A DNA stretch of 64,000 bases. It comes from Mustelus asterias. Its lineage: Eukaryota. The notes under the pieces were generated by a model. It had not been told where the DNA came from and searched no databases. It saw only the letters and a list, made by a program, of their open reading frames with translations. Made by a program: the position numbers and the translations under genes. The DNA lies in contig NC_135830.1 of NCBI RefSeq assembly GCF_964213995.1, forward strand, positions 17,050,001 to 17,114,000, written 5' to 3'. Numbering within the stretch: position 1 is the first letter of the stretch; each line of letters starts with the position of its first letter. Positions 1 to 64,000 of the stretch are shown one piece after another.

Positions 1-744
1 TTCTCCAGAGCGTTCTGAATGTTTCCACCTTCATAAACCTGCTCAGCAACAGCTGCGTTTTTCTTTGTCGCAATGATCAATATATTCTGCACAAAGCAAA
101 TCTCAAACTGCAAGTTTCCTCATCATTGGAAATCTGATGCAATCCCATGTAAAAACATTTACTGTCATATGGTTTGGGTACATTTCCATCACCTGTACGG
201 TATATTCACCCCAATTCCATTGGAAATTATTTTTCAACTTAAAAAGCAAGATTTGTTCAGACCTTTCAGTCAAAATATTTTAAAATGTCACTCCTTCCCA
301 GCTTTGATGTGTTGGATTTTGAGGAGCATTTTCGCCATTTGCAGGCCAGGCGCTCAGTATTCCAAACTCATGGCCGGTGTTTCAGCGCGGAATTACCCGG
401 AGCCTGTTGAATTTTAAATTTCGGGCTATGGTTCTGGTAGTTGGAACTTCAGTGAACTGAAATATATTCCTGAATGGCCGTCAACCTAGATCTGTTTACC
501 GGTTAGAGCAAGTCATAAATTCTTGAAAGAAAGAAATCACAGTCGAACTTGCTTTGTGATTGATGCATTTACCTCTGTAACAGTCATAGAGGAGCCCCAT
601 TTCACAGGCCTCGGGTTACACTCGGGTGAACTCAGTTGTATTTACCTTGTGCTTCCTCTCTGTAAGCAGGTTTTGTGGCAACATTCTCCCAATGATTTGG
701 AATGAGCAAAAGTTGTCGGAGAAAATCTTGTCTTTGCCGCCACG

Positions 745-2485
745 GTCACTATAGAGTCATAGAGGTTCACAGCATGGAAACAGGCCCTTCGGCCCAACGT
801 GTCCATGCCGCCCTTTCTTTTCAACCCCTAAGCAAATCCCAATTCTCCGCATTTGTCCCATATCCCTCTATACCCATCATACCCATGTAACTGTCGAAAT
901 GCTATTTAAAAGACAAAATTGTACCCGCCTCTACGACTACCTCTGGCAGCTTGTTCCAGACACTCACCACCCTCTGTGTGAAAAAAGTGCCCCTCTGGAC
1001 ACTTTGGTATCTCTCCCCTCTCACCTTAACCTATGCCCTCTAGTTTTAGACTCCCCTACCTTTAGGAAAAGATATTGGCTATCTCGCTGATCTGTGCCCC
1101 TCATTACTTTATAGACCTCTATAAGATCACCCCTCAGCCTCCTACATTCCAGAGAAAAAAGACCCAGTCTATCCAACCTCTCCTGATAACTCAATCCATC
1201 AATGGTCGGTCGCATCCTAGTAAATATTTTCTGCGCTCTTTCTAGTTTAATAATATCCTTTCTACAATAGTGTGGCCAAACGGGCCATCTAAAATGGCGA
1301 TTTGTAAAGCACTCTGGGACAATTGGGCAAAAACTAAAACGACAGGCTGCAGTTTAAAAGACAGAGACAAACAGGCTGAAATCCAGATGTGTGGATCCAC
1401 AGGATATGGGTCACCTCCGGGGTCAAAAATACTTTCTGGTCACACTGGATTGTTTCATCTCCAGGAAGAAAGAGACTTTCTGGTCACAGTGAGTTGTTTA
1501 CCAGACATAAGGGCACCGTGACCCCTTATTTAGGAAGGAGGTATGTGACCTATGTGCTTCCAGCACCTACAGACATGGCCTTTGGGGACACACCCAGAGA
1601 TCGGTGTGGCAGCACCTGATTGGACTCTTATCGATCAGGGTGATGAAGTCCTCATCGATTGATTGGCAATGGCCAAAAGGGGCATGAAACCAAATGGGGT
1701 ATAAAGGGTGCTGCGCAACCAGGAATCTCTCTCTCTCTGACCCCACGAACGAGCTACAACAACGGTGAACATCGCCAGCGACGACTAGCACAAGGAGAGC
1801 CACCACACCCGAGAAGGAAGGAAGGAAGACAAGAGCCAGAGTGCCAGACCAGACCAAAGGACCAGACTATGCAGAGGACGACCGATACCAACGCACAGAT
1901 AAAGGCCAATATCTGCTTGGGTACTTGCCAGTCATGCAACGTTAAGCTAAGGTCTTATATTGGACTTGAACATTAGTATTTTCCTGTAAGATAACTTATC
2001 GTTGGTTGGGTGGGTGATTATTTATTGTGTGGGTTTAAATAAATATTGGTTGTACTAATAAGACATCTACTCGTACTTATTTGTCCACCGTATAAGGGTT
2101 AAAACAGACTGTGCGGTAGATAAGAGGCAGCAGTAGGATGACCAGAGTTGCACACAGTATTCCAAGTGTGGCCTTACCAATGTCTTGTACAACTTCAACA
2201 AGACATTCCAACTCCTGTATTCAATGTTCTGACCAATGGAACCAAGCATGCCGAATGCCTTCTTCACCACTCTGTCCAACTGTGACTTCACTTTCAAGGA
2301 GCTATGAACATGTACCCCTCAATCTCTTTGTTCTGTAACTCTCCCCAACGCCCGACCATTAACTGAGTAAGGCCTGCCCTTGTTCAATCTATCAAAATGA
2401 ATCGCCTTGCATTTGTCTAAATTAAACTCCATCTGCCATTCGTCAGCCCACTGGCCCAATTGATCAAGTTCCCGTTGCAATTGGA
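745..2485 (-). mobile_element. CR1/HER1-type LINE 3' fragment, split by a solo LTR at 1271-2132
   Basis: ORFs 1021..1215 and 2067..2297 give CR1 RT C-terminal motifs ([26 protein letters not shown]). The 3' tail ends near 745. The LINE sequence resumes after 2133. Confidence 0.85.
1271..2132 (+). mobile_element. Solo LTR (862 bp) inserted in a CR1 LINE
   Basis: Starts TG and ends CA. Flanked by ATAG (1267-1270) and GTAG (2133-2136), a 4-bp TSD with one mismatch. TATAAA at 1700-1705 and AATAAA at 2038-2043. It interrupts otherwise continuous LINE sequence. Confidence 0.7.
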
Positions 2486-2810
2486 ATTATCCTCTCAGTA
2501 GCTGCTCAATGAAGGACAGTCCCTCCTTTAGGAATTTTGTTTCTCTTCCCAAACGAGTTTCACTGTAATCAGCAACACACCGGAGACCGTCCTGCCACAT
2601 TTTTAAAGGACATTGATAGCAGCTACTATATTTGGTCTCGCCACCAGCTACCAGCCACTCTGGAATTTTCCTGATGATTCCTGAAAAGTGCAGTATTTGT
2701 GTCAATTGTTTGCGAAGCCAGTTATTAATTTGTGCAGAGCGCTGTTGATGGATTGAAAGCAGATGAAAGAGAGGAATGGGCACAGCTGAAATCGAGGTGA
2801 ATTCTCCACT

Positions 2811-5800
2811 ACATAAGAAGACAAGAACATAAGAAGTAGGAGCAGGAGTAGGCCATCAGGCCCCTCAAGCCTCCTCCGCCATTCAATAAGATCATGGCTG
2901 ATCGTTTTGTGGACTCAGCTTCACTTACCTGCTCGCTCAACATAACCCTTAATTCATTTACTGTTCAAAAATTTATCTATTCTTGCCTTAAATACATTCA
3001 ATGAGATAGCCTCAACTGCCTCACTGGGCAGGGAATTCCACAGATTCACAACCCTTTGTGTGAAGAAGCCCCTCTTCAACTCAGTCCTAAAATAGAAAAT
3101 ATTTGCAGAAAATACGGACGCATGGGATTGAGGGTGATTTAGTGGTTTGGATCAGGAATTGGCTAGCTGTAGGAAAACAGAGGGTCGTGGTTGATGGGAA
3201 ATGTTCATCCTGGAGTTCAGTTACTAGTGGTGTACCACAAGGATCTGTTTTGTGGCCACTGCTGTTTGTCATTTTTATTAATGACCTGGATGAGGGCGTG
3301 GAAGGATGGATTAGTAAATTTGCGGATGACACTAAAGTCGGTGGAGTTGTAGACAGTGCGGAGGGAAGTGGCAGGTTACAGAGGGACATAGATAAGCTGC
3401 AGAGCTGGGCTGAGAGGTGGCAAATGGAGTTTAATGCGGAAAAGTGTGAGGTGATTCACTCTGGAAGGAGTAACAGGAATACAGAGTACTGGGATAATGG
3501 TAAAATACTTGGTAGTTTGGATGAACAGAGGGATCTGGGTGTCCATGTGCATAGATCCCTGAAAGTTGGCACCCGGGTTGATAGGGTTGTTAAGAAGGCG
3601 TACGGTGTGTTAGCTTTTATTGGTAGAGGGATTGAGTTTCGGAGCCAGGAGGTCATGCTGCAACTTTACAAAACTCTGGTGCGGCCACAGTTGGAGTATT
3701 GCGTACAGTTCTGGTCGCCGTACTTTAGGAAAGATGTGGAAGTGTTGGAAAGGGTGCAGAGGAGATTTACCAGGATGTTGCCTGGTATGGTGGGAAAATC
3801 GTATGAGGAAAGGCTGAGGGGCTTGAGGTTGTTTTCGTTAGAGAGAAGAAGGTTAAGAGGTGACTTAATAGAGGCATACGAGATGATCAGAGGATTAGAT
3901 AGGGTGGATAGTGAGAGTCTTTTTCCTCGGATGTTGTTGGCTAGCACGAGGGGACATAGCTTTAAATTGAGGGGTGAGAGATATAGGACAGATGTTAGAG
4001 GTAGGTTCTTTACTCAGAGAGTAGTAAGGACGTGGAATGCCCTGCCTGCAGCAGTAGTGGACTCGTCAACATTAAGAGCATTCAAATGGTTATTGGATAA
4101 ACATATGGATGATATTGGAATAGTGTAGATTAGAGGGGCTTTAGATTGGTTCCACTGGTCGGCACAACATCGAGGGCCGAAGGGCCTGTACTGCGTTGTA
4201 ATGTTCTATGTTCTATATTCTAAATCTGCTTCCCCTTATTTTGAGGCTATGCCCCCTAGTTCTAGTTTCACCCGCCAGTGGAAACAACTTCCCTGCTTCT
4301 ATCTTAACTATTCCCTTCAGAATCTTATATGTTTATATAAGATCTCCCCTCATTCTTCTGAATTCCAATGAGTGTAGTCCCAGTCTACTCACTCTCTCCT
4401 CATAAGCCAACCCTCTCATCTCTGGAATCAACCTAGTGAATCTCCTCTGCACCCCCTCCAGTGCCAGTATATACTTTCCCAAGTAAGGAGACCAAAACTT
4501 TACACAGAACTCCAGGTGTGGCCTCACCAGCACTTTATACAGCTGCAACTTAACCTCGCTGCTTTTAAACTCCATCCCTCCAGCAATGAGGACAAAATTC
4601 CATTTGCCTTCTTAATTACCTGCTTCACCTGTAAACCAACTCCTTGAGATTCCTGAACAAGGACACCCACGTCTCTCTGCACAGCAGCACGCTGCAATTC
4701 TTTACCATTTAAATAATAGTCCATTTTGCCGTTATTCCCACCAAAATGAATGACCTCACATTTACCAACATTGTACTCCATCTGCCAGATCCTCGCCCAC
4801 TCACTTATCCCTTTGCAGACTTTCAGCGTCCTCTGCACACTTTGCTCTGCCACCCATCTTCGTGTCATCTGCGAATTTTGACACACTACACGTGTGGTCC
4901 CCAACTCCAAATCATCTATTTAAATCGGAAACAATTGCCGTCCCAACAATGATCCCTGAGGCATACTACGAGTCACTGATCGCCAACTAGAAAAACATCA
5001 ATTTACCCCACTCTTTGCTTTCTGTTACTTAACCAATCCTCTATCCATGCCAATACATTAACCGTAACACCGTGCACCTTTATCTTATGTAGCAGTCTTT
5101 GGCGCGGCACCTTGTCAAATGCCTTCTGGAAATCCAGATACACCACATCCACAGGTTCCCCATTGTCCACTGAACATATAATGTTCTCAAAGAATTCCAC
5201 CAAATTAGTCAAACATGTCCTTCCCTTCATGAACCCATGCTGGGACTTACCAATGGGACAACTTATATCCAGATGTCTCGCTATTTCTTCCTTGATGATA
5301 GATTCAAGCATTTTCCCTACTACAGAAGTTAAACTAACCGGCCTATAGTTACCTGCCTTTTGTCGACCTACTTTATTAAACAGTGGCATCACATTTGCTG
5401 TTTTCCAATCTGCGGGAACCACCCCAGAGACCAGCGAATTTTGGTAAATTACCACGAGTGCATTTGCTATTCCTCCCGCCATCTCATTTAGTACCCTGGC
5501 ATGCATTCCATCAGGACCAGCAGACTTGTCTACCTTTAGCCCCATTAACTTGCCCAACACTAACTCTTTCGTGATAATGATAGTTTATAGGTTCTCACCT
5601 GCCATAGCCATCCTGTCATCAATTTTTGGCATGTTATTTGTGTCTTGTACTGTGAAGACTGACACAAAATACCTGTTCAATGCCTCAGCCATTTTCTCAT
5701 TTCCAGTTATTACATCCCCCTTCTCGTCCTCTGAAGGACCAATGTTTACTTTAGTCACTCTTTTTCGTTTTATATATTTGTAGAAACTTTTGCCATCTGT

Positions 5801-6210
5801 TTTTATATTCTGAGCTAGTTTACTCTCATAATCCATCTTACCTTTCTTTGTAGCATTTTTCGTGGATTTCTGCTGACCTTTAAAGATTTCCCGATCCTCT
5901 CGGTTCCCACTTATCTTTGCCACTTTGTATGCATTTTCTTTCAATTTGATAACTCCTTTATTTCCTTAGATATCAGTGGCTGATTATCTCTTTTCCTTCT
6001 TTATCACTGGTCTATACTTTTGCTGAGCACTGTGAAAGATTGCTTTGAAAATCCTCCACTGTTCCTCAATTGTCCCACCATAAAGTTTTTGTCCCAAGTC
6101 TACCTCAGCCAACTCCTCCTTCATCCCTTTATAGTCTCCTTAGTTTACCTACAAGACACTGGTATTGGATTTTACCTTCTCATGCTCCATCTGTATTTTA
6201 AATTCAACCA
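2811..6210 (-). mobile_element. CR1 LINE, 5'-truncated and degraded ORF2, host to a nested CR1
   Basis: ORFs 5585..5944, 5003..5560 ([24 protein letters not shown]), 4524..4910 and 4333..4575. The ACATAAGA-type tail lies at 2811-2835. Confidence 0.9.
3092..4219 (+). mobile_element. Nested CR1 LINE 3' part with an uninterrupted RT C-terminal ORF (3103..4128)
   Basis: GVPQGSVL and FADDTK RT motifs; (TTCTATG)n tail. CTAAA flanks both sides (3087-3091, 4220-4224). Confidence 0.9.
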
Positions 6211-6211
6211 A

Positions 6212-6850
6212 GGAAGGAATTCAATTACCCATCCCTGCTGGAAACTCATCGACGCAGTCACACTAGGGAGAGGCCTTCATCTGTTCCCAGTGTGGGAAGG
6301 GATTTGCTCACTCATCCACTCTGCTGAGACACCAGCAAATTCACACTGGGATGAGGCCATTCAACTGCTCTTGTGTAGGAAGGGATTCAGTTGGTCATCC
6401 AGTCTCCTGACACACCAGCGAGTTCACACCGCGGAGAAGCCATTCACCTGCACCCAGTGTGAGAAGACATTCGCTGACTCATCCAACCGAGCAATACACT
6501 GGCGAACTCACAAAGAGGAGAGGCCATTCACCTGCTCCCAGTGTGAGAAGAGATTCGCTGACTCATCCAACCTAGCAATACACTGGCGAACTCACAAAGA
6601 GGAGAGGCCATTCACCTGCTCCCAGTGTGGGAAGGGATTTAATAGTCATCCAAACTAGCAGTGCACCAGCGAGTTCACACTGGAGAGAGGCCTTTTACCT
6701 ACTGTGTGTGTGGCAAGAGATTCATTGACTCATCCAGCCTAGCAATATACCAGCGAATTCACAAAGGGGAGAGGCCATTCACTTGCTCCCGGTGTGGGAA
6801 GGGATATGTTACCTCATCCACTCTTCTGAGACACCAGTGAATTCACAAGG
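6212..6850 (+). pseudogene. C2H2 zinc-finger gene relic, 5' part replaced by CR1, frameshifted
   Basis: Repeated 84-bp fingers with HTGERPF-like linkers, frameshifts and stops. Confidence 0.8.
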
Positions 6851-7178
6851 AACTATTGTGATTGTATTTTCCTGTTGAGCATATTCAGACTAAACCATGT
6901 TCCTTTGGGTCTGTTTCTGCTGAATTGAAAAATAACTTCAGCTCTGTTTAGGTGTTAATACAGTTGGTCTGAGAAGAGGAGGATTTGGGGTCAGGAAACT
7001 TGCACAAAGCATCAGATTATCTGAACAGCAGAGAATTTTGTACATGGAAGGAAACAACTCCGTTCTCAATCACATTAGGGAGAAACCGTGCAAATGTGGA
7101 GACTGAAGTGATTGGCGGACCATTTTTTATGGTTTACTAATTCAGCACATTTCTATTATTATTAGTTTATGATCATAT

Positions 7179-7322
7179 TATGGTGAGCACTGCTGCCTCA
7201 CAGCGCCAGGGACTCGGGTTTGATTCTTCGCTTGGGTCACTGTCTGTGTGGAGTTTGCATGTTCTCCCCGTGTCTGCATGGGTTTCCTCCGGTGCTCCGG
7301 TCTCCTCCCAGTCGGAAAGACA
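7179..7322 (+). mobile_element. HE1-like tRNA-derived SINE (partial)
   Basis: tRNA head (AGCACTGCTGCCTCACAGCGCCAGGGAC...) and core TGTGGAGTTTGCATGTTCTCCCCGTGTCTGC. Confidence 0.8.
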
Positions 7323-7409
7323 TCCATATCCCACACTGAATAAAAATAAAACTGTCAGAGTGAACATGGTTCAGTTCTGGGTGTGAATAACAGCAGCAAT
7401 AACAGCAGA

Positions 7410-8394
7410 ATCCAGTCCCTGTCATCACTTGTGGACTCACTGGACTCTGGACAGATTGGATAACTGAGTGAATGCCATCCTGCACAGACCCAGTGAATGG
7501 TCTCTCCCCAGCATGAAGACACTGGTGTGTCAGAAGGTTGGATGAATCAATGAATGCTTTCTCACTCAGCTGAACAGCCTCTCCGTATTGTGAACTCGCT
7601 GGTGTGTCTGCAAGTGAGATAATCGATTAAATCTCATCTCACACTCTAGACAGCTGAATGGCCTCTCCCCTGTGTGAACTCGCTCGTGTCTCAGCAGGTC
7701 AGATGAAGTAGCGAAAGCTTTCCCACACTCAGAGCAGGTGAACGGTCTCTCCCTGGTGTGAACTCGCTAGGTTGTACGAGAGAGAGAATCCGTTTCCTCA
7801 CTCAGAGCAGGTGAATGGCCTCTCCCCAGTGTGAACTCGCTTGTGTGTCTGCAACTGAGATAACCGACTGAAACTCATCACACACTTGGAGCAGGTAAAT
7901 GGCCTCTCCCCACTGTGAATTCGCTGGTGTATCCAGAGGTTGGAGGAGCGAGAGAATCCCTTTCCACACTGCAAACAGATGAACGGCCTCTCCCCTGTGT
8001 GAACTCGCTGGTGTGTCATTAAGTCGGATGAATTAGTAAATCACTTTGCACACTTGGTGCAGGTGAATGGTCTCTCCCCAGTGTGACTGCGCCGATGAAT
8101 TTCCAGCTACGATGGGAATCTGAATCCCTTCCCACAATGTCCACATTTCCACAGTTTCTCCATGGTGCCAGTGTCCTTGTATCTCTCAGGTTTGCTGATC
8201 AGTTGCGGTAGGTGTGTGTGTGTGTGTGTGTTACACCAATGTTTAAAATCTTTTGAAGCAGATAGAAGAGAGAAACATTTCGCCTGGACTCAAATGCCGA
8301 TAATATTCTGGTCCCAATAATCGAACAATTCTGTTAATTCTTCACTTGACGTTTCCTTTGAGATTCCAATCTGTAAATCCTTCCCTCCATTATC
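7410..8394 (-). pseudogene. C2H2 zinc-finger pseudogene (MEKLWKC-type exon)
   Basis: ORF 7798..8019 ([16 protein letters not shown]...). ATG at 8163, in-frame stops, acceptor-like ...TTACAG at about 8395. Confidence 0.8.
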
Positions 8395-9023
8395 CTGTAA
8401 AAGAAGTTGACAAAAATCATCACCGTCAGTGCTGGATAGAAATTCAGAACAGATAATTCTGAATATAACTGGACTAAAAACATGTGGTATACAGTGCCGC
8501 ATTTCTTAATTAGAGAGATGATGGGAAAGGGATTTGAGAAAACTATATTTCCTCCCGATTTTAAAAGCAATCTTTCTGAATTGTAATGTCTCTTTGACTG
8601 GAACTATATAACGTAACTACATGCTATATTACAAGAATAATACAATGAATCTTATTACCGAAATAAATATACCAAATATTTGAACACAAGATATATCTCT
8701 GTTGTTACTAATCTAAAAAGTAAACAAATTTCCAGAAAGTTCTAATGGAATACTGAAGGACAAGGTTACACATTGAAAAAAATACTTTACAAATCAATCT
8801 AAAACCAGCATCACTAAATCATGCAAAGAGATAAACAGTATTTGAATAGACAAGATAAATTACACTTTAAAAAGCTCAGACAATAAAAACAGGTTCCACA
8901 AAATCACAAACATTTTCCCCCTCAGTATATTTGGCTCTAATTCCAGTTCCAGAGAATTTCTCTGTCTCTGTATTTCCCAGGGGGAGAAAGAAAGTGTTTT
9001 CCTCACAGATGTTGTCCAGAGGA

Positions 9024-9176
9024 TGAAGTTTGAGTCTGTGGTGAAGTTTGAGTCTGTGTGTGAAGTTTGAGTCTGTGGTGAAGTTTGAGTGTGTGTGTGA
9101 AGTTTGAGTCTGTGGTGAAGTTTGAGTCTGTGTGTGAAGTTTGGGTCTGTGTGTGAAGTTTGAGTCTGTGGTGAAG
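9024..9176. repeat. Minisatellite, 18-19 bp unit TGAAGTTTGAGTCTGTG(G/TG), about 8 copies
   Basis: Direct inspection of the tandem units. Confidence 0.9.
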
Positions 9177-9269
9177 CTACAAACAGAAGCTGTTCTGTTT
9201 CAAATAAAACTGCGGGACTGGGAAGAAAATGATGGGAAGAGATTTTGCAAAGTCCCCTCCCCCACTCCC

Positions 9270-9700
9270 TCAGCTGGTAGCCCAGCGCGCAGGCGCAGAG
9301 AGCGCTGCTGAGCCGAGCTGTCCGGAGCAGGCGCAGAGAGCGCTGCTGAGCCGAGCTGTCCGGAGCAGGCGCAGTGCGGCTGCCGCCAGCGGTCGTTCTC
9401 GGTCTTTTTTTGGAGCCGCAGCCGCCAGAGAGGGGGGAGGGAGAGATCACCGAGCGGCTTCTCGCTCTGGCCGGAGCCGCTAGCCGGTTGCCTGGAAACC
9501 GTGGCTGGAGGAGGTGCAGGGGGGCGGGGCTCCCGTCTCCGCGGCCCCCGGGCCTGCGCACTAGAACCCGAAGATGTCACTGCGGTGCAGACTGGTTCCT
9601 ATTGGCTGATATAGGCAGGCCTCCATTGACGTCACAATGCGGAAGTTTGTTGATGATTTTCAGAGTGAAACTTCCGCCTCTGGACAACATCTGGGAGGAA
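9270..9700. promoter_or_regulatory. CpG-island promoter, probably bidirectional, between divergent ZNF loci
   Basis: CpG-rich. GCGCAGGCGCA (NRF1-like), GGGGCGGGG (Sp1), ATTGG (CCAAT), TGACGTCA (CRE, about 9628) and CGGAAGT (ETS). Includes a 38-bp tandem duplication at 9289-9374. Confidence 0.7.
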
Positions 9701-10367
9701 ATCAATGTTTCCCCCTTTCCATTTCTTTTCTCATTCTGGGGGAAACTGGGGACTTGCAGCAACTGAAGGGAAAGGAAGTGAATCCAGGGAGGCTGCAGAC
9801 TCTGGAACGATTGCAGACGAACATCGGAATTAGCAGGATTAGGCCCAGGTATCTTTTTCTTTCTCTCTCAAAGATATTGACATCTTTTGGCTCCCACAGG
9901 TTGTCGCATTTATTTATCTGGCGAATAGGATAGCCTCTTACCTAATGTTCACAATTAAAGGGGGAGTTTTCCCAGGAGAAGGCTGTTTGAATGAACAGTA
10001 AATTCGCCTGGGACAGAGATATGTTGAATGTAGTTATATGGTACGTGCTATGTTATTTATGAATCCCTATTTCTCGTCTTGATATATAAAAGGCACTGTG
10101 TCAACGTTACCTATTTCCACTGATGGAGACATTACAACATAAAAGGAATCCATTTGGCAACTCAAATCCATGCCAACCCTCTTTGGAGCAATTCAGCCAG
10201 TCCCATTCCCTCTCTATATTCCCATTCCCCTGAGTTTCACATCAGAATAGAATGGATGAGAATTCCAGATGAGCTGAGACTGGGGTGGAGTCGGGCGATG
10301 TCACTGAGATGGAAATAGTGATGATGATGTGGACATGTGGCTGGAAGCTCATCTTGGGGTGAAATAT

Positions 10368-10443
10368 GGCTACCAATATCTACCAAATGCTTGCTACCAA
10401 ATAAACCTGTTGGACTTTAACCTGGTGTTGTTAAACTTCTTAC
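10368..10443 (+). mobile_element. 76-bp Penelope-tail micro-insertion
   Basis: Matches the 3' tail of the Penelope at 57398-57450 (GCTACCAAATAAACCTGTTGGACTTTAACCTGGTGTTG...CTTCTTAC). TSD TGAAATAT at 10360-10367 and 10444-10451. Confidence 0.7.
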
Positions 10444-11137
10444 TGAAATATTTCACCAGGGTTGTGAACAGCCTGGTTCAGGTCAGACATGTTGCCAGGA
10501 AGAGGGATAGAGTTGTTGGCGAGCAAGTGGAGCTTGGAGAGGGGACTGAAGACAGTGGGTTCAGTCTTCCCAGTATTTATATGAAAGAAATTTCTGTTCG
10601 TTTAGTACTGGAAGTCAGATAAGTCAGGATGGTGTGTGGGTTGGAGGAACTCGGAGGTGATGGTGTTTATATCCATCTGCTATCTTGGTCCTTCCAGTTG
10701 GTGGAGTTGAGGGTTTGTGAGATTCTGTCAAAGTTCTTGTCAAGTTGTAGATGTATAAAATCCCTTGCCTTCACCCCGGCCACTCCTACTTCTCTCTATC
10801 TCCTCCCAAAGTGCCAAAAGAGTCTTATGTCGACCCAGGCTGTGTGGCAGGTTTCATTCCCTGAAGGATATCAGTGAACCAGTTGGGTTTGTATGACAAT
10901 CCAGCAGCTTTCTTGGTTACCCTTTCCTCACGGCGGCCCCACATATTAGCAGATTCATTCAGCTCAATTTCACAACCCACCTTTGTTTTTGTGGGTTCTT
11001 TCTCACTCACTTTTTTCTGTTTTAAATCAATTTCACAGGGGTTTACAAGAGGAAGATTTGCAGTTGAGAAACTGAAACAAAACATATCAGAATCTGACGA
11101 GTCGGCCAATTTATTGTAACCTGAATATCATTGTATT

Positions 11138-12099
11138 TTGAAATTGGAAGAAAAAAGCACCATTCACAGTGGAGAGAAACTGTACATGTGTTCTGTTTGT
11201 GGACAAGACTTCAACCAATCATCTGGCCTTTGGAAACATATTTGCAGTCACAACAGGGAAATGGCATGGAAGTGTGAAGATTGTGGGAAGGAATTCATTA
11301 CCCATCCCTGCTGGACACTCATCGACGCAGTCACACTGGGGAGAGGCCATTCACCTGCTCTCAGTGTGGGAAGGGATTCACTCAGTTATCCAGCTTACAT
11401 ATACACCAGAGGACTCATGCTGAGGAGAGGCCGTTTACCTGCTCCCAATGTGGGAAGGGATTCAATCAGTCATCAAACCTAGCAATACACCAGCGAGTTC
11501 ACACTGGGGTGAAACTGTTCACCTGCTCTGAATGTGGGAAGAGATTTTCTCACTCATCCACTCTGCTGATACACCAGCGAACTCACACTCAGGAGAGGCC
11601 ATTCACTTGCTCCCAGTGTGGGAAGGGATTTGCTGACTCATCTACTTTGTTGAAACACCAGCGAGTTCACACTGGGGAGAGGCCATTCACCTGTTCCCAG
11701 TGTGGAAAGGGATTTGCTCAGTCAGCCACCTTGTTCACACACCAGCGAATTCACACTGGGGAGAGGCCATTCACCTGCTCTGTGTGTGGGAAAGGATTCA
11801 GTCGGTCATCAACTCTGCTGACACACCAGCGAGTTCACACTGGGGAGAAACCATTCATCTTCTCTGTGTGCGGGAAAGGATTCAATCACTCATCCAACCT
11901 AGCAATACACCAGCGAATCCACACAGAGGAGAGGCCATTCATCTGCTCTGTGTGTGAGAAGGGATTCAATCAGTCATCTAAACTAGCAATACATCAGCGG
12001 GTTCACACTGGAGAGAGGCCGTTCACCTGCTTGCAGTGTGGGAAGGGATACGTTACCTCATCGAATCTTCTGACGCACCAGCGAATTCACAAGTTGTGA
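11138..12099 (+). pseudogene. C2H2 zinc-finger gene (about 11 fingers) with a 1-bp frameshift near 11297; pseudogene or sequence error
   Basis: ORF 11138.. carries the first fingers and ORF 11281..12099 the remaining nine. The sequence reads TTCATTACCC here versus TTCAATTACCC in the paralog at 6220. Confidence 0.8.
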
Positions 12100-12654
12100 T
12101 TGGATTTCAAATTAGGGAGAGACCATGAAAATGTGCAGACTGTGAGGAGAGTTTCAGTTACCTGTCAGAGCTGGAAGCACACCGGGGACTGTTTGAAGAT
12201 GGAGGGTTTCTACAAGCTGCTCTAAGACTTGTCTTCTCTCTGAAAGCTTCAGGACAGTCTATACTCATTATAGCAAGTATATTTATGGTTTCTAACTGTA
12301 ATTGAAGTGGCATCTACATCTCTGAGGAATGTTGCATATTTGGAACTGAAATTGTGCTAAATTAGAAATTAAAGTTGTTTCCTTTCACTTTTAAATATTG
12401 TTCAACTGTTAATAGTTAAGCTGCTTCATTTTTTGGAATTATATTCAAGCTGTTGTTAAATAAAGTTTGTTTTACCATGAAAGATTCCTAATTTGTCAGT
12501 GGAATTACTCCTGGAGTGAAGCATCCGATCCTCACATTTATGCCAAAATCGAAAAATTTGTTTGGATCTAATCTGGCTTCCTAACATAATTTATGGGTTC
12601 TGGTCCAGGACACTTTTGGAAGGGATTCACTCCATAATCTACCCTCCAACCACC

Positions 12655-12860
12655 CCCGCTTCACTCTGGGGAGAGACCTTTTAAATGCCCAGACTGTGAG
12701 AACTGCTATAAAAGCTGTAGAGAACTGATGTCTCATCAACGTGTTCACACTAATGAGAGAGCATTCAGCTGCTTTTACTGTGAGACGGGGTTCAGAGAAT
12801 CCCTGTACACCAGCGAGTTCACACTGGGGAGAGGCTATTCACCTGCTCTGAGTTTGGGAA
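12655..12860 (+). pseudogene. Degenerate C2H2 finger fragments
   Basis: [13 protein letters not shown]...[13 protein letters not shown] motif, frameshifted. Confidence 0.6.
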
Positions 12861-13014
12861 GAGATCCACTCAGTTTTGAGGTTCGATTTCCAGTATCTGC
12901 AGTATCTTATTTTGATCTGATTTTTTGTTTGATTTATTATTGTCGCATGGATTGGGATACAGTGAAAAGTATTGTTTATTGTGCGCTTTGCAGACAAAAC
13001 CTACCGTTCCAGCA

Positions 13015-13200
13015 TTTTCTGTTTTAGTTCCTTTTGAAGGGTTCTCCCTCTCTCCTCCATCCTCACCGACAACAGCAAGTCTGAGGAGCTCATGGAGCTC
13101 CTTTGTCACTAAGATTGAGACAGTCTGATCAGCTGCCTCTGCTGTTTTCCTCGCTTCCATTGGGTCAAACTGTGTCTAACAATTTGCCCAACCCTAAACT
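13015..13200 (+). mobile_element. L2-type LINE fragment (a related fragment lies at about 15060-15400, -)
   Basis: Degenerate ...EELMEL-FVTKIETV... motif resembling L2 ORF2. Confidence 0.45.
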
Positions 13201-14156
13201 CATCTTTCTTTAGTTTCTCTCTGTCAAGCAGTTGATTTAGGAACCTATATTTGTATTGTTGGATATTAGAAATAAGATATACATTTAAGTGAGTTTAATT
13301 TGGTGTTTCTGTGCACAGAAGGGTTAAAACTTTCATAGGTTAATGTTAAATAAAGGTGTTTGCATGTATGGGGTTTTGGTTTCATTTCAAACTGTGCCTG
13401 TATTGTGTTCAGAGAGTTTACAATGTGAAAACACACATAAGGAAAGACTAGGTAAGGAAAGACTTGACAACCAGTGGCCATTTTGGGTCAGAAATAATTT
13501 TTGAGTTAGCTGAAGAGGAAACTGCCAGAACCATTAGGCAGAACAATGGAGTAAGGGCAAGAAAGAAAGTCCCAGAAGTTGGAGAACAGATAGTTCTAGA
13601 AACCAGGGAATGAAAAAAGTCTGAGGAAAACTGAAGTCAAAGGGAATCTGAACAAGATACTGTTCCCTGAAATTAAAGAAAGGGGGAGAGAGAGACTTCC
13701 AGTTAAAGGCAACACACATGGTGAAGTTGGCTGGCAAAAAGCCAGAATCTGAAGTAATCCTAAGGTTGGGACTTTGGTACCACCTGTGAAACAGTGGTGT
13801 TCTGTTGATATGGCTGGGTACCTGAGAGATTGTGTGGAAGCTTGAGTGCATGTGATAATCTGAGGCAGAAGAATAGTGAAAGGCGAGATTGAAATCCTGG
13901 AAGTGGATCCTTGCTGAAAAGATCTGAGAGAGTGCGTTGTTTGGGAGAACATTTTTGAGAGTGGATCTGATTGATGAAAATTTCTGTGCACCAATTTCAA
14001 TGACAATGTTGTAATTTGTAATTTTACACATGACAGAATCTCAGTGTGATTACTCAGCATCAGGTTATACTCTGACCGGCGCAGTGCAAATGGTGGAACT
14101 TACTGATCAAGAACCGGTCAGAGATTACATTGAATCACAGAGAATTCTCTCATTCT

Positions 14157-14470
14157 TGGGCGACACGGTGACACAGTGGTTAGCGCTGCTGACTCACAAT
14201 GCCAGGGTCTTGGGTTCGAATCCCGGCTTGGGTCACTGTCTGTGTGGAGTTTGCACATTCTCCCCGTGTCCGCATAGGTTTGCTCCGGTTTCCTTCCACA
14301 GTCCAAAGATGTGTGGGTTAGGTGGATTGGCTATGCTAAATTGCCCTGAGTGTCAGGGGGGCTAGCTAGGGTAAATGCACGAGGTTATGGGGAGAGGGCC
14401 TGGGTGGGATTGTGGTGGGTGCAGACTCAATGGGCCGAATGGCCTCCTTCGACACTATAGGGATTCTATG
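14157..14470 (+). mobile_element. Full-length HE1-like SINE with CR1-type tail
   Basis: A/B-box head (GGTTCGAATCCC), conserved core and GGGCCGAATGGCCTCC...ATTCTATG tail. Confidence 0.85.
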
Positions 14471-14674
14471 AATATCCAGACCAGAAAGACATTGTTCGGT
14501 TTAACTGGTCTGTGCTGGTGTTTATATTTCACACAAGACACCTCCCATTCCATCTCCCTCATTTCAGCCTTCCAGCTCATCTTTCTAATCTCCTTTCCCT
14601 CATGTACTCATCACATTTCCTTTTTAAACGATGAGTTGTCCAGCTAGTTCCTGTGGCAGTGAATTTCACATTGT

Positions 14675-15030
14675 AATCAATCTCTGAGTAAAGATGGTGA
14701 GTGACTTGGAGGGGAACGTGCAGGTGATGATGTTCCCATGCATTTGCTGCCCTTCTCCAAGGTGCTAGAGGTTGCGGGTTTGCAAGATGCTGACAAAGAA
14801 GCCTTGGTGAGTGCTTGCAGTGCACCTTGTAGGTGGTACACACCTCCAGCTGCCACGTGAGTCAGTGTTGGAGGGAGTACATGTTTGTCGAAGGATGCCA
14901 ATCAAGCTGCTGTGTCTTGGATGGTGTTGAGCTTCCCGAGTTGTTGGAGCTGCACTAATTCAGAAAATTGGAGCTTATTCAATTAGACACAAGAGTTGTG
15001 CCTTGTAGATGCTGGCCTTTGGGGAGAAGG
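14675..15030 (-). mobile_element. Old LINE 3' fragment, clade undetermined
   Basis: Degenerate ORF-end-like sequence (CTTYKVHCKHSPRLLCQHL.NPQPL), recognised by pattern only. Confidence 0.5.
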
Positions 15031-15439
15031 ATTAGACACACCTTTTAATGGAAAATTTACCTGATCTGGTCCAGACACCACGAGGAGTTGGAAATGGGAT
15101 GTGTTATGATTCTCAATTGAAACCCTACCCAACCGAAAAGCTGAACATTGAAGAGTTGAACACGGAGGGAGGGATGTCTGTTAGTGTTCTTCAGCAGTGG
15201 AAGTGGGGATCAGGGATTATGTTGGAAGAACAGGAGTGATGGTGAAATGAGTCAGCAAATAGGGAACGGTTATTTAACCAGCAGCTCAGGTTACTGAAGC
15301 CTGAATATTGTGGGAGAGAAAAGGCGAGAGTGCTGCAGAGTTTAAAGTGGAACAGGAGAGTTTTAAGCTGGTGGAGTCAGTGAAATCTGAGTCTCGTTTT
15401 TGTCTGCTGTCATTTCATAGAGGCCCCGGTTTGCTGAAA

Positions 15440-15590
15440 CCAATAGAGAAAACGCTGGAAAATCTCAGCAGGTCTAGCAGCATCTGTAAGGTAAGAAAAG
15501 AGCTGATGTTTCGAGTCTGGATGACCCTTTGACAAACCTTTTTCTGTTTTGGTTTCAGATTCCAGCATCCGCAGTAATTTGCTTTTATCC
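15440..15590. mobile_element. Short Penelope-derived element with inverted arms
   Basis: GCTGGAAAATCTCAGCAGGTCT... plus a degenerate hammerhead remnant (reverse complement AAGGGTCATCCAGACTCGAAAC). Similar elements at 54830-55000 and 59050-59120. Confidence 0.5.
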
Positions 15591-15974
15591 CATTTTGCTG
15601 AAACTCTTTATTTCCACAGTTACAGAATCAGTGAAAAGACGTTACACATTCTTCACAGCAGCATCAAACTCGCACTGACTGTTTCCTCACTCACCTCGAG
15701 GTTATCGATTCGCCTCCGGCCTCTTCGGTTCACTCCTGCTTCGGGTGTGGTCTCAGAATGGGGAGGGGGAGGATTAGTGACCACCTCCCCGCACCCCCCT
15801 CCCCACACAAACACACACAAAGAGGAACGACTCAAACACAATCATTAAATAAAGCGAACATACACACACACACACACACCAAACATGTATGTGCTCGCAC
15901 ACAGGTACACACACACACATGAACTGAAATGCGTGTACACCCACACAGACACAAGCGTGGCTGCTCACAGACAA

Positions 15975-16622
15975 AGTCGTAGAATTCCTACAGTGCAGAA
16001 GAGACCATTCAGCCCTTTGAGTCTGCACTGACTCTCTGACAGAGCATCTTACCCAGGCCCTCTTCCCGTTACCCCATACTAATCACTCTGATCTACATAT
16101 TTTGTGACATAAAGCAGCACTTTAGCATGGTCAATCCACCTAACCAGCACATTTTGAAGTTTGGGAGGAAACCAGAGCCTCCGGAGGAAACCCATGCAGA
16201 CACGGGGAGAACATGCCAACTCCACACAGACACAGGGGCGGCACAATGGGGAGCACTGCTGCCTCACAGCACCAGGGACCTGAGTTCAAATCAAGCCTCA
16301 GGTTGTGTGAAGTTGGTGCATTCTCCCCGTGTCTGTGAGGGTTTCCTCCAGTTGCTCCGGTTTCCACCCACACTCCAAAGACGTGCGTTTGAGGTGGATT
16401 GGCCGTGCTAAATTGCCCCTTAGTGTCGGGGATATTATCAGTGTAAATACGTGGGGTTATGGGGATAGGGCCTGGGTGGGGTTGTTGTTGGTGCAGGCTC
16501 GGTGGGCCGATTGGTCTCTTTCTGCACTGTCGGGATTCTATGATTTATCCAAGGCTGGGATCGAACCCAGGGCCCTGGCGCTGTGAGGCAGCAGTGCTAA
16601 CCACCGTGCCACCATGCTGCCC
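15975..16622. mobile_element. Nested HE1-like SINEs: a + copy (16235-16545) inside a - copy (15975-16232 plus 16548-16622)
   Basis: Head, core and tail motifs on both strands. Confidence 0.8.
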
Positions 16623-16844
16623 AGGTGGGCACACAGACAGCTGCACACACTACACTGTCAATCACCTGCCTCCAGCTGTCAGTGCTGAGGAAGTGAAACC
16701 AAGCTCCCCCCCTCCTCACTCACTGCTGTGTCAGGTGGATAGTAAAATCCCACGGCCACTACTGGATGGAGCGAAGGAGAGCTCCCGCTGGTTTCAGAGG
16801 GTCGATCTTTATCCTTCAAACAGCCTAACATTTGGTGGTTATCC

Positions 16845-16990
16845 GACAGTTTGTGGGATCTGCTGTGTGCAGTGCCTGCCGGGTTTCCCAGGTGAACAGC
16901 AGTGACTGTGTTTCGGAAACAGGAAGCTGCTGTGTTGATTCAGAGTGCTCTGGAACAGCCCAGAACAAGCACAGGAGCTAAATCATTCCC
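16845..16990 (+). mobile_element. Decayed DeuSINE-like (SacSINE1/AmnSINE1-type) 3' region
   Basis: GTTTGTGGGATC-TGCTGTG...TGCC...TTTCC...ACAGCAGTGACT resembles the DeuSINE 3' part as recalled; not aligned. Confidence 0.4.
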
Positions 16991-17540
16991 TCCTTTCGAT
17001 GTTCCCTCCTGCCGTTCTGTAGGAAGAGATGGTGACTGCACAGCAAGATCCCACAAGTCACGATGCAACACACAGCCAGGGAACTTAATTTCAGAGACGG
17101 TTTGAGGGACCCCTGGGAGAACCTGTTACAGCAGCTTGAATCTCAGGAACAGGTTACACAAATCTGTGACCTTCTGACCTGGGTGAGAGAGAGAATGAGA
17201 GGCACCAGGATAAGCCTGGAATGACTGATCAAGGAACCTCCAGTCCCATCGTCAACTCCAACAGGTCCCTTATCCGAGGCTCAGCAAAGGGGGTCAACAT
17301 GATAAACAACTGAATCCCCAGTGAAAAAATACACAGTCCCTGCTGTCAATATCTCCGGCCATTCCACATCGGTCACAGGTACACGGGCCAACGTCTGTCT
17401 GTGTGTGCGTGGGGGGCAGTGATGGGAGGGCATGTTACCTACAGAAAGCCTGGTCTCAGGTTAGCCAGACGGCAGGTTATATCCAGTGTCGATCGTCCTC
17501 GGGCCGTGTCTCAGTGAGCGATAGGAGGAGAGTGGGACTA

Positions 17541-20500
17541 TCACAGGACCAGGCCCCCGCCTGTGTACTCCACTCTCTGTGTGAAAGGAGAAGGTGGTAA
17601 GAATCGGAGTGGGAATAGCTTCTGTCGAGCCTGCTCCACTATTCATCATCAACCTCATCTCCACTTTCCCTGCCCTCCTCCCATCCCTCAATTCCCAAAG
17701 ATATCCCCACTTTCCCCGCACTCCTCCCCATCCCTCAATTCCCAAAGATTTCCCCATTTTCCCCGCAGTCTTCCCTCATCCTCCAATTCCCAAAGATATC
17801 CCCACTTTTCCCGCAGTCTTCCCTCATCCTCCAATTCCCAAAGATATCCCACTTTCCCTGCTCTCCTCCACATCCCTCAATTCCCAAAGATATCTCCACT
17901 TTCCGCACACTCCTCCCCATCCCTCAATTCCCAAAGATATCTCCACTTTCCGCACACTCCTCCTCATCCCTCAATTCCCAAAGATATCTTCACTTTCCGC
18001 ACACTCTTCCCCATAGATATCCCCACTTGCCCCGCACTCCTCCCCATTCTTCAATTCCCAAAGATATCTCCACTTTACCCAGTCTTCCCCATCCCTCAAT
18101 TCCCAAAGATATCCCCACTTTCCCCCCACTCTTCCTTCTATCCCTCAATTCCCAAAGATATCCCGACTTTCCCCACACTCTTCCTTCTATCTCTCAATTC
18201 CCAAGGATATCCCCACTTTCACTGCACTCCTCCCCCGTCCCTCATTTGTTTTTGTTCAATTGTGGGATATGGGCGTCTCTGACTGGCCAGCATTTATTGC
18301 CCATCCCGAGTTGCCCAAGGGCTGTTGAGAGTCAACCACGTTGCTGTGGCTCTGGAGTCACATGTAGGCCAGACCAGATAAGGGCGGCAGATTTCCTGTG
18401 GTTGACTCTCAACTGCCCTTCAAGAGCAACTAGGGATGGACAATAAATGCTGACCAGCCAATGATGCCCATGTCCCACGAATGAATAAAAAGAATTGGGC
18501 CCAATCTACTCAACCTCTCAGGCTCCACAGCCCTAAATGGTTTCCTCTTCCTATTTTCCTGGCTCCCCCTCACATACAGAGTGCGGATCTCACCTGGGGC
18601 AGCTGGATGAATGCCAGCCAGTCAGAGGCATGTGTGGGCAGCAGCCCCATTGCCTGGCACTTGTAGATGGCCAGGGCCAACCCCAGCAGGTTGCCGATGA
18701 AGTAGATGAGACACTGCAGCCAGTGCTGATTCGAATTCCCCAGGACCCTAAAGACTGAGAGCGAGAATGGAAAAGCAGGAAGTTCAGGAACATGTGAGAA
18801 CCTTTCCTCATAACACAGCCCATCCATTTTTGGTATTAGTCTGGTAAACCGTCTCTGAACTGTCTCCAGCATACTTGCACACTTCCTTAAATAAGGTGAC
18901 CAATACTGCACACAGTACTCCAGATGTGGTCTCACTAGTGACCTGTACAACTGAAGCATAACCTCCCTAGTTCTGTATTTAATTCCCATTACAATGAATG
19001 ATAACATTCTATTAGTTTTCCTAATTACTTGCTGTACCTGCATATTAGCCTTTTGTGATTTATGCACTCGGACACCCAGATCTTGATCAATTGGGCCAGT
19101 GGGCTGACGAATGGCAGATGGAGTTTAATTTAGACAAATGCGAGGTGATGCATTTTGGTAGATTGAACCAAGGCAGGACTTACTCAGTTAATGATAGGGC
19201 GTTGGGGAGTTACAGAACAAAAAGATCTAGGGGTACAGGTTCATAGCTCCTTGAAAGTGGAGTCACAGTTGGACAGAGTGGTGAAGAAGGCATTTGGCAT
19301 GCTTGGTTTCATCGGTCAGAACATTGAATACAGGAGTTGGAATGTCTTGTTGAAGTTGTACAAGACATTGGTAAGGCCACACTTGGAATACTGTGTGCAG
19401 TTCTGGACACCCTATTATAGAAAGGATATTATTAAACTAGAAAGAGTGCAGAAAAGATTGGCTAGGATGCGACCGGGACTTGATGGATTGAGTTATAAGG
19501 AGAGGCTGGATGGACTGGGACGTTTTTCTCTGGAGCGTAGGAGGCTGAGGAATGATCTTATAGAGGCCTATAAAATAATGAGGGGCACCTTTTCCCAAAG
19601 GTAGGGGAGTCTAAAACTAGAGGGCATAGGTTAAGGTGAGAGGGGAGAGATACAAAAGTGTCCAGAGGGGCAATTGTTTCACACAGAGGGTGGTGAGTGT
19701 CTGGAACAAGCTGCCAGACGTAGTAGTAGAGGCAGGTACAATTTTGTCTTTTAAAAAGCATTTAGACAGTTACATGGGTACGATGGGTTTAGAGGGATAT
19801 GGGCCAAATGCAGGCAATTGGGATTAGCTTAGGTGTTTTAAAAAAGAAAGGGCGGTGAGGACAAGTTGGGCCGAAGGGCCTGTTTCCCTGCTGTAAACCT
19901 TTATGACTCTCTGACTCAATCCCTCTGAATCTCTGAGCTCTGCAATCTCTCACCATTTAGACAAAATGCTTCTTTTTCATTCTTCCTGCCGAAATGGACA
20001 ATCTCACATTTGCCCACATTCTACTCCATTTGCCAGATATTTGCCCTCTCACTGAACCTTTCTGTCTTTCTGTACTCTCGGTATGTCCTCTTCACAACTT
20101 ACTTTCCCACCTATCTGTGTGTCATCGGCAAATTTGCCAAACATCCCTTCATCCAGTCATTCATATAAATTTCATTCCTTGCCCCAAATTTGATTCCTTT
20201 TCCACTATTTAGTTTAAAACCATCTCTAGTTTCCTAGTTATGGGGTTCGCAAGAACACCGGCCCCAGCACAGTTCAGATGTAGACTGTCCCAATGGTACA
20301 GATCTCACTTTACCCAGTACTGATGTCAGTGTCCCATGAACCAGAACCCACCTCCCACACCAGTTAGGGCGGCACAGTGGCACAGTGGTTAGTACCGCTG
20401 CCTCACAACACCAGGGACTCGGTTCTATACTGGCTTAGAATCCCTACAATTCAGGAGGCCATTCAGCCCATCGCTTCTGCACCGACCATAATCCCACCCA

Positions 20501-23315
20501 GGCCCTATCCCTGTAACACAACGTATTTACTCTGTTAGTCCCCCTGACATATGAGACAACTTACCATAACCAATCAATTTAACCCGCACATCTTTGAACT
20601 GTGGGAGGAAACCGGAGGACCCGGAGATAGACAGAGAACATGAAAACTCCACACACACAGTCACTCGAGGCCGGAATTGAACCTGGGTCCCTGGCGCTGT
20701 GAGGCACCAGTGCTAACCACTGTGCCACCGTGCCGCCCCTTGGGTCACTATCTGTGCAGAGTTTGCACATTCATCCTGTATCTGTGTGGGTTTTCTCCGG
20801 GTGCTCGGGTTTTCTCCCAGTCTGAAAGATGTGCTGGTTAGGTGCACTGGCCACGCTAAATTCTCCCTCAGTGTACCCGAACATGTACTGGAGTGTGGCG
20901 ACTCGGGGATTCTCACAGTAACTTCATTGCAGTGTTAACGTAAGCCTACTTGTGACACTAATAAATAAACTTTAACGCAGCCTTTCAGTCACGCATTCAT
21001 CCCTCCGATCTGATCTGTCCTATACCTATTAGCATGTGGCTCAGGTAATAATTCAGAGATTATAACCATTGAGGTTCTGCTTCTTAATTTAGTGCTTAGG
21101 TCCTCATATCGACACTGAAAACCTCCTTCTTTATCTCTGTTGTTCATACCTACATTGACGAGGACAACTGGAACCTTCCCCTCCCCACTGAAATTTCTTC
21201 TCCAGCCCTGATCAGATGTCCTGAACACTGGCCCCAGACAGGCACCACAGCTGCCTTGATTCACATTCTTTGCTGCAGAGAATGAGCCAATCCCTCTGAC
21301 TATACTGTCCCCCATTATCACTGCATTCCTTTTTGCTCCCCTCACTACAATGGCTTCCTGTACCACAGTGCCATGGGTAATTGGCTCATCCATCCTGCAG
21401 CTCCCATTCATCCAAACAAGCTGAAAATACCTCAAACTGGCTGGACAATGGTAAAGGCTAAGGCTCCTGTCTGTGAGTTCCCTTATCTGTCTCACTCTCC
21501 TGTTCCTGACCACTGGCCAAATCAGCAGACCCTGTGCCAAGAGGTGTGACTGCTCCCTGATACAAAGAATCCAGGTAACTTTCCCCCTCCCTGATGCATT
21601 GCAGTGTCTGTAGTTCAGCTTCCAGCTCATAAACTCTGAACCAGAGCTGCTCGAACTTCACTTACTGCAGACATGGTTGCCCTGGATCAAACTGACAGCC
21701 AGGAGCTCCCACACGCGGCAGCTGTGACACATCACCTGTCCTCCCATCTTTAATGTGTGCGAATAAACTATTTAATTATTTTATCCAATTACATATTTTA
21801 TTTTTGTTTTCAAGTATGTTAGTTTTTAAGTATTTTATTAACCTTACCACCAGTTGCTGTACTATTTTAATCCTTAGGAATAGAATAAACCTGAGTCACT
21901 TAGCAGATCCTCACCAAAAATCTAGCTTCTTCTCCTGTAGAAGAGTAAGATCACTTCCTGACGGCTGAGAAAGTTAGAAAGCAAAACAGCACCTCTTTCC
22001 CTTTCTTCTCTAACTCCCTTAATTACCCAACTCCCAGAACTCTATTCTAAGCTGCATTCAAGTGATGCCGGTTCAGAGCAGTTCCTGAGCTGAAGATTCA
22101 ATACAATACTCACTTGCTGACATGGACATGAAGGCCTGTATAGGTCTCCAGGCCATCATGCACACCATCATGATAGGGAGGATGGAGATGGTGTTGCCAG
22201 CCATGTACATGATGAACAGATTCATGGGCAGCTGTTTCAATGGGCCCAAGGCGATGTCCCAGCAGCGCTGAAACAGAAAGTGAGCAGGGTATCAGTGAAG
22301 GGGGCCGGTTAGGGGAGGCCATATACTGATCTTATATCCAGGCCTGGAAGTAAGCATGATGATTAACCCTTTATCACACAGGCTGCTGTGGTTCACCAAG
22401 GTACTTCACCACCGTGGACAAACCAGGGGCGTTGTCAGCCACACACTAAAGACACATTCAAATCCAACTTACTTTCTCAACCAGGATCCGGTCTGTTTCT
22501 TGGACGCAGATGTCCGGTAGCTGTTTGTCCGAATATGCAACTGGGTACATGGAGTCTCTCTGGCCACACTTTTGATCATGGCTCCTATGAGAAACAGAAA
22601 ACACAAATTTGTCACCCTTTCAAGACCTTGTTTAAAGAGGGAGTCTCTCTGTTGAGGACCCAACGTGGTGGCAATAGTGCCAGCATGAACTAAAGCTTGG
22701 GCAAACATCGAACACAGATTGCCGTTGTGTCCACTGAATTGCCATGGGAATGTTGGATGGCAGAAGTGGATTAGTGTCAATTGATAATCAGGGTGCCAAT
22801 CCGCTTACCCTCCATTTCGGGACAAAGCAAAAAATCACCTAATATACCAAATTGTATCTTGAAAACAAACACTGCGGGACATTGAGAGAGATCCAGTTCA
22901 GCACCGGGTCCTGGAAACGAGCAATCGTTCCTCCAACCACCACCGCAGTTGGCACCTGATCAGGTGGAGGGGCTGAAACCAAAAGGGCATCTCAGGGTCA
23001 TGACCTGGGGAAAAGATGCCAAGTGGGGTCTGAGTGGTTTCTGGAGGATTTGAGGGGCTGCTTTGTGCTGAGGAGCTCGGTGAGGGGTAAAAGAGGCGTG
23101 AAAAACCCGGGGTTGGGAAGTTTTGGGTTGGTGCCACATCCCCGGGTCAGTGTGCGGTGGCCTCCACTCGGGAGAGACGGGCTGACCCGGCTTGCCTCCT
23201 ACTCGAGCCCCCGGCTTCCCGCGCGGCCTCCGCACCTGCTGCTGCCACTCAGGTTAAGCTCGAGGGTCCACTTGTGCCAGCGCGCGCGCTTGACAAGCCC
23301 CGCCCCTGCCGCCAT
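17541..23315 (-). CDS. EMC4: ER membrane protein complex subunit 4 (180 aa); coding exons 23315-23236, 22584-22473, 22267-22114, 18754-18594, 17576-17541
   Basis: Spliced translation [20 protein letters not shown]...[12 protein letters not shown]...ETDRILVEK|[29 protein letters not shown]...[20 protein letters not shown]...[11 protein letters not shown]. All introns are GT-AG. Exon lengths 80+112+154+161+36 = 543 nt, in frame. Confidence 0.95.
17660..18235. repeat. Minisatellite (~47-bp unit containing CTCAATTCCCAAAGATATCCCCACTTTCC) in EMC4 intron 4
   Basis: About 12 diverged tandem units. Confidence 0.9.
18800..20160. mobile_element. Nested CR1 fragments: a + copy (about 19080-19915) inside a - copy
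   Basis: ORFs 19055..19246, 19191..19604 and 19636..19827 (+), and the RT part of 18570..19067 (-). Confidence 0.85.
20366..20975. mobile_element. Nested SINEs: a - copy (about 20435-20739) inside a + copy
   Basis: The + head at 20366-20434 resumes at 20740 (TGGGTCACT...) and ends with GACACTAATAAATAAACTTT. Confidence 0.8.
20989..21720 (-). mobile_element. CR1-type LINE ORF1 relic with an SGNH-esterase-like domain
   Basis: [15 protein letters not shown] coiled coil, [10 protein letters not shown] and VLVNVGMN motifs. Confidence 0.7.
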
Positions 23316-23500
23316 GACAACGCCGCCGACCGTTAACCGTCCCCCCTTTCAAATCTGATTCAGATCAAGAGAAGAAGCCGCGCGCTTCCGTCAACATAAA
23401 CTCCCGCTGCAATGCGCATGTGCAAGCCCAGCCGCCTCATCGTTCTGCGTGCACCGCCCAAAGCCCCGCCCCCACATCGTCGTCATCTTTTTTAGGGGCA
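23150..23500 (-). promoter_or_regulatory. EMC4 CpG-island promoter
   Basis: CpG-rich around exon 1. TGCGCATGTGC (NRF1-like), CCCCGCCCC (Sp1) and CTTCCG (ETS). Confidence 0.7.
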
Positions 23501-24039
23501 CATCTGTTCCGACCCTTCAGATGGACATCACTTAATGTCAGAGATATTTGCAATATTGAGTCCAGATGACCCTTTATCAAAGCAAAAAGAAATAGAAAGT
23601 GGGAGATATTTATACTGCAGGGTGAGGAAATGAAAGATGAGCCATAGCCACAGAAACCAGGGGAAAAGACTGCTAATGGCTGCCCACATTCTGTGCACAA
23701 CCATTATAGCACCAGGGACTCAGGTTCGTTTCCTGGCTTGGGTGACTGTGCGGAGTCTGCGCGTTCTCCAGGTGCTCCTGGAGAACATGCTCCTCTTTTT
23801 CTTCTCATGAAATTCCAGTATTTCCGATTGCCCTGAATGAATTTTGAGGCCCAGGTCAGAGCGAATAAATAAAAGCAAAAAACTGGATGCTGAAATCTGA
23901 TACAAAAACTGAAAATGAACCACTGTGGTAAATGCATCATTCTCAATCTATTTTACCAGGTATTTATTTAATTATTCAACATTTAACATCAATACATTTA
24001 TTTATTATGCATCTCCTCATTCTGAATTGAATATTCAGA

Positions 24040-25997
24040 GAGTTCATAAAAGAGAGCAAGGCGATGATAGGGATCTAAATGAGTCTACGGCTTGTGGGAA
24101 GGGACTTAAGAAAGAAATTAGGAGAGCCAGAAGGGGTCCCGAGAAGGCCTTGGCAGGTAAGATTAAGGAGAACCCTAAGGTGTTCTATAAATATGTGAAG
24201 AGTAAAAGGATGAGATGTGAAGGAATAGGACCAATAAAATGTGAAGGTGAGAAAGTGTACAGAACCGGAAGAAATGGCAGAGGTGCTCAATGAATATTTT
24301 ACCTCGGTATTCACGGTGGAAAAAGACCTGGGTGATTGTCCTACAGGATTGAGGTGGACTGAAAAGATTGAGTATGTGGACATTAAGAAAGAGGATGTGT
24401 TGGAAACTTTGAATAGCATCAAGATAGATAAGTCACCGGGACCGGGTGGGATGTATCCCAGGTTACTGTGGGAGGCGTGGGAAGAGATTGCAGAGCCTCT
24501 GGTGATGATCTTTGCGTCGTTGATGGAGATGGGAAAGGTTCCAGAGGATTGGAGGATTGCGGATGTGGTTCCTAAATTCAAGAAAGGGAATAGGGATAGC
24601 CCAGGAAATTACCGACCGGTGAGTCTAACCTCAGTGGTTGGTAAGTTGATGCAGAAGGTCCTGAGGGACAGGATTTATGAACATTTAGAGAAGTTTAGTC
24701 TGCTCAAAAGTAGTCAGTACAGCTTTGTCAATGGCAAATCATGCCTTACGAGCCTGGTGGAGTTCTTTGAAAATGTGACTAAACACATTGACAAAGGAAA
24801 AGCGGTAGATGTAGTTTACATGGACTTCAGCAGGGCGTTCAATAAGGTCCCCCATGCAAGACTTCTCGAGAAAGTGAGAGGGCACGGGATCCAAGGGGCT
24901 GTTGCCTTGTGGATCCAGAACTGGCTTGCCTGCAGAAGGCAGAGAGGGGTTGTAGATGGAACTTTTTCTGAATGGAGGTCAGTCACCAGTGGAGTGCCCC
25001 AGGGATCTGTTCTGGGACCCTTGCTGTTTGTCATTTTCATAAATGACCTGGATGAGGAAGTGGAGGGATGGGTTGGTAAGGTTGCCGATGACCCGAAGGT
25101 TGGTGGTGTTGTGGATAGTTTGGAGGGATGTTAGAAGCTGCAGCGTGACATAGATAGGATGCAAGACTGGGCGGAGAAGTGGCAGATGGACTTCAACACG
25201 GATAAATGTGTAGTGGTCCATTTTGACAAGTAAAATGGGATGAAGGAGTATAATATCAAGGGTAAGACTCTTAGCAGTGTAGAGGATCAGAAGGACCTTG
25301 GGGTCCGGGTCCATAGGACTCTTAAATCGGCCTCGCAGGTAGAGGAGGTGGTTAAGAAGGCGTATGGTCTGCTGACCTTCATCAATTGAGGGATTGAGTT
25401 TAGGAGTCGGGAGATGATGATGCAGCTTTATAAGACCCTCGTCAGACCCCACTTAGAGTACTGTGCTCAGTTCTGGTCGCGTCATTACTGGAGGGATGTG
25501 GAAATTATTGAAAGGGTGCAGAGAAGATTTACAAGGATGTTGCCTGGATTGGTTGGCATGCCTTTTGAGGATAGGTTGAGGGAGCTCGGTCTTTTCTCCT
25601 TGGAGAGACGAAGGATGAGAGGTGACCTGATAGAGGTGTACAAGATGTTGAGAGGTATAGATTGGGTGGATTCTCGGAAGCTTTTTCCCAGGGCTGAAAT
25701 GGCTGCTACAAGAGGACACAGGTTTACGGTGCTGGGGAGTAGGTACAGAGGAGAGGTCAGGGGTAAGTTTTTCACTCAGCGGGTGGTGGGTGAGTGGAAT
25801 CGGCTGCCGTCAGTGGTGGTGGAGGCAAACTCGATAGGGTATTTTAAGAGACTTCTGGATGAGTACATGGGACTTACTGGGATTGAGGGTTATAGGTAAG
25901 CCTATATACAGGCCTAGGTAGGTAGGGACATGGCCGGCACAACTTGTGGGCCGAAGGGCCTGTGGGTGCTGTATTTTTTCGATGTTCTCTGTTCTAT
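24040..25997 (+). mobile_element. CR1 LINE, 5'-truncated and degraded ORF2, inserted into a tRNA-Val repeat unit
   Basis: ORFs 24241..25134 and 25414..25899 with RT motifs; CR1-type tail. Confidence 0.9.
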
Positions 25998-26637
25998 CTC
26001 TGACATATGCAGCATTGAATTGCAAATATGACTGACCAACAAAACAGATCGAGTCACCGGTTAATGCACATCCCATGATGCTTATTTGAGATTGACCACA
26101 GTCAGTTTATGAACAAAATCAAATATCTTTAATGGGAAGAGATTTAAGAATGATCAGTTAGTTTATTCTGGGTGTGAATCATTCTGGCGCCTCAATCCCA
26201 TTCATCTCTAGGAAAGTCCAATCGATCCGTTCTGAGCTTCGATTTCCTCATCAGCATGAATAGTTTTCCCCATATCTTTATTATGAAAACCGATTTTAAA
26301 AAGATGTTTCTGTGCAATGTGCACCACTTCCTCTAGTTCAGTTACAGTATCACTTGTGTCTGTCTTCATGAGCACACACTACTATTAGACATGTTTCAGA
26401 TGGTGATTAACAACGTTGGTCTACATCTATAAACCCATGGATCGAACAAGTTGCTAATATATGCACGGTGTCAAAATACAAACATTTCTTTCCTGCAACT
26501 GCATCTAAAAATGCAGCATTTCTGATTTTCCTGAAAGCATTTGAGACCGAGGTCAAAACAAACATAATATGGCAACATCGAGAATTGGATAATGTTCAGC
26601 AAATAACCAAAATCATGCATACTTCCTTCAACGATAA

Positions 26638-26710
26638 AGTTTCTGTCTGGTTTTGAACCAGGGACTTCTCACGCGTTAGGCAAACATGATAACCACTCCA
26701 CTACAGAAAC
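26638..26710 (-). tRNA. tRNA-Val(AAC) pseudogene
   Basis: Reverse complement GTTTCTGTAGTGGAGTGGTTATCATGTTTGCCTAACGCGTGAGAAGTCCCTGGTTCAAAACCAGACAGAAACT; multiple stem-disrupting changes. Confidence 0.75.
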
Positions 26711-26804
26711 TACCAGCAGTTAGGTGCAGTCAACCGGCCTGTCTGCAAGGTTCAACTCTGCTGTGTTGCTGCAGGTTCTCATGGTTAGACTTTCCACCAG
26801 TGTC

Positions 26805-28105
26805 TATTACAAGCCCAACAACTCCCACAACTATCTTGACTGCAGTTCTTCACACCCCACATCCTGAAAGGACTCCATCCCATTCTCTTCATTCTTTCAC
26901 GTCCGCTGCATCTGTTCTGATGATGCCACTTTCTTAAATAGCATTGCAGATATGTCTTTCTTCTTCAACAGTTGTGGTTTTCCACCCACTGTTGTTGACA
27001 GGGCTCTTGACCATGTCCGACCCATCCCCCAGCCACTGCTCTCACTCCCTCCCCTCCCTCCCAGAACCAGGACAGGGTTCCCCTTGTCTTCACTTTTCAC
27101 CCAACCAGCCTCCGCATTCAAAGGATCATCCTCTGCCATTGCTGCCAATTCCAGCATGATGCCACTACCCAACACATCTTCCCCTCAACCACTCACCCCT
27201 TCCTCCAGCATTCCGCAAGGAACATTCTCTCTGGGATATCCTGGTCCACTCCTCCATCCCACCCAACCTCCTATCCCCTACCTATGGCACCTTCCCATGC
27301 AATAGTAGGAGGTGCAACACCTGCCACTTTATCTCCTCCCTGTTCACCTCCCGGGTCCTGAACACCCTTTCAGGTGAAGCAGTGCTTCACATGCACCTTC
27401 TCCAATCTGGTCTATTCAATTCACTGCTCCCAATCCAGTCTACTCTACATCGGAGAGACCAAACACAAATTGGGTGACCACTTTGTTGAACACCTTCACT
27501 CCATCCGCAAGCAGGACCCAGACGTTCCTGTCACTTGCCGCTTCAACACACCACCCTGCTCTCCTGCCCACATGTCCGTCCTTGGCCTTTTCCAATGTTC
27601 TTGTGAACCCCAATGCAAATTGGAGGAACAGAACCTCATCTTCCGATTGGGCACTTTACAGCCTTCCAGACTGAACATTGAGTTCAACAACTTCAGAGCA
27701 TGATTCTCCCCTCCACCTTCACCCCATTTCCATTTATTTTATTTCATTTTGTTTCTTCTTTTCATCTAATTCATCCATTTTATCATACTTCTTTCTCACT
27801 TCCATTTTTTAACTTCTTCATTCCTGCTCTCCTTCTCGCCCACACCCGCCCCCTCCCCCCCACCAACCCCCTCCCCCCCCACCCCCCCCCCCCCCCCTCC
27901 ATTCAGGGCAAACCATCTGTACCTCTGCTCTACCGTTCTGATTAACACTTTTCACACCTCTCTCAGCCTTCTACATTCTCCTTTTCATTCCCTTTGTCCA
28001 ATTACAGCACCCCCCCCCCTTCCACCCTCATAATATAAATCTTGTCTGATTTTCTTTGCCCTTAGCTCTGATGAAGCGTCATCCAAACTCGAAACGTTGG
28101 CTAGT
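26805..28105 (+). mobile_element. Penelope-like element 3' part (GIY-YIG endonuclease) with a degenerate hammerhead motif
   Basis: ORF 27374..27703 reads NLVYSIHC...LYIGETKHKLGDHFVEH. CTGATGA...GAAACGTT at 28068-28098. Confidence 0.8.
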
Positions 28106-28289
28106 TACTCAATATTTGTTTCGTTATTCAATATTAAATATGAATACATGTATTTAATACATACATCTTCATTCCGAGTTGAATATCTCGGGAATATGCA
28201 ACATTGCATTGCAAACATGACTGACCAATAAAAGAAATCGAGTCACTGGGTGAATCACATCCCATGGTGCTTATTTGAGACAGTTTTTA

Positions 28290-29030
28290 AACATCATGCT
28301 ACTGTGCAGAGGGACCTGGGGGTCCTTGTGCACGAATCGCAAAAACTCAGTCTGCAGGTGCAGCAGGTGATCAAGAAGGCAAATGGAATGTTGGCCTTTA
28401 TCGCGAGGGGGATAGAATATAAAAGCAGGGAGGTCTTGCTGCAACTGTACAAGGCACTAGTGAGGCCGCAACTGGAGTACTGTGTGCAGTTTTGGTCCCC
28501 TTATTTGCGAAAGGATATATTGGCCTTGGAGGGAGTGCAGAGAAGGTTCACCAGGTTGATACCGGAGATGAGGGGTGCAGCTTATGAGGAGAGATTGAAC
28601 AGATTGGGTCTGTACTCATTGGAGTTTAGAAGGCTGAGGGGTGATCTTATAGAGACATATAAGATAATGAAGGGGCTGGATAGGGTAGAGGTAGAGAGAT
28701 TCTTTCCACTTAGAAGGGAAACCAGAACTAGAGGGCACACCTCAAAATAAGTGGGGGCCGGTTCAGAACAGAGTTGATGGGGAACTTCTTCTCTCAGAGG
28801 GTAGTGAATCTCTGGAGTTCTCTGCCCATTGAAGTGGTGGAGGCTTCCTCGTTGAATAAGTTTAAATCACGGGTAGATAGATTTCTGATCGATAAGGGAA
28901 TTAAGGGATATGGGGAGCAGGCGGGTAAGTGGAACTGATTCGCCTCAGATCAGCCATGATCTTGTTGAATGGCGGGGCAGGCTCGAGGGGCCTAGATGGC
29001 CTACTCCTGCTCCTATTTCTTATGTTCTTA
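28290..29030 (+). mobile_element. CR1 LINE 3' fragment inserted into a tRNA-Val repeat unit
   Basis: ORF 28250..28750 is the RT C-terminus; (TTCTTATG) tail. Confidence 0.9.
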
Positions 29031-29588
29031 AACAATATCAAATATCTTTAAAGGGAAAAGATTTAATAATGATCTGCTAGTTATACTTAATCCCTCTTTA
29101 TTCTGCGTGTGAAACATTCTGGCGTCTAAATCCCGTTCATCTCTCGAAAAGTCCAGCAGATCTACACTGAGTTTCGATTTACTCATCTGCCTGAGTGATT
29201 TTTTCCCATTTCTTTATTATGAAGAACAAATTTAAAAATATGCTTCCGGGAAATGTGCGCCATTTCCTCTAGTTCAGTTACAGTTTCACTTGTGTCTGTC
29301 TTTATGAGCACACATGTTTCAGATGATGATTAACTATGTTAGTCTGCATTTGTAAAACCATTATATTCTGTTATGGACTGAACAAGTTGCTAATATGCGC
29401 ACAGTCTCAAAATACACACATTTATTTCCTCATTGCGTCTTAAAATACAGCATTTCTGATTTTGCTGAAAGCATTTGTGGCCGAGTTCAGAGCAAAGATA
29501 ACGTGGTTACAACATGGAGAATCGGATAATGTTCAGCAACAACTACCATGCAAAACTTCCCTCACGCTAAACGAAGAACTACAATTAG

Positions 29589-29661
29589 TGCTTCTGCCCG
29601 GTTTTGAACCGTGGACCTTTCGCGTGTGAGGCGAACGTGATAACCACTACACTACAGAGAC
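29589..29661 (-). tRNA. tRNA-Val(CAC), best-preserved copy but with stem mismatches (possible pseudogene)
   Basis: Reverse complement GTCTCTGTAGTGTAGTGGTTATCACGTTCGCCTCACACGCGAAAGGTCCACGGTTCAAAACCGGGCAGAAGCA, close to canonical vertebrate tRNA-Val. Confidence 0.85.
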
Positions 29662-30648
29662 AACTGATACTATAGCGCTTACAATGTGCAACTCCATTGT
29701 GTTGCTGCAGGTTTGAATGGTTATACTGAGAGCCCATGTCACTCAATACAAGACAAAAACCGTTTCTTTCAACCTGATTTCTCAATTTATCTTGAACTTC
29801 AACCTTTAAAAGCGGTCGTCCGGCAAATATCGAAGGAAGCAATGATTTCTGCTCAATCATTAATGCATCATTCTCATCTTCCTTCGAATAATTTCAACCA
29901 GTTCTACTCAGTATTTGTTCGTTGTTCAATGTTAAATATGAATATATTTTTATTAATTACATATCTCCTCATTCTGAATGAAATATCTCCGAAATAGACA
30001 ACATTGAATTGCAAACATGAATCGAGTCACATGTCACGGTGCTTAATTGAGATTGACCACAATCAGCTTTTAAACAAAATCAAATATCTTTAAAGGGAAT
30101 AGATTTAAGAATGACTTGTTAGTTATACTTGATCCCTCTTTATTCTGTGTGTGAAACACTCAGGCATCTAAATCCTGTTCAGCTGTGGGAAAGTCCAGTA
30201 GATCCGCACTGATTCTCGATTTCCTCAACTGTCTGAATGGTTTTCCCGATTTCTTTACTCTGAAGAACGATGTTAAAATAATGGTTCCGCGCAATGTGCG
30301 TCATTTCCTCTAGTTCAGTTACAGTTTCACTTGTGTCTGCCTTTTTGAGCACACAATACTATTAGACATGGTTCAGATGATGATTAACTTTGTTAGTCTG
30401 CATCAACAAAGCCATTAAATTCTGTTGTGGACTGAATGAGTTGCTGATATGTCCACGGTGTCAAAACAGGAACATCTATTTCCTCTCATTGCGTCATAAA
30501 AATACAAGATCTCTGATTTTGCTGAAAGATTTTGAGGCCGAGGTCAGAGTAAAGATAACATGGCTTTAATATTGAGTTTCGGATAATGTTCAGCAACAAA
30601 TTTCAATCATGTAAACTTCCCTCACCCTTAATGAACAAATTTTAATAA

Positions 30649-30721
30649 TATTTCGGCATGGTTTTGAACGAGGGATTTTCCGTGTGTGAGGCGAATGCAA
30701 CCACCATTACACTACAGAAAC
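30649..30721 (-). tRNA. tRNA-Val(CAC) pseudogene
   Basis: Reverse complement GTTTCTGTAGTGTAATGGTGGTTGCATTCGCCTCACACACGGAAAATCCC...; heavily mutated. Confidence 0.7.
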
Positions 30722-30805
30722 TGTTGGCGTCTGTAGGACCCAATGGGACTCTCTTGAAATGTTGCAACACTCATTGGGACTGCTGTAGACATATTGATCC
30801 AAGAA

Positions 30806-32205
30806 TGATTTTGATTTGATTTGATTTATTATTGTCACATGTATTAACGTACAGTGAAAAGTATTGCTTCTTGCGCGCTATACAGACAAAACATACCGTT
30901 CATAGAGAAGGAAGCGAGAGTGTGCACTTTGCAGTGTTACAGTCATAGCTAGGGTGTAGAGAAAGATCAACTTAACGCAAGGTAAGTCCATTCAAAAGTC
31001 TGACAGCAGCAGGGAAGAAGCTATTCTTGAGTCGGTTGGTACGTGACCTCAGACTTTTGTATCTTTTTCCCGAAGGAAGAAGGTGAAAGAGAGAATGTCC
31101 GGGGACGTGGGGTCCTTAATTACGCTGGCTGCTTTGCCGAGGCAGCGGGAAGTGTAGACAGAGTCAATGGATGGGAGGCTGGTTTGTGTGATGGATTGGG
31201 CACAATCACGACCTTTTGTATTTCCTTGCAGTCTTGGGCAGAGAAGGAACCACAGCAAGCTGTGATACAACCAGAAAGAATGCTTTCTATGGTACATCTG
31301 TAAAAGTTGGTGAGAGTCGTAGCTGACGTGCAAAATTTCCTTCGTCTTCTGAAGACGTGGAGGTGTTGGTGGGCTTTCTTAACTATAGTGTCGTCATGGG
31401 GGGACCAGGGCAGATAGTTGGTGATCTGGAGACCTAAAAACATGAAGCTCCCGACCCTTTCTACTTCGTCCCTGTTGATATAGACAGGGACATGTTCTCC
31501 TTTACGCTTCCTGAAGTCGATGACAATCTCCTTCATTTAGTTGACATTGAGGGAGAGACTATTGTTGCTGCACCAGTTCACCAGATTCTTTACCTCATTC
31601 CTGTACTCTGTCTCATCATTGTTTGAGATCTGACCCACTACGGTGGCATCGTCAGCAAACTTGAAAATCGAATTGAAGGGGAATTTGGCCACACAGTCAT
31701 AGGTGTATAAGGAGTATAGTAGGGGGCTGAGAACACAGCATTGTGGGGCACCGGTGTTGAGGATGATCGTGGAGGAGGTGTTGTTGCCTATCTTTACAGA
31801 TTATGGTCTGTGAGTTAGGAAGTTCAGGATCCAGTCACAGAGGAGGTGCCGAGGTCCAGGTCACGGAGTTTGGAGATGAGTTTCGTGGGAATAATAGTGT
31901 TGAAGTCTGATCTGTAGTCAATAAATATGAGTCTGTCCTTGTTATCTAGGTGATCCAGGGTTGAGTGCAAGGCCACGGAAATGCCGTCTGCTGTGGACCT
32001 GATGCGGCGATAGGCAACTGTAGTGGATCCAGGTAGTCCGGGAGGCTGCAATTGATTCGTGCCATGACAAACCTTTCGAAGCACTTCATAATGATGGATG
32101 TCAGAGCCACCGGCCGATAGTTATTAAGACATGCTGCTTGATTTTTCTTAGGTACCGGGATGATGGTCGTCTTCTTGAAGCAGATAGGGACTTCAGATTG
32201 TTGTA
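30806..32205 (-). mobile_element. Rex1/Babar-type LINE, 5'-truncated
   Basis: [12 protein letters not shown]...[25 protein letters not shown] and NFYRCTIESIL motifs; (GATTT)n tail at 30806-30826. Confidence 0.8.
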
Positions 32206-32789
32206 ATGATTGAAAATGGTTGGCAATGGCAAAGAACAATAAGAGGCCCTTCGACCCACCATGCCTATGCCAGTTATTTTATGACGAGCTACCAAACTGA
32301 CTTGTCGGTGCGGGCTTGGTGGGCCGATGGACCTGTTCCTATGCTGCACTGTTCTTTGCTCTCATTTCAATTTCCTCCTCTCATTCCATGAAGCTGATTT
32401 TTCTCCCTTTCAATCCCCATTTGAAGAAGTAGTTTCTGTGGAATCCATGTACAGTTTGCTTTAGGTAACAACGTTTCACTGACCCAATGGCATGAAGTAT
32501 TGGATATAGCTTCCCAATATAGTTTTCAACGTAAGCATATATTTATTTATGCAATTGATTTCAAATGGAATTTACAAAACGGGTTTAATCGGATGAAGCA
32601 TCTCCTCACTATTTCGGAATCATATCTAATATAATTACATTAACTCCACAACTTTCCACAGAGTGTGGAATATAACAGAGGCGAATGGATCATCTATACC
32701 TGAAGCAGTTTCCTTGTGTTGTTCCGAACATCCGATCTGACAACCTCGAGAATGGGTGGGGAATCTGTCTTACCTACAGTGACCTCACA

Positions 32790-33082
32790 TGGGGTGGCAC
32801 GGTGGCACAGTGGCACACTGCTGCCTCACAGCGCCAGGGATTCGGGTTCGATTCCTGGCTTGGGTCTGAGTGGAGTTTGCACGTTCTTCCTGTGTCTGTG
32901 TGGATTTGCTCCAGTGTCCTCCCACAGTCTGAAAGACGTGCTGGTTAGGTGCATTGTCATGGTAAATTTCTCCCTTAGTGTACCTGAACAGGTGGCGGAG
33001 TGTGGCGACTAGGGGATTTTCACAGTAACTTTATTGCAGTATTAACGTAATCCTACTTGTGACATTAATAAATAAACTTTAA
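32790..33082 (+). mobile_element. HE1-like SINE with the GACA(C/T)TAATAAATAAACTTT-type tail
   Basis: tRNA head and core; same tail as the SINE ending at 20975. Confidence 0.8.
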
Positions 33083-33674
33083 ACAAGATACGGACACATC
33101 CAGAATGTGTTTGGCTGTAAAAATAAATACATCGATTATTGCTTATTCTCCAAAAGTGTCCACCATTGATGAGAAATAGATTTCTGGCTGTTCCTGTTGC
33201 TAAAATGGACAGTTCCACCGCAATGATTATCTAACGGGATATTGCCGCACTGACATGACCCCAGGGAATTCCAATTCAGAAAGTTACTCTGGGGCTAGTA
33301 CGCTTTCGGGATTGTCAGTGAGTGCACTTCTCTTGAGTGTGTCAGTGGCTGTGTTAATCTGTTTGTTTATCTTCCTTAGTGATTGTCTGTGTGTCTATGT
33401 TTGAGTCGATCAGTTTGAGAATCGATCACTGTTTTTACTTGTCCCTGTGTCTATGCTTTTGTTGATTCTGTGCGGTATACGAGGCTTCTAGTGAACACGG
33501 AGTTGGAGTTATTCGTGTATTTTCATAGTTAGCAACTCAGACTAATGTGTCAGAAATCTACAGAATAATTCTGGATTTATAACGAGGGACGTTAGAATTG
33601 ATGTCAGTCTCTGGGCATATATCTATATGGTTATATATCCTTACACGTGTTGGTCTTTGCATGTGGCCGTGTGT

Positions 33675-33915
33675 GTATCTGCTCTCCCCGTGTCTGCGTG
33701 GGTTTCCTCGGATGCTCCGGTTTCCTCCCACGGTCCAAAGATGTGCAGGTTAGTTTGATTGGCCATGCTAAATTGACCCTAGTGTCAGGGGGATTAGCGG
33801 AGTAAATGTATGAGGTTACGGGAATAGGGCCTGGGAGGCTTGTGATCGGTACAGACTCGGTGGGCCGAATGGCATTTTTCTGTACTGTACGAATTCTATG
33901 ATTCTATGATTCTAT
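33675..33915 (+). mobile_element. HE1-like SINE, 5'-truncated
   Basis: Core and (ATTCTATG)n tail. Confidence 0.8.
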
Positions 33916-34187
33916 TATCTAGATATGTATCAGCCTTTACAGGTGACCGTGTGTGTATCTGTTTCCAATATGCGGCATTGCTGTCCACGGGAGGGCGCTC
34001 TCTGATCACTTATGAAAAATCACGATTCCCTTCGAGAGGAAGCGTCTGTTTGAAGATGTAAAAATGGGCGGAGAGACGAAGTGACTTTCGACCTCATAAC
34101 ATCCCACTGACTGTTTCAACTTCTCCATTTCCAGGTCTTATGCAGGCAGTGATCACTGCCTCTGTTTCTGGTGTTCAGACTGGAACT

Positions 34188-34655
34188 ATGAGGGTGCTGA
34201 CTGTCTCTGGTTATTGTCCTGATCGCAGGACGGTCATTTTGAACCTTTGACTGAAATCCGCCAATCACCATATTCATTCCCCATTTCCATCTCTCGGCGA
34301 TTATTCCGTTGTTGTTACTCCTTCTAAACCGCTGCGTGTCTGTTGTCTATTTTCAGAGATGAGTAACGGTGACTCAGTGTCCCAGTCAGAACCAAGAGTT
34401 GAAGCAGCAGAGGGTGAAGATTCAGCAATACCCTGCAGTTACTCTGTATAGGGTTTACCTACAGTCTATGTCCTGTTCTGGTATCGCCAGTATCCACACC
34501 GAGCTCCTCAGAGCCGATAGTTATGGATTTACCGATACGGCTCCCGGCTTTAAACATTTCAGCGGGAACCTCAGCCAGACACAAAGCACTTTTCACTTGT
34601 CCATGAAAGATTTGAAGATGACAGATAACGCCGTGCATTACTGTGCACTCAGACC
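34188..34655 (+). pseudogene. T-cell receptor alpha/delta-type V gene segment pseudogene (degenerate leader about 34188-34232; V exon 34357-34655)
   Basis: After TTTCAG the exon reads GDSVSQSEPRVEAAEGEDSAIPCSYSV*...LFWYRQYPHRAPQ, then a frameshift, then ...STFHLSMKDLKMTDNAVHYCALR. TAG at 34449-34451. Confidence 0.85.
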
Positions 34656-34694
34656 CACAGTGAATGAGGATCCCGCGGGCTTCGTACAAAAACT
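34656..34694 (+). promoter_or_regulatory. V(D)J recombination signal sequence, 23-bp spacer
   Basis: CACAGTG (34656-34662), 23 nt, ACAAAAACT (34686-34694). Confidence 0.92.
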
Positions 34695-35502
34695 GGCGCA
34701 GGTCCTCAATCAATGGTTCCTTGTCCGCAAAACACCTTGCGTTGAATTTCAGATAAAATGTGCAGATCATGAGCCTGCCAATGCAGCCCCATCTGAGTGG
34801 CTTTCCCTCCTAACGTCAATGATTGTCACTGTTGGGGAAATGTGACATTTGGCGCTCAGATTATTCCTGGATAAATCCAATCATTTCCTGATCCCAATCA
34901 CAAAACCCACAGATGTCCCGGGTGAATAACTTAATAAATCAGTATTTTTAATCTTTCTGTGTCAGATGTTTATCTGTCAGGGAACACCTGTTAAATGTGA
35001 TCTAATATCAAAGGCACACTGAGAGTTGTCACATTTTGAAGTTTCTGGACAGAAATAATGACTGATTGAATCAGTACTTTCCCAGTATAAGAGTAATCCC
35101 AGTGGAAACGCAAGTCAATGTGGACTTGGGTGATTACTTATCCCCGGTATAAATAAAGCAGTGACTACTATTATGTTTATGCAGTGGATGCACTCATTAA
35201 TACCCGCAGAGTAAATGAGTGTAAATTATTTATTTCACTTTTAACTTTATTTATAAAGAAAGATTTATCTATAAAAAGGGGGACATTGAGTTCGATCGAA
35301 AGAGGGTGAACCGAGAAAGAGACAGTGTAACTGATAACGTTATTCACCTTTCATGGAAAGAGAAGGAGAGTGAGACCTCTTTTTAGGTCAAACCAAGTAA
35401 ACAAACTCAAATTAAATCAGGACAAAGTAAAAGGGGCAGCTCCCCAAAAAGGAGGGGGAACAGCCCGAACAGAAATCAAAATGCAAAGGAAACTTAAAAA
35501 CA

Positions 35503-38500
35503 TCAAATTAAAATGTGATTATTAGGGTCAATAATGCACCCCAACCCCTGCGGTGCCCAGCGGGCGCGGAAAGCGTCAACCTCGCCCGTGGACACCGCAT
35601 GCTCCCTCTCCAGGGACACCTGGCCGCGAACGTAGCCGCGGTAGAGGGGAAGACAGTCAGGATGGACGGCCCCCTCGATCGCCCGCTGCCTGGACCGGTA
35701 AATGGCGCGTTTCGCCAGGCCCAGGAGCAGGTTCACGAGGAGGTCGCCATCCCGACCCTCCCCTCTCCGCACCGGGTGTCCGTAGATCAGGAGCGTGGGA
35801 CTGAAGTGCAAACAAAACATCAATAAAAGGTTCTTCAGGAAAACATTAAGGGAGTGCAGCCTAAGCCACTCAACATAGACATGGTCCACGGACTCCACAA
35901 GGCCACAGAAAGGGCAGTCTTCGGAGCCCGTGAACCAGTGAATCCTACGGTTGTGCGGAACTGCTGCATGCATCACCCTCCACCCCAGGTCCCCGACGTA
36001 ATTGGGGGAGATCCCTCCGTAGAGGGACCTCCAGCGGGGACCTCCGCCGCCCGGCGGCAACAAGGCCCGCCAAGGTGTATCCGGGCGACAGGCGAGGAGG
36101 CGGTAGTGGAAGGTGTGCAGCAGCAGCCCGCACAGGAAACGCCTCCGCGCGGTAGAAAAAGGCACGGAGGGCATTTCCGCGAGGCGGCTCAGGCTGTGGG
36201 GCACCTCACCCAGGGGAGGGGGCTGAGGCTTTGGGCCAATGTGGAATTCCGCCCGAACAGGGGAACGCTCGGGCGGGATCCCACCGCACGCCTGCGCCGT
36301 CTCAAGTTTGCGTGCAGTTTCGGGGCCGAGCACGACCGTCCTAAGGTCTAGGATGGCTTTGGCCGCGCGCCGGACGGACGTCCCCACGCGCTCAGCCAGC
36401 ACGCGGGGACTCATCCAGCCCGCTCCTCCGCCATCGAGCACGTCCCCGATTCTGGTCACCCCGGCGTCCACAGCCCCCCTCTCCGCCAGCCACCTGAAGT
36501 TATACGGCTGGAGGAGCGGATTCCTGAGCAGCGGCTCTCGCACGAGAGCCGCTACTCCTGACGGGGGAGAGCTGCGTCGCGAGGCGACCTTGTTCCAGAC
36601 AGTGAGGAGGTCCTGGTAAAAGACGGGCAACTCCTGCAGGGTGGTCGAAGCACGCCCCAGTTCGATATGCAGGAGCTGCACGTCATAATTGAGGCCGTGC
36701 CACTGGCGGAAGAAATACGTCGCCATGGCACACCACTGTGGAGGGGGCTCAACGTAAAGGTACCTCTGCAGGGCCTGGAGGCGGAAGGTCGCTATCTGAG
36801 TGCGGAGGCACACCAGACCTTGTCCGCCCTCCTCAAGCGGGAGATACAGGACCGCAGCAGGGACCCAGTGCAGTCGATTGCCCCAGAAGAACCGCTCGAG
36901 GGTTTTCTGGATATCGGTGACAAAGCCAGGGGGAGGGGTCAAAGGGACCAGCCGGTACCACAGCATGGAGGCGACCAGCTGGTTTATGACGCGAGCTCGC
37001 GCCCCGTAGGACAGCACTCGGAGCAGTCCTGTCCAGCGACTCAGGCGGGCGGAGACTTTGGCCTCCAGCTCCCGCCAGTTCGCCGGCCAGGATTCCTCGG
37101 CTGGGCAGAGATGGGCCCCCAAGTAGAGGAGGTCGGTCCTGCTCCAGGTGAAAGGCCTGAGCTCCTCCGGGAGGGGGTCCGTCTCCCAAGGACCGACAAG
37201 GAGTCCGGAGCACTTGGCCCAGTTGATCCTGGCGGAGGACGCGGCGGAGTACACCGCCTGGCATTCTCGCATCCTCCGCAGGTCAGCCGGGTCCGTGAAC
37301 ATGAGGAGCACGTCGTCGGCGTAAGCTGACAGGACCACCCCTACGTCCGGTCCGCGCAGGACCAAACCTGACAACCTCCTCCGCAAGAGGCGCAGGAATG
37401 GCTCCACGCATACGGAATACAGTTGGCCGGACAAGGGGCAGCCCTGCCGTACTCCTCTCCCGAAGCGAAGGGGCGCCGTCAGGGACCCGTTAACCTTAAT
37501 CAGACACTCTGCGGCAGAGTACAGTAATCGGATCCGGGCGACAAAATGCGTCCCGAACCCGAATGCCCGCAGAGTCCCGAGTAAATACTCGTGCTCCACC
37601 CTGTCGAACGCCTTCTCCTGATCTAATGACAAGAAGGCGCCCGACAGACCAGCCCTCTGGGTGTGATGGATTAGGTCCCGGACCAGGTGGAGATTGTCAT
37701 GTATGCAACGGCCCGGGACCGTGTAGGACTGGTCAGGGTGGATCAAGTGGTCCAGCACGGATCCAAGGCGTGAAGCCATAGCCCTGGCAAAGATTTTATA
37801 ATCCGTGCTGAGGAGGGAGACCGGGCGCCAGTTCTTGAGCAGGTGGAGATCCCCCTTCTTGGGCAGCAGGGCAATGACGGCCCTGCGCCACGAAAGGGGC
37901 ATCTCCCCGGTAGCGACGCTCTCCCCCAGGACCCCCGCGTAGTCGCTCCCCAGGACGTCCCAGAACGCCCTGAAGAACTCTACTGTCAGCCCGTCCAGCC
38001 CAGGGGCCTTGCCCCGGCTGAGGCCATTTAGGGCGCCGGTCAGCTCGGCCATGGTGGTAGGGGCCTCGAGCCTGCCGACGCCCTCCGGGCTGACCTGCGG
38101 CAGGTCCTCCCACAGAAGTCTGCGGGCATCCTCGCTGGACGGATCCGGAGAGAAGAGCGAGGTGTAATACTCCCGGGCAATGGCCCGGATGCCCTCCGGA
38201 TCCGAGACGGGGGAACCGTCGTCGGCCAGCAGCGTAAGGAGCTGCTGACGGTTAGCCCGCCCTCTTTCCAGCGAGTAGAAGAAGGGGGAGCCGCGGTCCA
38301 GGTCCACCTGGAACTGGAGCCGCGACCTCACGTACGCGCCGCGAGACCTGGCAAGCTGCAGGTCCCGCAGCGCGTCCTTCTTCTCCCTGTACTCCGAACG
38401 CAGGGCCGGGTCCGCGTCAGGCCGACTGAGACGTGCCTCCAGGTCGAGCACCTCCTTCTCCAACTCCTCGAGCCTGGATTTCCGCCTCTTTGTCGACCCC

Positions 38501-39396
38501 CTCGCGTACCCCTGACAGAAGGTACGGACGTGAGTCTTGCCCACATCCCACCAGAGCCTCAAGGAGGGGAAGCCTCCCCGCTTCCTTCTCCAGCCGGCCC
38601 AGAATCGACGGAACGAGTCCAGGAAGCGCTCGTCCTCCAGCAGCGTGTTGTTAAAGTGCCAGTACGCGGACCCCCGCCGGATGCGAGACGGCGCAAAGTC
38701 CGCCCACACCAGGCTGTGGTCCGTGCTCGACACCAGCCGCATGGAGACCGAGGACACGCCGGACACGTGCGCCTTCGAAATGTAAAGGCGGTCGAGCCTG
38801 GACGCTCCGACTCCAGGCCTCACGAAAGTGAAGGCGCTGGAGCCAGGATGGAGATGTCTCCAGACGTCCACCAAGTCGTGAGACCCGATCAGGTCCCGCA
38901 ACTTCACCACCGCCGGAGTGCGCAGCCAGGGGCCGGTGCGGTCCCGTGCCTCGAGGATGCAGTTGAAATCTCCCCCGAGGATAATGCATTCGCCCCCCGC
39001 GATGGTGTCGATGTGAGCGGACACTTTCTCGTAGAAAGTCGTTTGCTGCGGTCCAGCGGTCGGGGCGTAGACATTCAGCAAGTGAATGACCACGCCCCCC
39101 TCACGGACCGTCAAGTGCAGCAACCGGCCTGGCACCGGCTCCTTGACCCCCAAGATCTCCGGCTTATAACGCGGGGCCAACAAGATAGCCACCCCGCAAG
39201 AAGCGAGCGTGAGGTGGCTCATGTAGACCCCCCCTCGCCACTCCAGGAGCCATTGGGCTTCGTCTCCCGGAACGGTGTGGGTTTCCTGCAGGAAACACAC
39301 CGCATACTTCCCGTCACGGAGGACCGAGAAGTTCTGGAACCTGCGGTGTGGCCCACTGCTGCCGTTGATGTTGAGGCTGGCTATGGTCACCTTCAT
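35503..39396 (-). CDS. Tx1 ORF2: APE endonuclease, reverse transcriptase and C-terminal zinc-binding region (1297 aa)
   Basis: SLNING, LQETH, GGDFN, SRLDRLY, TDHSLV, APGLDGL, NWRPVSLL, DQEKAFD, GVRQGCPLS, YADD, CPFCG..ESVDH. Confidence 0.95.
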   Translation of the reverse strand: MKVTIASLNINGSSGPHRRFQNFSVLRDGKYAVCFLQETHTVPGDEAQWLLEWRGGVYMSHLTLASCGVAILLAPRYKPEILGVKEPVPGRLLHLTVREGGVVIHLLNVYAPTAGPQQTTFYEKVSAHIDTIAGGECIILGGDFNCILEARDRTGPWLRTPAVVKLRDLIGSHDLVDVWRHLHPGSSAFTFVRPGVGASRLDRLYISKAHVSGVSSVSMRLVSSTDHSLVWADFAPSRIRRGSAYWHFNNTLLEDERFLDSFRRFWAGWRRKRGGFPSLRLWWDVGKTHVRTFCQGYARGSTKRRKSRLEELEKEVLDLEARLSRPDADPALRSEYREKKDALRDLQLARSRGAYVRSRLQFQVDLDRGSPFFYSLERGRANRQQLLTLLADDGSPVSDPEGIRAIAREYYTSLFSPDPSSEDARRLLWEDLPQVSPEGVGRLEAPTTMAELTGALNGLSRGKAPGLDGLTVEFFRAFWDVLGSDYAGVLGESVATGEMPLSWRRAVIALLPKKGDLHLLKNWRPVSLLSTDYKIFARAMASRLGSVLDHLIHPDQSYTVPGRCIHDNLHLVRDLIHHTQRAGLSGAFLSLDQEKAFDRVEHEYLLGTLRAFGFGTHFVARIRLLYSAAECLIKVNGSLTAPLRFGRGVRQGCPLSGQLYSVCVEPFLRLLRRRLSGLVLRGPDVGVVLSAYADDVLLMFTDPADLRRMRECQAVYSAASSARINWAKCSGLLVGPWETDPLPEELRPFTWSRTDLLYLGAHLCPAEESWPANWRELEAKVSARLSRWTGLLRVLSYGARARVINQLVASMLWYRLVPLTPPPGFVTDIQKTLERFFWGNRLHWVPAAVLYLPLEEGGQGLVCLRTQIATFRLQALQRYLYVEPPPQWCAMATYFFRQWHGLNYDVQLLHIELGRASTTLQELPVFYQDLLTVWNKVASRRSSPPSGVAALVREPLLRNPLLQPYNFRWLAERGAVDAGVTRIGDVLDGGGAGWMSPRVLAERVGTSVRRAAKAILDLRTVVLGPETARKLETAQACGGIPPERSPVRAEFHIGPKPQPPPLGEVPHSLSRLAEMPSVPFSTARRRFLCGLLLHTFHYRLLACRPDTPWRALLPPGGGGPRWRSLYGGISPNYVGDLGWRVMHAAVPHNRRIHWFTGSEDCPFCGLVESVDHVYVEWLRLHSLNVFLKNLLLMFCLHFSPTLLIYGHPVRRGEGRDGDLLVNLLLGLAKRAIYRSRQRAIEGAVHPDCLPLYRGYVRGQVSLEREHAVSTGEVDAFRARWAPQGLGCIIDPNNHILI

Positions 39397-39424
39397 GTCA
39401 GCAGCTTTGTGCCACCGTCACCAC

Positions 39425-41517
39425 TTAACTAGGTGTGTGGGGGGGCGCTGGCGCAATGCACGCCAGTCCACCCCCCACCTTTTCGAGCCTGTGGAGGAAC
39501 CGCAGTACCCAGCGCCGCTCTATTTTCTCCAGGCCCGCGGAGGCATGCGAGCATGCCTTCACGGACCGGACGAGCCGCGCCAGGTCCGGCCAGTGGCCGA
39601 GGGCTAGCCGGATTATGTCGGAGCGACCGGAATGGTTACGGATAAAGACCCTGAGGTCCTTGGAGGGGATGAGGGACGACTCGGTGGGGGGCACGAGGGA
39701 GTCCCCCGCCTCGCTCTGGGCAGACTCTGAAAGTGTCCCCGTGCCCTCCACCGAGCCGCTGACCTCCTCAGGGCGGTCGCCCCTCGACTCCGAGTCCCCC
39801 GCCGCAGGACGTACGGCGGGCGGCACGGAGCCACCAACTAGCCCTAGCCCCTCCCCGATCCCACCCCCAGGATCGGTGGAGGAGGGGTTCCCCCCGGGCT
39901 CACCTTTCCCGGATTGCGGGCCCCCGTGCGACGGCGGCCCAGCCGCCCCCCCCGCCCCAGACGCTTGGACACCCCCCAGGTCCGGTGTATCCTTCGGACT
40001 GAGGTTGGGGATGTCCAGCGTCCAAGGTCGGGACGGAGAGGACGAGTGGATCGTCTCTTCGCCGCCGCCGCACGAGGACGTGAACATTGGAGTGTCGCCC
40101 CAGTCCCCCGACAGACTGAAGAAGAACTCCGGGTTGTAACCGGCCGGGTGGAACGGAACCGTGGGGGCCCCGCTGCCACCCGGCCCCGGAGACTCCTCGC
40201 CGGGGGACTGAGGCAACACATGCTTCGATTTACAGGGTGCCTTGCCCCCTTTTTTCAGGGGACAAGGCACAAAGACAGGTGGGGGCACGGCAGGAGATGA
40301 CTCACAAGGGGGGAGGGGCACGCAGACCTCGAACTCTACGGTGCCCGAGGGGCCCCGCCTCTTTTTGTTAACCTGCCCTCGGGCAGGCGAGGCCCCTCGC
40401 CCTCCGCCCCTCTTCGCCTTGCCGCGCCCCCCCTGCTCTCCCGTCACTTCCCCCCGAGGTGGCGGCGTCGCCAGTTTTGCCGGCTCGGGGTCGCTTACCC
40501 CCCCATGCTCGGGCCCATGATCCCGGGTGCCGGACCCAGCACTAGGCCCAGGAGAGCCCACGGGCCCGGCAGATGGTGGTGGTGGGGGGGGGCGCAGGTG
40601 GAGACTGAGGCGGTCCCCGAGCCGGCTGCCGGGGTGGTTGGGGTGTCTTTCCTGGGGGCCGGGGTTCCGGTACCCCCCTTCTTTTTCGTGGGTCCCTTCT
40701 GGGCCTTTTGGCCGCGCGGGGGCTCCGCTCCCCCCCCGCCGGCAGCTGAGGTGGCAGCTGCTGCCGGCGTGGCCTCCCCTCGTGGGGGGGCAGATGGTAC
40801 TCGCTTGGGGGGAGAGGGGGCTGCGGTGCCAGCTGCGGCCGCCTTGGGTTGGTGGTCGGCGGCCTTGGAGACAGGGCAGTTTTTCCGCACGTGCCCCGCC
40901 TCCTTACAGGCATGGCACCGCACACCGTCCGCGGACCAAAAGACCCGGTACGTGGTCCCCTCGTGGGGGACATTGAACCCTCCCTCCAGTTCCTCCTCCC
41001 GGGCCAGGCGGACAAAAACCTGGCGCCGGAAGGAGTATATATGGCGGAGGGAGGGGTCCCGAAGGCCGAGCGGGATCGGCTGCACCCCGGACCTGACCTC
41101 CCCCAGTAGATAGAGGTGGGGGAGGAGGAGCTCACTCGGTAGGAAGGGCGGGACGTTCGATATTACTATCTTGTGGGCGGTGGCCTCCAAAGGGTCCACC
41201 GCCAGGAACGTCCCGCCCACCGTGAGCCCCTTTTCCAGGGCGAGGCGAACCGCCCGCTCGGCCTTCAGGAAGAATACGGCCCGGCCGTACATCTTTGAGG
41301 CCGCGACAATGGCTGAGGGGCCGACAACCCCAGCCATTGCCTTGACGCAGGCCTCAATAGACATGTCGGGGTGGGCGTAGCACTTCACCCCGAGCTGCCG
41401 CGTGATTAGGGAGAATGGTGGCAGGGCCTTGGGAGCGGCGGGGGCTCTGGCAGCCGCCACGCCCGCATAGGTGGGCCGAGAAGGCCCTGCCACCGGCGAC
41501 GCTGGTGATGTCGCCAT
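39425..41517 (-). CDS. Tx1 ORF1 (RNA-binding region, CCHC knuckle, long low-complexity tail), split by one frameshift near 40500-40600
   Basis: ORF 40495..41517 (IVAASKMYGRAVFFL, ISNVPPF, CHACKEAGHVRKNC) overlaps ORF 39425..40561. A G homopolymer lies at about 40583-40592. Confidence 0.8.
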
Positions 41518-41914
41518 GGTATCAAGGGAAGTGCTACGCCCATCCCGAGACTGCCCAGACGTACGGCAGGGCGTATGTGGGATGGGGACGATAAGGCAGG
41601 GTGGGGTAGGCGGGGAGGGGTGTAGGTGCTCTCTCCCCGGAGTGAGAGAGGGAGAGAGGAGGTTGGAGGAGCAGGAGGGAGACGAGGCACAAGGCCGGTG
41701 CCCCAGTCAGGAGGGAAAAAGGGGAGGGGGTGCCGGTCCCGGGGGCAGCAGCAGTGGGTAGGGGAATTAGGAAAAGGTCTTCACCCCCCCCACTGCAGAT
41801 GGAAAAGAGACAGTCCAAACGCCTTCGTTCGCCCCCCCCCCCCCCCTTCTCCTCCAGTCACTCCCTGTCCTCTCTTCCTCCCTCCCCCCGGGGAGAGCGC
41901 ACCCTCCAGAGGCC

Positions 41915-42290
41915 AGATGGCAGGCAAGCAGGCAGTCAGGCAGTCCAGACGGCAGGCAGGCCAGACGGCAAGCAGGCAGGCAGGTAGTCCAGACGGCAGG
42001 CAGGCAGGCAGTCCAGACGGCAGGCAGGCAGGTAGGTAAGCAGGCCAGACGGCAGGCAGGCAGGTAAGCAGGCCAAACGACAGGCAGGCAGGTAAGCAGG
42101 CCAGACGGCAGGCAGGCAGGTAAGCAGGCCAGACGGAAGGCAGGCAGGTAAGCAGGCCAGACGGCAGGCAGGCAGGTAAGCAGGCCAGACGGCAGGCAGG
42201 CAGGTAAGCAGGCCAGACGGCAGGCAGGCAGGTAAGCAGGCCAGACGGCAGGCAGGCAGGCAACAGGCAGGCCGGGCAAGGCAGGCAGCA
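41915..42290. repeat. 28-bp tandem repeat (GGCAGGCAGGCAGGTAAGCAGGCCAGAC)n in the Tx1 5'UTR
   Basis: GTAAG recurs with 28-bp period from about 42036 to 42232. Confidence 0.9.
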
Positions 42291-42479
42291 GCTCACCTCC
42301 CTCCTTCCTCCCCGCAGGGAGCCAAGAACAAACAAACAAAACAAAAACAAACAGAACCGGGCGTCTTCTTAAACAAACCCACCCCGGAAACAAAGTGCAG
42401 GCGCTGCCCCAGGGGAGGCACGTTTCAGGCCGTCTGAAGCTCAATTCTCACTCAGACCGAGAGCAGCAGCAGCTTTGCT

Positions 42480-42895
42480 GGGCAGGAATGAGCAGCTGAA
42501 CAAGCTCATTGTCCACTTCCGCATTCATACAATGGGGGAGCTCTGATTGGCTGGAGGACCAAAGAACTTCTGGTCCTCCAGAGTTTCCATTGGTCAATCC
42601 CCCGCTGACAGACAATGAGGGGCGGAGCCCCACGTGGGGGTGGGCGGGACTTTGTGCTCAAGCCGCGCTGAGCTGTTGTCCAATGGGAAAGGCTGGAAGA
42701 TCCGGACAGACAATGGTGAGTGCGCCGGCTTTGTCCCGGGCCCCGCCCCACATCCGCACATGCGCATTCCCCCCAAAATACGCACATGCGCACCTTTGAT
42801 TCAGGGCCCCTTCCTAGCTCTGGCCAATAGGAAGAGTTGGAGGACCGGAAGGACTCTGGTCCTCCCGCCATTGAGAGCGCGGGCCTTGTGTGAAT
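42480..42895. promoter_or_regulatory. CpG-island promoter, probably bidirectional
   Basis: Several CCAAT/ATTGG boxes, GC boxes, two GCACATGCGCA (NRF1-like), ACTTCCG (ETS) and two GGAGGACC...GGTCCTCC palindromes. Same architecture as 63400-63860. Confidence 0.75.
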
Positions 42896-42950
42896 GAAGA
42901 TGGAGTTTCAGAGAGAGTCAAAGTTTCTCCTGTCGTCCACATCTGTGAGT
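42890..42950 (+). other. Inferred first exon and 5' splice donor (CCACATCT|GTGAGT) of the ZNF gene at 53.4 kb
   Basis: Follows the promoter. The sequence resuming at 50543 is homologous to that after ACATCT at 9687-9810, upstream of the paralogous ZNF. Confidence 0.6.
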
Positions 42951-45900
42951 GGGAAAGATTGGACTGTCCAGCCAGTCCACCATATTGGCCGTTCGCTTTG
43001 CGTGTTGGCCAGTATAGTGTGCTCCAGGCAGGGGGCGGGCAGAGGATAAGGAGTTCAAGGCGGGCTTAATGCGCGCCTTGCGGTGAGCTTTTGGAAATGT
43101 GGCCGCTGGGAGGAACGCCTTGGTCGGCGTGAAGTTTCTGTTTCAAGTGCTTGGGTTCGTGACTTGTGCAAGAACTTTTTGTTTCGGCTGGGGCTTGTTG
43201 AATGCTGCTCTCGCTGGGATTCCTGTGCCTTGAAAGGCGTGGCCCGGGTGGATGCAATCTCGGAAGACCCAAGCCAGGGAGGAGCCATTTGGGAACTATG
43301 GTTTCGGAAGGTTCAGCCGCGGAAGGTGTGACCCCAGACGGTGCAGCCCCAGTGGGTGTGATTTTGGAAGTTCTGGCCCGGAGTGGTGGACTTTGGAGGA
43401 CTGTAGTTGAGCGTTGTCGACTTCGGACGGTGGAATGTTGATGGGCGAAGCTCTGGAAGGCGATGCCTCCGAAATGTTTCACAATTGTTCATGGATTGTT
43501 TGTTATTGTAATATGTGGTTTTCCTGTTATGATAGTTGGTGGTTTGTTCCGGCCCCCGTCTATTTTCTTGCGTTATTTGTGGCCTGGGGGGCATCCCCCC
43601 CTGGATAGAGTCACCCCCGGGGGGTGTGACATCCACTTGGGGAAAGTTCTGGGTGGTGAAGCCCCGGACATAGTAACACCAGAGGGATTTTTATTCTCCG
43701 GGAGAAAAATTGGGAAGGCAGGCCCGAACTGAGTACCCTGGAGAGACTCTCCCACCGCCCCGGCTGAAATTCCGGAAGGCAGTCCGGATTGAGTAGGCGG
43801 GGTGGTTTCCCCATTTCCCCCCTCTGGCTGAACATCCGTAAGGTGTAACCCCCGGATATGAGTACCACTGGAGGGTTGCATCCCCCGGCAGGTGGACAAA
43901 CCCAGGGGACGGTGCCCTTATGCTTCAGTGTTTATTTTTTTGTTGTGTACAGTTGTAGTGTTGTTAATGTTTGTAGATTTGTAGATTATGATTTGTAAAT
44001 GGAGGTGTATTTTGAGGGCAATGCCCTGGAAAACTGTAATTGACGATGAACCCTTCCGAAATGGAAGGTAGTAATTGATAAATGGATGGTGTTAGCCATC
44101 GGTAATGTATTTTTCATGAATTGTTTGTTATTGTAATATGTGGTTTTCCTGTTATGATAGTTGGTGGTTTGTTCCGGCCCCCGTCTATTTTCTTGCGTTA
44201 TTTGTGGCCTGGGGGGCATCCCCCCCTGGATAAAGTCACCCCCGGGGGGTGTGACATCCACTTGGGGAAAGTTCTGGGTGGTGAAGCCCCGGTCATAGTA
44301 ACACCAGAGGGATTTTTATTCTCCGGGAGAAAAATTGGGAAGGCAGGCCCGAACTGAGTACCCTGGAGAGACTCTCCCACCGCCCCGGCTGAAATTCCGG
44401 AAGGGATTCCGGATTGAGTAGGCGGGGTGGTTTCCCCCATTTCCCCCCTCCGGCTGAACATCCGTAAGGTGTAACCCCCGGATATGAGTACCACTGGAGG
44501 GTTGCATCCCCCGGCAGGTGGACAAACCCAGGGGACGGTGCCCTTATGCTTCAGTGTTTATTTTTTGTGTACAGTTGTAGTGTGTTAATGTTTGTAGATT
44601 TGTAGATTATGATTTGTAAATGGAGGTGTATTTTGAGGGCAATGCCCTGGAAAACTGTAATTGACGATGAACCCTTCCGAAATGGAAGGTAGTAACTGAT
44701 AAATGGATGGCGTTAGCCATTGGTAATGTATTTTTTTCACATTTGTTCTTTGTGTATTTGTAATTGTTTTGTATTAACGTATTTGTAATAAACAAAAAGA
44801 AATCCACATCTGTGAGTGGGAAAGATTGGACTGTCCAGCCAGTCCACCATATTGGCCGTTCGCTTTGCGTGTTGGCCAGTATAGTGTGCTCCAGGCAGGG
44901 GGCGGGCAGAGGATAAGGAGTTCAAGGCGGGCTTAATGCGCGCCTTGCGGTGAGCTTTTGGAAATGTGGCCGCTGGGAGGAACGCCTTGGTCGGCGTGAA
45001 GTTTCTGTTTCAAGTGCTTGGGTTCGTGACTTGTGCAAGAACTTTTTGTTTCGGCTGGGGCTTGTTGAATGCTGCTCTCGCTGGGATTCCTGTGCCTTGA
45101 AAGGCGTGGCCCGGGTGGATGCAATCTCGGAAGACCCAAGCCAGGGAGGAGCCATTTGGGAACTATGGTTTCGGAAGGTTCAGCCGCGGAAGGTGTGACC
45201 CCAGACGGTGCAGCCCCAGTGGGTGTGATTTTGGAAGTTCTGGCCCGGAGTGGTGGACTTTGGAGGACTGTAGTTGAGCGTTGTCGACTTCGGACGGTGG
45301 AATGTTGATGGGCGAAGCTCTGGAAGGCGATGCCTCCGAAATGTTTCACAATTGTATGGTTGTTCATGGATTGTTTGTTATTGTAATATGTGGTTTTCCT
45401 GTTATGATAGTTGGTGGTTCCGGCCCCCGTCTATTTTCTTGCGTTATTGTGGCCTGGGGGGCATCCCCCCCTGGATGGAGTCACCCCCGGGGGGTGTGAC
45501 ATCCACTTGGGAAAATGCTCTGGGTGGTGAAGCCCCGGACATAGTAACACCAGAGGGATTTTTATTCTCCGGGAGAAAAATTGGGAAGGCAGGCCCGAAC
45601 TGAGTACCCTGGAGAGACTCTCCCACCGCCCCGGCTGAAATTCCGGAAGGCAGTCCGGATTGAGTAGGCGGGGTGGTTTCCCCATTTCCCCCCTCCGGCT
45701 GAACATCCGTAAGGTGTAACCCCCGGATATGAGTACCACTGGAGGGTTGCATCCCCCGGCAGGTGGACAAACCCAGGGGACGGTGCCCTTATGCTTCAGT
45801 GTTTATTTTTTTGTTGTGTACAGTTGTAGTGTTGTTAATGTTTGTAGATTTGTAGATTATGATTTGTAAATGGAGGTGTATTTTGAGGGCAATGCCCTGG

Positions 45901-48900
45901 AAAACTGTAATTGACGATGAACCCTTCCGAAATGGAAGGTAGTAATTGATAAATGGATGGTGTCAGCCATCGGTAATGTATTTTTCATGGATTGTTTGTT
46001 ATTGTAATATGTGGTTTTCCTGTTATGATAGTTGGTGGTTTGTTCCGGCCCCCGTCTATTTTTTTGCGTTATTTGTGGCCTGGGGGGCATCCCCCCCTGG
46101 AAAAAGTCACCCCCGGGGGGTGTGACATCCACTTGGGGAAAGTTCTGGGTGGTGAAGCCCCGGACATAGTAACACCAGAGGGATTTTTATTCTCCGGGAG
46201 AAAAATTGGGAAGGCAGGCCCGAACTGAGTACCCTGGAGAGACTCTCCCACCGCCCCGGCTGAAATTCCGGAAGGAATTCCGGATTGAGTAGGCGGGGTG
46301 GTTTCCCCCATTTCCCCCCTCCGGCTGAACATCCGTAAGGTGTAACCCCCGGATATGAGTACCACTGGAGGGTTGCATCCCCCGGCAGGTGGACAAACCC
46401 AGGGGACGGTGCCCTTATGCTTCAGTGTTTATTTTTTTGTTGTGTACAGTTGTAGTGTTGTTAATGTTTGTAGATTTGTAGATTATGATTTGTAAATGGA
46501 GGTGTATTTTGAGGGCAATGCCCTGGAAAACTGTAATTGACGATGAACCCTTCCGAAATGGAAGGTAGTAACTGATAAATGGATGGCGTTAGCCATTGGT
46601 AATGTATTTTTTTTCACATTTGTTCTTTGTGTATTTGTAATTGTTTTGTATTAACGTATTTGTAATAAACAAAAAGAAAGCCAAAAAAAAAAAAAAAAAA
46701 AGATGGAGTTTCAGAGAGAGTCAAAGTTTCTCCTGTCGTCCACATCTGTGAGTGGGAAAGATTGGATTGTCCAGCCAGTCCGCCATATTGGCCGTTCGCT
46801 TTGCGTGTTGGCCAGTATAGTGTGCTCCAGGCAGGGGGCGGGCAGAGGATAAGGAGTTCAAGGCGGGCTTAATGCGCGCCTTGCGGTGAGCTTTTGGAAA
46901 TGTGGCCGCTGGGAGGAACGCCTTGGTCGGCGTGAAGTTTCTGTTTCAAGTGCTTGGGTTCGTGACTTGTGCAAGAACTTTTTGTTTCGGCTGGGGCTTG
47001 TTGAATGCTGCTCTCGCTGGGATTCCTGTGCCTTGAAAGGTGTGGCCCGGGTGGATGCAGTCTCGGAAGACCCAAGCCAGGGAGGAGCCATTTTGGAACT
47101 ATGGTTTCGGAAGGTTCAGCCGCGGAAGGTGTGACCCCAGACGGTGCAGCCCCAGTGGGTGTGATTTTGGAAGATCTGGCCCGGAGTGGTGGACTTTGGA
47201 GGACTGTAGTTGAGCGTTGTCGACTTCGGACGGTGGAATGTTGATGGGCGAAGCTCTGGAAGGCGATGCCTCCGAAATGTTTCACAATTGTATGGTTGTT
47301 CATGGATTGTTTGTTATTGTAATATGTGGTTTTCCTGTTATGATAGTTGGTGGTTTGTTCCGGCCCCCGTCTATTTTCTTGCGTTATTTGTGGCCTGGGG
47401 GGCATCCCCCCCTGGATGGAGTCACCCCCGGGGGGTGTGACATCCACTTGGGGAAAGTTCTGGGTGGTGAAGCCCCGGACATAGTAACACCAGAGGGATT
47501 TTTATTCTCCGGGAGAAAAATTGGGAAGGCAGGCCCGAACTGAGTACCCTGGAGAGACTCTCCCACCGCCCCGGCTGAAATTCCGGAAGGCAGTCCGGAT
47601 TGAGTAGGTGGGGTGGTTTCCCCCATTTCCCCCCTCCGGCTGAACATCCGTAAGGTGTAACCCCCGGATATGAGTACCACTGGAGGGTTGCATCCCCCGG
47701 CAGGTGGACAAACCCAGGGGACGGTGCCCTTATGCTTCAGTGTTTATTTTTTTGTTGTGTACAGTTGTAGTGTTGTTAATGTTTGTAGATTTGTAGATTA
47801 TGATTTGTAAATGGAGGTGTATTTTGAGGGCAATGCCCTGGAAAACTGTAATTGACGATGAACCCTTCCGAAATGGAAGGTAGTAATTGATAAATGGATG
47901 GTGTTAGCCATCGGTAATGTATTTTTCATGAATTGTTTGTTATTGTAATATGTGGTTTTCCTGTTATGATAGTTGGTGGTTTGTTCCGGCCCCCGTCTAT
48001 TTTCTTGCGTTATTTGTGGCCTGGGGGGGCATCCCCCCCTGGATAAAGTCACCCCCGGGGGGTGTGACATCCACTTGGGGAAAGTTCTGGGTGGTGAAGC
48101 CCCGGACATAGTAACACCAGAGGGATTTTTATTCTCCGGGAGAAAAATTGGGAAGGCAGGCCCGAACTGAGTACCCTGGAGAGACTCTCCCACCGCCCCG
48201 GCTGAAATTCCGGAAGGGATTCCGGATTGAGTAGGCGGGGTGGTTTCCCCCATTTCCCCCCTCCGACTGAACATCCGTAAGGTGTAACCCCCGGATATGA
48301 GTACCACTGGAGGGTTGCATCCCCCGGCAGGTGGACAAACCCAGGGGACGGTGCCCTTATGCTTCAGTGTTTATTTTTTGTTGTGTACAGTTGTAGTGTT
48401 GTGTTCATGTTTGTAGATTTGTAGATTATAATTTGTAAATAGAGGTGTATTTTGAGGGCAGGGCCCTGGAAAACTGTAATTGACGATGAACCCTTCCGAA
48501 ATGGAAGGTAGTAACTGATAAATGGATGGCGTTAGCCATTGGTAATGTATTTTTTTCACATTTGTTCTTTGTGTATTTGTAATTGTTTTGTATTAACGTA
48601 TTTGTAATAAACAAAAAGAAAGCCACATCTGTGAGTGGGAAAGATTGGATTGTCCAGCCAGTCCACCATATTGGCCGTTCGCTTTGCGTGTTGGCCAGTA
48701 TAGTGTGCTCCAGGCAGGGGGCGGGCAGAGGATAAGGAGTTCAAGGCGGGCTTAATGCGCGCCTTGCGGTGAGCTTTTGGAAATGTGGCCGCTGGGAGGA
48801 ACGCCTTGGTCGGCGTGAAGTTTCTGTTTCAAGTGCTTGGGTTCGTGACTTGTGCAAGAACTTTTTGTTTCGGCTGGGGCTTGTTGAATGCTGCTCTCGC

Positions 48901-50500
48901 TGGGATTCCTGTGCCTTGAAAGGCGTGGCCCGGGTGGATGCAATCTCGGAAGACCCAAGCCAGGGAGGAGCCATTTGGGAACTATGGTTTCGGAAGGTTC
49001 AGCCGCGGAAGGTGTGACCCCAGACGGTGCAGCCCCAGTGGGTGTGATTTTGGAAGTTCTGGCCCGGAGTGGTGGACTTTGGAGGACTGTAGTTGAGCGT
49101 TGTCGACTTCGGACGGTGGAATGTTGATGGGCGAAGCTCTGGAAGGCGATGCCTCCGAAATGTTTCACAATTGTATGGTTGTTCATGGATTGTTTGTTAT
49201 TGTAATATGTGGTTTTCCTGTTATGATAGTTGGTGGTTCCGGCCCCCGTCTATTTTCTTGCGTTATTGTGGCCTGGGGGGCATCCCCCCCTGGATAAAGT
49301 CACCCCCGGGGGGTGTGACATCCACTTGGGGAAAGTTCTGGGTGGTGAAGCCCCGGACATAGTAACACCAGAGGGATTTTTATTCTCCGGGAGAAAGATT
49401 GGGAAGGCAGGCCCGAACTGAGTACCCTGGAGAGACTCTCCCACCGCCCCGGCTGAAATTCCGGAAGGCAGTCCGGATTGAGTAGGCGGGGTGGTTTCCC
49501 CATTTCCCCCCTCCGGCTGAACATCCGTAAGGTGTAACCCCCGGATATGAGTACCACTGGAGGGTTGCATCCCCCGGCAGGTGGACAAACCCAGGGGACG
49601 GTGCCCTTATGCTTCAGTGTTTATTTTTTTGTTGTGTACAGTTGTAGTGTTGTTAATGTTTGTAGATTTGTAGATTATGATTTGTAAATGGAGGTGTATT
49701 TTGAGGGCAATGCCCTGGAAAACTGTAATTGACGATGAACCCTTCCGAAATGGAAGGTAGTAATTGATAAATGGATGGTGTTAGCCATCGGTAATGTATT
49801 TTTCATGGATTGTTTGTTATTGTAATATGTGGTTTTCCTGTTATGACAGTTGGTGGTTTGTTCCGGCCCCCGTCTATTTTTTTGCGTTATTTGTGGCCTG
49901 GGGGGCATCCCCCCCTGGAAAAAGTCACCCCCGGGGGGTGTGACATCCACTTGGGGAAAGTTCTGGGTGGTGAAGCCCCGGACATAGTAACACCAGAGGG
50001 ATTTTTATTCTCCGGGAGAAAAATTGGGAAGGCAGGCCCGAACTGAGTACCCTGGAGAGACTCTCCCACCGCCCCGGCTGAAATTCCGGAAGGGATTCCG
50101 GATTGAGTAGGCGGGGTGGTTTCCCCCATTTCCCCCCTCCGGCTGAACATCCGTAAGGTGTAACCCCCGGATATGAGTACCACTGGAGGGTTGCATCCCC
50201 CGGCAGGTGGACAAACCCAGGGGACGGTGCCCTTATGCTTCAGTGTTTATTTTTTGTTGTGTACAGTTGTAGTGTTGTGTTAATGTTTGTAGATTTGTAG
50301 ATTATGATTTGTAAATGGAGGTGTATTTTGAGGGCAATGCCCTGGAAAACTGTAATTGACGATGAACCCTTCCGAAATGGAAGGTAGTAACTGATAAATG
50401 GATGGCGTTAGCCATTGGTAATGTATTTTTTTCACATTTGTTCTTTGTGTATTTGTAATTGTTTTGTATTAACGTATTTGTAATAAACAAAAAGAAAGCC
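42951..50500 (+). mobile_element. Four tandem copies of a ~1.85-kb non-autonomous retroelement: 42951-44802, 44818-46701, 46754-48622, 48637-50498
   Basis: Each unit is a ~535-bp head, two ~625-bp internal repeats and an AT-rich tail ending AATAAACAAAAAGAAA(GCC). Units are separated by copies of CCACATCTGTGAGT. Unit 2 has a poly(A) tail. Confidence 0.8.
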
Positions 50501-50512
50501 ACATCTGTGAGT

Positions 50513-50530
50513 TTGACCTAAAAGAGGCCA
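50513..50530 (+). mobile_element. 18-bp stub of the Tx1 3' terminus
   Basis: TTGACCTAAAAGAGGCCA matches the Tx1 end TTTGACCTAAAAAGAGG. Flanked by ACATCTGTGAGT at 50501-50512 and 50531-50542. Confidence 0.75.
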
Positions 50531-51711
50531 ACATCTGTGAGTTTCTTTTCTCAATCTGGGGGAAATTGGGGACTTGCAGCAACTGAAGGGAAAGGAAGTG
50601 AATCCAGGGAGGGTGCAAACTCTGGAAAGGTTGGCCCAGGACTCTCTCTCTCTCTTAAAGACATTGATATCGAAACATCGAAGGAACTCCATCAGGAACA
50701 TCCTCCCTGCATCTATCCTGCCTCGACCAGTTAGAATTTTATCAGTCTCTTTGAGATTCCCCCCTCATTCATCTGAACTCCAATGAAAACAATCCTAACC
50801 TAGTCAATCTCTCCTCCTACATCAGTCCCGCGATTCCCTGAATCAGCCTGGTAAACATCCTTTGCTCCCTCAGCTTGACACATTTATTTGTCTGTCGAAA
50901 AGGATGGTTATTTTCCTCATGTTCACATTAAAGGGCAGCTTTCCCCAGGAGATGGCTGACATTTAAGCGTACAGTAACTTAATATAGGACAGAGATATGT
51001 CTAGTGTTATTCTATGTACCCAGATTAGATACATTCTTTATGCTTCTGTAATAAAATACATTTATTATTATTTCTTGCATTGTAGTATAATGCTGTAGCG
51101 ATGTTATACACTTCCAGTCATAAAGTCATTACAGCACAGAAGGAATCCATTTGGTAACTTGATTTCATGCTGACTCTCTGTATAACATTCCAGTCCCATT
51201 CCCACTCGATATCCCCATTCTCCTGAAAGGTTATTTCCTTCAACTGCCTATCCACTTTCATTTGTAAATAGAATCCATAGATATGGATGGAGATTTACAA
51301 CTTTTTGGGAATGAAATAGGAAAGAATGTTCCAGAGAAACTAGAATTGTCTGCTCTGAATTTCGATCCTATACTGACTGTGATGACTTTTGCAAGCTCAT
51401 TTCACAGGATTTTGAACGAGGAATCACAGGCAAAACTCTCAACCGTCACATCTAGAAAGAGTCATATTCCTTGGAATCTGAATATCTTGTAATGTGGAAC
51501 TGTAGCTACGTTATATATTTCCAGACGTCTCTTCCCTCAGAGGGTTGTTAGTCTTTTGGATTTCTCTTCTACAGGGACCAGTGGAGGCTGAGGATCATTG
51601 AATATATTCCAGTTAGACAGATCTTTGACTGACAAGGGTGTCAAGGGTTATAGGGAACAGACAAGAAGATGGAGCAAAAGCTAAGATGTGAGGGGATTTC
51701 TTCACTCAAGG

Positions 51712-52410
51712 ATAGAACATAGAACATAGAACAGTACAGCACAGAACAGGCCCTTCGGCCCACGATGTTGTGCCGACCTTCATCTGAAACCAAGATCAAG
51801 CTATCCCACTCCCTACCATCCTGGTGTGCTCCATGTGCCTATCCAATAACCGCTTAAATGTTCCTAAAGTGTCTGACTCCACTATCACTGCAGGCAGTCC
51901 ATTCCACACCCCAACCACTCTCTGCGTGAAGAACCTACCTCTGATATCCTTCCTATATCTCCCACCATGAACCCTATAGTTATGCCCCCTTGTAATAGCT
52001 CCATCCACCCGAGGAAATAGTCTTTGAACGTTCACTCGATCTATCCCCTTCATCATTTTATAAACCTCTATTAAGTCTCCCCTCAATCTCCTCCGCTCCA
52101 GAGAGAACAGCCCCAGCTCCCTCAACCTTTCCTCATAAGACCGACACTCCAAACCAGGCAGCATCCTGGTAAATCTCCTCTGCACTCTTTCCAGCGCTTC
52201 CACATCCTTCTTATAGTGAGGTGACCAGAACTGCACGCAATATTCCAAATGCGGTCTCACCAAGGTCCTGTACAGTTGCAGCATAACCCCACGGCTCTTA
52301 AACTCCAACCCCCTGTTAATAAAAGCTAACACACTATATGCCTTCTTCACAGCTCTATCCACTTGAGTGGCAACCTTTAGAGATCTGTGGATATGGACCC
52401 CAAGATCACC
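51712..52410 (-). mobile_element. CR1 LINE 3' fragment
   Basis: ORF 51796..52413 is the RT C-terminus; (ATAGAAC)n tail. Confidence 0.9.
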
Positions 52411-52411
52411 C

Positions 52412-52609
52412 AAGAGGAATCACAGGCCGAAATCTCAAACGTCACGTCGAGATCTGACATAGTCATATTCCTTGGGAGCTGAATATCATCGTCCTTTGAA
52501 TCTAGAAAGAGAAATTGTTGTCCAGTCTGTTGATTTGAAAAGATTTCAAACATCAGTGTGACTGGAAAAGCACCAACACACTGCCACACTCGAGTGAGGG
52601 TGTTCCAGT
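52412..52609 (+). repeat. 198-bp direct duplication of 53081-53278
   Basis: The two stretches read identical by eye. Confidence 0.9.
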
Positions 52610-53423
52610 AAAGCTTTGGAATTCTCAACCCCCGAGGACAGTGAAGCCTCAGTCATCAACTATTTTCAAGAGAGAGATTGATTGGTTTCTAGATGTTGAA
52701 AATATCAAGGGATATGGGTTTAGTGTGGGGAGAATGATGCTGAGGTAGATGAACGAATTATCTCATTGAATAGTTTAAAAGGCTCGATGAGCCAAATGGC
52801 CGACTGCAACTCCTCGTTGTCATGGTCTCTGTGTCCAGGACAGGAAGCAGTGAGCATGGATCTGTCAATCAGCCTCAATCAGCACCTTCAGGAGAATTGG
52901 GAGGGTGAATATTAGATACAGCAGAGTTTGAATGGAGGGAGAGTGTGTGGGATGGAGATTTACAGCTTTTGAGGAATGGGAGAGGAAAGAATGTTCCATA
53001 GAAACTAGAATTGTCTTTTCTGAATTTCTATCCTGTCCTGACAATGATGACTTTTGTAAACTTGTTTTACAGGATATTGAAAGAGGAATCACAGGCCGAA
53101 ATCTCAAACGTCACGTCGAGATCTGACATAGTCATATTCCTTGGGAGCTGAATATCATCGTCCTTTGAATCTAGAAAGAGAAATTGTTGTCCAGTCTGTT
53201 GATTTGAAAAGATTTCAAACATCAGTGTGACTGGAAAAGCACCAACACACTGCCACACTCGAGTGAGGGTGTTCCAGTGCACGGACTAAAGAGCTTTAAC
53301 CAGTTACACAGCCTGAATAACTATCACACCATTCACAGCAGGGAGAGACTGTACCCGTGTTCTGTGTGTGGACGAGGCTTCAACTGATTGTCCACCCAAG
53401 AGAGAGGCAAGGACACCTGCACC

Positions 53424-54182
53424 ATGGAGAAACCATGGAAATGTGCGGACTGTGGGAAGAGATACAGATACCCAACTGAGCTGGAAGCTCATCGGCGCAG
53501 CCACACTGGGGAGAGACCATTCACGTGCTCTCAGTGTGGGAAGGGATTCACTCAGTCATTCAACCTGCAGAGACACCAGCGAGCTCACACTGGGGAGAGG
53601 CCGTTCACCTGCTCTCAGTGTGGGGAGGGATTCACTTCTTCATCCTACCTGCGGAGGCACCAGCGAGTTCACACTGGGGAGAGGCCGTTCACCTGCTCTC
53701 AGTGTGGGGAGGGATTCACTTCTTCATCCTACCTGCGGAGGCACCAGCGAGTTCACACTGGGGAGAGGCCGTTCACCTGCTCTCAGTGTGGGAAGGGATT
53801 CACTCGGTCATCCAGCCTGCGGACACACGAGCGAGTTCATACTGGGGAGAGGCCGTTCACGTGTTCTCAGTGTGGGGAGGGATTCACTCGGTCATCCAGC
53901 CTGCGGGCACACGAGCGAGTTCACACTGGGGAGAGGCCATTCACCTGCTCTCAGTGTGGGAAGGGATTCTGTGATTCATCCCGCCTGCTGAGACACCAGC
54001 AAGTTCACACTGGGGAGAGGCCGTTCACCTGCTCTCAATGTGAGAAGAGATTCACTCGATTATCCAGCCTGCTGAGACACCAGCGAGTTCACACTGGAGA
54101 GAAGCCGTTCACCTGCTCTGTGTGTGAGAAGAGATTCAGTCTTTCATCCAGCCTGCTGAGACACCAACGAGTTCACGAATGA
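53424..54182 (+). CDS. C2H2 zinc-finger protein, 9 fingers (MEKPWKC start), no KRAB domain seen
   Basis: ORF 53388..54182 with first ATG at 53424 and TGERP linkers. Acceptor TTTTACAG at about 53072. Confidence 0.8.
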
Positions 54183-54269
54183 TTCCAGGGGTTGGATTCT
54201 GCTGTTACTGTTTCTGCTCTCAATTACATCCAGGACTGCATTTTGTTCATTCTCACAGTTGGTCAATGG

Positions 54270-54680
54270 GGAGAATGCTCTGACTGTGGGAAGGGATTCA
54301 CTGATTCATCCGACCTGCTGAAACACCAGAGAATTCATAATAGGGAGAGGCCATTTATCTGCTCCGAGTGTGGGAAGGGATTTACTCAGTCATTCAACCT
54401 GCTAAAACACCAGCCAAGTCACACTGGAGAGAGGCCATTCACTTGCTCCAGTTGTGGGAAGGGATTTATTGATTCATCCAAACTGCTGAGACACCAGCGA
54501 GTTCATGCTGGGGAGAGACCAGTCACCTCCTCTGATTGTGGCAAGGGATTCAGTCAATCATCCAACCTGGTAAAGCACCAGCGAATTCACACTGGGGACA
54601 GGCCATTCACCTGCTCCGTGTGTGGGAAGGGATTCACTCAGTCACCTCACCTGCTGAAACACCATCATGTTCACGAGTGA
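54270..54680 (+). pseudogene. Additional five-finger array downstream of the stop codon
   Basis: C-terminal part of ORF 54192..54680; one finger has lost a Cys (VTSSDC). Confidence 0.65.
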
Positions 54681-55699
54681 CTGCAAGGACTGAATTTTGC
54701 TGTTAATCACATCGAGGTCCCAACCATTTTCATTGGTGTCTGTTTCTGCTGATGTTAATAAACCCTGGCCCAGTTGTAAGATTTGTATTGTGGATTGTCT
54801 TGTCTGAGTCCTGAACTCGTAAATAAAAACAAGAAGTGCTGTAAAAACTCAGCAGGTCTGACAGCATCTCTGGAGAGAGAAACAGAGCTAATGTTTTGAC
54901 ACTGAAGAAGAGTCACATTCAACTGGAAACATTAACTGTTCCTGTCTTTACAGATACTGTCAGACGTACTGAGATTTTGCAGCAACTTCTGCTTTTAGAA
55001 TGACGGTGAATGCTGGATACATGAATCAGAGATTGGTGTAAAACTGGGATCTGCTCCTAAATCAAAGTGAAACAGCAGGTTAAAGTTTCCAGCCTGAAAA
55101 TTACTCTGGTTATTATTCTATATCTACCATTTTAAGGCTGGTTTTAACTCATTTAAAATAAACCTGTTTAAAATATATTTGTTAAAGTCAGTATTAAAAT
55201 ACGAGTTGGATGAGTTCACAGGAGCCTGTTAACCGCTGGGACAATGATTCAACAAACATTGGATCTCCAGATAGAGAAGAAGCTGCAGTTTGTTTGCAGG
55301 AATTCCCTGTTTTATTGATGTGTGTGTGTGTTAGACATCAGGATAACTAAAAATACACAAACCTGGACATCAATGGTGATCTGATTGACAGTTACTCTGG
55401 GAATCACTCCCACTGTGAAACTTCAGCACTGACACTGCTGAATTTTGTCGGCTCAGGGAGTGGGACCTCCAGGAGTGGACTGTAAAAAAGCTGGGTTTCA
55501 GTATCCTGACTAATATATGGTGAGGAACCAGAAAAATCCTTACTGAGGAACTGCCTGGGGTTTTACCAGTGTAGGTTCAGGGGCGAATGATTCCTGACTC
55601 CCTGAAATGTCTGATATTGAACCCAGTTTGGAACAAGATTCATTCAGTTTCCAGGAGAATAGGGACAAATATCACCCACAACTGAGAGAGAGAAAAACA

Positions 55700-56510
55700 G
55701 CCACCTTGATCAATGACTTGGATGAAGCCAGAATTGATGATACAAAGATAGGTAGAAAAGCAAGCTGTGAGGTTATTACAAAAAATCTGTAAGGGACACA
55801 GATAAGTTACCTGAATGGACAGAAAAATGGCAGATGGAGTATAGTGCGGGAAAGTGGGAGCTTTTCCGCTTTGGCAGGAAGAATAGAGAAGCAAAAAATT
55901 GTTTAAATATACAGAAACTGAAGAATACTGCCGTAGAGAGGAATCTGGGTGTCCTTGTACATGAATCGTGAACAAATAGGATGAAGGTACAGCAAGTAAA
56001 GAAGAAGGCAAATGGAGTGTTGGACTTTACTGCAAGGGGGTGGAGTTTGAGAAAGGGAACTTGCTGCACCTACACAGGACATTGCTGAGATAGCAGCTGG
56101 AATACTGTGTGCGGTTCTGGTCTCCCTACTTATGGAATGACATGTTTTCATTGGAATGAGTTCAGAGAAAGTTCTAAGATGAAGGTGTTGTCTTTTGAGG
56201 AAAGGGTTGTGAAGGTGTAGGGGAGAATTCTCCCATCCCACCCACCACAGGAATCGTAGCAGGCCGGGGGGTGGACCACACAAAGGTCCTTTGACCTCGG
56301 TGGGGGGGGGGGGGGGGATTCTCCAGTTTTGGGGAAGTGAGGCCAAAGAATCCAACTCGTTGTCTTTTGGGGAAGGGTTGCACCTATACTCATTGGGTTT
56401 GGAAGAATGAGCAGTCAACATTCTGAAACATGTAAGATTCTCATGGACAGTTGACAGGCGAGAGGCCAAGAGGATGATTCATGAAGGAGTCTTGAACTTG
56501 ATGCCACAGA
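55700..56510 (+). mobile_element. Old degenerate CR1 fragment, interrupted at about 56215-56410
   Basis: INDLDE...DDTKIG and GAATACTGTGTGCGGTTCTGGTCTCC motifs. Confidence 0.65.
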
Positions 56511-56599
56511 TCTACAAGGAAGCCAAGGGTATTATTTTAGCCCTTACAGACACCAATACTTTATCCTCAGTTTTAGTCAGGTTAGTCAGAGGTTTAGTC

Positions 56600-56693
56600 A
56601 GGTGTGGTGAAAGCTTCAACCAATCATCTGGCCTTTTGGAACATAATTTGCAGTCACAGGGAGATGCCATGGAAATGTGGGGATTGTGGGAAG
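56600..56693 (+). pseudogene. 5' ZNF finger fragment cut off by a CR1
   Basis: CGESFNQSSG...[10 protein letters not shown], homologous to 11198-11290. Confidence 0.7.
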
Positions 56694-57397
56694 AACATAA
56701 GAACTAGGAGCAGGAGTAGGCCATCTGGCCCCTCGAGCCTCATGGCTGATCTTTTTGTGGACTCAGCTCCACTTACACGCCCGCTCACCATAGCCCTTAA
56801 TTCCTTTACTGTTCAATAATTTATCTATTCTTGCCTTAAAAACATTCAATGAGGTAGCCCCAACTGCTTCACTGGGCAGGGAATTCCACAGATTCACAAC
56901 CCTTTGTTTGAAGAAGTTCCTCCTCAACTCAGTCCTAAATCTGCTTCCCCTTATTTTGAGGCTATGCCCCCAAGTTCTAGTTTCACCTGCCAGTGGAAAC
57001 AACTTCCCTGCTTCTAATCTATTCCCTTCATAATCTTATATGTTTCTATAAGATCTCCCCTCATTCTTCTGAATTCCAATGAGCATAGCCCCAATTTACT
57101 CAGTCTCTCCTCATAAGCCAACCCTCTCAACTCCAGAATCAACCTCGTGAATCTCCTCTGCACCCCCTCCAGTGCCAGTATATCCTTTCTCAAGTAAGGA
57201 GACCAAAACTGTACACAGTACTCCAGGTGTGGCCTCACCAGCACCTTATACAGCTGCAACATAATCTCGCTGTTTTTAAACTCCATCCCTCTAGCAATGA
57301 AGGACAAAATTCCATTTGTCTTCTTAATTACCTGTTGCACCTGCAAACCAACTCTTTGAGATTCCTGCACAAGGACACCCCTGTCCCTCTGCACAGC

Positions 57398-58105
57398 GTA
57401 AGAAGTCTCACAACACCAGGTTAAAGTCCAACAGGTTTATTTGGTAGCAAATACCATAAGCTTTCGGAGCACTGCTCCTTCGTCAGATGGAGTGGTAATG
57501 TGCTCTCAAACAGCGCAAACAGACAAAATCAAGTTGCAGAATACTGATATGAATGCGAATCCTCCAGCCAGCCAGGTCTTAAAGGTACAGACAATGTGGG
57601 TGGAGGGAACATTAAACACAGGTTAAAGAGATGTGTATTGTCTCCAGACAGAACAGCTAGTGAGATTCTACAAGCCCAGGAGGCAAGCTGTGGGGGTTAC
57701 TGATAATGTGACATGAATCCAACATCCCGGTTTAGGCCGTCCTCATGTGTGCGGAACTTGGCTATCAGTTTCTGCTCAGCGACTGCGCTGTCGTGTGACG
57801 TGAAGGCCGCCTTGGAGAACGCTTACCTGAAGATCCAAGGCTGAATGCCCGTGACTGCTGAAGTGCTCCCCCACAGGAAGAGAACAGTCTTGCCTGGTGA
57901 TTGTCGAGCGGTGTTCATTCATCCGTTGTCGTAGTGTCTGCATTGTTTCCCCAATGTACCATGCCTCGGGACATCCTTTCTTGCAGCGTATCAGGTAGAC
58001 AATGTTGGCCGAGTTGCAAGAGTAGGTACCGTGTACCTGGTAGATGGTGTTCTCACGTGAGATGATGGCATCCGTGTCAATGATCCGGCATGTCTTGCAG
58101 AGGTT
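57398..58105 (-). mobile_element. Penelope-like element 3' part (GIY-YIG)
   Basis: Reverse complement translates CKTCRII...YSCNSANIVYLIRCKKGCPEAWYIGETMQTLRQRMNEHR. The 3' tail carries a hammerhead motif and AATAAA. Confidence 0.85.
57454..57490 (-). ncRNA. Minimal type I hammerhead ribozyme
   Basis: CCAU-CUGACGA-A-GGAGC-AGU-GCUCC-GAAA-GCUU-AUGG: intact core, perfect stems I and II, palindromic stem III region (AAGCUU). Confidence 0.8.
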
Positions 58106-58172
58106 TGTTTGAGGTCATTAGGTTACATTGAAGCTTCATATGTTTCATATGAAGCAATTTTTAAAAGCAGTA

Positions 58173-58209
58173 TCTCGGCCTTTTGGCTAAGATGCAAATG
58201 AGATCAAGT
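58173..58209 (+). pseudogene. U2 snRNA 5' fragment (stem-loop I region)
   Basis: TCTCGGCCTTTTGGCTAAGAT (21 nt, identical to vertebrate U2) followed by GCAAATG and AGATCAAGT. Confidence 0.75.
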
Positions 58210-59674
58210 CATAGAGGAGGAAGTGCTTTCCCTCCTCCAATCAGCTTGGCCTCTGCACAGTAGCACGCTGCAATTTTTTCCCATTTAAATAATAGTCCAT
58301 TTTGCTGTTATTCCTACCAAAATGGATGACCTCACATTTACCAACATTGTACTCCATCTGCCAGACCCTCGCCCACTCACTTAGATTATCTATATCCCTT
58401 TGCAGACTTTCAGCATCCTCTGCACACTTTGCTCTTAGTGTCATCTGCGAATTTTGACACACTACACTTGGTCCCCAACTCCAAATCATCTATGTAAATC
58501 GTAAACAATTGCGGTCCCAACACTGATCCCTGAGGCACACCACTAGTCACTGATCGCCAACCAGAAAAACACCCATTTACCCCCACTCTTTGCTTTCTGT
58601 TAGTTAACCAATCCTCTATCCATGCTAATACATTATCCGTAACACTGTGCACCTTTATCTTATGTAGCAGTCTTTGGTGCGGCACCTTGTCAAATGCCTT
58701 CTGGAAATCCAGATACACCACATCCACAGGTTCCCCATTGTCCACTGCACATGTAATGTTCTCAAATAATTCCACCAAATTAGTCAAACATGACCTGCCC
58801 TTCATGAACCTATGCTGTGTCTTACCAATGGGACAATTTATATCCAGATGTCTCGCTATTTCTTCCCTGATGATAGATCCAAGCATTTTCCCTCCTCCAG
58901 AAGTTAAGCGAACCAGCCTATAGTTACCTGCCTTTTGTCTACCTCCTTTTTTAAATGTTTGCGATTTTGTGAAACCTGTTTTTGTTGTCTGAGCTGACTG
59001 GAATTAGAGCCAGAGCAGGAGTAATCCAGGGGAATGATTTGGAGATAAAGGAAAATCCAGCAGATGCTGGAATTCTGAATAAAACAGACTTGCTGAGTTT
59101 ATCCAGCATTTTCTCTATTTATTATAATGATTTTGGGACCTGGGTTTGAATCCCACCACGTTTCAACAAAAATATTGATGAGCATGAATTAATTGTTGTA
59201 AAAACACATCTGGTTCTCTAATTCCCTTCAAGGAAGGAAATCTGCCGCCCTGATCCAGTCTAACCGACATGTGACTGGATTCACAAACAATTCAAGGGCT
59301 GACTGGGTAAACAGGGAATGTCACCATCAGAAAAACAGAGCCCCCTGGAGGGCAGAAGTGTTAGGACAGGTTACGGAGAGGTTAAAACTGTCATTGAGAA
59401 CAACACAGACTTTAACGGAACAACTGGTCCCAAAAACAATCTGTTGTAGTTAGTGTGGCAGGGTGTGGTGAATCAGGTTTAAAAAGAGTCAAATTATATA
59501 TGTTTTCTAGTTTGGACAACCACATTTAAATCTGGGACTCGGATGAGGATATGAATTGGTGTTTGGTGGTAAGATCTAAATCTGTGTATTACGCCGTGAA
59601 GCCTTAAACCCAGAGTGAGAATATTTCAAACCAGGGTTCAAAATGAACGGCTGTGGATGGTGAATTCACTCTCA

Positions 59675-60272
59675 AAAGAAAACAAAGAAAATTACAGCAC
59701 AGGAACATTCCTTCGACCCTCCAAGCCTGCACCAACCACGCTGCCCGACTGAACTGAAACCCCCTACCCTTCTGGGGACCATATCACTCCATTCCCATCC
59801 TATTCATGTATTTGTCAAGACGCTCCTTAAAAGTCACAATTGTATCTGCTTCCACTACCTCCCCCGGCAGCGAGTTCCAGGCACCCACCACCCTCTGGGT
59901 AAAAAATCTGCCTCGTACATCTCCTTTAAACCTTGCCCCTCGCACCTTAAACCTATGCCCCCGAGTAACTGACTCTTCTACCCTGGGAAAAAGCTTCTGA
60001 CTATCCACTCTGCCCAAGCCCCTCACAATCTTGTAGACTTTGTCAGATCGCCCTCAACCTGCGTCGTTCCAGTGAGAACAAACCAAGTTTCTCCAACCTC
60101 TCCTCATAGCTAATGCCCTCCATGCCAGGCAACATCCTGGTAGATCTTTTCTGTACCCTCTCCACCCTCTCCAAAGCCTCCACATCTTTCTGGTAGTGTG
60201 GCGACCAGAATTGAACACTATATTCCAAGTGCGGCCTAACTGAGGTTCTATAAAGCTGCAACATGACTTGCC
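59675..60272 (-). mobile_element. CR1 LINE 3' fragment
   Basis: ORFs 59784..60026 and the C-terminal part of 60043..60444. Confidence 0.85.
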
Positions 60273-61539
60273 AAAAGGCCCGCAGAAATTCTGTCTTGGG
60301 AGGAACTACTGGAAAAAATAAATCATCCTGTACATGGGAGAGACAGAAACTGTGAGGACCATCTCCTCCAATCACAGATTCTGTCTCTCCTGATGTTGCT
60401 ACATCTGCAGAGACAGTCTCAAACTGGAGGAACAGCTTTGCCACCTATTTTGAGAAAAGAAGTTCACTGACTCAGCAGCCTATCGGTGATGTGTGGAGGA
60501 GTTGTGTCTTCCTGCTACAGAACTAGTTTCATAGCAGTGTGAGCCTCAAAAGGAATGATCCGACCATCGGCAGAGCTTTCCCCATTCTGCTGAACAAGTC
60601 TCGATTATTTTTATATATCTCAGGAGGTGGGGGGTACAACTCAGGAATTTGAGTAAACAGATATTGTGAACGTACTTACAATCACTTGGGTCGTCACATT
60701 AGAAATTGAGATCCATTCATCCAGGTTCATATTCTAAACTGCTTTTATTTGCAGTTTAACGTTCACAGACAACATACAGAATCCCCGGTCAGAGCTGATC
60801 TCAGCTGGTGCAGTGAGGTTATTGATGGGTTATCAATGTAAATCCACACACAATGAAGATCAGAATCGGGAGAGATTTTTCCTGCTCCACCGTCTGAACC
60901 AGTAAACATCTGATTCAGTTACCTTGTGTCAAATAGTTAGAATTCTCATTTTGGAAAGAGAGTATGGGAGTATTTTTAAAACAAGTTAACAAAAAATATC
61001 ATTCATAGATTCCAATTTAAAAGATTTAATATATACACAGTCTTCAGTATTTGTGCTATCTTATTCAAAGAAGTAAACTAACAGAAACACAAAAGGTAAT
61101 GTTACTACGTGACTACATCACTAATAAAGGAGTTACTGAGAATGGAAAACGATGCCCTGGAAACCAAAAAATAGCCCTTAAAAATCAAAGAGCAGCTTTC
61201 CAGAAAATCTCAATACAAGCATTGAAAATAAATACTTTGTGCCCTGCAGATGGATCTTTCAGAGAATGAATTGTAGATTTTGCCCCAAAGATCAAATTAG
61301 AATTGAAGCAAAAGTTCTTAATTTTATTCTAAACAGGTTCCTGTGAGAGTTCTTCAGTTAAGAGGGAAGATCACAGGTGTTGCTTTTAAAAAGTGACATT
61401 GCAGCCCCGAAAATCAGTGACATTTCCAGAATATTAAATTCCAGCTAGTTATAGGGTTTGTTCACATCAGCAGAAATAAAATATTGTCAGACTGTCAATA
61501 CTGAACAGCAGCAAAAACAGCAGAATCCGACCCCTGCAG

Positions 61540-62463
61540 TCACTGGTGAACTTGTTGATGTCTCAGGAGCCATTGTGACTGAGTGAATCCCTTCCCACAC
61601 ACAGAGCAGTTGAATGGCCTCTTAGTGTGAGTGCGTTGGTGAGCCAGCAGGTTGAAAGACTTTGCGAATCCCTTCCCACACACGGAGCAAGTGAATGGCC
61701 TCTCCCCTGTGTGAACTCGCTGGTGAGCAGAGAGGTTGGATGGCCGATTGAATCCCTTCCCGCACACGGAGCATGTGAATGGTCTTTCTGCAGTGTGAAT
61801 GCGTCGGTGAGCAGTGAGGTTGGATGACTGCCTGAAATTCTTTCCACAGTCAGTGCAGCTGAATGGCTTCTCTTCAGTGTGAATTTTCTGGTGTCTCAGC
61901 AGGGTGGGTAAAACTGTGAATCCCTTTCCACACAAAAAGCAAGTAAACGGTCTCTCCCCAGTGTGAATTCGCTGGTGTGCAATGAGGGAGGATGCCTGTC
62001 TGAAACTCCGTCCACAGTCAGTGCAGCTGAATGGCTTCTCCTCAATGTGAACTCGCTGGTGTGACAGTAAGTGGGATGACCCAGTGAATCCCTTCCCACA
62101 GTCGGAGCAGGTGAACGGCCTCTCCCCAGAATGAACTCGCTGGTGTGACAGCAGGTGGAATGACTGAGTGAATCCCTTCCCACACACGGAGCAGATGAAT
62201 GGTCTCTCCCCGGTGTGAGTGCGTTGGTGCACAGTGAGTGCTGAAGAATGCCTGAACCTCTTCCCACAGGAGGTGCAGGTGAATGGCTTTTCCTCAGTGT
62301 GAATTCTCTGGTGAGACCAAAGGCCAGATGACTGAATGAATCCCTCTCCACAGACAGAACAGGTGAACGGTCTCTCACCAGTGTGACTGCGCCGATGGTT
62401 TTCCAGCAGGGAAGGGTAACTGAATCCTTTCCCACAGTCCCCACATTTCCACGGTTTCTCCAT
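61540..62463 (-). CDS. C2H2 zinc-finger protein, 11 fingers (307 aa)
   Basis: Uninterrupted [15 protein letters not shown]... with canonical C2H2 spacing. Acceptor at about 62797 and a CpG promoter upstream. Confidence 0.85.
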
Positions 62464-63239
62464 GGTGCTGGTGTCCTTATGTTTCTCCAGGTTAAACGAT
62501 CAGTTGAAGCCTCATCCACACACAGAACACGTGTACAGTTTTTCCTTGCTGTGAATGGTGTGATGTTTTTTAAGGCTGCGTAACTGGATAAAGCTCTTTC
62601 CACAGTCAACTCACTGAAACACTCTCACTCGGGTGTGCGTGTATCTTGGTGCTTTTTCAGTCACACTGATGTTTGAAATCTTCTCCTCCAGACAGAAGAC
62701 AAACATTTCTCCTTCCACATTCAAAGTCTGAGGATATTTAAGTCCAAGTGAATCGAGACTCTGTCTGATTTTGATGTGATGTTTCTTCACCTCACCTGTA
62801 AAAGGAGTTTACAAAATTAATCACTGTCAGTCCAGGATAGAAATTTTGAACAGACAATTCTAATTCTCTGGAACATTTCTTCCTCTCTTGTTCCCCAAAT
62901 CAATAAATTCCTGTCCCACAAATTCTCCCTCCTCCCTTGGCTTAAATCCAAACCCATCTCACCATTTCTTTTCTCCACTCCCAGTTTTCTCCCTCCCTCT
63001 CCTCTGTCTGGGTTCAGTTCTCCAGCTCCTGTCTGCAGACTGACAATAAAACCAATGGGTCTTATTGGGGGTGTTGGGGCCTCCAGCGGGTGTTTGTGAC
63101 TCCTTCCCGCCCACCTCCCAGGGTTTCCTTCCTTCCCAGAGATCAGAGTCCTCATTGATTTGAGGCCAAAGTGTAACCTCTTATTTATTGTCCCCCTCCC
63201 CCATCCTCTGATGTGAACCATCCTCCAGTGGCTGAGCCA

Positions 63240-63870
63240 GGATGGGGCCGTTAACCTGGGCCTGTTCCCGGGAGGGAGGGAGAAGCCCCGCAGCTGCAAA
63301 CCAGGGAGCTGACAATGATTCTGAAGGGTTTGCGGATCCACAAAGTGTTTCCAAATCCTCCCAGCCACCGCCTAACGCTGACTCCGCTTCTCCGGGACAA
63401 ACAAGCGCCAAGGACAGCAATGACACTGCGCATGCTCCACATCACAATGCCCGGGCACTGATTGACAGCAGCTCCGGACCAATAGAAAGAGGGGCGGGGC
63501 TGGAGGACCGAGCGGGAGCGGCGGGTCCTCCAACCAATCGGAGTGAAGGTGGGGCGGGGCCGGGCTTGACTGAAGCATGCGCACTGAGGGTAATGGCGAT
63601 GGCGAGCGGATTATTTTTCGGCTGCAGAATTGGTAAGACGGATGATGGCGGAATGGAGGGAGCGAGAGATCGGGCCGGAGGCTGGAGAGGCTTCTTAAAC
63701 AAACTGTGTCACCGCCAAACCCCAAAACAAACCCAATCTGTTTCCATTCACATCGAGAGCGAGAACAGCTCCTCGTGATCGGCTTGTGTTAACGGCCGTC
63801 CTCTTTATTGGGGGCAATATGCAGCAGTGCGCATGTGCGGCCGCCATGTTTGTCGGGGGCAATGTTGTCA
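63240..63870. promoter_or_regulatory. CpG-island promoter, probably bidirectional, of the 61.5-kb ZNF gene
   Basis: GCGCATGC / GCATGCGCA (NRF1-like), two CCAAT boxes, GC boxes, CCGCCATGTTT (YY1-like) and a TGGAGGACC...GGTCCTCCA palindrome. Confidence 0.75.
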
Positions 63871-64000
63871 ATGAGTGGGAGGCGCTTGTTCCCCAGTGTT
63901 CAGAATGGAGACAACTTGTCCATCAAACTGCATCAACCCTCTGAGTCCCAATGTCTTATTGATGAGGCAGAGCGGTGACAGAGATGGAAAGAAAGGCTCG

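Follow-up and report, generated by a model that had tools for sequence, protein, structure and literature searches.

In Mustelus asterias, genes of a multicopy zinc finger (ZNF) family share a first exon of ~55 bp in which non-LTR retroelements use two insertion sites, and it is this exon, not its splice donor as such, that is the target. Site D, 9 bases before the donor, is used by a non-coding passenger (passenger A) and by an old CCA-site subfamily of Tx1 elements; site T, the TCT tract opening exon 1, is used by a young Tx1 subfamily. On balance, we favour the explanation that Tx1 and its passenger prefer this exon by way of the host promoter and read-through bases. The analysis started from a 64,000-nucleotide stretch of contig NC_135830.1, here referred to as the window.

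The host ZNF locus and its splice donor

A bidirectional ZNF promoter with four CCAAT and three GC boxes is located at 42480..42895, and paralogues show exon 1 on either side of it. A sequence-only reading of the window had described a CpG promoter here; by composition (59% GC, CpG observed/expected 0.55) the CpG island is marginal. Exon 1, a 5' UTR, follows on the + strand (42897..42944; donor GT at 42945). Exon 2 (53073..54182, +; acceptor AG at 53071-53072) includes an ORF of 252 amino acids with nine C2H2 fingers (53424-54182, +). Further + strand copies of the target are a duplication enclosing the donor 3' of unit 1 (44803..44817), a second exon 1 with donor (46700..46753) and a final target copy followed by host intron (50528..50542).

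ACATCTGTGAGT was found on the + strand at exactly the six positions reported earlier (42939, 44806, 46742, 48625, 50501 and 50531), and was absent from the - strand of the whole window. That this spacer might be part of the element, a possibility raised in the sequence-only reading, is ruled out by the different target-site duplications (TSDs) at dispersed copies. We conclude that the spacer is host sequence and represents the ~15-bp TSD of the units.

The assignment of GTGAGT as a 5' splice donor was borne out for the ZNF gene family. In run X17, two contigs carried a GT..AG joint from the exon-1 donor to the exon-2 acceptor and there was one variant joint, the homologous acceptor being used in a paralogue; the same joint was present in none of runs X1, X2 and X18. 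X17 is an RNA-like run of unrecorded kind with contigs placed at 82% likeness on paralogue L172, and its joint shows donor use at the level of the family, not splicing over an occupied site.

The 1.85-kb units are non-LTR retroelements

Unit 1 (42951..44802, +) consists of a 545-bp head, two ~625-bp monomers and a U-rich tail with AATAAA at 44787, and contains no ORF longer than 96 amino acids on the + strand. One monomer stretch has a stable predicted fold (z -3.1). Unit 2 (44818..46701, +) had been described as followed by the plain spacer; instead, GCC, a run of 19 A and a whole second exon 1 (46700-46753) follow. The 3' end of this poly(A) copy is 3 bases into the target, and unit 2 with GCC and 19 A likely arose when a polyadenylated read-through RNA was copied. 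Units 3 (46754..48636, +) and 4 (48637..50512, +) each have a TSD. The four units are 1852-1868 bp long with 9-20 pairwise mismatches. Four of the five + strand inserts placed after the spacer by the sequence-only reading are such units; the fifth, a Tx1 stub given as 18 bp, is really 15 bp long (50513..50527, +), as the CCA after it is duplicated target and not element. The stub is indeed a Tx1 piece at the donor site, being the 3' end of the old CCA-site subfamily, which uses that site, and it is also present in paralogue L146, which has no units.

Units display 5' truncation, a fixed A-rich 3' end and TSDs, the latter being 9-16 bp long at 10 of 13 dispersed 5'-truncated units (single loci with a readable junction, judged by eye). 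We conclude that the units are real, site-preferring non-LTR retroelements. The passenger is 1.25-1.9 kb long and non-coding, and its arrays reach 12 copies. Divergence among units is 0.5-1.1%, and their age is thus as young as that of the TCT subfamily (0.8%). Between two unit subfamilies, identity is 97-98% and the insertion motif differs; the second carries a transduced piece of exon 1 and uses another insertion site.

The unit has no head derived from tRNA, 7SL, 5S or snRNA, and an Rfam search over 41800-45000 gave two sub-threshold matches only. Comparison of the unit with the window Tx1 or a third Tx1 subfamily gave no significant blastn or tblastx match, and thus no SINE-type tail in common with a partner LINE; the absence of a match also rules out that the unit is an internally deleted window Tx1. 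Unit and Tx1 have ~7 terminal bases in common and nothing more. The earlier pairing of an autonomous with a non-autonomous element is therefore unproven, and because these bases are all they share, we only infer the partnership; a likely scenario is that this Tx1 family mobilises the passenger in trans.

The Tx1 copy in the window belongs to a young subfamily

The Tx1 element occupies 35376..42456 on the - strand, ends in AAAAAGAGG before TCTC and has no TSD. Its ORF2 (35503..39396, -; 1297 amino acids) encodes an APE endonuclease and a reverse transcriptase (PF03372 and PF00078) and is nearest to Xenopus Tx1 ORF2 (48% identical, full length, 1295 amino acids); an ORF1 with a CCHC knuckle is located upstream (39425..41517, -), and by both features the element belongs to the Tx1 clade. 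The copy had been called autonomous, which it is not in cis: ORF1 is frameshifted near 40.8 kb, leaving 340 amino acids where intact copies have 699, and of the 32 C-terminal zinc motifs of ORF2 that were found, only the one in this copy has Trp in place of its last Cys.

The - strand element had also been described as starting after a donor GTGAG (42451-42447). There is no donor at this position; the sequence aligns to TCTGAATGAAG, the opening of ZNF exon 1, which also heads other copies of the young subfamily. The head (42385..42456, -) mimics ZNF exon 1 without its donor and continues into the start of a tRNA-Val-like segment. It is ~115-125 nt shorter than most sister heads, with a junction that fits GT-AG splicing. 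The 3' flank of the element is not ZNF exon 1, and the window Tx1 is likely a recombinant or rearranged copy. In total, we conclude that it is a member of the young subfamily, whose insertion site is the TCT tract at the start of exon 1, ~50 bp upstream of the donor site.

Insertions recur at ZNF exon 1 genome-wide

All 30 of the best unit 5' matches lay directly after the donor motif of exon 1. Consensus ZNF donors numbered 108, and a unit was present at 25 of the 100 listed first. Across the genome, 106 polyA-signal-to-donor junctions (at least one of which, L061, is not a unit) and 371 Tx1-to-donor junctions were matched and reversed controls gave none, by which chance is excluded. Seventeen host-first unit junctions fell into 12 clusters at 93% flank identity with a median unit identity of 98.8%, i.e. 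the host flanks have diverged while the units are ~99% alike. Roughly 100 of 234 or more units are at the ZNF target, as a raw count. Counts of insertions are inflated by host duplication or redundant contigs (L195-198 are one event, as are L199-201).

The flanks of other copies bear out a preference for ZNF exon 1, but many copies are dispersed and targeting is not strict. Dispersed insertions match motifs of only 3-4 bases (SCA, TCT or TCC), their flanks lack donors, and no donor adjoins the Tx1 of the window. Units and Tx1 also occupy the variant sites GGGAG, GTGGGT or GTGAGG. Because the nick falls 9 bases upstream of GT, and SCA, TCT or TCC is all that dispersed copies require, recognition is probably not of the donor itself; with the nick at this distance, the donor is duplicated by geometry. 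Of the earlier proposal that the family targets the exon-1 donor of ZNF genes, exon 1 as a target stands and the donor as such does not.

Tx1 subfamilies differ in site and age

The Tx1 subfamilies form a series, 93-94% alike, with different sites, and in a tree the TCT clade is nested within CCA copies (support 100/99). CCA-type ends were at the ZNF site in 86 of 316 cases, a raw count inflated by gene duplication; 40 fetched CCA-site copies collapsed to about 12 events. The raw 27% compares with a criterion of >20% in the available text of PMC4494074, and may drop below 20% once duplicates are collapsed. Old-type ends are mostly dispersed, the first 100 of 739 all lying on C1-C5 outside ZNF clusters. 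Among 100 ends listed, CCA followed in 15 of 15 TT-variant ends and GCA in 68 of 85 TA-variant ends. The GCA type is essentially dispersed; 13 of 14 such copies had no TSD, and they were uninformative as a test of read-through.

Among the first 100 of 201 young ends, 48 were at the start of exon 1 or at sequence resembling the element head. A further 39 young ends were dispersed; 21 of them began with TCT and none entered a long TC run; one fetched young copy (L149) has about six TC repeats at its site. The young subfamily thus lacks a Kibi-like (TC)n specificity. Four young-type ACAA copies at donors are one event and were rejected as independent evidence.

The CCA-type Tx1 copies sampled, 51 in all, included no young one (this age test left aside 35 of the 86 copies at the CCA site). 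Insertion had been proposed to leave the donor intact; this applies to units, but not to several full-length old Tx1 copies without an upstream donor, three of those four carrying a donor of their own. Three non-unit inserts after donors comprise one near-full-length CCA-type Tx1 and two different gene structures. A third subfamily (GGTATC...AAAGAAA; 347 matches, control 15) has the same last 7 bases as the unit; with no ends at the ZNF site it was rejected as the partner there, and it may serve unit subfamily B. No unrelated Tx1 family was found at the fetched loci. Finally, the endonuclease differs between subfamilies in and beside the hairpin loop (S/R, F/Y, V/T), and the site shift may therefore be protein-driven.

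A proposed mechanism and its alternatives

In the explanation that we favour, elements would use the host promoter and carry a few read-through target bases at the RNA 3' end, and so would return to exon 1. When the upstream donor splices, a passenger behind it would leave with intron 1, probably without harm to the host gene. When the passenger AATAAA is used instead, the RNA would comprise exon 1, the element, 2-3 target bases and poly(A). Its end bases could pair with the nicked strand, giving the lineage-specific motif SCA, TCC or TCT, and a 5'-terminal exon 1 would account for the junction lying exactly after GTGAGT. The ~15-bp duplication ends just after GTGAGT; therefore, each passenger insertion regenerates donor and target on both sides, and arrays grow. 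One exon-1-headed RNA likely founded the young subfamily, the head of which aligns to ZNF exon 1 and would be a donor-less copy of it. Longer endonuclease contacts or promoter chromatin are candidate causes of the regional preference for these exons. We tentatively extend this to an RNA-steered Tx1 system whose habitat is exon 1 of a protein-coding multigene family, in which one enzyme might serve several RNAs with inherited read-through motifs, the choice between splicing and intronic polyadenylation might set whether ZNF mRNA or element RNA is made, and a captured exon might have produced a self-targeting subfamily at the transcription start.

Alternatively, the APE endonuclease would itself read exon-1 sequence, amino-acid changes would underlie the shift from site D to site T, the units would be moved by a young Tx1 family outside the sample (CCA-type or other), and read-through RNA would be incidental. 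Such classical specificity, which we regard as unlikely but deserving of weight, agrees with the subfamily-consistent changes around the hairpin loop, with the Xenopus Tx1L endonuclease, which nicks its own target almost exclusively and in which this loop is implicated (available text of PMC1950540), and with the view of Kojima that target choice is mainly endonuclease-determined (accessible part of PMC4494074). Yet the two unit subfamilies are nearly alike while their motifs differ, the sampled CCA-type copies include no young autonomous one, and dispersed sites have only 3-4 bases in common. At dispersed copies, both sides of the TSD carry the first bases, as either model would allow.

It is improbable that ZNF exon 1 is not truly targeted and that a short motif and open promoter chromatin were followed by ZNF duplication, redundant assembly and UTR tolerance. 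Duplication is heavy on C71 and small contigs, dispersed copies number in the hundreds, and several dispersed units within about 1 kb of Tx1 fragments suggest general hot spots; however, many distinct 5' truncation points occur at one base on chromosome-scale contigs, the hosts of young units are just 64-95% alike, one locus has received at least five successive inserts (window versus L146), and even if just about 10% of events fell on ~10^3 sites among ~10^8 CCA motifs, the enrichment would be about 10^4-fold by our estimate. Recognition of first-exon 5' splice sites as such on both promoter sides, e.g. through U1 snRNP, would account for unit 5' junctions exactly after GTGAGT, for a donor in use and for the elements' own donors within their heads, but appears very improbable given a window Tx1 away from any donor, dispersed 3' flanks with no general donor motif, and units and Tx1 at the variant sites.

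Comparison with known systems

Kibi and Koshi are Tx1 families of TC and TTC microsatellites, and the young subfamily resembles them in that its insertions are at TCT and frequently within a short tract of TC; here, however, the tract has 2-5 repeats inside a ZNF exon and the subfamily descends from CCA-site ancestors. CRE and SLACS are, besides NeSL, spliced-leader-exon elements. NeSL and R2 likewise target a short multicopy non-coding exon, R2 relying on host transcription (available text of PMC4494074); these elements have a restriction-like endonuclease (available text of PMC4640811), and their targets are RNA genes rather than protein-coding genes transcribed by Pol II. The best protein match to the window ORF2, Xenopus laevis Tx1L (UniRef YTX2, P0001; 48% over 1295 amino acids), has the same APE-RT layout and also prefers a multicopy sequence, the Tx1D transposon (available parts of PMC4494074 and PMC1950540), whereas the elements described here target, loosely, a first exon in protein-coding genes. 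Crocodilian Tx1-Mar and its SINEU passengers, as described in the accessible sections of PMC4494074, are similarly paired by target, with tandem insertion, flank-derived 5' extensions and proposed co-transcription; their target is a Mariner transposon and the heads are U1/U2-derived, whereas the passenger here has no Rfam head and is 1.25-1.9 kb long.

In the literature covered, with Repbase Reports, most subscription literature and supplements outside its scope, we found no description of a ZNF-exon- or donor-targeting Tx1. The targets listed for site-preferring non-LTR elements in the available parts of PMC4494074 and PMC4640811 are RNA genes, spliced-leader exons, transposons, microsatellites and telomeres. 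A first exon in protein-coding genes transcribed by Pol II would add a class to this list. The genes concerned are zinc-finger genes, a class known for transposon silencing in other vertebrates. Occupation of about a quarter of consensus donors may alter ZNF expression and drive cluster rearrangement. Moreover, the subfamily series with its different sites provides a natural experiment on whether the endonuclease or RNA ends set the specificity of APE elements, a question that bears on retrotransposon-based gene insertion.

Units insert repeatedly at the ZNF exon-1 donor

The 64-kb window (contig C71, 17050001-17114000) lies within a C2H2 zinc-finger gene cluster of the 3.68-Gb genome. Because the ZNF ORF of the window gene is confined to exon 2, exon 1 is an untranslated leader. 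The spacer copies listed by the sequence-only reading (42939, 44806, 46742, 48625, 50501 and 50531) are exact, and its four ~1.85-kb units are present (98-99% alike), while its 18-bp Tx1 stub measures 15 bp. In each unit, a 545-bp head is followed by two monomers of ~625 bp, and the U-rich tail contains AATAAA; unit 2 terminates in GCC followed by 19 A, after which a second exon 1 begins.

The pattern AATAAA-gap-CAACATCTGTGAGT had 106 genome matches, in arrays of up to 12, as opposed to 0 in the control, and units were confirmed in 29 of 30 extracted loci. In 30 of 30 cases, drawn from the 40 best of 204 candidates, the unit 5' end directly follows the donor motif, either exact or with one base changed. 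Among 100 listed of 108 exact-consensus exon ends, 25 lead into a unit, 72 into an ordinary intron and 3 into other sequence. Moreover, 17 host-first unit junctions group into 12 clusters at a flank identity of 93%, while the median identity of the unit heads is 98.8%, and a paralogue with a promoter 95% identical to that of the window (L146) has the stub and no units. From this occupancy, the diverged flanks of closely similar units and unit-free L146, we conclude that repeated independent insertion of these site-preferring retroelements is real.

The unit 3' end has at least 234 genome matches (the filter discards some). Of the 100 listed, 66 are dispersed and ~34 lie in ZNF clusters, 41 of the dispersed ends coming from a second subfamily and located in four of its arrays, at TCCYTGATTG (all counted by eye). 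Dispersed units are 5'-truncated, with 9-16-bp target-site duplications (TSDs) at 10 of 13 printed junctions; thus the spacer is host DNA, as had been proposed, and not part of the element. Subfamily B units (L152, L161, L162, L165, L167) form tandem arrays at TCCYTGATTG, and ~230 bp of this target, together with part of ZNF exon 1, make up their head. Contigs of runs X1 and X2, from two other organisms, span part of the unit head on paralogue L172, hinting that the unit is not restricted to Mustelus asterias.

Tx1 subfamilies use two sites at exon 1

The - strand element of the window, in which ORF1 is frameshifted and an ORF2 zinc ligand is lost, is assigned to the Tx1 clade by domain content and nearest match, in agreement with the sequence-only reading; the highest-identity ORF2 matches, which are partial, are in Hemitrygon (70%) and Heterodontus (64%), pointing to a cartilaginous fish and probably a shark. 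The GTGAG taken for its donor is in fact the exon-start sequence in variant form, and the element is not located next to a donor. Of 30 identical Tx1 3' ends, most precede either another copy's head or the TCT tract with which exon 1 begins. The young type has 201 ends, and among the first 100 listed, 39 lie on C1-C69 (TCT comes first in 21, one of which is a head); another 47, on later contigs, resemble the start of exon 1 or a head, 15 of these coming from one array, while 4 are donor-side (one event) and 10 are other.

Exon 1 has been captured in Tx1 heads as well as in subfamily B. The window head aligns to exon 1 through the donor position, the donor being lost. Past the exon-1-like part, Tx1 heads carry a tRNA-Val-like segment, identified as tRNA-Val by ARAGORN in three old copies, and one or two GTGAGT motifs. 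The window head is without this segment, and its junction matches a GTGAGT...TTTTCAG intron; both intron ends together in one unspliced copy were not found among the copies compared.

For the old CCA type, the pattern AAAAGAGG-gap-ACATCTGTGAGT had 371 genome matches against 0 in the control, and most of 30 extracted loci contained 3' fragments of Tx1, which ranged in size from 8-bp stubs to long copies and were truncated at many distinct points. CCA-type ends of at least 20 bases lie at the donor-side site in 86 of 316 cases; because 40 CCA-site copies from C71 and small contigs reduce to ~12 events, we estimate the true share at the ZNF site to be lower, perhaps 10-15%. A tree was built from 29 3' regions, with bootstrap support not fully settled. 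The 16 TCT copies (99.2% pairwise) form a group inside the 11 CCA copies (93%), which indicates that the target shifted from the donor-side site to the start of exon 1; a third subfamily falls outside this group. The use of two sites, the geometry of the TSDs and the regeneration of targets are established.

Upstream of four full-length old copies only CCAACATC or a variant remains, three of the four having a head-borne donor; one old copy (L249) lies directly behind a host donor, and several short Tx1 inserts delete the exon tail. The claim that insertion leaves the donor intact therefore holds as a rule for units only. In total, the preference for ZNF exon 1 is real and strong, but it is looser than originally claimed and is not donor recognition as such.

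The GCA type is a further large, dispersed group; its copies (L175-L188) are short and without TSDs, in contrast to the CCA and TCT types, possibly reflecting a different integration mode. The third subfamily (L203, L205, L206; contigs C1, C2) is 88-89% identical to the others. Among its 347 ends, many run into TACCTGATGAG or TCCCTGAT, pointing to another multicopy target. At the donor site of locus L098, a Tx1 3' stub is joined to a tRNA-like sequence, presumably of Gly type, in which ARAGORN found no tRNA; this fusion hints at a template switch to a tRNA.

Donor use and mechanism

Contigs of four runs were compared with L172 at 82% likeness. In X17, two contigs connect the base immediately preceding GTGAGT with the exon-2 acceptor through a GT..AG joint, and a third reaches this acceptor via a variant exon end. 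Donor-to-exon-2 joints were absent from the other three runs at these L172 rows; X18 has a joint skipping the insert. The kind of run X17 is unrecorded and was judged RNA-like from its joints and exon-rich cover; alternatively, its joints may stem from processed DNA copies. One X17 contig extends beyond exon 1 into the head of the unit. At the level of the gene family, in a single run and via L172, the exon-1 donor is used for splicing, as had been predicted.

We propose that the elements would be transcribed from the host promoter, removed by splicing and polyadenylated within the intron, and that read-through target bases would prime reverse transcription at the nicked site, units being mobilised in trans. 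One poly(A) unit copy stops 3 bases into the target. Alternatively, the endonuclease rather than the RNA end may set the site: the endonuclease differs between Tx1 subfamilies around the hairpin loop, a loop on which the specificity of L1/Tx1L chimeras depends (PMC1950540). Three observations favour read-through priming: different motifs serve units that are nearly identical, an internal variant correlates with the first base of the target, and sampled young autonomous copies with open frames are TCT-type only while units are equally young.

A Tx1 with a ZNF-exon target was not found in the accessible parts of the literature (including PMC4494074, PMC4640811, PMC1950540 and PMC3747384), a survey that did not cover Repbase and subscription literature. 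Relative to described elements, it is this target class that appears new.

Other features of the ZNF genes

A second bidirectional ZNF promoter (9000-9730) has the donors GTGAGG and GGGAGG and a left exon expanded by a tandem repeat; its paralogues L195-L198 carry a Tx1 insert at that place. An exact 198-bp copy of the exon 2 start (53081-53278) lies in the intron at 52412-52609, adjoining an RT-bearing repeat fragment. In the ZNF genes at L247 and L248, an exon-1-like segment behind a splice acceptor continues directly into exon-2-like sequence. Finally, 34363-34845 (+) has a weak V-set match (E 8e-5) with a YC-like motif followed by a CACAGTG heptamer, and may be a T-cell-receptor or Ig V-like fragment adjoining the Tx1 3' end in the ZNF cluster.

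Follow-up and report, generated by a model that had tools for sequence, protein, structure and literature searches.

Four non-coding units of 1855-1871 bp lie in the window, the whole 64-kb stretch of DNA that was analysed. The best explanation of this array, which we consider about evenly balanced between right and wrong, is that a stack of retroposons formed where the putative first exon of a zinc-finger gene ends, and was then doubled via a polyadenylated RNA. An earlier note had placed the array at 42897-46753. The array and its copy of the host leader are real, but the feature runs on to 50542 (Table 1). The units had also been recognised; what had been missed is that they are inserted elements, bracketed by a 12-mer in common with a 3' fragment of a Tx1 LINE.

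Table 1. Features of the array and of related sites, in window coordinates
Feature	Position	Strand	Remarks
Unit architecture			~535-bp head, two ~625-bp repeats (A, B), 68-bp tail
Uninterrupted paralogous site 2	9012-9001	-	1 mismatch to 12-mer
Uninterrupted paralogous site 1	9687-9698	+	2 mismatches to 12-mer
Tx1-clade LINE	35376-42500	-	long; 5' boundary not fixed; ORF1 region in two overlapping frames
Tx1 ORF2	35503-39396	-	open, 1297 aa; APE endonuclease and RT (PF03372, PF00078)
Promoter-like region	42520-42896	.	partly symmetric; CCAAT and GC boxes; putative promoter function
Host leader	42897-42950	+	putative end of non-coding exon 1 with GTGAGT donor-like site; homologous to paralogous leaders
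Target copy 1	42939-42950	+	final 12 bp of host leader
Unit 1	42951-44805	+	1855 bp; built of head, repeats A and B, and a tail that contains AATAAA
Target copy 2	44806-44817	+	12 bp; TSD-like spacer
Unit 2	44818-46682	+	1865 bp; four variants common with unit 4
A19 run	46683-46701	+	13 nt past AATAAA (46664-46669); likely poly(A) tail
54-bp leader copy	46700-46753	+	exact; ends with target copy 3
Target copy 3	46742-46753	+	12 bp, inside leader copy
Unit 3	46754-48624	+	1871 bp; most diverged unit
Target copy 4	48625-48636	+	12 bp
Unit 4	48637-50500	+	1864 bp
Target copy 5	50501-50512	+	12 bp
Tx1 3' stub	50513-50530	+	18 bp; matches Tx1 LINE 3' terminus, ~35392-35376 (-)
Target copy 6	50531-50542	+	12 bp; then host intron-like sequence
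Putative last exon, host C2H2 gene	53073-54182	+	ORF 53424-54182, 252 aa, 9 zf-C2H2 stretches

Probable insertions at a recurrent 12-bp site

The exact 12-mer occurs six times in the 64-kb window, where 0.008 copies are expected by chance, and every copy sits at an insertion boundary. It flanks units 1, 3 and 4 and the Tx1 stub on both sides, and the downstream flank of unit 2 consists of the A19 run and the 54-bp leader copy, which contains the 12-mer. By analogy with SINEU-3, where tandem copies sandwich a target-site duplication (TSD) (PMC4494074), this TSD-like layout probably reflects repeated insertion at one site. The spacers alone are no proof of separate insertions, since a repeat made of unit and 12-mer can also multiply by unequal crossover.

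The segment at 42897-42950 is probably the end of exon 1 of the host gene, to judge from the promoter motifs upstream, where 42522-42580 and 42838-42896 form an inverted match (78% over 59 bp), and from the paralogs. The leader would be spliced to the exon starting at 53073. Paralogous leaders lie at about 9650-9698 (+) and 9037-9001 (-), each with a single uninterrupted near-match to the 12-mer. Both are clearly diverged from 42897-42950, and one of the paralogs has no GT at the supposed donor. Furthermore, the intron-like sequence after target copy 6 is 93% identical to a paralog at 9722-9813. For target specificity at the level of the element family, the analysis covered one occupied locus and two empty paralogous sites.

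[quoted passage not shown] It has TSD-like flanks, an RNA-type 3' end and no coding sequence for an enzyme of its own. Its single AATAAA stands 13 nt before the unit end, and one of the four units carries an A19 run. No protein signal was found in the unit: a tblastn comparison with the local Tx1 proteins gave no match (best E 0.3), no ATG frame exceeds 144 aa, the longest ones being on the minus strand, and the two long minus-strand frames had no Pfam hit. An Rfam search of the unit returned nothing at the gathering score (five weak matches, E 0.48-5), neither a ribozyme nor a small-RNA family was found in it, and no tRNA was found in the array. The unit thus lacks the small-RNA-derived head (tRNA, 5S, 7SL or snRNA) of a SINE. 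The folding of five segments gave z values from -1.85 to +1.17, and no unusual structure is claimed.

The neighbouring LINE encodes an ORF2 that is 48% identical to that of Xenopus Tx1L (YTX2_XENLA) over 100% of its length; by this similarity, not by a tree, and by its APE endonuclease and RT, the element belongs to the Tx1 clade. The stub between target copies 5 and 6 holds a 12-nt word whose one other occurrence is at the Tx1 3' end; if one A is dropped, the match grows to about 16 nt. At its 5' junction the stub shows microhomology of 2 nt, and it is likely an extremely 5'-truncated Tx1 insertion. A Tx1-like 3' end thus lies between identical 12-mers at the units' own site, so that the units have their target in common with a Tx1 LINE at this one site. 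Nucleotide matches between the unit and the local Tx1 are short and at chance level (best E 0.14), and the unit's 3' end has no significant match to this Tx1, the one in the window; the mobilising partner is therefore assigned by the shared site only. No TSD was found around the long LINE, whose 3' flank is TC-rich and has no 12-mer site. Among the 120 relatives of ORF2 listed, only one gene model carries a fusion to zinc-finger domains, and these relatives give no support for zinc-finger targeting across the family.

The unit was also compared with public contigs from 4 of 22 runs over 1315 bases, with small-share runs, three of them labelled shark metagenome, left aside; such contigs drop rare variants. 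No RNA data set was listed among the 22 runs, which says nothing about expression. The unit looks multicopy there: the unit head forms one contig with a depth of about 1440, against about 7-60 for several other contigs of the same run, although contig depth is not a copy number. One X1 contig and one X6 contig each show the tail followed by another spacer, of 13 nt, and then by a copy that begins at 46527, the arrangement that 5'-truncated tandem copies would give. High contig depth and these two contigs may reflect dispersed copies, some of them 5'-truncated; no unique flank was seen in the contigs. The second spacer, which matches nothing in the window with fewer than two mismatches, argues against strict target specificity. 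The unit tail and the target-head junction each had no match in metagenome contigs.

The poly(A) junction and the relationships of the units

The A19 run is the sole A-run of at least 12 in the window. It begins 13 nt after the only AATAAA of unit 2, exactly where the other units end, and is followed by a leader copy identical to 42897-42950 over 54 of 54 bp, the first two As of which are shared with the run. This bears out the earlier observation of an A19 on unit 2 only, followed by a leader repeat. Because of the position of the run past the AATAAA at the unit end, and because the copy matches the local leader exactly whereas the paralogous leaders are diverged, an RNA step at this junction is well supported at the sequence level. 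The idea of a U-rich downstream poly(A) element unique to unit 4 found no support (T counts 12, 12, 13 and 13).

All six diagnostic markers that had been named for the pairing of units 1 and 3 and of units 2 and 4 are present in the units concerned. Alignment of the four units gave 38 variant events, 30 of them private (14 in unit 3, 7 in unit 2, 6 in unit 1 and 3 in unit 4). Among the eight informative events, five favour 1+3/2+4, two favour 1+2/3+4 and one favours 1+4/2+3; on closer viewing, an artefact of the alignment seems to account for one of the two 1+2 events, which leaves five of seven for 1+3/2+4. The proposed pairing is also the best ML tree, with a UFBoot value of 83, but the AU test, made on substitutions only, keeps the two other trees (p 0.144 and 0.125).

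The split rests chiefly on the four variants common to units 2 and 4. By substitutions, unit 1 is nearer to units 2 and 4 (11 and 10) than to unit 3 (17), and units 2 and 4 differ at 9. The GGATAAAG marker is the majority state in the public contigs (position 46102) and is present in repeat 4A too, and therefore does not unite units 1 and 3. The sole derived state plausibly common to these two is one site, CATGAATTG. A T near the 3' end of unit 1 is absent from unit 3 and present in an X1 contig. For the claim of a duplicated dimer the evidence is mixed: units 2 and 4 are well marked as a pair and the odd junction lies at the midpoint, but units 1 and 3 are joined by one derived site and two sites conflict. 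The earlier RNA reading is well supported at the junction, by the position of the poly(A) and the exact local leader, and is weaker for the doubling of a dimer, where the 1+3 pairing is weak and the tree test not significant.

Origin of the four-unit array

We propose that a retroposon inserted at a site spanning the first exon end and donor of a C2H2 zinc-finger gene. Each insertion would duplicate 12 bp and so rebuild the target, and the 18-bp Tx1 3' fragment and at least two units would have been stacked head to tail. The upstream duplicate would keep a donor next to the exon, which would place the stack within intron 1, where splicing could remove it. Transcription from the host promoter may then have run through a two-unit stack; with a poly(A) tail added at the AATAAA of a unit, this RNA would have been reverse-transcribed into its own locus, to give leader-a-b-poly(A)-leader-a-b. 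Such a product could arise by poly(A) priming at the AA directly upstream of the leader, or if priming took place at the normal target and the template then switched, by a jump, from the RNA 5' end to a poly(A) end. Later conversion between repeats would have blurred the variant pattern.

We somewhat favour this doubling of a two-unit stack via a polyadenylated read-through RNA. The position of the odd junction, halfway through the alternating pattern, makes it the most economical account, and it has in its support the A19 run 13 nt past AATAAA, the exact leader copy and the five of seven informative events that alternate. One site that groups units 1+2 and one that groups 2+3 are against it. 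As inserted elements separated by a 12-bp TSD-like spacer that is shared with a Tx1 fragment, the units make serial insertion a live rival, if an unlikely one: four independent insertions would have come from a pool of source copies, unit 2 would by chance have been polyadenylated and have either left an unusually long duplication of 54 bp or arrived by a template jump, and the alternation would be partly chance, with units 2 and 4 from one source. This would suit the single derived site between units 1 and 3 against their 17 differences, the unrejected trees and the concentration of private events in unit 3 (14 of 30, chi-square p 0.034), and serial insertion is preferred for the SINEU-3 tandems (PMC4494074). 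Two things would have to coincide by chance, each with a likelihood of about 1 in 3, namely the alternating order and an odd junction at the midpoint. Two head variants (47049 and 47053) are moreover common to all four units, whereas the majority state in X1, X3 and X4 is a different one; this fits local descent, membership of one subfamily or a difference between species.

Multiplication at the DNA level appears a good deal less probable. One or two insertions would have been amplified by unequal crossover or microhomology-mediated duplication into a small macrosatellite, with the A-run derived from slippage or templated repair. Exchange between repeats A and B is indeed visible, as repeat 2B holds an A-type segment, and an X3 contig with the order tail, 12-mer, head suggests that the tandem arrangement is common. 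At least 17 untemplated As with the start of the leader behind them are not readily explained in this way, and such a process leaves the Tx1 stub between two 12-mers without an explanation. That unequal crossover alone does not explain the poly(A) had been argued before, and our analysis agrees, as the untemplated As sit exactly at the poly(A) position. We give very little weight to an assembly artefact in which two haplotypes of a two-unit allele were joined in tandem with a false poly(A) junction. The comparison with public contigs did not extend over the A-rich junction (46670-46711), but the junction is structured (signal, tail, leader), the window is without any N, and a haplotype join is not expected to create a poly(A) tail. 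Equally improbable is a unit that is a solo LTR or a DNA transposon and not a LINE-mobilised retroposon. The head has promoter-like motifs, and TG...CA ends are possible if the 12-mer is split round a 4-bp core; unit 2, however, ends straight in poly(A), terminal inverted repeats were looked for in the unit and not found, and a Tx1 end lies between the same 12-mers.

Comparison with known retroposons

One of the closest known systems is SINEU-3/Tx1-Mar of crocodilians, in which a non-autonomous retroposon likewise shares the target of a Tx1 LINE and for which transcription from flanking sequence and 5' extensions have been proposed (PMC4494074). SINEU-3 differs in its length of about 170 bp, its U1/U2 snRNA heads and its Mariner transposon target, whereas the present unit is 1.86 kb long, has no Rfam head, contains two 625-bp internal repeats and lies at the leader of a zinc-finger gene. 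Tx1L of Xenopus and further Tx1-clade LINEs with specific targets (Keno, Kibi, Koshi) are comparable in that the neighbouring LINE is close to Tx1L and a piece of its 3' end lies at the site with a TSD; the TC-rich flank of the long local Tx1 is different. The portions available of the sources list as Tx1-clade targets transposons, snRNA, 5S, tRNA and rRNA genes, spliced-leader exons, satellites, microsatellites and telomeric repeats, and those portions list no first exon of a protein-coding family.

Duplications of co-transcribed host sequence at the 5' end are known from R2 (PMC3774820), and template jumping in vivo is described in the available part of a further study (PMC3414825). As far as these sources extend, R2 and the SIDEs resemble the present case in co-transcription with the host target, upstream host duplications at 5' junctions, template jumps and non-autonomous partners (PMC3774820, PMC3414825). 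R2 differs in having a restriction-like endonuclease, a ribozyme and a 28S rDNA target; the unit has no recognised ribozyme family.

SVA elements, by comparison, are dispersed and are not known to be stacked at one rebuilt site. Including the subfamily with a MAST2 promoter, they are similar in being about 2 kb long and non-coding, with internal repeats, a poly(A) signal and host exon capture from an upstream promoter, and they differ in being mobilised by L1 (PMC4494074).

The literature listings searched showed no Tx1 described as targeting zinc-finger exons; Repbase and Dfam were outside the scope, and the element may already be catalogued. The C2H2 zinc-finger family is itself widely thought to repress transposons. 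A stack at a zinc-finger first exon would, if true, add a protein-coding family, used as a safe-harbour target, to the known safe sites (RNA genes, repeats and other transposons), and would also give endonuclease studies a natural target that is new. In condensed form, the junction of poly(A) and leader would document how a read-through RNA returned to the locus that it came from, and a route to an array that does not start with crossover. More tentatively, and with more doubt than belief on our part, cartilaginous fishes may harbour a Tx1 lineage, with a non-autonomous partner of 1.9 kb, that specifically targets the first exon and donor of the multicopy C2H2 zinc-finger gene family. As the duplication would preserve the donor, both elements would be concealed within intron 1, make use of the host's promoter and multiply on the spot through re-inserted polyadenylated read-through RNA. 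Should the phenomenon be confined to this locus, it would be a neat but local example of known processes.

In the public contigs, depth over the leader bin was 252.6 in X1, 32.3 in X4 and 0 in X3. At sites private to unit 3, X4 has reference-letter remainders (e.g. 16.2 at 47053 and 47060), which may be a unit-3-like copy or partial matches.

Structure of the array and its probable target site

The four units share one layout: a head of ~535 bp, then two ~625-bp repeats and a tail of 68 bp, with a single AATAAA 13 nt from the unit end. No recognisable coding capacity was found in the unit, its head gave no Rfam match and no tRNA, and a SINE was ruled out by the absence of a small-RNA head. Terminal inverted repeats were not found at the unit ends, and an LTR or DNA element is a very improbable origin. 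Both features reported in the earlier note are present, the run of A19 and a perfect 54-bp copy of the host leader (the putative end of non-coding exon 1 of a C2H2 zinc-finger gene), and so are its six diagnostic markers.

Array units and the neighbouring LINE
Feature	Position	Strand	Length	Remarks
Unit 1	42951-44805		1855 bp	
Unit 2	44818-46682		1865 bp	
Unit 3	46754-48624		1871 bp	
Unit 4	48637-50500		1864 bp	
Long Tx1-clade LINE	35376-42500	(-)		open ORF2; ORF1 region in two frames

The 12-mer ACATCTGTGAGT closes the host leader and lies between units; six copies occur in 64 kb, all within 42939-50542 (0.008 expected). The last two flank 18 bp (50513-50530) matching the 3' terminus of the local LINE (~35376-35392, minus strand); the match reaches ~16 nt, with one A fewer, and a 12-nt word is found in the window only in this stub and the LINE 3' end. 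The sixth copy is followed by sequence 93% identical to a paralog (9722-9813), and two paralogous leaders each have one uninterrupted near-copy. The 12-mer is most simply read as a target-site duplication that each insertion rebuilt. The earlier account, which lacked the 12-mer and the stub, is better replaced by one of retroposon insertions stacked at a rebuilt target, with a probable RNA doubling. A further 12-mer copy with one mismatch (34916-34905, minus strand), ~460 bp past the Tx1 3' end, carries no insertion.

Target-primed reverse transcription probably brought both a non-autonomous retroposon and a Tx1 fragment to one site. The unit does not match the local Tx1 in sequence, so its assignment to Tx1 rests on the common site; of the features of a Tx1-dependent family, the unit shows the target but not a 3' end in common with the local Tx1. 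Because the duplication contains the donor-like GTGAGT, exon 1 would still have a splice donor in the upstream copy, and the stack would lie within intron 1. We infer exon 1 from CCAAT and GC boxes and from homology to paralogs, one of which has no GT at the donor-like position.

The open ORF2 of the LINE (1297 aa) has APE endonuclease and RT domains and is 48% identical to Xenopus Tx1L ORF2 over the whole length. Among the matches listed for ORF2, the closest are partial ones, a stingray sequence at 70% over 34% of its length and a horn shark sequence at 64% over 27%, the others listed all being ≤59%. The host itself is probably a cartilaginous fish. The LINE lies head to head with the host promoter, starting just past the promoter's mirror half; its 3' flank is TC-rich, and a TSD was sought but not found. 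Upstream of its ORF1 region is a GGCA-rich 28-bp minisatellite of 13 copies (41919-42288).

The array resembles SINEU-3 with Tx1-Mar LINEs, which have a target in common; PMC4494074 describes tandem SINEU-3 copies sandwiching a TSD and ascribes them to sequential insertion. The Tx1-type target lists in passages of PMC4494074, PMC4640811 and PMC1950540 (Tx1L) name no protein-coding gene family, and no report of Tx1 targeting such a family was found in the literature searched, Repbase, Dfam and subscription papers being outside its scope. That zinc-finger leaders are the family's target genome-wide is less likely than not.

Unit relationships and origin of the array

The earlier note had paired unit 1 with 3 and unit 2 with 4. 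Private changes account for 30 of the 38 variant events; of the eight informative ones, five favour this pairing, two 1+2/3+4 and one 1+4/2+3; one of the two 1+2 events vanishes if repeat 1B is read as a B type with two 3-bp deletions. The markers are real, but only those that fit had been reported and the conflicting events left out. The unit tree proposed as a check agrees with the pairing (UFBoot 83), but the AU test rejected neither alternative (p 0.144 and 0.125). Unit 1 differs from units 2, 3 and 4 by 11, 17 and 10 substitutions, respectively, and the difference between 17 (units 1 and 3) and nine (units 2 and 4) is not significant (p 0.17). Units 2 and 4 appear to be sisters, because their letters at 46063 and 46102 are the majority state in none of the four public runs compared; units 1 and 3 have just one apparently derived letter in common.

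It is rather probable that a two-unit stack was doubled via RNA, which would account for both the alternation of the units and the midpoint position of the odd junction. The template was very probably a host-promoter read-through RNA, since the A-run stands at the expected poly(A) position and is followed by the locus's own leader. Reverse transcription could have been primed on the AA that precedes the leader, or at the usual target site followed by a template jump from the RNA 5' end to a poly(A) end; the two routes would give identical products. Capture of the host leader resembles R2 and SVA. In R2, host sequence transcribed together with the element is described as duplicated at 5' junctions (PMC3774820), and template jumps are described in vivo (PMC3414825).

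Serial insertion with one odd junction is less likely than this doubling and keeps its place because of the weak 1+3 link, two sites conflicting with doubling, the surplus of private changes that unit 3 carries (p 0.034), and a letter at the terminus of unit 1 that a contig of public run X1 has and unit 3 lacks. Amplification at the DNA level is improbable, and misassembly highly so; the feature is real. As for the earlier proposal of a polyadenylated two-unit RNA copied back into the locus, the A-run and leader copy make the RNA step credible, whereas the doubling is probable but unproven.

Unit copies in public sequencing runs

Sampled words of 48637-51700 were present at 0.46-0.55 in five runs of one organism (X1-X5), and the unit makes up 0.56-0.61 of the words in that stretch. 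Because the share matches the unit alone and not the intron, these runs may carry the unit without this intron, and the organism may be a relative; perhaps the unit is almost identical in an organism where this locus is absent or diverged. Contigs from four of 22 runs were compared against 45984-47298 on both sides of the A19 junction (46670-46711). Most of the unit head lies in one X1 contig at a depth of ~1440, several others having ~7-60, which hints at many unit copies, although contig depth is not a copy number. Diverged relatives exist, since 140 of 314 X1 contigs are <95% alike. One X3 contig runs from tail through 13 letters and the 12-mer to head, without leader. In a loose end from X1 and in a contig from X6 (another organism), the tail leads through a different 13-nt spacer into a copy starting at 46527. 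These observations, a single contig each, are what 5'-truncated tandem copies at a different site would give.

Genomic setting

The window is a C2H2 zinc-finger gene cluster with 84-bp linker repeats. The host downstream ORF is open for 252 aa, with nine finger matches. The start of the host last exon (53081-53278) has an exact 198-bp duplicate at 52412-52609, next to where a LINE fragment (51713-52407) ends, and an older 82% copy at 51285-51486. In a minus-strand paralog leader, just upstream of its 12-mer-like site, a 19-bp tandem repeat of eight copies (9024-9176) is the same leader region amplified by another route. Two tRNA-Val genes, 26637-26711 and 29588-29661 (-), lie amid the zinc-finger genes. 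A frameshifted immunoglobulin V-set segment (34360-34694, plus strand) matches PF07686 at E 3e-4, short of the curated cut-off, and ends in a YCAL motif followed by a heptamer, a 23-bp spacer and a nonamer at 34656; no other signal of this kind was found in the window. Its features resemble those of a T-cell-receptor V pseudogene, here lying among zinc-finger genes.

Follow-up and report, generated by a model that had tools for sequence, protein, structure and literature searches.

The 64,000-nucleotide stretch of Mustelus asterias DNA analyzed here (NC_135830.1, positions 17,050,001 to 17,114,000; hereafter the window) carries four closely similar non-coding units in a row, and the locus raises the question of whether these were inserted one by one through RNA or multiplied locally as DNA. 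The explanation that we favor, with a probability of about 0.6, is that the unit is a non-coding, non-autonomous non-LTR retroposon with a Pol II RNA, stacked by repeated Tx1-clade target-primed retrotransposition into one site. Four RNA-mediated insertions of this 1.85-kb element have apparently accumulated at a single 14-base spot just behind a zinc-finger gene promoter, probably made by the enzymes of a Tx1 retrotransposon.

Anatomy of the array and its junctions

A preliminary description had reported four copies of about 1.85 kb with a common start, each composed of a head, two 625-bp repeats, and an A-rich tail, and the coordinates and the alignment of the copies bear this out (Table 1). 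The copies are 1,852–1,868 bp long, all start with GGGAAAGATTGGA and end with AATAAACAAAAAGAAA, and diverge pairwise by 0.5–1.1% (9–20 substitutions per pair across approximately 1,850 columns). Each comprises a head of 545–553 bp, two internal repeats of about 625 bp (R1 and R2; period 620–626 bp), and a tail of 67–68 bp. At five positions the R1 sequences of the four copies differ consistently from the R2 sequences, which indicates that copying involves the unit as a whole. The head is CpG-rich, with CCAAT and GC boxes, and the single plus-strand AATAAA of the element lies in the tail, none being found inside the 625-bp repeats. AATAAA followed by an A-run marks the 3′ end of all four copies, and one of them (copy 2) has a true A19 tail. 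Runs of four or more T occur from element position 139 onward, which argues against transcription by Pol III.

Table 1. Coordinates of the features at the locus, numbered from the first base of the window
Feature	Position	Strand	Remarks
Near-complete Tx1-clade retrotransposon	35377..42454	-	ORF2 35503-39417 intact (endonuclease + RT); ORF1 from 41517
Host promoter region, probably bidirectional	42450..42896		CCAAT, GC-box, NRF1-like motifs; predicted from sequence
59-bp inverted repeat in promoter region	42522-42580 / 42838-42896		78%; sequence comparison
Native target, 54 nt	42897..42950	+	AAGATGG (probable transcription start) to donor-like GTGAGT; flank comparison
Core 14-bp target, CCACATCTGTGAG-type site	42937-42950	+	Flank comparison
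Copy 1	42951..44802	+	Head 42951-43495, R1 43496-44114, R2 44121-44735, tail to 44802
Target duplication, 15 bp	44803..44817	+	Exact copy of native left flank
Copy 2	44818..46679	+	Alignment of copies
GCC + 19-nt A-run (46683-46701), copied poly(A) tail	46680..46701	+	Starts 13 nt past AATAAA (46664-46669)
Target duplication, 54 bp	46700..46753	+	Exact copy of 42897-42950; sequence comparison
Copy 3 + terminal G (copy itself to 48621)	46754..48622	+	Most diverged; 12 private substitutions
Target duplication, 14 bp	48623..48636	+	Exact copy of native left flank
Copy 4 + terminal G (copy itself to 50497)	48637..50498	+	Alignment of copies
Target duplication, 14 bp	50499..50512	+	Exact copy of native left flank
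Severely 5′-truncated Tx1 3′ stub, ~16 nt	50513..50530	+	17/18 identical to Tx1 terminus 35394-35376; microhomology at 5′ junction
Target duplication after stub, 12 bp (14 bp with one extra A allowed)	50531..50542	+	Sequence comparison
Right flank, conserved zinc-finger-gene 5′ region	50543..51226	+	93%/92 bp to 9722-9813; 67%/383 bp to 9880-10233
Probable host gene coding exon	53065..54612	+	Acceptor-like 53065, ATG 53424, 13 C2H2 motifs 53442-54612

Each copy is followed by an exact duplicate of the native left flank (15, 54, 14, and 14 bp, respectively), and at all five junctions, those of the four copies and of the Tx1 stub, the exact duplication ends at the same base, its length being 12–15 bp at four of them. 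The target repeats of different lengths noted earlier between the copies (15 bp at 44803, 54 bp at 46700, and 14 bp at 48623) are therefore real as exact matches, with two qualifications: the "15"- and "14"-bp junctions have spacers of equal length (15 nt) that differ in one base, T or G, and the 54-bp repeat comes after GCC and an A-run. The T at junction 1/2 is the native flank base, as expected from a nick one base upstream. The array thus lacks the uniform head-to-tail junctions without target DNA that would define a satellite; it has three junction types, all with target sequence and one with poly(A). What is found instead is characteristic of a retroposon: duplications around the unit, an A-rich or poly(A) 3′ end, and no coding capacity for a reverse transcriptase (RT) or an endonuclease.

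The absence of a long ORF and of a tRNA, 5S, or 7SL head, both asserted in the preliminary description, was upheld. The longest ATG frames are 101 codons on the plus and 178 codons on the minus strand (three of the four copies scanned), none of the three minus-strand frames tested matched Pfam, and neither ARAGORN nor Rfam at gathering score detected a tRNA or an Rfam family in the element, the only matches over 42400–44900 being weak (E 0.48–9). Rfam likewise gave no snRNA match that would indicate a U1/U2 head of the SINEU type, and none to hammerhead or other self-cleaving ribozymes, of which divergent ones could be missed.

The target locus and the neighboring Tx1 element

The preliminary description did not name the target, which sequence comparison places in the conserved 5′ part of a C2H2 zinc-finger gene family. 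A promoter core with mirror symmetry precedes the insertion site by 40–54 nt, and the GGAGGACC core is found again at 63502–63531, ahead of another zinc-finger gene. The native target resembles a paralogous empty site at 9002–9037 on the minus strand (78% over 36 bp). Both paralogous sites, 9001–9014(−) and 9685–9698(+), the second of them without GT, are empty, which we count against the retroposon explanation. Interpretation of 8995–9704 as a MITE was rejected, since each of its arms continues into zinc-finger exons.

On the far side of the promoter, oriented away from the zinc-finger gene, lies a Tx1 element of the Tx1L lineage. Its ORF2, with an apurinic-type endonuclease and an RT, groups with Tx1, its ORF1 has a zinc knuckle, and the ORF2 product shares 49% identity over its full length with that of Xenopus Tx1 (P0005) and falls in the same clade (support 100/99). 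In Xenopus, Tx1 has the DNA transposon Tx1D as its insertion target (PMC4494074), whereas here the stub lies within a zinc-finger gene, and the promoter of that gene adjoins the full-length copy. ORF1 has a frame break near 40590, and the 5′ end of the element is uncertain, with a candidate 5-bp duplication GGTCT at 42458–42454; an 8-bp duplication that would place this end at 41647 was rejected, because a 36-bp inverted repeat spans that position.

The preliminary description had proposed that the passenger is mobilized by Tx1 ORF2. In favor of this stands the Tx1 3′ stub, which occupies the passenger's site and carries a comparable duplication; sequences within two edits of the Tx1 terminus occur at only two places on both strands of the window, namely in the full-length element and in the stub. 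The full-length Tx1, however, is not at the 14-bp site: its reconstructed site matches at 8 of 14 bases, as do 1% of window positions, and its best target duplication is 5 bp. Given this background and the post hoc choice, we rejected the likeness of the two target sites as evidence. The claimed resemblance between the passenger end and the stub end did not hold either, as the Tx1 and passenger 3′ ends have only an A-run and a few purines in common, which is too short to count as 3′ homology. BLASTN of the element against the rest of the window gave no significant match (best E 0.1), and tblastn of the neighboring Tx1 frames against the element gave a best E of 0.046.

Retrotransposition weighed against its alternatives

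In the favored explanation, Pol II would transcribe the unit, starting either in its CpG-rich head or at the zinc-finger promoter and reading through, and the RNA would end at the single AATAAA. A Tx1-clade ORF2 protein would nick the bottom strand just before CCACATCT, reverse transcription would be primed on the RNA end (the A-run, G, and possibly a read-through CCA pairing with the target), and the 5′ end would be joined about 14 bp downstream, past GTGAGT. Each insertion would regenerate the site, so that later copies could stack head to tail, and a consistent order would place the stub and copy 3 earliest, followed by copies 4, 2, and 1. For copy 2, priming would have used a genuine poly(A) tail at TG/AAGA, some 40 bp upstream of the customary position, with the 5′ junction unchanged, which suggests that the second nick is fixed or that target sequence in an RNA leader annealed there. 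A template jump onto a poly(A) tail, made once the 5′ end of a co-transcript of the promoter had been reached, is a minor possibility for the 54-bp repeat; it suits the junction, but not the divergence of copy 3. Three further observations weigh against retrotransposition by Tx1: (i) the 54-bp duplication is unusually long, (ii) all four passenger copies are complete, an unusual outcome when 1.85 kb is inserted by target priming, and (iii) no dispersed or 5′-truncated passenger copies were detected elsewhere in the window. The earlier proposal of a retrotransposed Pol II-type passenger rather than a satellite is supported by the duplications, the poly(A) junction behind the single AATAAA, the T-runs, and the CpG-rich head with its CCAAT and GC boxes; some local recombination is nevertheless likely, as shown below.

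An unlikely alternative is that the unit arose by internal deletion from another autonomous Tx1 or L1 family, with the 5′ UTR and a duplicated 3′ UTR remaining, and was moved by its parent, the neighboring Tx1 only sharing the site or having happened on it. A G-rich start, the promoter-like head, and the T-rich AATAAA tail are indeed LINE-like, as are 3′ hairpins (z −2.9): among 30 sliding 120-nt segments of copy 4, only the 3′ part of each 625-bp repeat folds beyond shuffles (z −2.3 to −2.9), and the GC-rich core shows no excess of structure over them. The passenger and the neighboring Tx1 have no sequence in common, and R2 and R2/R1 SIDEs provide a precedent (PMC3414825). Furthermore, comparison of the minus strand with proteins of 30–659 amino acids yielded one match among 5,652 candidates, P0121, a protein-level outside relative of the repeat core (tblastn E 3e-33), and in its 2,771-nt contig both the core and its 5′ boundary motif recur. 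Bacterial and archaeal genomes, searched for contaminant contigs with a 22-nt pattern from the core, gave no match. Against a deleted LINE, no ORF2 remnant was detected in the element with a profile of 15 Tx1 ORF2 proteins or among 120 relatives (best E 0.04), plus-strand read-through had no match among 1.84 billion representatives (960 of 1,294 common 12-mer frames covered), and the parent element is not in hand.

We consider it improbable that one or two retrotranspositions were followed by local growth, through unequal crossing-over or duplication of a dimer (copies 3–4 giving copies 1–2), possibly by way of a read-through RNA from 42897 polyadenylated after the second copy, which would make the array an incipient satellite. 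Arrays can grow from element dimers (bioRxiv 10.1101/158386), 42897–46683 aligns as one block to 46700–50501 at 98.8%, junctions 1/2, 3/4, and 4/stub are at most one base apart, and the 54-bp repeat begins exactly at the end of the inverted repeat of the promoter. Five informative sites group copies 1+3 against 2+4, favoring dimer duplication, so that some local recombination is likely; this grouping is contradicted by three others, two of which group 1+2 against 3+4 and one 1+4 against 2+3. Moreover, the distance between copies 1 and 3 (16 substitutions and an 8-bp indel) exceeds that between copies 1 and 4 (9) or 1 and 2 (10), the T at junction 1/2 agrees with the target and not with the other junctions, and the poly(A) junction requires reverse transcription. 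Private non-homopolymer changes number 5, 5, 12, and 3 in copies 1 to 4; the most diverged copy, copy 3, is internal in the array, and its surplus is not significant (chi-square p 0.058).

Very little speaks for the 625-bp repeats being LTRs (a TRIM-like element or solo-LTR tandem) or Penelope-type pseudo-LTRs: the TTCATG junction lets each be read as TG...CA, but they are adjacent, with no internal region and no plus-strand AATAAA, no 4–6 bp duplication surrounds them (GTTCA versus CATTT), the duplications flanking the whole unit, and Rfam matched no ribozyme family. An assembly artefact, which the many homopolymer indels might suggest, is scarcely credible in view of 3–12 private non-homopolymer differences per copy and three junction types.

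Related systems and possible significance

Stacking itself is already known from R1 arrays and SINEU-3; this passenger and this kind of target were not found in the literature searched, which took in few subscription papers or Repbase Reports; neither the element nor a Tx1 family with zinc-finger genes as its target is reported there. In the account of PMC4494074, the SINEU-1/2/3 of crocodilians are likewise non-coding passengers whose Tx1 partner was inferred via the target, not the tail, 3′ tail homology to the partner LINE not being required; SINEU-3 tandem copies sandwich a duplication, and Tx1-Mar was inferred as partner from the common target. T-runs that exclude Pol III, partial internal duplications, and a proposed transcription from flanking sequence are described there as well. 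SINEUs are, however, mostly shorter than 500 bp, with U1/U2 heads and a Mariner transposon as target, whereas the present element measures 1.85 kb, has no small-RNA head, and lies in a zinc-finger gene 5′ region. R1 arrays of Drosophila rDNA are also site-specific non-LTR copies stacked at one site with a 14-bp duplication between them, and target sequence at the RNA ends has been proposed to anneal there and yield precise junctions (PMC2718515); R1 is autonomous and targets 28S rDNA, whereas here the stacked unit is non-coding, with a putative Tx1-clade partner and a fixed 5′ junction. SVA and Sadhu, non-autonomous retroposons that are neither SINEs nor deleted LINEs, are comparable by description; SVA is about 2 kb, composite, Pol II-transcribed, and moved by L1, with one subfamily using a host gene promoter (both as summarized in PMC4494074). 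The present element differs in its probable Tx1 partner, in its 625-bp duplicated repeat, and in recurrent insertion at a single site. R2 and R2/R1 SIDEs are non-autonomous and site-specific too, with 14-bp duplications in the hybrid class, and retain recognizable parent ends (PMC3414825); on comparison with the neighboring Tx1, none were recognized in our element.

Acceptor-like sites are present inside the array at 47762 and 48388. A tentative and rather doubtful extension is that a cartilaginous-fish Tx1 lineage and its passenger specifically target the conserved first-exon/donor region of multicopy C2H2 zinc-finger genes. Their target would then be a protein-coding gene family, as opposed to transposons, microsatellites, or RNA genes. 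The passenger would borrow the host promoter, its RNA would therefore carry target sequence at both ends and guide integration, and the acceptor-like sites, combined with the poly(A) signal, could capture transcripts of the zinc-finger gene, silencing this gene class. The Tx1 targets known from PMC4494074 comprise small-RNA genes and microsatellites as well as satellites and other transposons, and the zinc-finger class represses transposons in zebrafish (PMC10547256). If the extension is true, the known target classes would be joined by a new one, the 5′ end of a protein-coding zinc-finger family, to which a site-specific lineage homes, possibly as a counter-move against transposon repressors; if the genome has only this locus, it would be a modest case of an insertion hot spot turning into a tandem array. 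A 1.85-kb non-coding cargo with little likeness to its partner's tail would also point to relaxed RNA recognition by a site-specific LINE, a property relevant for retrotransposon-based gene insertion.

Anatomy and relatives of the passenger element

Pairwise comparison resolved the non-coding passenger unit into four copies that differ from each other by 9-20 substitutions per pair (cf. table), which bears out the preliminary description of a fourfold array at 42951-50500. Each copy is composed of a head of 545-553 bp, two repeats with a period of 620-626 bp, and a tail of 67-68 bp. Since all four first repeats differ from all four second repeats at five positions, the internal duplication is older than the array. 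Neither a tRNA nor an Rfam family nor a coding remnant was found within the element, in line with the initial reading that it has no tRNA/5S/7SL head and no long ORF. In copy 3, the head is CpG-rich (observed/expected 0.82 over the first 260 nt) and contains two CCAAT boxes and one GC box, T-runs begin at position 139, and the sole plus-strand AATAAA is located in the tail. The GC core of the element contains degenerate sub-repeats of 60-65 nt with short hairpins.

With a minus-strand frame as query, one protein was obtained among 118 candidates: P0121, from a 2,771-nt contig outside the window, which reads the GC-rich repeat core in antisense (tblastn E 3e-33, 66% across 87 residues; a further frame, E 4e-17) and ends at the 5' boundary motif of the repeat. 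A wider minus-strand search revealed nothing beyond P0121. This match outside the window indicates that the repeat core predates the array locus and occurs elsewhere.

As to the identity of the passenger, an LTR element and a plain satellite were rejected, and a SINEU or SINE was ruled out because the head matched no tRNA, 5S, 7SL or U1/U2 RNA. The element resembles SVA, as described in PMC4494074, in its size and composite build. As far as SINEU-3/Tx1-Mar is outlined in the same source, the array is like that system in (i) tandem copies around a duplication, (ii) a partner inferred from the target, and (iii) the lack of a shared tail; it is set apart by the nature of the passenger and by having its target within a family of protein-coding genes. 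None of the papers listed in the literature search reported this element or such a target, though the supplementary target alignments of PMC4494074 could list similar ones.

Junctions and mode of insertion

Copies 1-4 are followed by exact duplications of the native left flank of 15, 54, 14, and 14 bp, respectively, and the short insert 50513-50530 by one of 12 bp; the target repeats of differing length noted initially (15, 54, 14 bp) are thus genuine. All five duplications end at the same base, directly after GTGAGT. The 15-bp and 14-bp junctions are alike except for one base, a T in the former that agrees with the native flank. Copy 2 is followed by GCC and 19 A's, and this run begins 13 nt past AATAAA, an arrangement such as a cleaved, polyadenylated Pol II transcript leaves.

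The array is real and retrotransposed, and we conclude that it arose by three or four insertion events with some conversion among copies. Duplication of a dimer would fit five sites that pair copies 1 and 3 against 2 and 4, but three sites pair the copies in other ways. Local amplification is opposed by the poly(A) junction, which needs reverse transcription and also upholds the earlier view that the array is not a satellite, and by junction 1/2, which is best explained by a separate nick. An assembly artefact is argued against by private non-homopolymer changes in every copy (5, 5, 12, and 3 in copies 1-4). The copy with the greatest divergence occupies an internal position, as would be seen if later insertions flanked an older copy on either side, although its excess of private changes does not reach significance (p 0.058).

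The insert 50513-50530 is identical at 17/18 positions to the 3' terminus of the Tx1 at 35377, and these are the only two places in the window where this terminus occurs within two edits; a Tx1 RNA, and not only the passenger, has thus landed at this site. In the most likely scenario, Pol II transcribes the passenger from an internal or borrowed promoter, and the RNA is captured by a Tx1-clade ORF2 that would nick before CCACATCT and finish insertion about 14 bp downstream, and the target site would be regenerated at each insertion. On the evidence of this one locus, we regard mobilisation by the Tx1 clade at a preferred site as likely, with a probability of about 0.6. In Drosophila, R1 arrays form by repeated site-specific insertion with a 14-bp spacer, and flanking target sequence carried by the R1 RNA is proposed there as the source of precise junctions (PMC2718515). 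By analogy, flanking target sequence in the passenger RNA would account for the fixed 5' junction, even in the 54-bp case, and for the full length of 4/4 copies.

The zinc-finger target and the neighbouring Tx1

In a region with CCAAT and GC boxes, the target site follows one arm of a 59-bp inverted repeat at a distance of 40-54 nt. The right flank of the array shares 93% identity over 92 bp and 67% over 383 bp with sequence preceding the zinc-finger exon at 11.2 kb, and leads on to an exon with 13 fingers (53.4 kb). Along the empty path from 42850 to 51229, the scan listed a single donor-like site, GTGAGT, which matches the consensus for the start of an intron; since its exon side is weak and the GT is missing in one paralogue, its role as a putative splice donor is only probable. 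Targeting of zinc-finger genes across the family seems unlikely.

On the side of the other promoter arm lies the neighbouring Tx1-clade element, oriented away from it. The ORF2 of this element has an intact reading frame with endonuclease and RT, shares 49% identity with the Xenopus Tx1 ORF2, 70% with a stingray fragment, and 64% with a horn-shark fragment, and clusters with these sequences with support 100/99 in a tree for which 18 rows were selected out of 120 matches. This affinity suggests that the host is a cartilaginous fish. For the 5' end, which is uncertain, the strongest candidate gives a duplication of 5 bp at 68 nt from the promoter arm, and the site of the element matches the array's site at only 8/14 bases (background 1%). 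Therefore, this family may not be strictly confined to the 14-bp site, its targeting may depend on proximity to promoters, or a relative may be the true partner. The original proposal of Tx1 mobilisation is hence strengthened by the Tx1 stub at the same site but weakened by this neighbour. A break near a 10-C stretch at ~40590, which may stem from a sequencing error, divides ORF1 between two frames.

Further features of the window

Positions of the features
Feature	Position	Strand	Remark
Passenger copy 1	42951-44802		pairwise comparison of copies
Passenger copy 2	44818-46679		pairwise comparison of copies
Passenger copy 3	46754-48621		pairwise comparison of copies
Passenger copy 4	48637-50497		pairwise comparison of copies
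Second half of head	47030-47260 and equivalents in every copy		degenerate ~15-nt periodicity
Related empty target site	9001-9014	-	two mismatches from array's site
Related empty target site	9685-9698	+	two mismatches from array's site
Head-to-head zinc-finger gene pair	8995-9038 / 9661-9704		homologous 5' regions in inverted orientation, 86% over 44 bp
Tandem repeat in gene pair region	9024-9176		19/37 bp
Duplicated piece of zinc-finger exon start	52414-52487 and 53073 onward		shared by both
Tx1 ORF1 frames	40495-41517 and 39425-40903	-	
Inverted repeat, Tx1 5' region	41366-41386 / 41527-41547		21 bp, brackets ORF1 start codon
Inverted repeat, Tx1 5' region	41625-41660 / 41868-41903		36 bp
Tandem array, Tx1 5' region	41919-42288		28 bp, 13 copies
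Antigen-receptor V segment	34363-34845	+	V-set E 8e-5
Two tRNA-Val genes	26637-26711 and 29588-29661	-	anticodons AAC and CAC
RT fragments of another LINE type	3091-4128, 5003-5584, 24238-25899, 51796-52419, 58410-59003		
Minisatellite	17657-18244		47 bp, ~13 copies

To judge by their motifs, the numerous RT fragments from a different type of LINE are CR1-like. The V segment, which is surrounded by zinc-finger genes and separated by 0.7 kb from the 3' end of the Tx1, ends in ...HYCALRP and is followed by a CACAGTG heptamer, a 23-nt spacer, and the nonamer ACAAAAACT.

Follow-up and report, generated by a model that had tools for sequence, protein, structure and literature searches.

The window, that is, the whole 64,000-nucleotide stretch of the Mustelus asterias genome analysed here (contig NC_135830.1, positions 17,050,001 to 17,114,000), carries a full-length Tx1 element on the minus strand and, on the plus strand, an array of non-coding units followed by a short copy of a Tx1 3' tip, hereafter the stub (Table 1). 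Array and stub lie at a splice-donor-like site at the end of the putative first exon of a C2H2 zinc-finger (ZNF) gene. Contigs aligned to an array-less paralog gave no interpretable splice joint, and therefore exon and donor are treated as putative throughout.

Table 1. Features of the locus in window coordinates (aa, amino acids; A5 and A4, tip variants with five and four A)
Feature	Position	Strand	Remarks
Full-length Tx1, young TCT-targeting subfamily	35376..42431	-	5' end approximate
3' tip of the window's Tx1, A5 variant, then TCT	35376..35392	-	
ORF2, APE-type endonuclease and reverse transcriptase	35503..39417	-	1304 aa stop to stop
Target copy before the array, end of putative first ZNF exon	42936..42950	+	exon status from donor consensus only
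Array of four ~1.86-kb non-coding units	42951..50497	+	units 0.5–1.1% apart
Three target bases, ~19-A run and repeat of exon end	46680..46753	+	between units 2 and 3
Left target copy	50498..50512	+	15 bp, ends in GT splice-donor consensus
Stub, Tx1 3' tip, A4 variant	50513..50527	+	15 bp; element end set by target-site duplications
Right target copy	50528..50542	+	15 bp; this form also follows long Tx1 copies and occupies empty paralogous sites
C2H2 zinc-finger coding stretch (putative host gene)	53388..54182	+	downstream of the site

The ORF2 of the Tx1 element encodes the Pfam domain Exo_endo_phos followed by RVT_1 and is 48% identical over 100% of its length to the ORF2 of Xenopus Tx1, and on this best named match and these domains we class the element as a non-LTR retrotransposon of the Tx1 clade. 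By identity, the nearest ORF2 fragments come from cartilaginous fishes (64–70%), and the ORF upstream of ORF2 had no usable match in Atlas. The subfamily is young and intact, with an ORF2 identity of 98–99% at loci L436 and L437. The window's copy has ZNF exon sequence on its 5' side (~42431) and an unrelated TCT site on its 3' side (35376), and therefore no target-site duplication (TSD); it sits in the head-to-head partner gene, and array-less paralogs share its 5' part.

The original prediction described the stub as an 18-bp insert within a 12-bp TSD. The string that it quoted is in the window, although it starts at 50501 instead of 50499, its 12-mer lying at 50501–50512 and 50531–50542. The TSDs of dispersed truncated copies, however, place the last base of Tx1 at 35376, one base past the end assumed earlier, and therefore the final three bases of the supposed insert are part of the right target copy. 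On this reading there is a 15-bp tip inside a 15-bp duplication, the left and right copies of which mismatch at 2 of 15 positions; one more T at the edge of the stub fits either side, so that an alternative scoring gives 14 bp in 16 bp. The identity of the insert with the Tx1 3' tip, apart from one A, is borne out. A 16/17-base tip pattern matches the window twice (35376–35392, minus strand, and 50512–50527, plus strand) and the shuffled window in none of 100 trials, and the likeness is beyond chance.

TSDs, counted by hand, are mostly 13–16 bp long among dispersed Tx1 copies. Those of at least 11 bp could be made out in 4 of 30 A5 copies (about 14–15 bp), 9 of 30 copies with the TA4 tip (11–16 bp), 13 of 25 copies of a further Tx1 subfamily (11–18 bp) and 8 of 30 sampled units (11–16 bp), while the remaining sampled copies had no TSD at the junction or reached the end of the fetched DNA. 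As expected of a truncated insertion, the stub has an intact element 3' end at its downstream junction, and its 15-bp duplication with two mismatches compares with the 13–16 bp of the family.

The ZNF site has been hit repeatedly by several Tx1 subfamilies and by a non-coding repeat: long Tx1 copies, pre-tRNA–tip chimeras and unit ends are all found there. Among 149 distinct junction contexts fetched, a script sorted the 5' structures into 33 classes, excluding those running off the DNA, and some of these classes are later deletions of one insertion. The original prediction held that the Tx1 family of the window cuts the site occupied by the units. Its relatives do end at this site: the A4 tip followed by the ZNF site has 108 matches, and the TA4 tip has 242 matches, with 178 TA4-pattern matches continuing into the first six bases of the site. 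For the window's own subfamily it is otherwise. Among its best 30 copies (189 matches in all), found with a query that included 7 flank bases, all 30 are followed by TCT or TCC and none lies directly at the ZNF donor site; in 25 of the 30 the upstream TCT part of the exon follows, a figure inflated by the flank bases of the query and by duplicated copies. This subfamily inserts at TCT positions about 10–55 bp upstream of the site, and one full-length copy (L437) stands 11 bases upstream of it, directly before units. The stub therefore does not connect the array to the element at 35376, as had been claimed. On a wider scale, most copies lack GTGAG in their 3' flank, which on the original prediction's own terms weighs against it; 32 of the 1400 exact genome matches of the A5 tip do continue into the ZNF donor site, fewer than the >20% of flanks in one repeat type by which Tx1 elements have been called target-specific (PMC4494074).

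Instead, the first target bases depend on the subfamily. Flanks start with CC in 30/30 TA4 copies versus 5/30 A5 copies (Fisher p 5e-12), and within A5 they start with ACA or ATA in 7/9 copies of one variant versus 0/19 of another (p 3e-5), with conservation dropping off past base 4. The endonuclease of the window's subfamily differs from that of CCA-type copies at 16 of 243 residues, and therefore enzyme change and RNA-tail pairing are inseparable here.

The units of the array duplicate the same target as the left copy beside the stub. The array had no match in Rfam, and comparison of the units with the window's Tx1 (best E 0.13) and with 399 homologous proteins gave nothing significant. Unit ends number 99 at the ZNF site against 214 in all (counted with slightly different patterns), many of them tandem or duplicated; elsewhere, units have 5' truncations and TSDs of ~15 bp, and at L427 they stand in tandem with a full-length TA4 element. 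The shared site, the truncations, the TSDs and this tandem support the view that the units may be mobilised by proteins of the Tx1 clan. Of the features expected of a partner of the window's Tx1, the units have the shared target and TSD length (11–16 bp) but not the 3' tail, and their last 7 bases and the second unit target match a different Tx1 subfamily (79 matches). Because the units lack significant homology to the window's Tx1 and their end points elsewhere, the stub does not reveal the partner of the units, contrary to what had been suggested. All 30 full-length unit starts are preceded by a target-like copy, also at loci with a different site as 3' flank, which suggests a 5' carry-over from a unit source resident in a ZNF gene.

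Between units 2 and 3, the three target bases, the ~19-A run and the repeat of the exon end come 16–20 bases past a polyadenylation-like hexamer, and this segment looks like a polyadenylated transcript of exon and two units that was reinserted into its own exon, or else a duplication with an A-run. Elsewhere in the genome, the spacers inside one unit array vary among target variants of different paralogs (L326–L330, L333), and at the same loci arrays with the exon of the stub lineage can end in the standard downstream flank. Units have also inserted into other units, in the initial ~40 bases, or at other exon positions (L167, L171, L176, L179, L181, L182, L189). A Tx1 fragment lies at most 1.5 kb away in 5 of 30 sampled unit loci (L133, L135, L138, L145, L150), suggesting shared local hotspots. 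At L133, a unit and a Tx1 tip that might have inserted together, back to back, proved to reflect a ~130-bp duplication around the unit that continues into an older antisense Tx1. At L021, a diverged stretch resembling the 5' part of a unit continues into a Tx1 3' part and may be an older non-autonomous element of chimeric origin.

The stub had been taken for a fresh event tied to the array, and its distribution among ZNF paralogs argues otherwise. It is inherited in at least 29 of them, 21 of which are array-less, although some loci may be allelic contigs. Sorted by the exon type of the stub lineage, 29 loci comprise 21 array-less stubs and 8 that start an array; sorted by the short downstream flank of this lineage, 24 loci comprise 8 array-less stubs, 8 with array and stub, and 8 with a ~110-bp A4 Tx1 end. 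Neither the 24 nor the 29 loci included an empty allele of this lineage, and empty target sites exist in other ZNF paralogs. The exact left junction has 11 genome matches, 7 of them without an array. The array is missing from near-identical paralogs that keep the stub, for example L438 and L439, which align with the window both before and after the array and are 99.5–99.8% identical to it downstream of the stub. The flanks of stub paralogs differ by 3.4–3.8% on average (maximum 6.5–10.8%), and a distance of ~3.5% compared with 0.5–1.1% between the four units of the array indicates that the stub predates the array, which entered the left target copy of the stub.

Tip-only inserts recur. The loci fetched include eight others, 11–25 bp long with TSDs of 13–16 bp. 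L366, L371, L380 and L419 each lie at a unique site, and L076, L375, L382 and L391 lie at the ZNF site; these loci were fetched by tip patterns, and the eight therefore yield no rate. At L375, on another contig, a unit, the target, a 15-bp tip of the TA4 variant and the target again reproduce the geometry of the window. At the ZNF site, tRNA sequences are also found with a Tx1 tip of 12–16 bases fused behind them. These chimeras involve tRNA-Arg with leader and trailer in 28 contexts (L105–L131, L336–L363), tRNA-Gly (L116, L187, L360, L362, L378) and tRNA-Phe-like sequences, named by eye (L243–L245); their trailers end in T, and several still fold as tRNA (ARAGORN). Of 54 matches to the Arg trailer pattern, 52 are on ZNF-cluster contigs, and L335, on a different contig, has the same tRNA-Arg and trailer without a Tx1 tip. 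Two sequences of ~100 bases are likewise fused to the TA4 tip at the site (L104/L256 and L118/L123), the one at L104 having no Rfam match. The recurrence of tip-only inserts and tRNA–tip fusions indicates that an early stop, or a jump after the tip, is a recurrent product. On a larger scale, L251, L260, L261 and L262 have a Tx1 3' end at the site and a 5' junction 1.7–5 kb inside another copy of the gene farther upstream, and are kilobase-scale duplications; at G000:C89:2431515-2433788, Tx1 3' ends stand in tandem with a spacing of about 132 bases.

Taken together, we hypothesize, with a probability of roughly 0.65, that the stub is a 15-bp Tx1 3' tip left by an aborted target-primed insertion and subsequently copied with the ZNF gene. 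The eight other tip-only inserts with TSDs support such an origin, and the left junction of the stub lies 15 bases past the nick, the usual TSD length of the family. Around what is directly observed, namely the identity and register of the tip, its distribution among paralogs, its order relative to the array and the repeated use of the site by Tx1 and units, the following course is plausible. A CCA-targeting sister subfamily would have inserted into an ancestral ZNF paralog at its putative first splice donor, where the endonuclease may have nicked the start of the site; reverse transcription would have halted at the U-run of the tip, with about 15 bases copied, and the cDNA may have joined the upstream strand via a microhomology of 1–3 T. 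Gene and stub would then have been copied to at least 29 loci before the units, presumably riding on Tx1-clan proteins, entered the left copy of the stub. Thus, of the abortive, truncated insertion originally proposed, the Tx1 tip and the recurrence of tip-only inserts with TSDs hold up, but the link to the window's subfamily does not.

Alternatively, the stub might be the leftover of a longer A4 Tx1 insertion, produced by deletion or by recombination between ZNF paralogs, in which case the apparent TSD would be two different exon-1 donors joined. We consider this possible but distinctly less probable than an aborted insertion. Dispersed copies seldom have the A4 tip (8 matches, against 1400 for A5), which is also found in 64 longer copies, only on ZNF-cluster contigs, some of which share their 5' junction with A5 copies; therefore, A4 may mark one old junction, the ancestor of the stub. 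The downstream flanks of stubs and long A4 copies rank with the nearest matches of one another and fall into one shallow, intermixed clade of a tree whose noise does not allow events to be ordered (82 rows and 593 columns, with all but three of the divergent head-to-head partners left out). Further, long copies often have the exon-1 site kilobases upstream, and the difference between left and right target copies, like the lack of an empty allele at the 24 and 29 loci, would fit this reading. However, a deletion would have had to stop exactly at the canonical 15-base position, the independent stubs at L375 and L391 share the same geometry, and a pre-tRNA-Arg chimera has A4 together with its own 14-bp TSD, so that an A4 RNA source or gene conversion could explain the sharing.

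The original prediction in its literal form, with the stub derived from the subfamily of the element at 35376 and the same subfamily mobilising the units, is improbable, even though the two tips differ by a single A, the subfamily is young and intact and the units are also young, and it inserts into the same exon, as L437 illustrates. The absence of its 30 best copies from the site itself, with 25 at the upstream TCT part, speaks against this, as do the greater age of the stub compared with the array, the endonuclease differences from CCA-type copies, and the last 7 bases of the units, which fit another subfamily. Least credible by far is a chance likeness or ancestral intron sequence. The motif does occur in many ZNF paralogs, which had been named as grounds for doubt if no TSD went with it, but it is always accompanied by a second target copy; shuffled windows yielded no match (0/100), and the empty paralogous sites without the motif refute this explanation.

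The closest known system, as far as the available parts of its description go, is that of Tx1-Mar and SINEU in crocodilians, for which the target is a Mariner DNA transposon (PMC4494074). As here, one preferred multicopy target serves both the Tx1-clade elements and their non-autonomous partners, the favoured position within it varies between families, and 5' extensions come from the donor locus, for example in SINEU, with small-RNA heads added by template switch. By contrast, the target in the shark is the putative first exon and donor of a C2H2-ZNF gene family, and the partner is a 1.9-kb unit without an Rfam match that occurs in tandem arrays. Xenopus Tx1L in Tx1D, Keno in U2 snRNA and Kibi/Koshi in microsatellites (PMC4494074, PMC1950540) belong to the same clade, with an APE endonuclease, a reverse transcriptase and a multicopy target. 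They are described as stringent, whereas most copies here are dispersed and show a 3–4-base preference plus a hotspot. According to PMC4494074, it is mainly the endonuclease that decides where an element inserts. In the account of L1 'snap-velcro' priming consulted, the last four primer bases pair with the template (PMC3649969), and snRNA–L1 chimeric retrocopies are summarised in PMC4494074; the roughly four fixed first target bases and the small RNAs fused to the element 3' end are similar here. Unlike L1 as described there, the elements here have no poly(A) tail and their fixed bases vary by subfamily, and unlike the snRNA–L1 chimeras, the fused RNAs are pre-tRNAs joined to only 12–16 element bases.

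To judge from these sequences, a Tx1 clan and its non-coding rider converge on the putative first exon of ZNF genes genome-wide. The target is a protein-coding multigene family, whereas the known Tx1 targets, in the parts of the literature covered, are RNA genes, microsatellites and transposons. In the literature searched, which lay outside Repbase Reports, subscription papers and supplements, we found no published account of a Tx1 that prefers ZNF exons, and the text of PMC10547256 that was available has no mention of Tx1 or shark. Tentatively, the Tx1 clan may use the C2H2-ZNF first exon as both a multicopy landing pad and a promoter. Full-length copies directly behind the host exon would be co-transcribed with it, the read-through tail of a subfamily might, besides the endonuclease, set the first bases of the next target, and stubs, pre-tRNA–tip chimeras, unit arrays and kilobase duplications might all remodel ZNF genes. 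Sister subfamilies that are about 90–97% identical and have different fixed first bases offer a natural test of endonuclease versus RNA tail. ZNF clusters are thought to counter transposons, and therefore elements landing at the first splice donor of ZNF genes could change these genes directly. In itself, the stub is a small, old, inherited fossil, and its significance lies in the clan preference that it marks.
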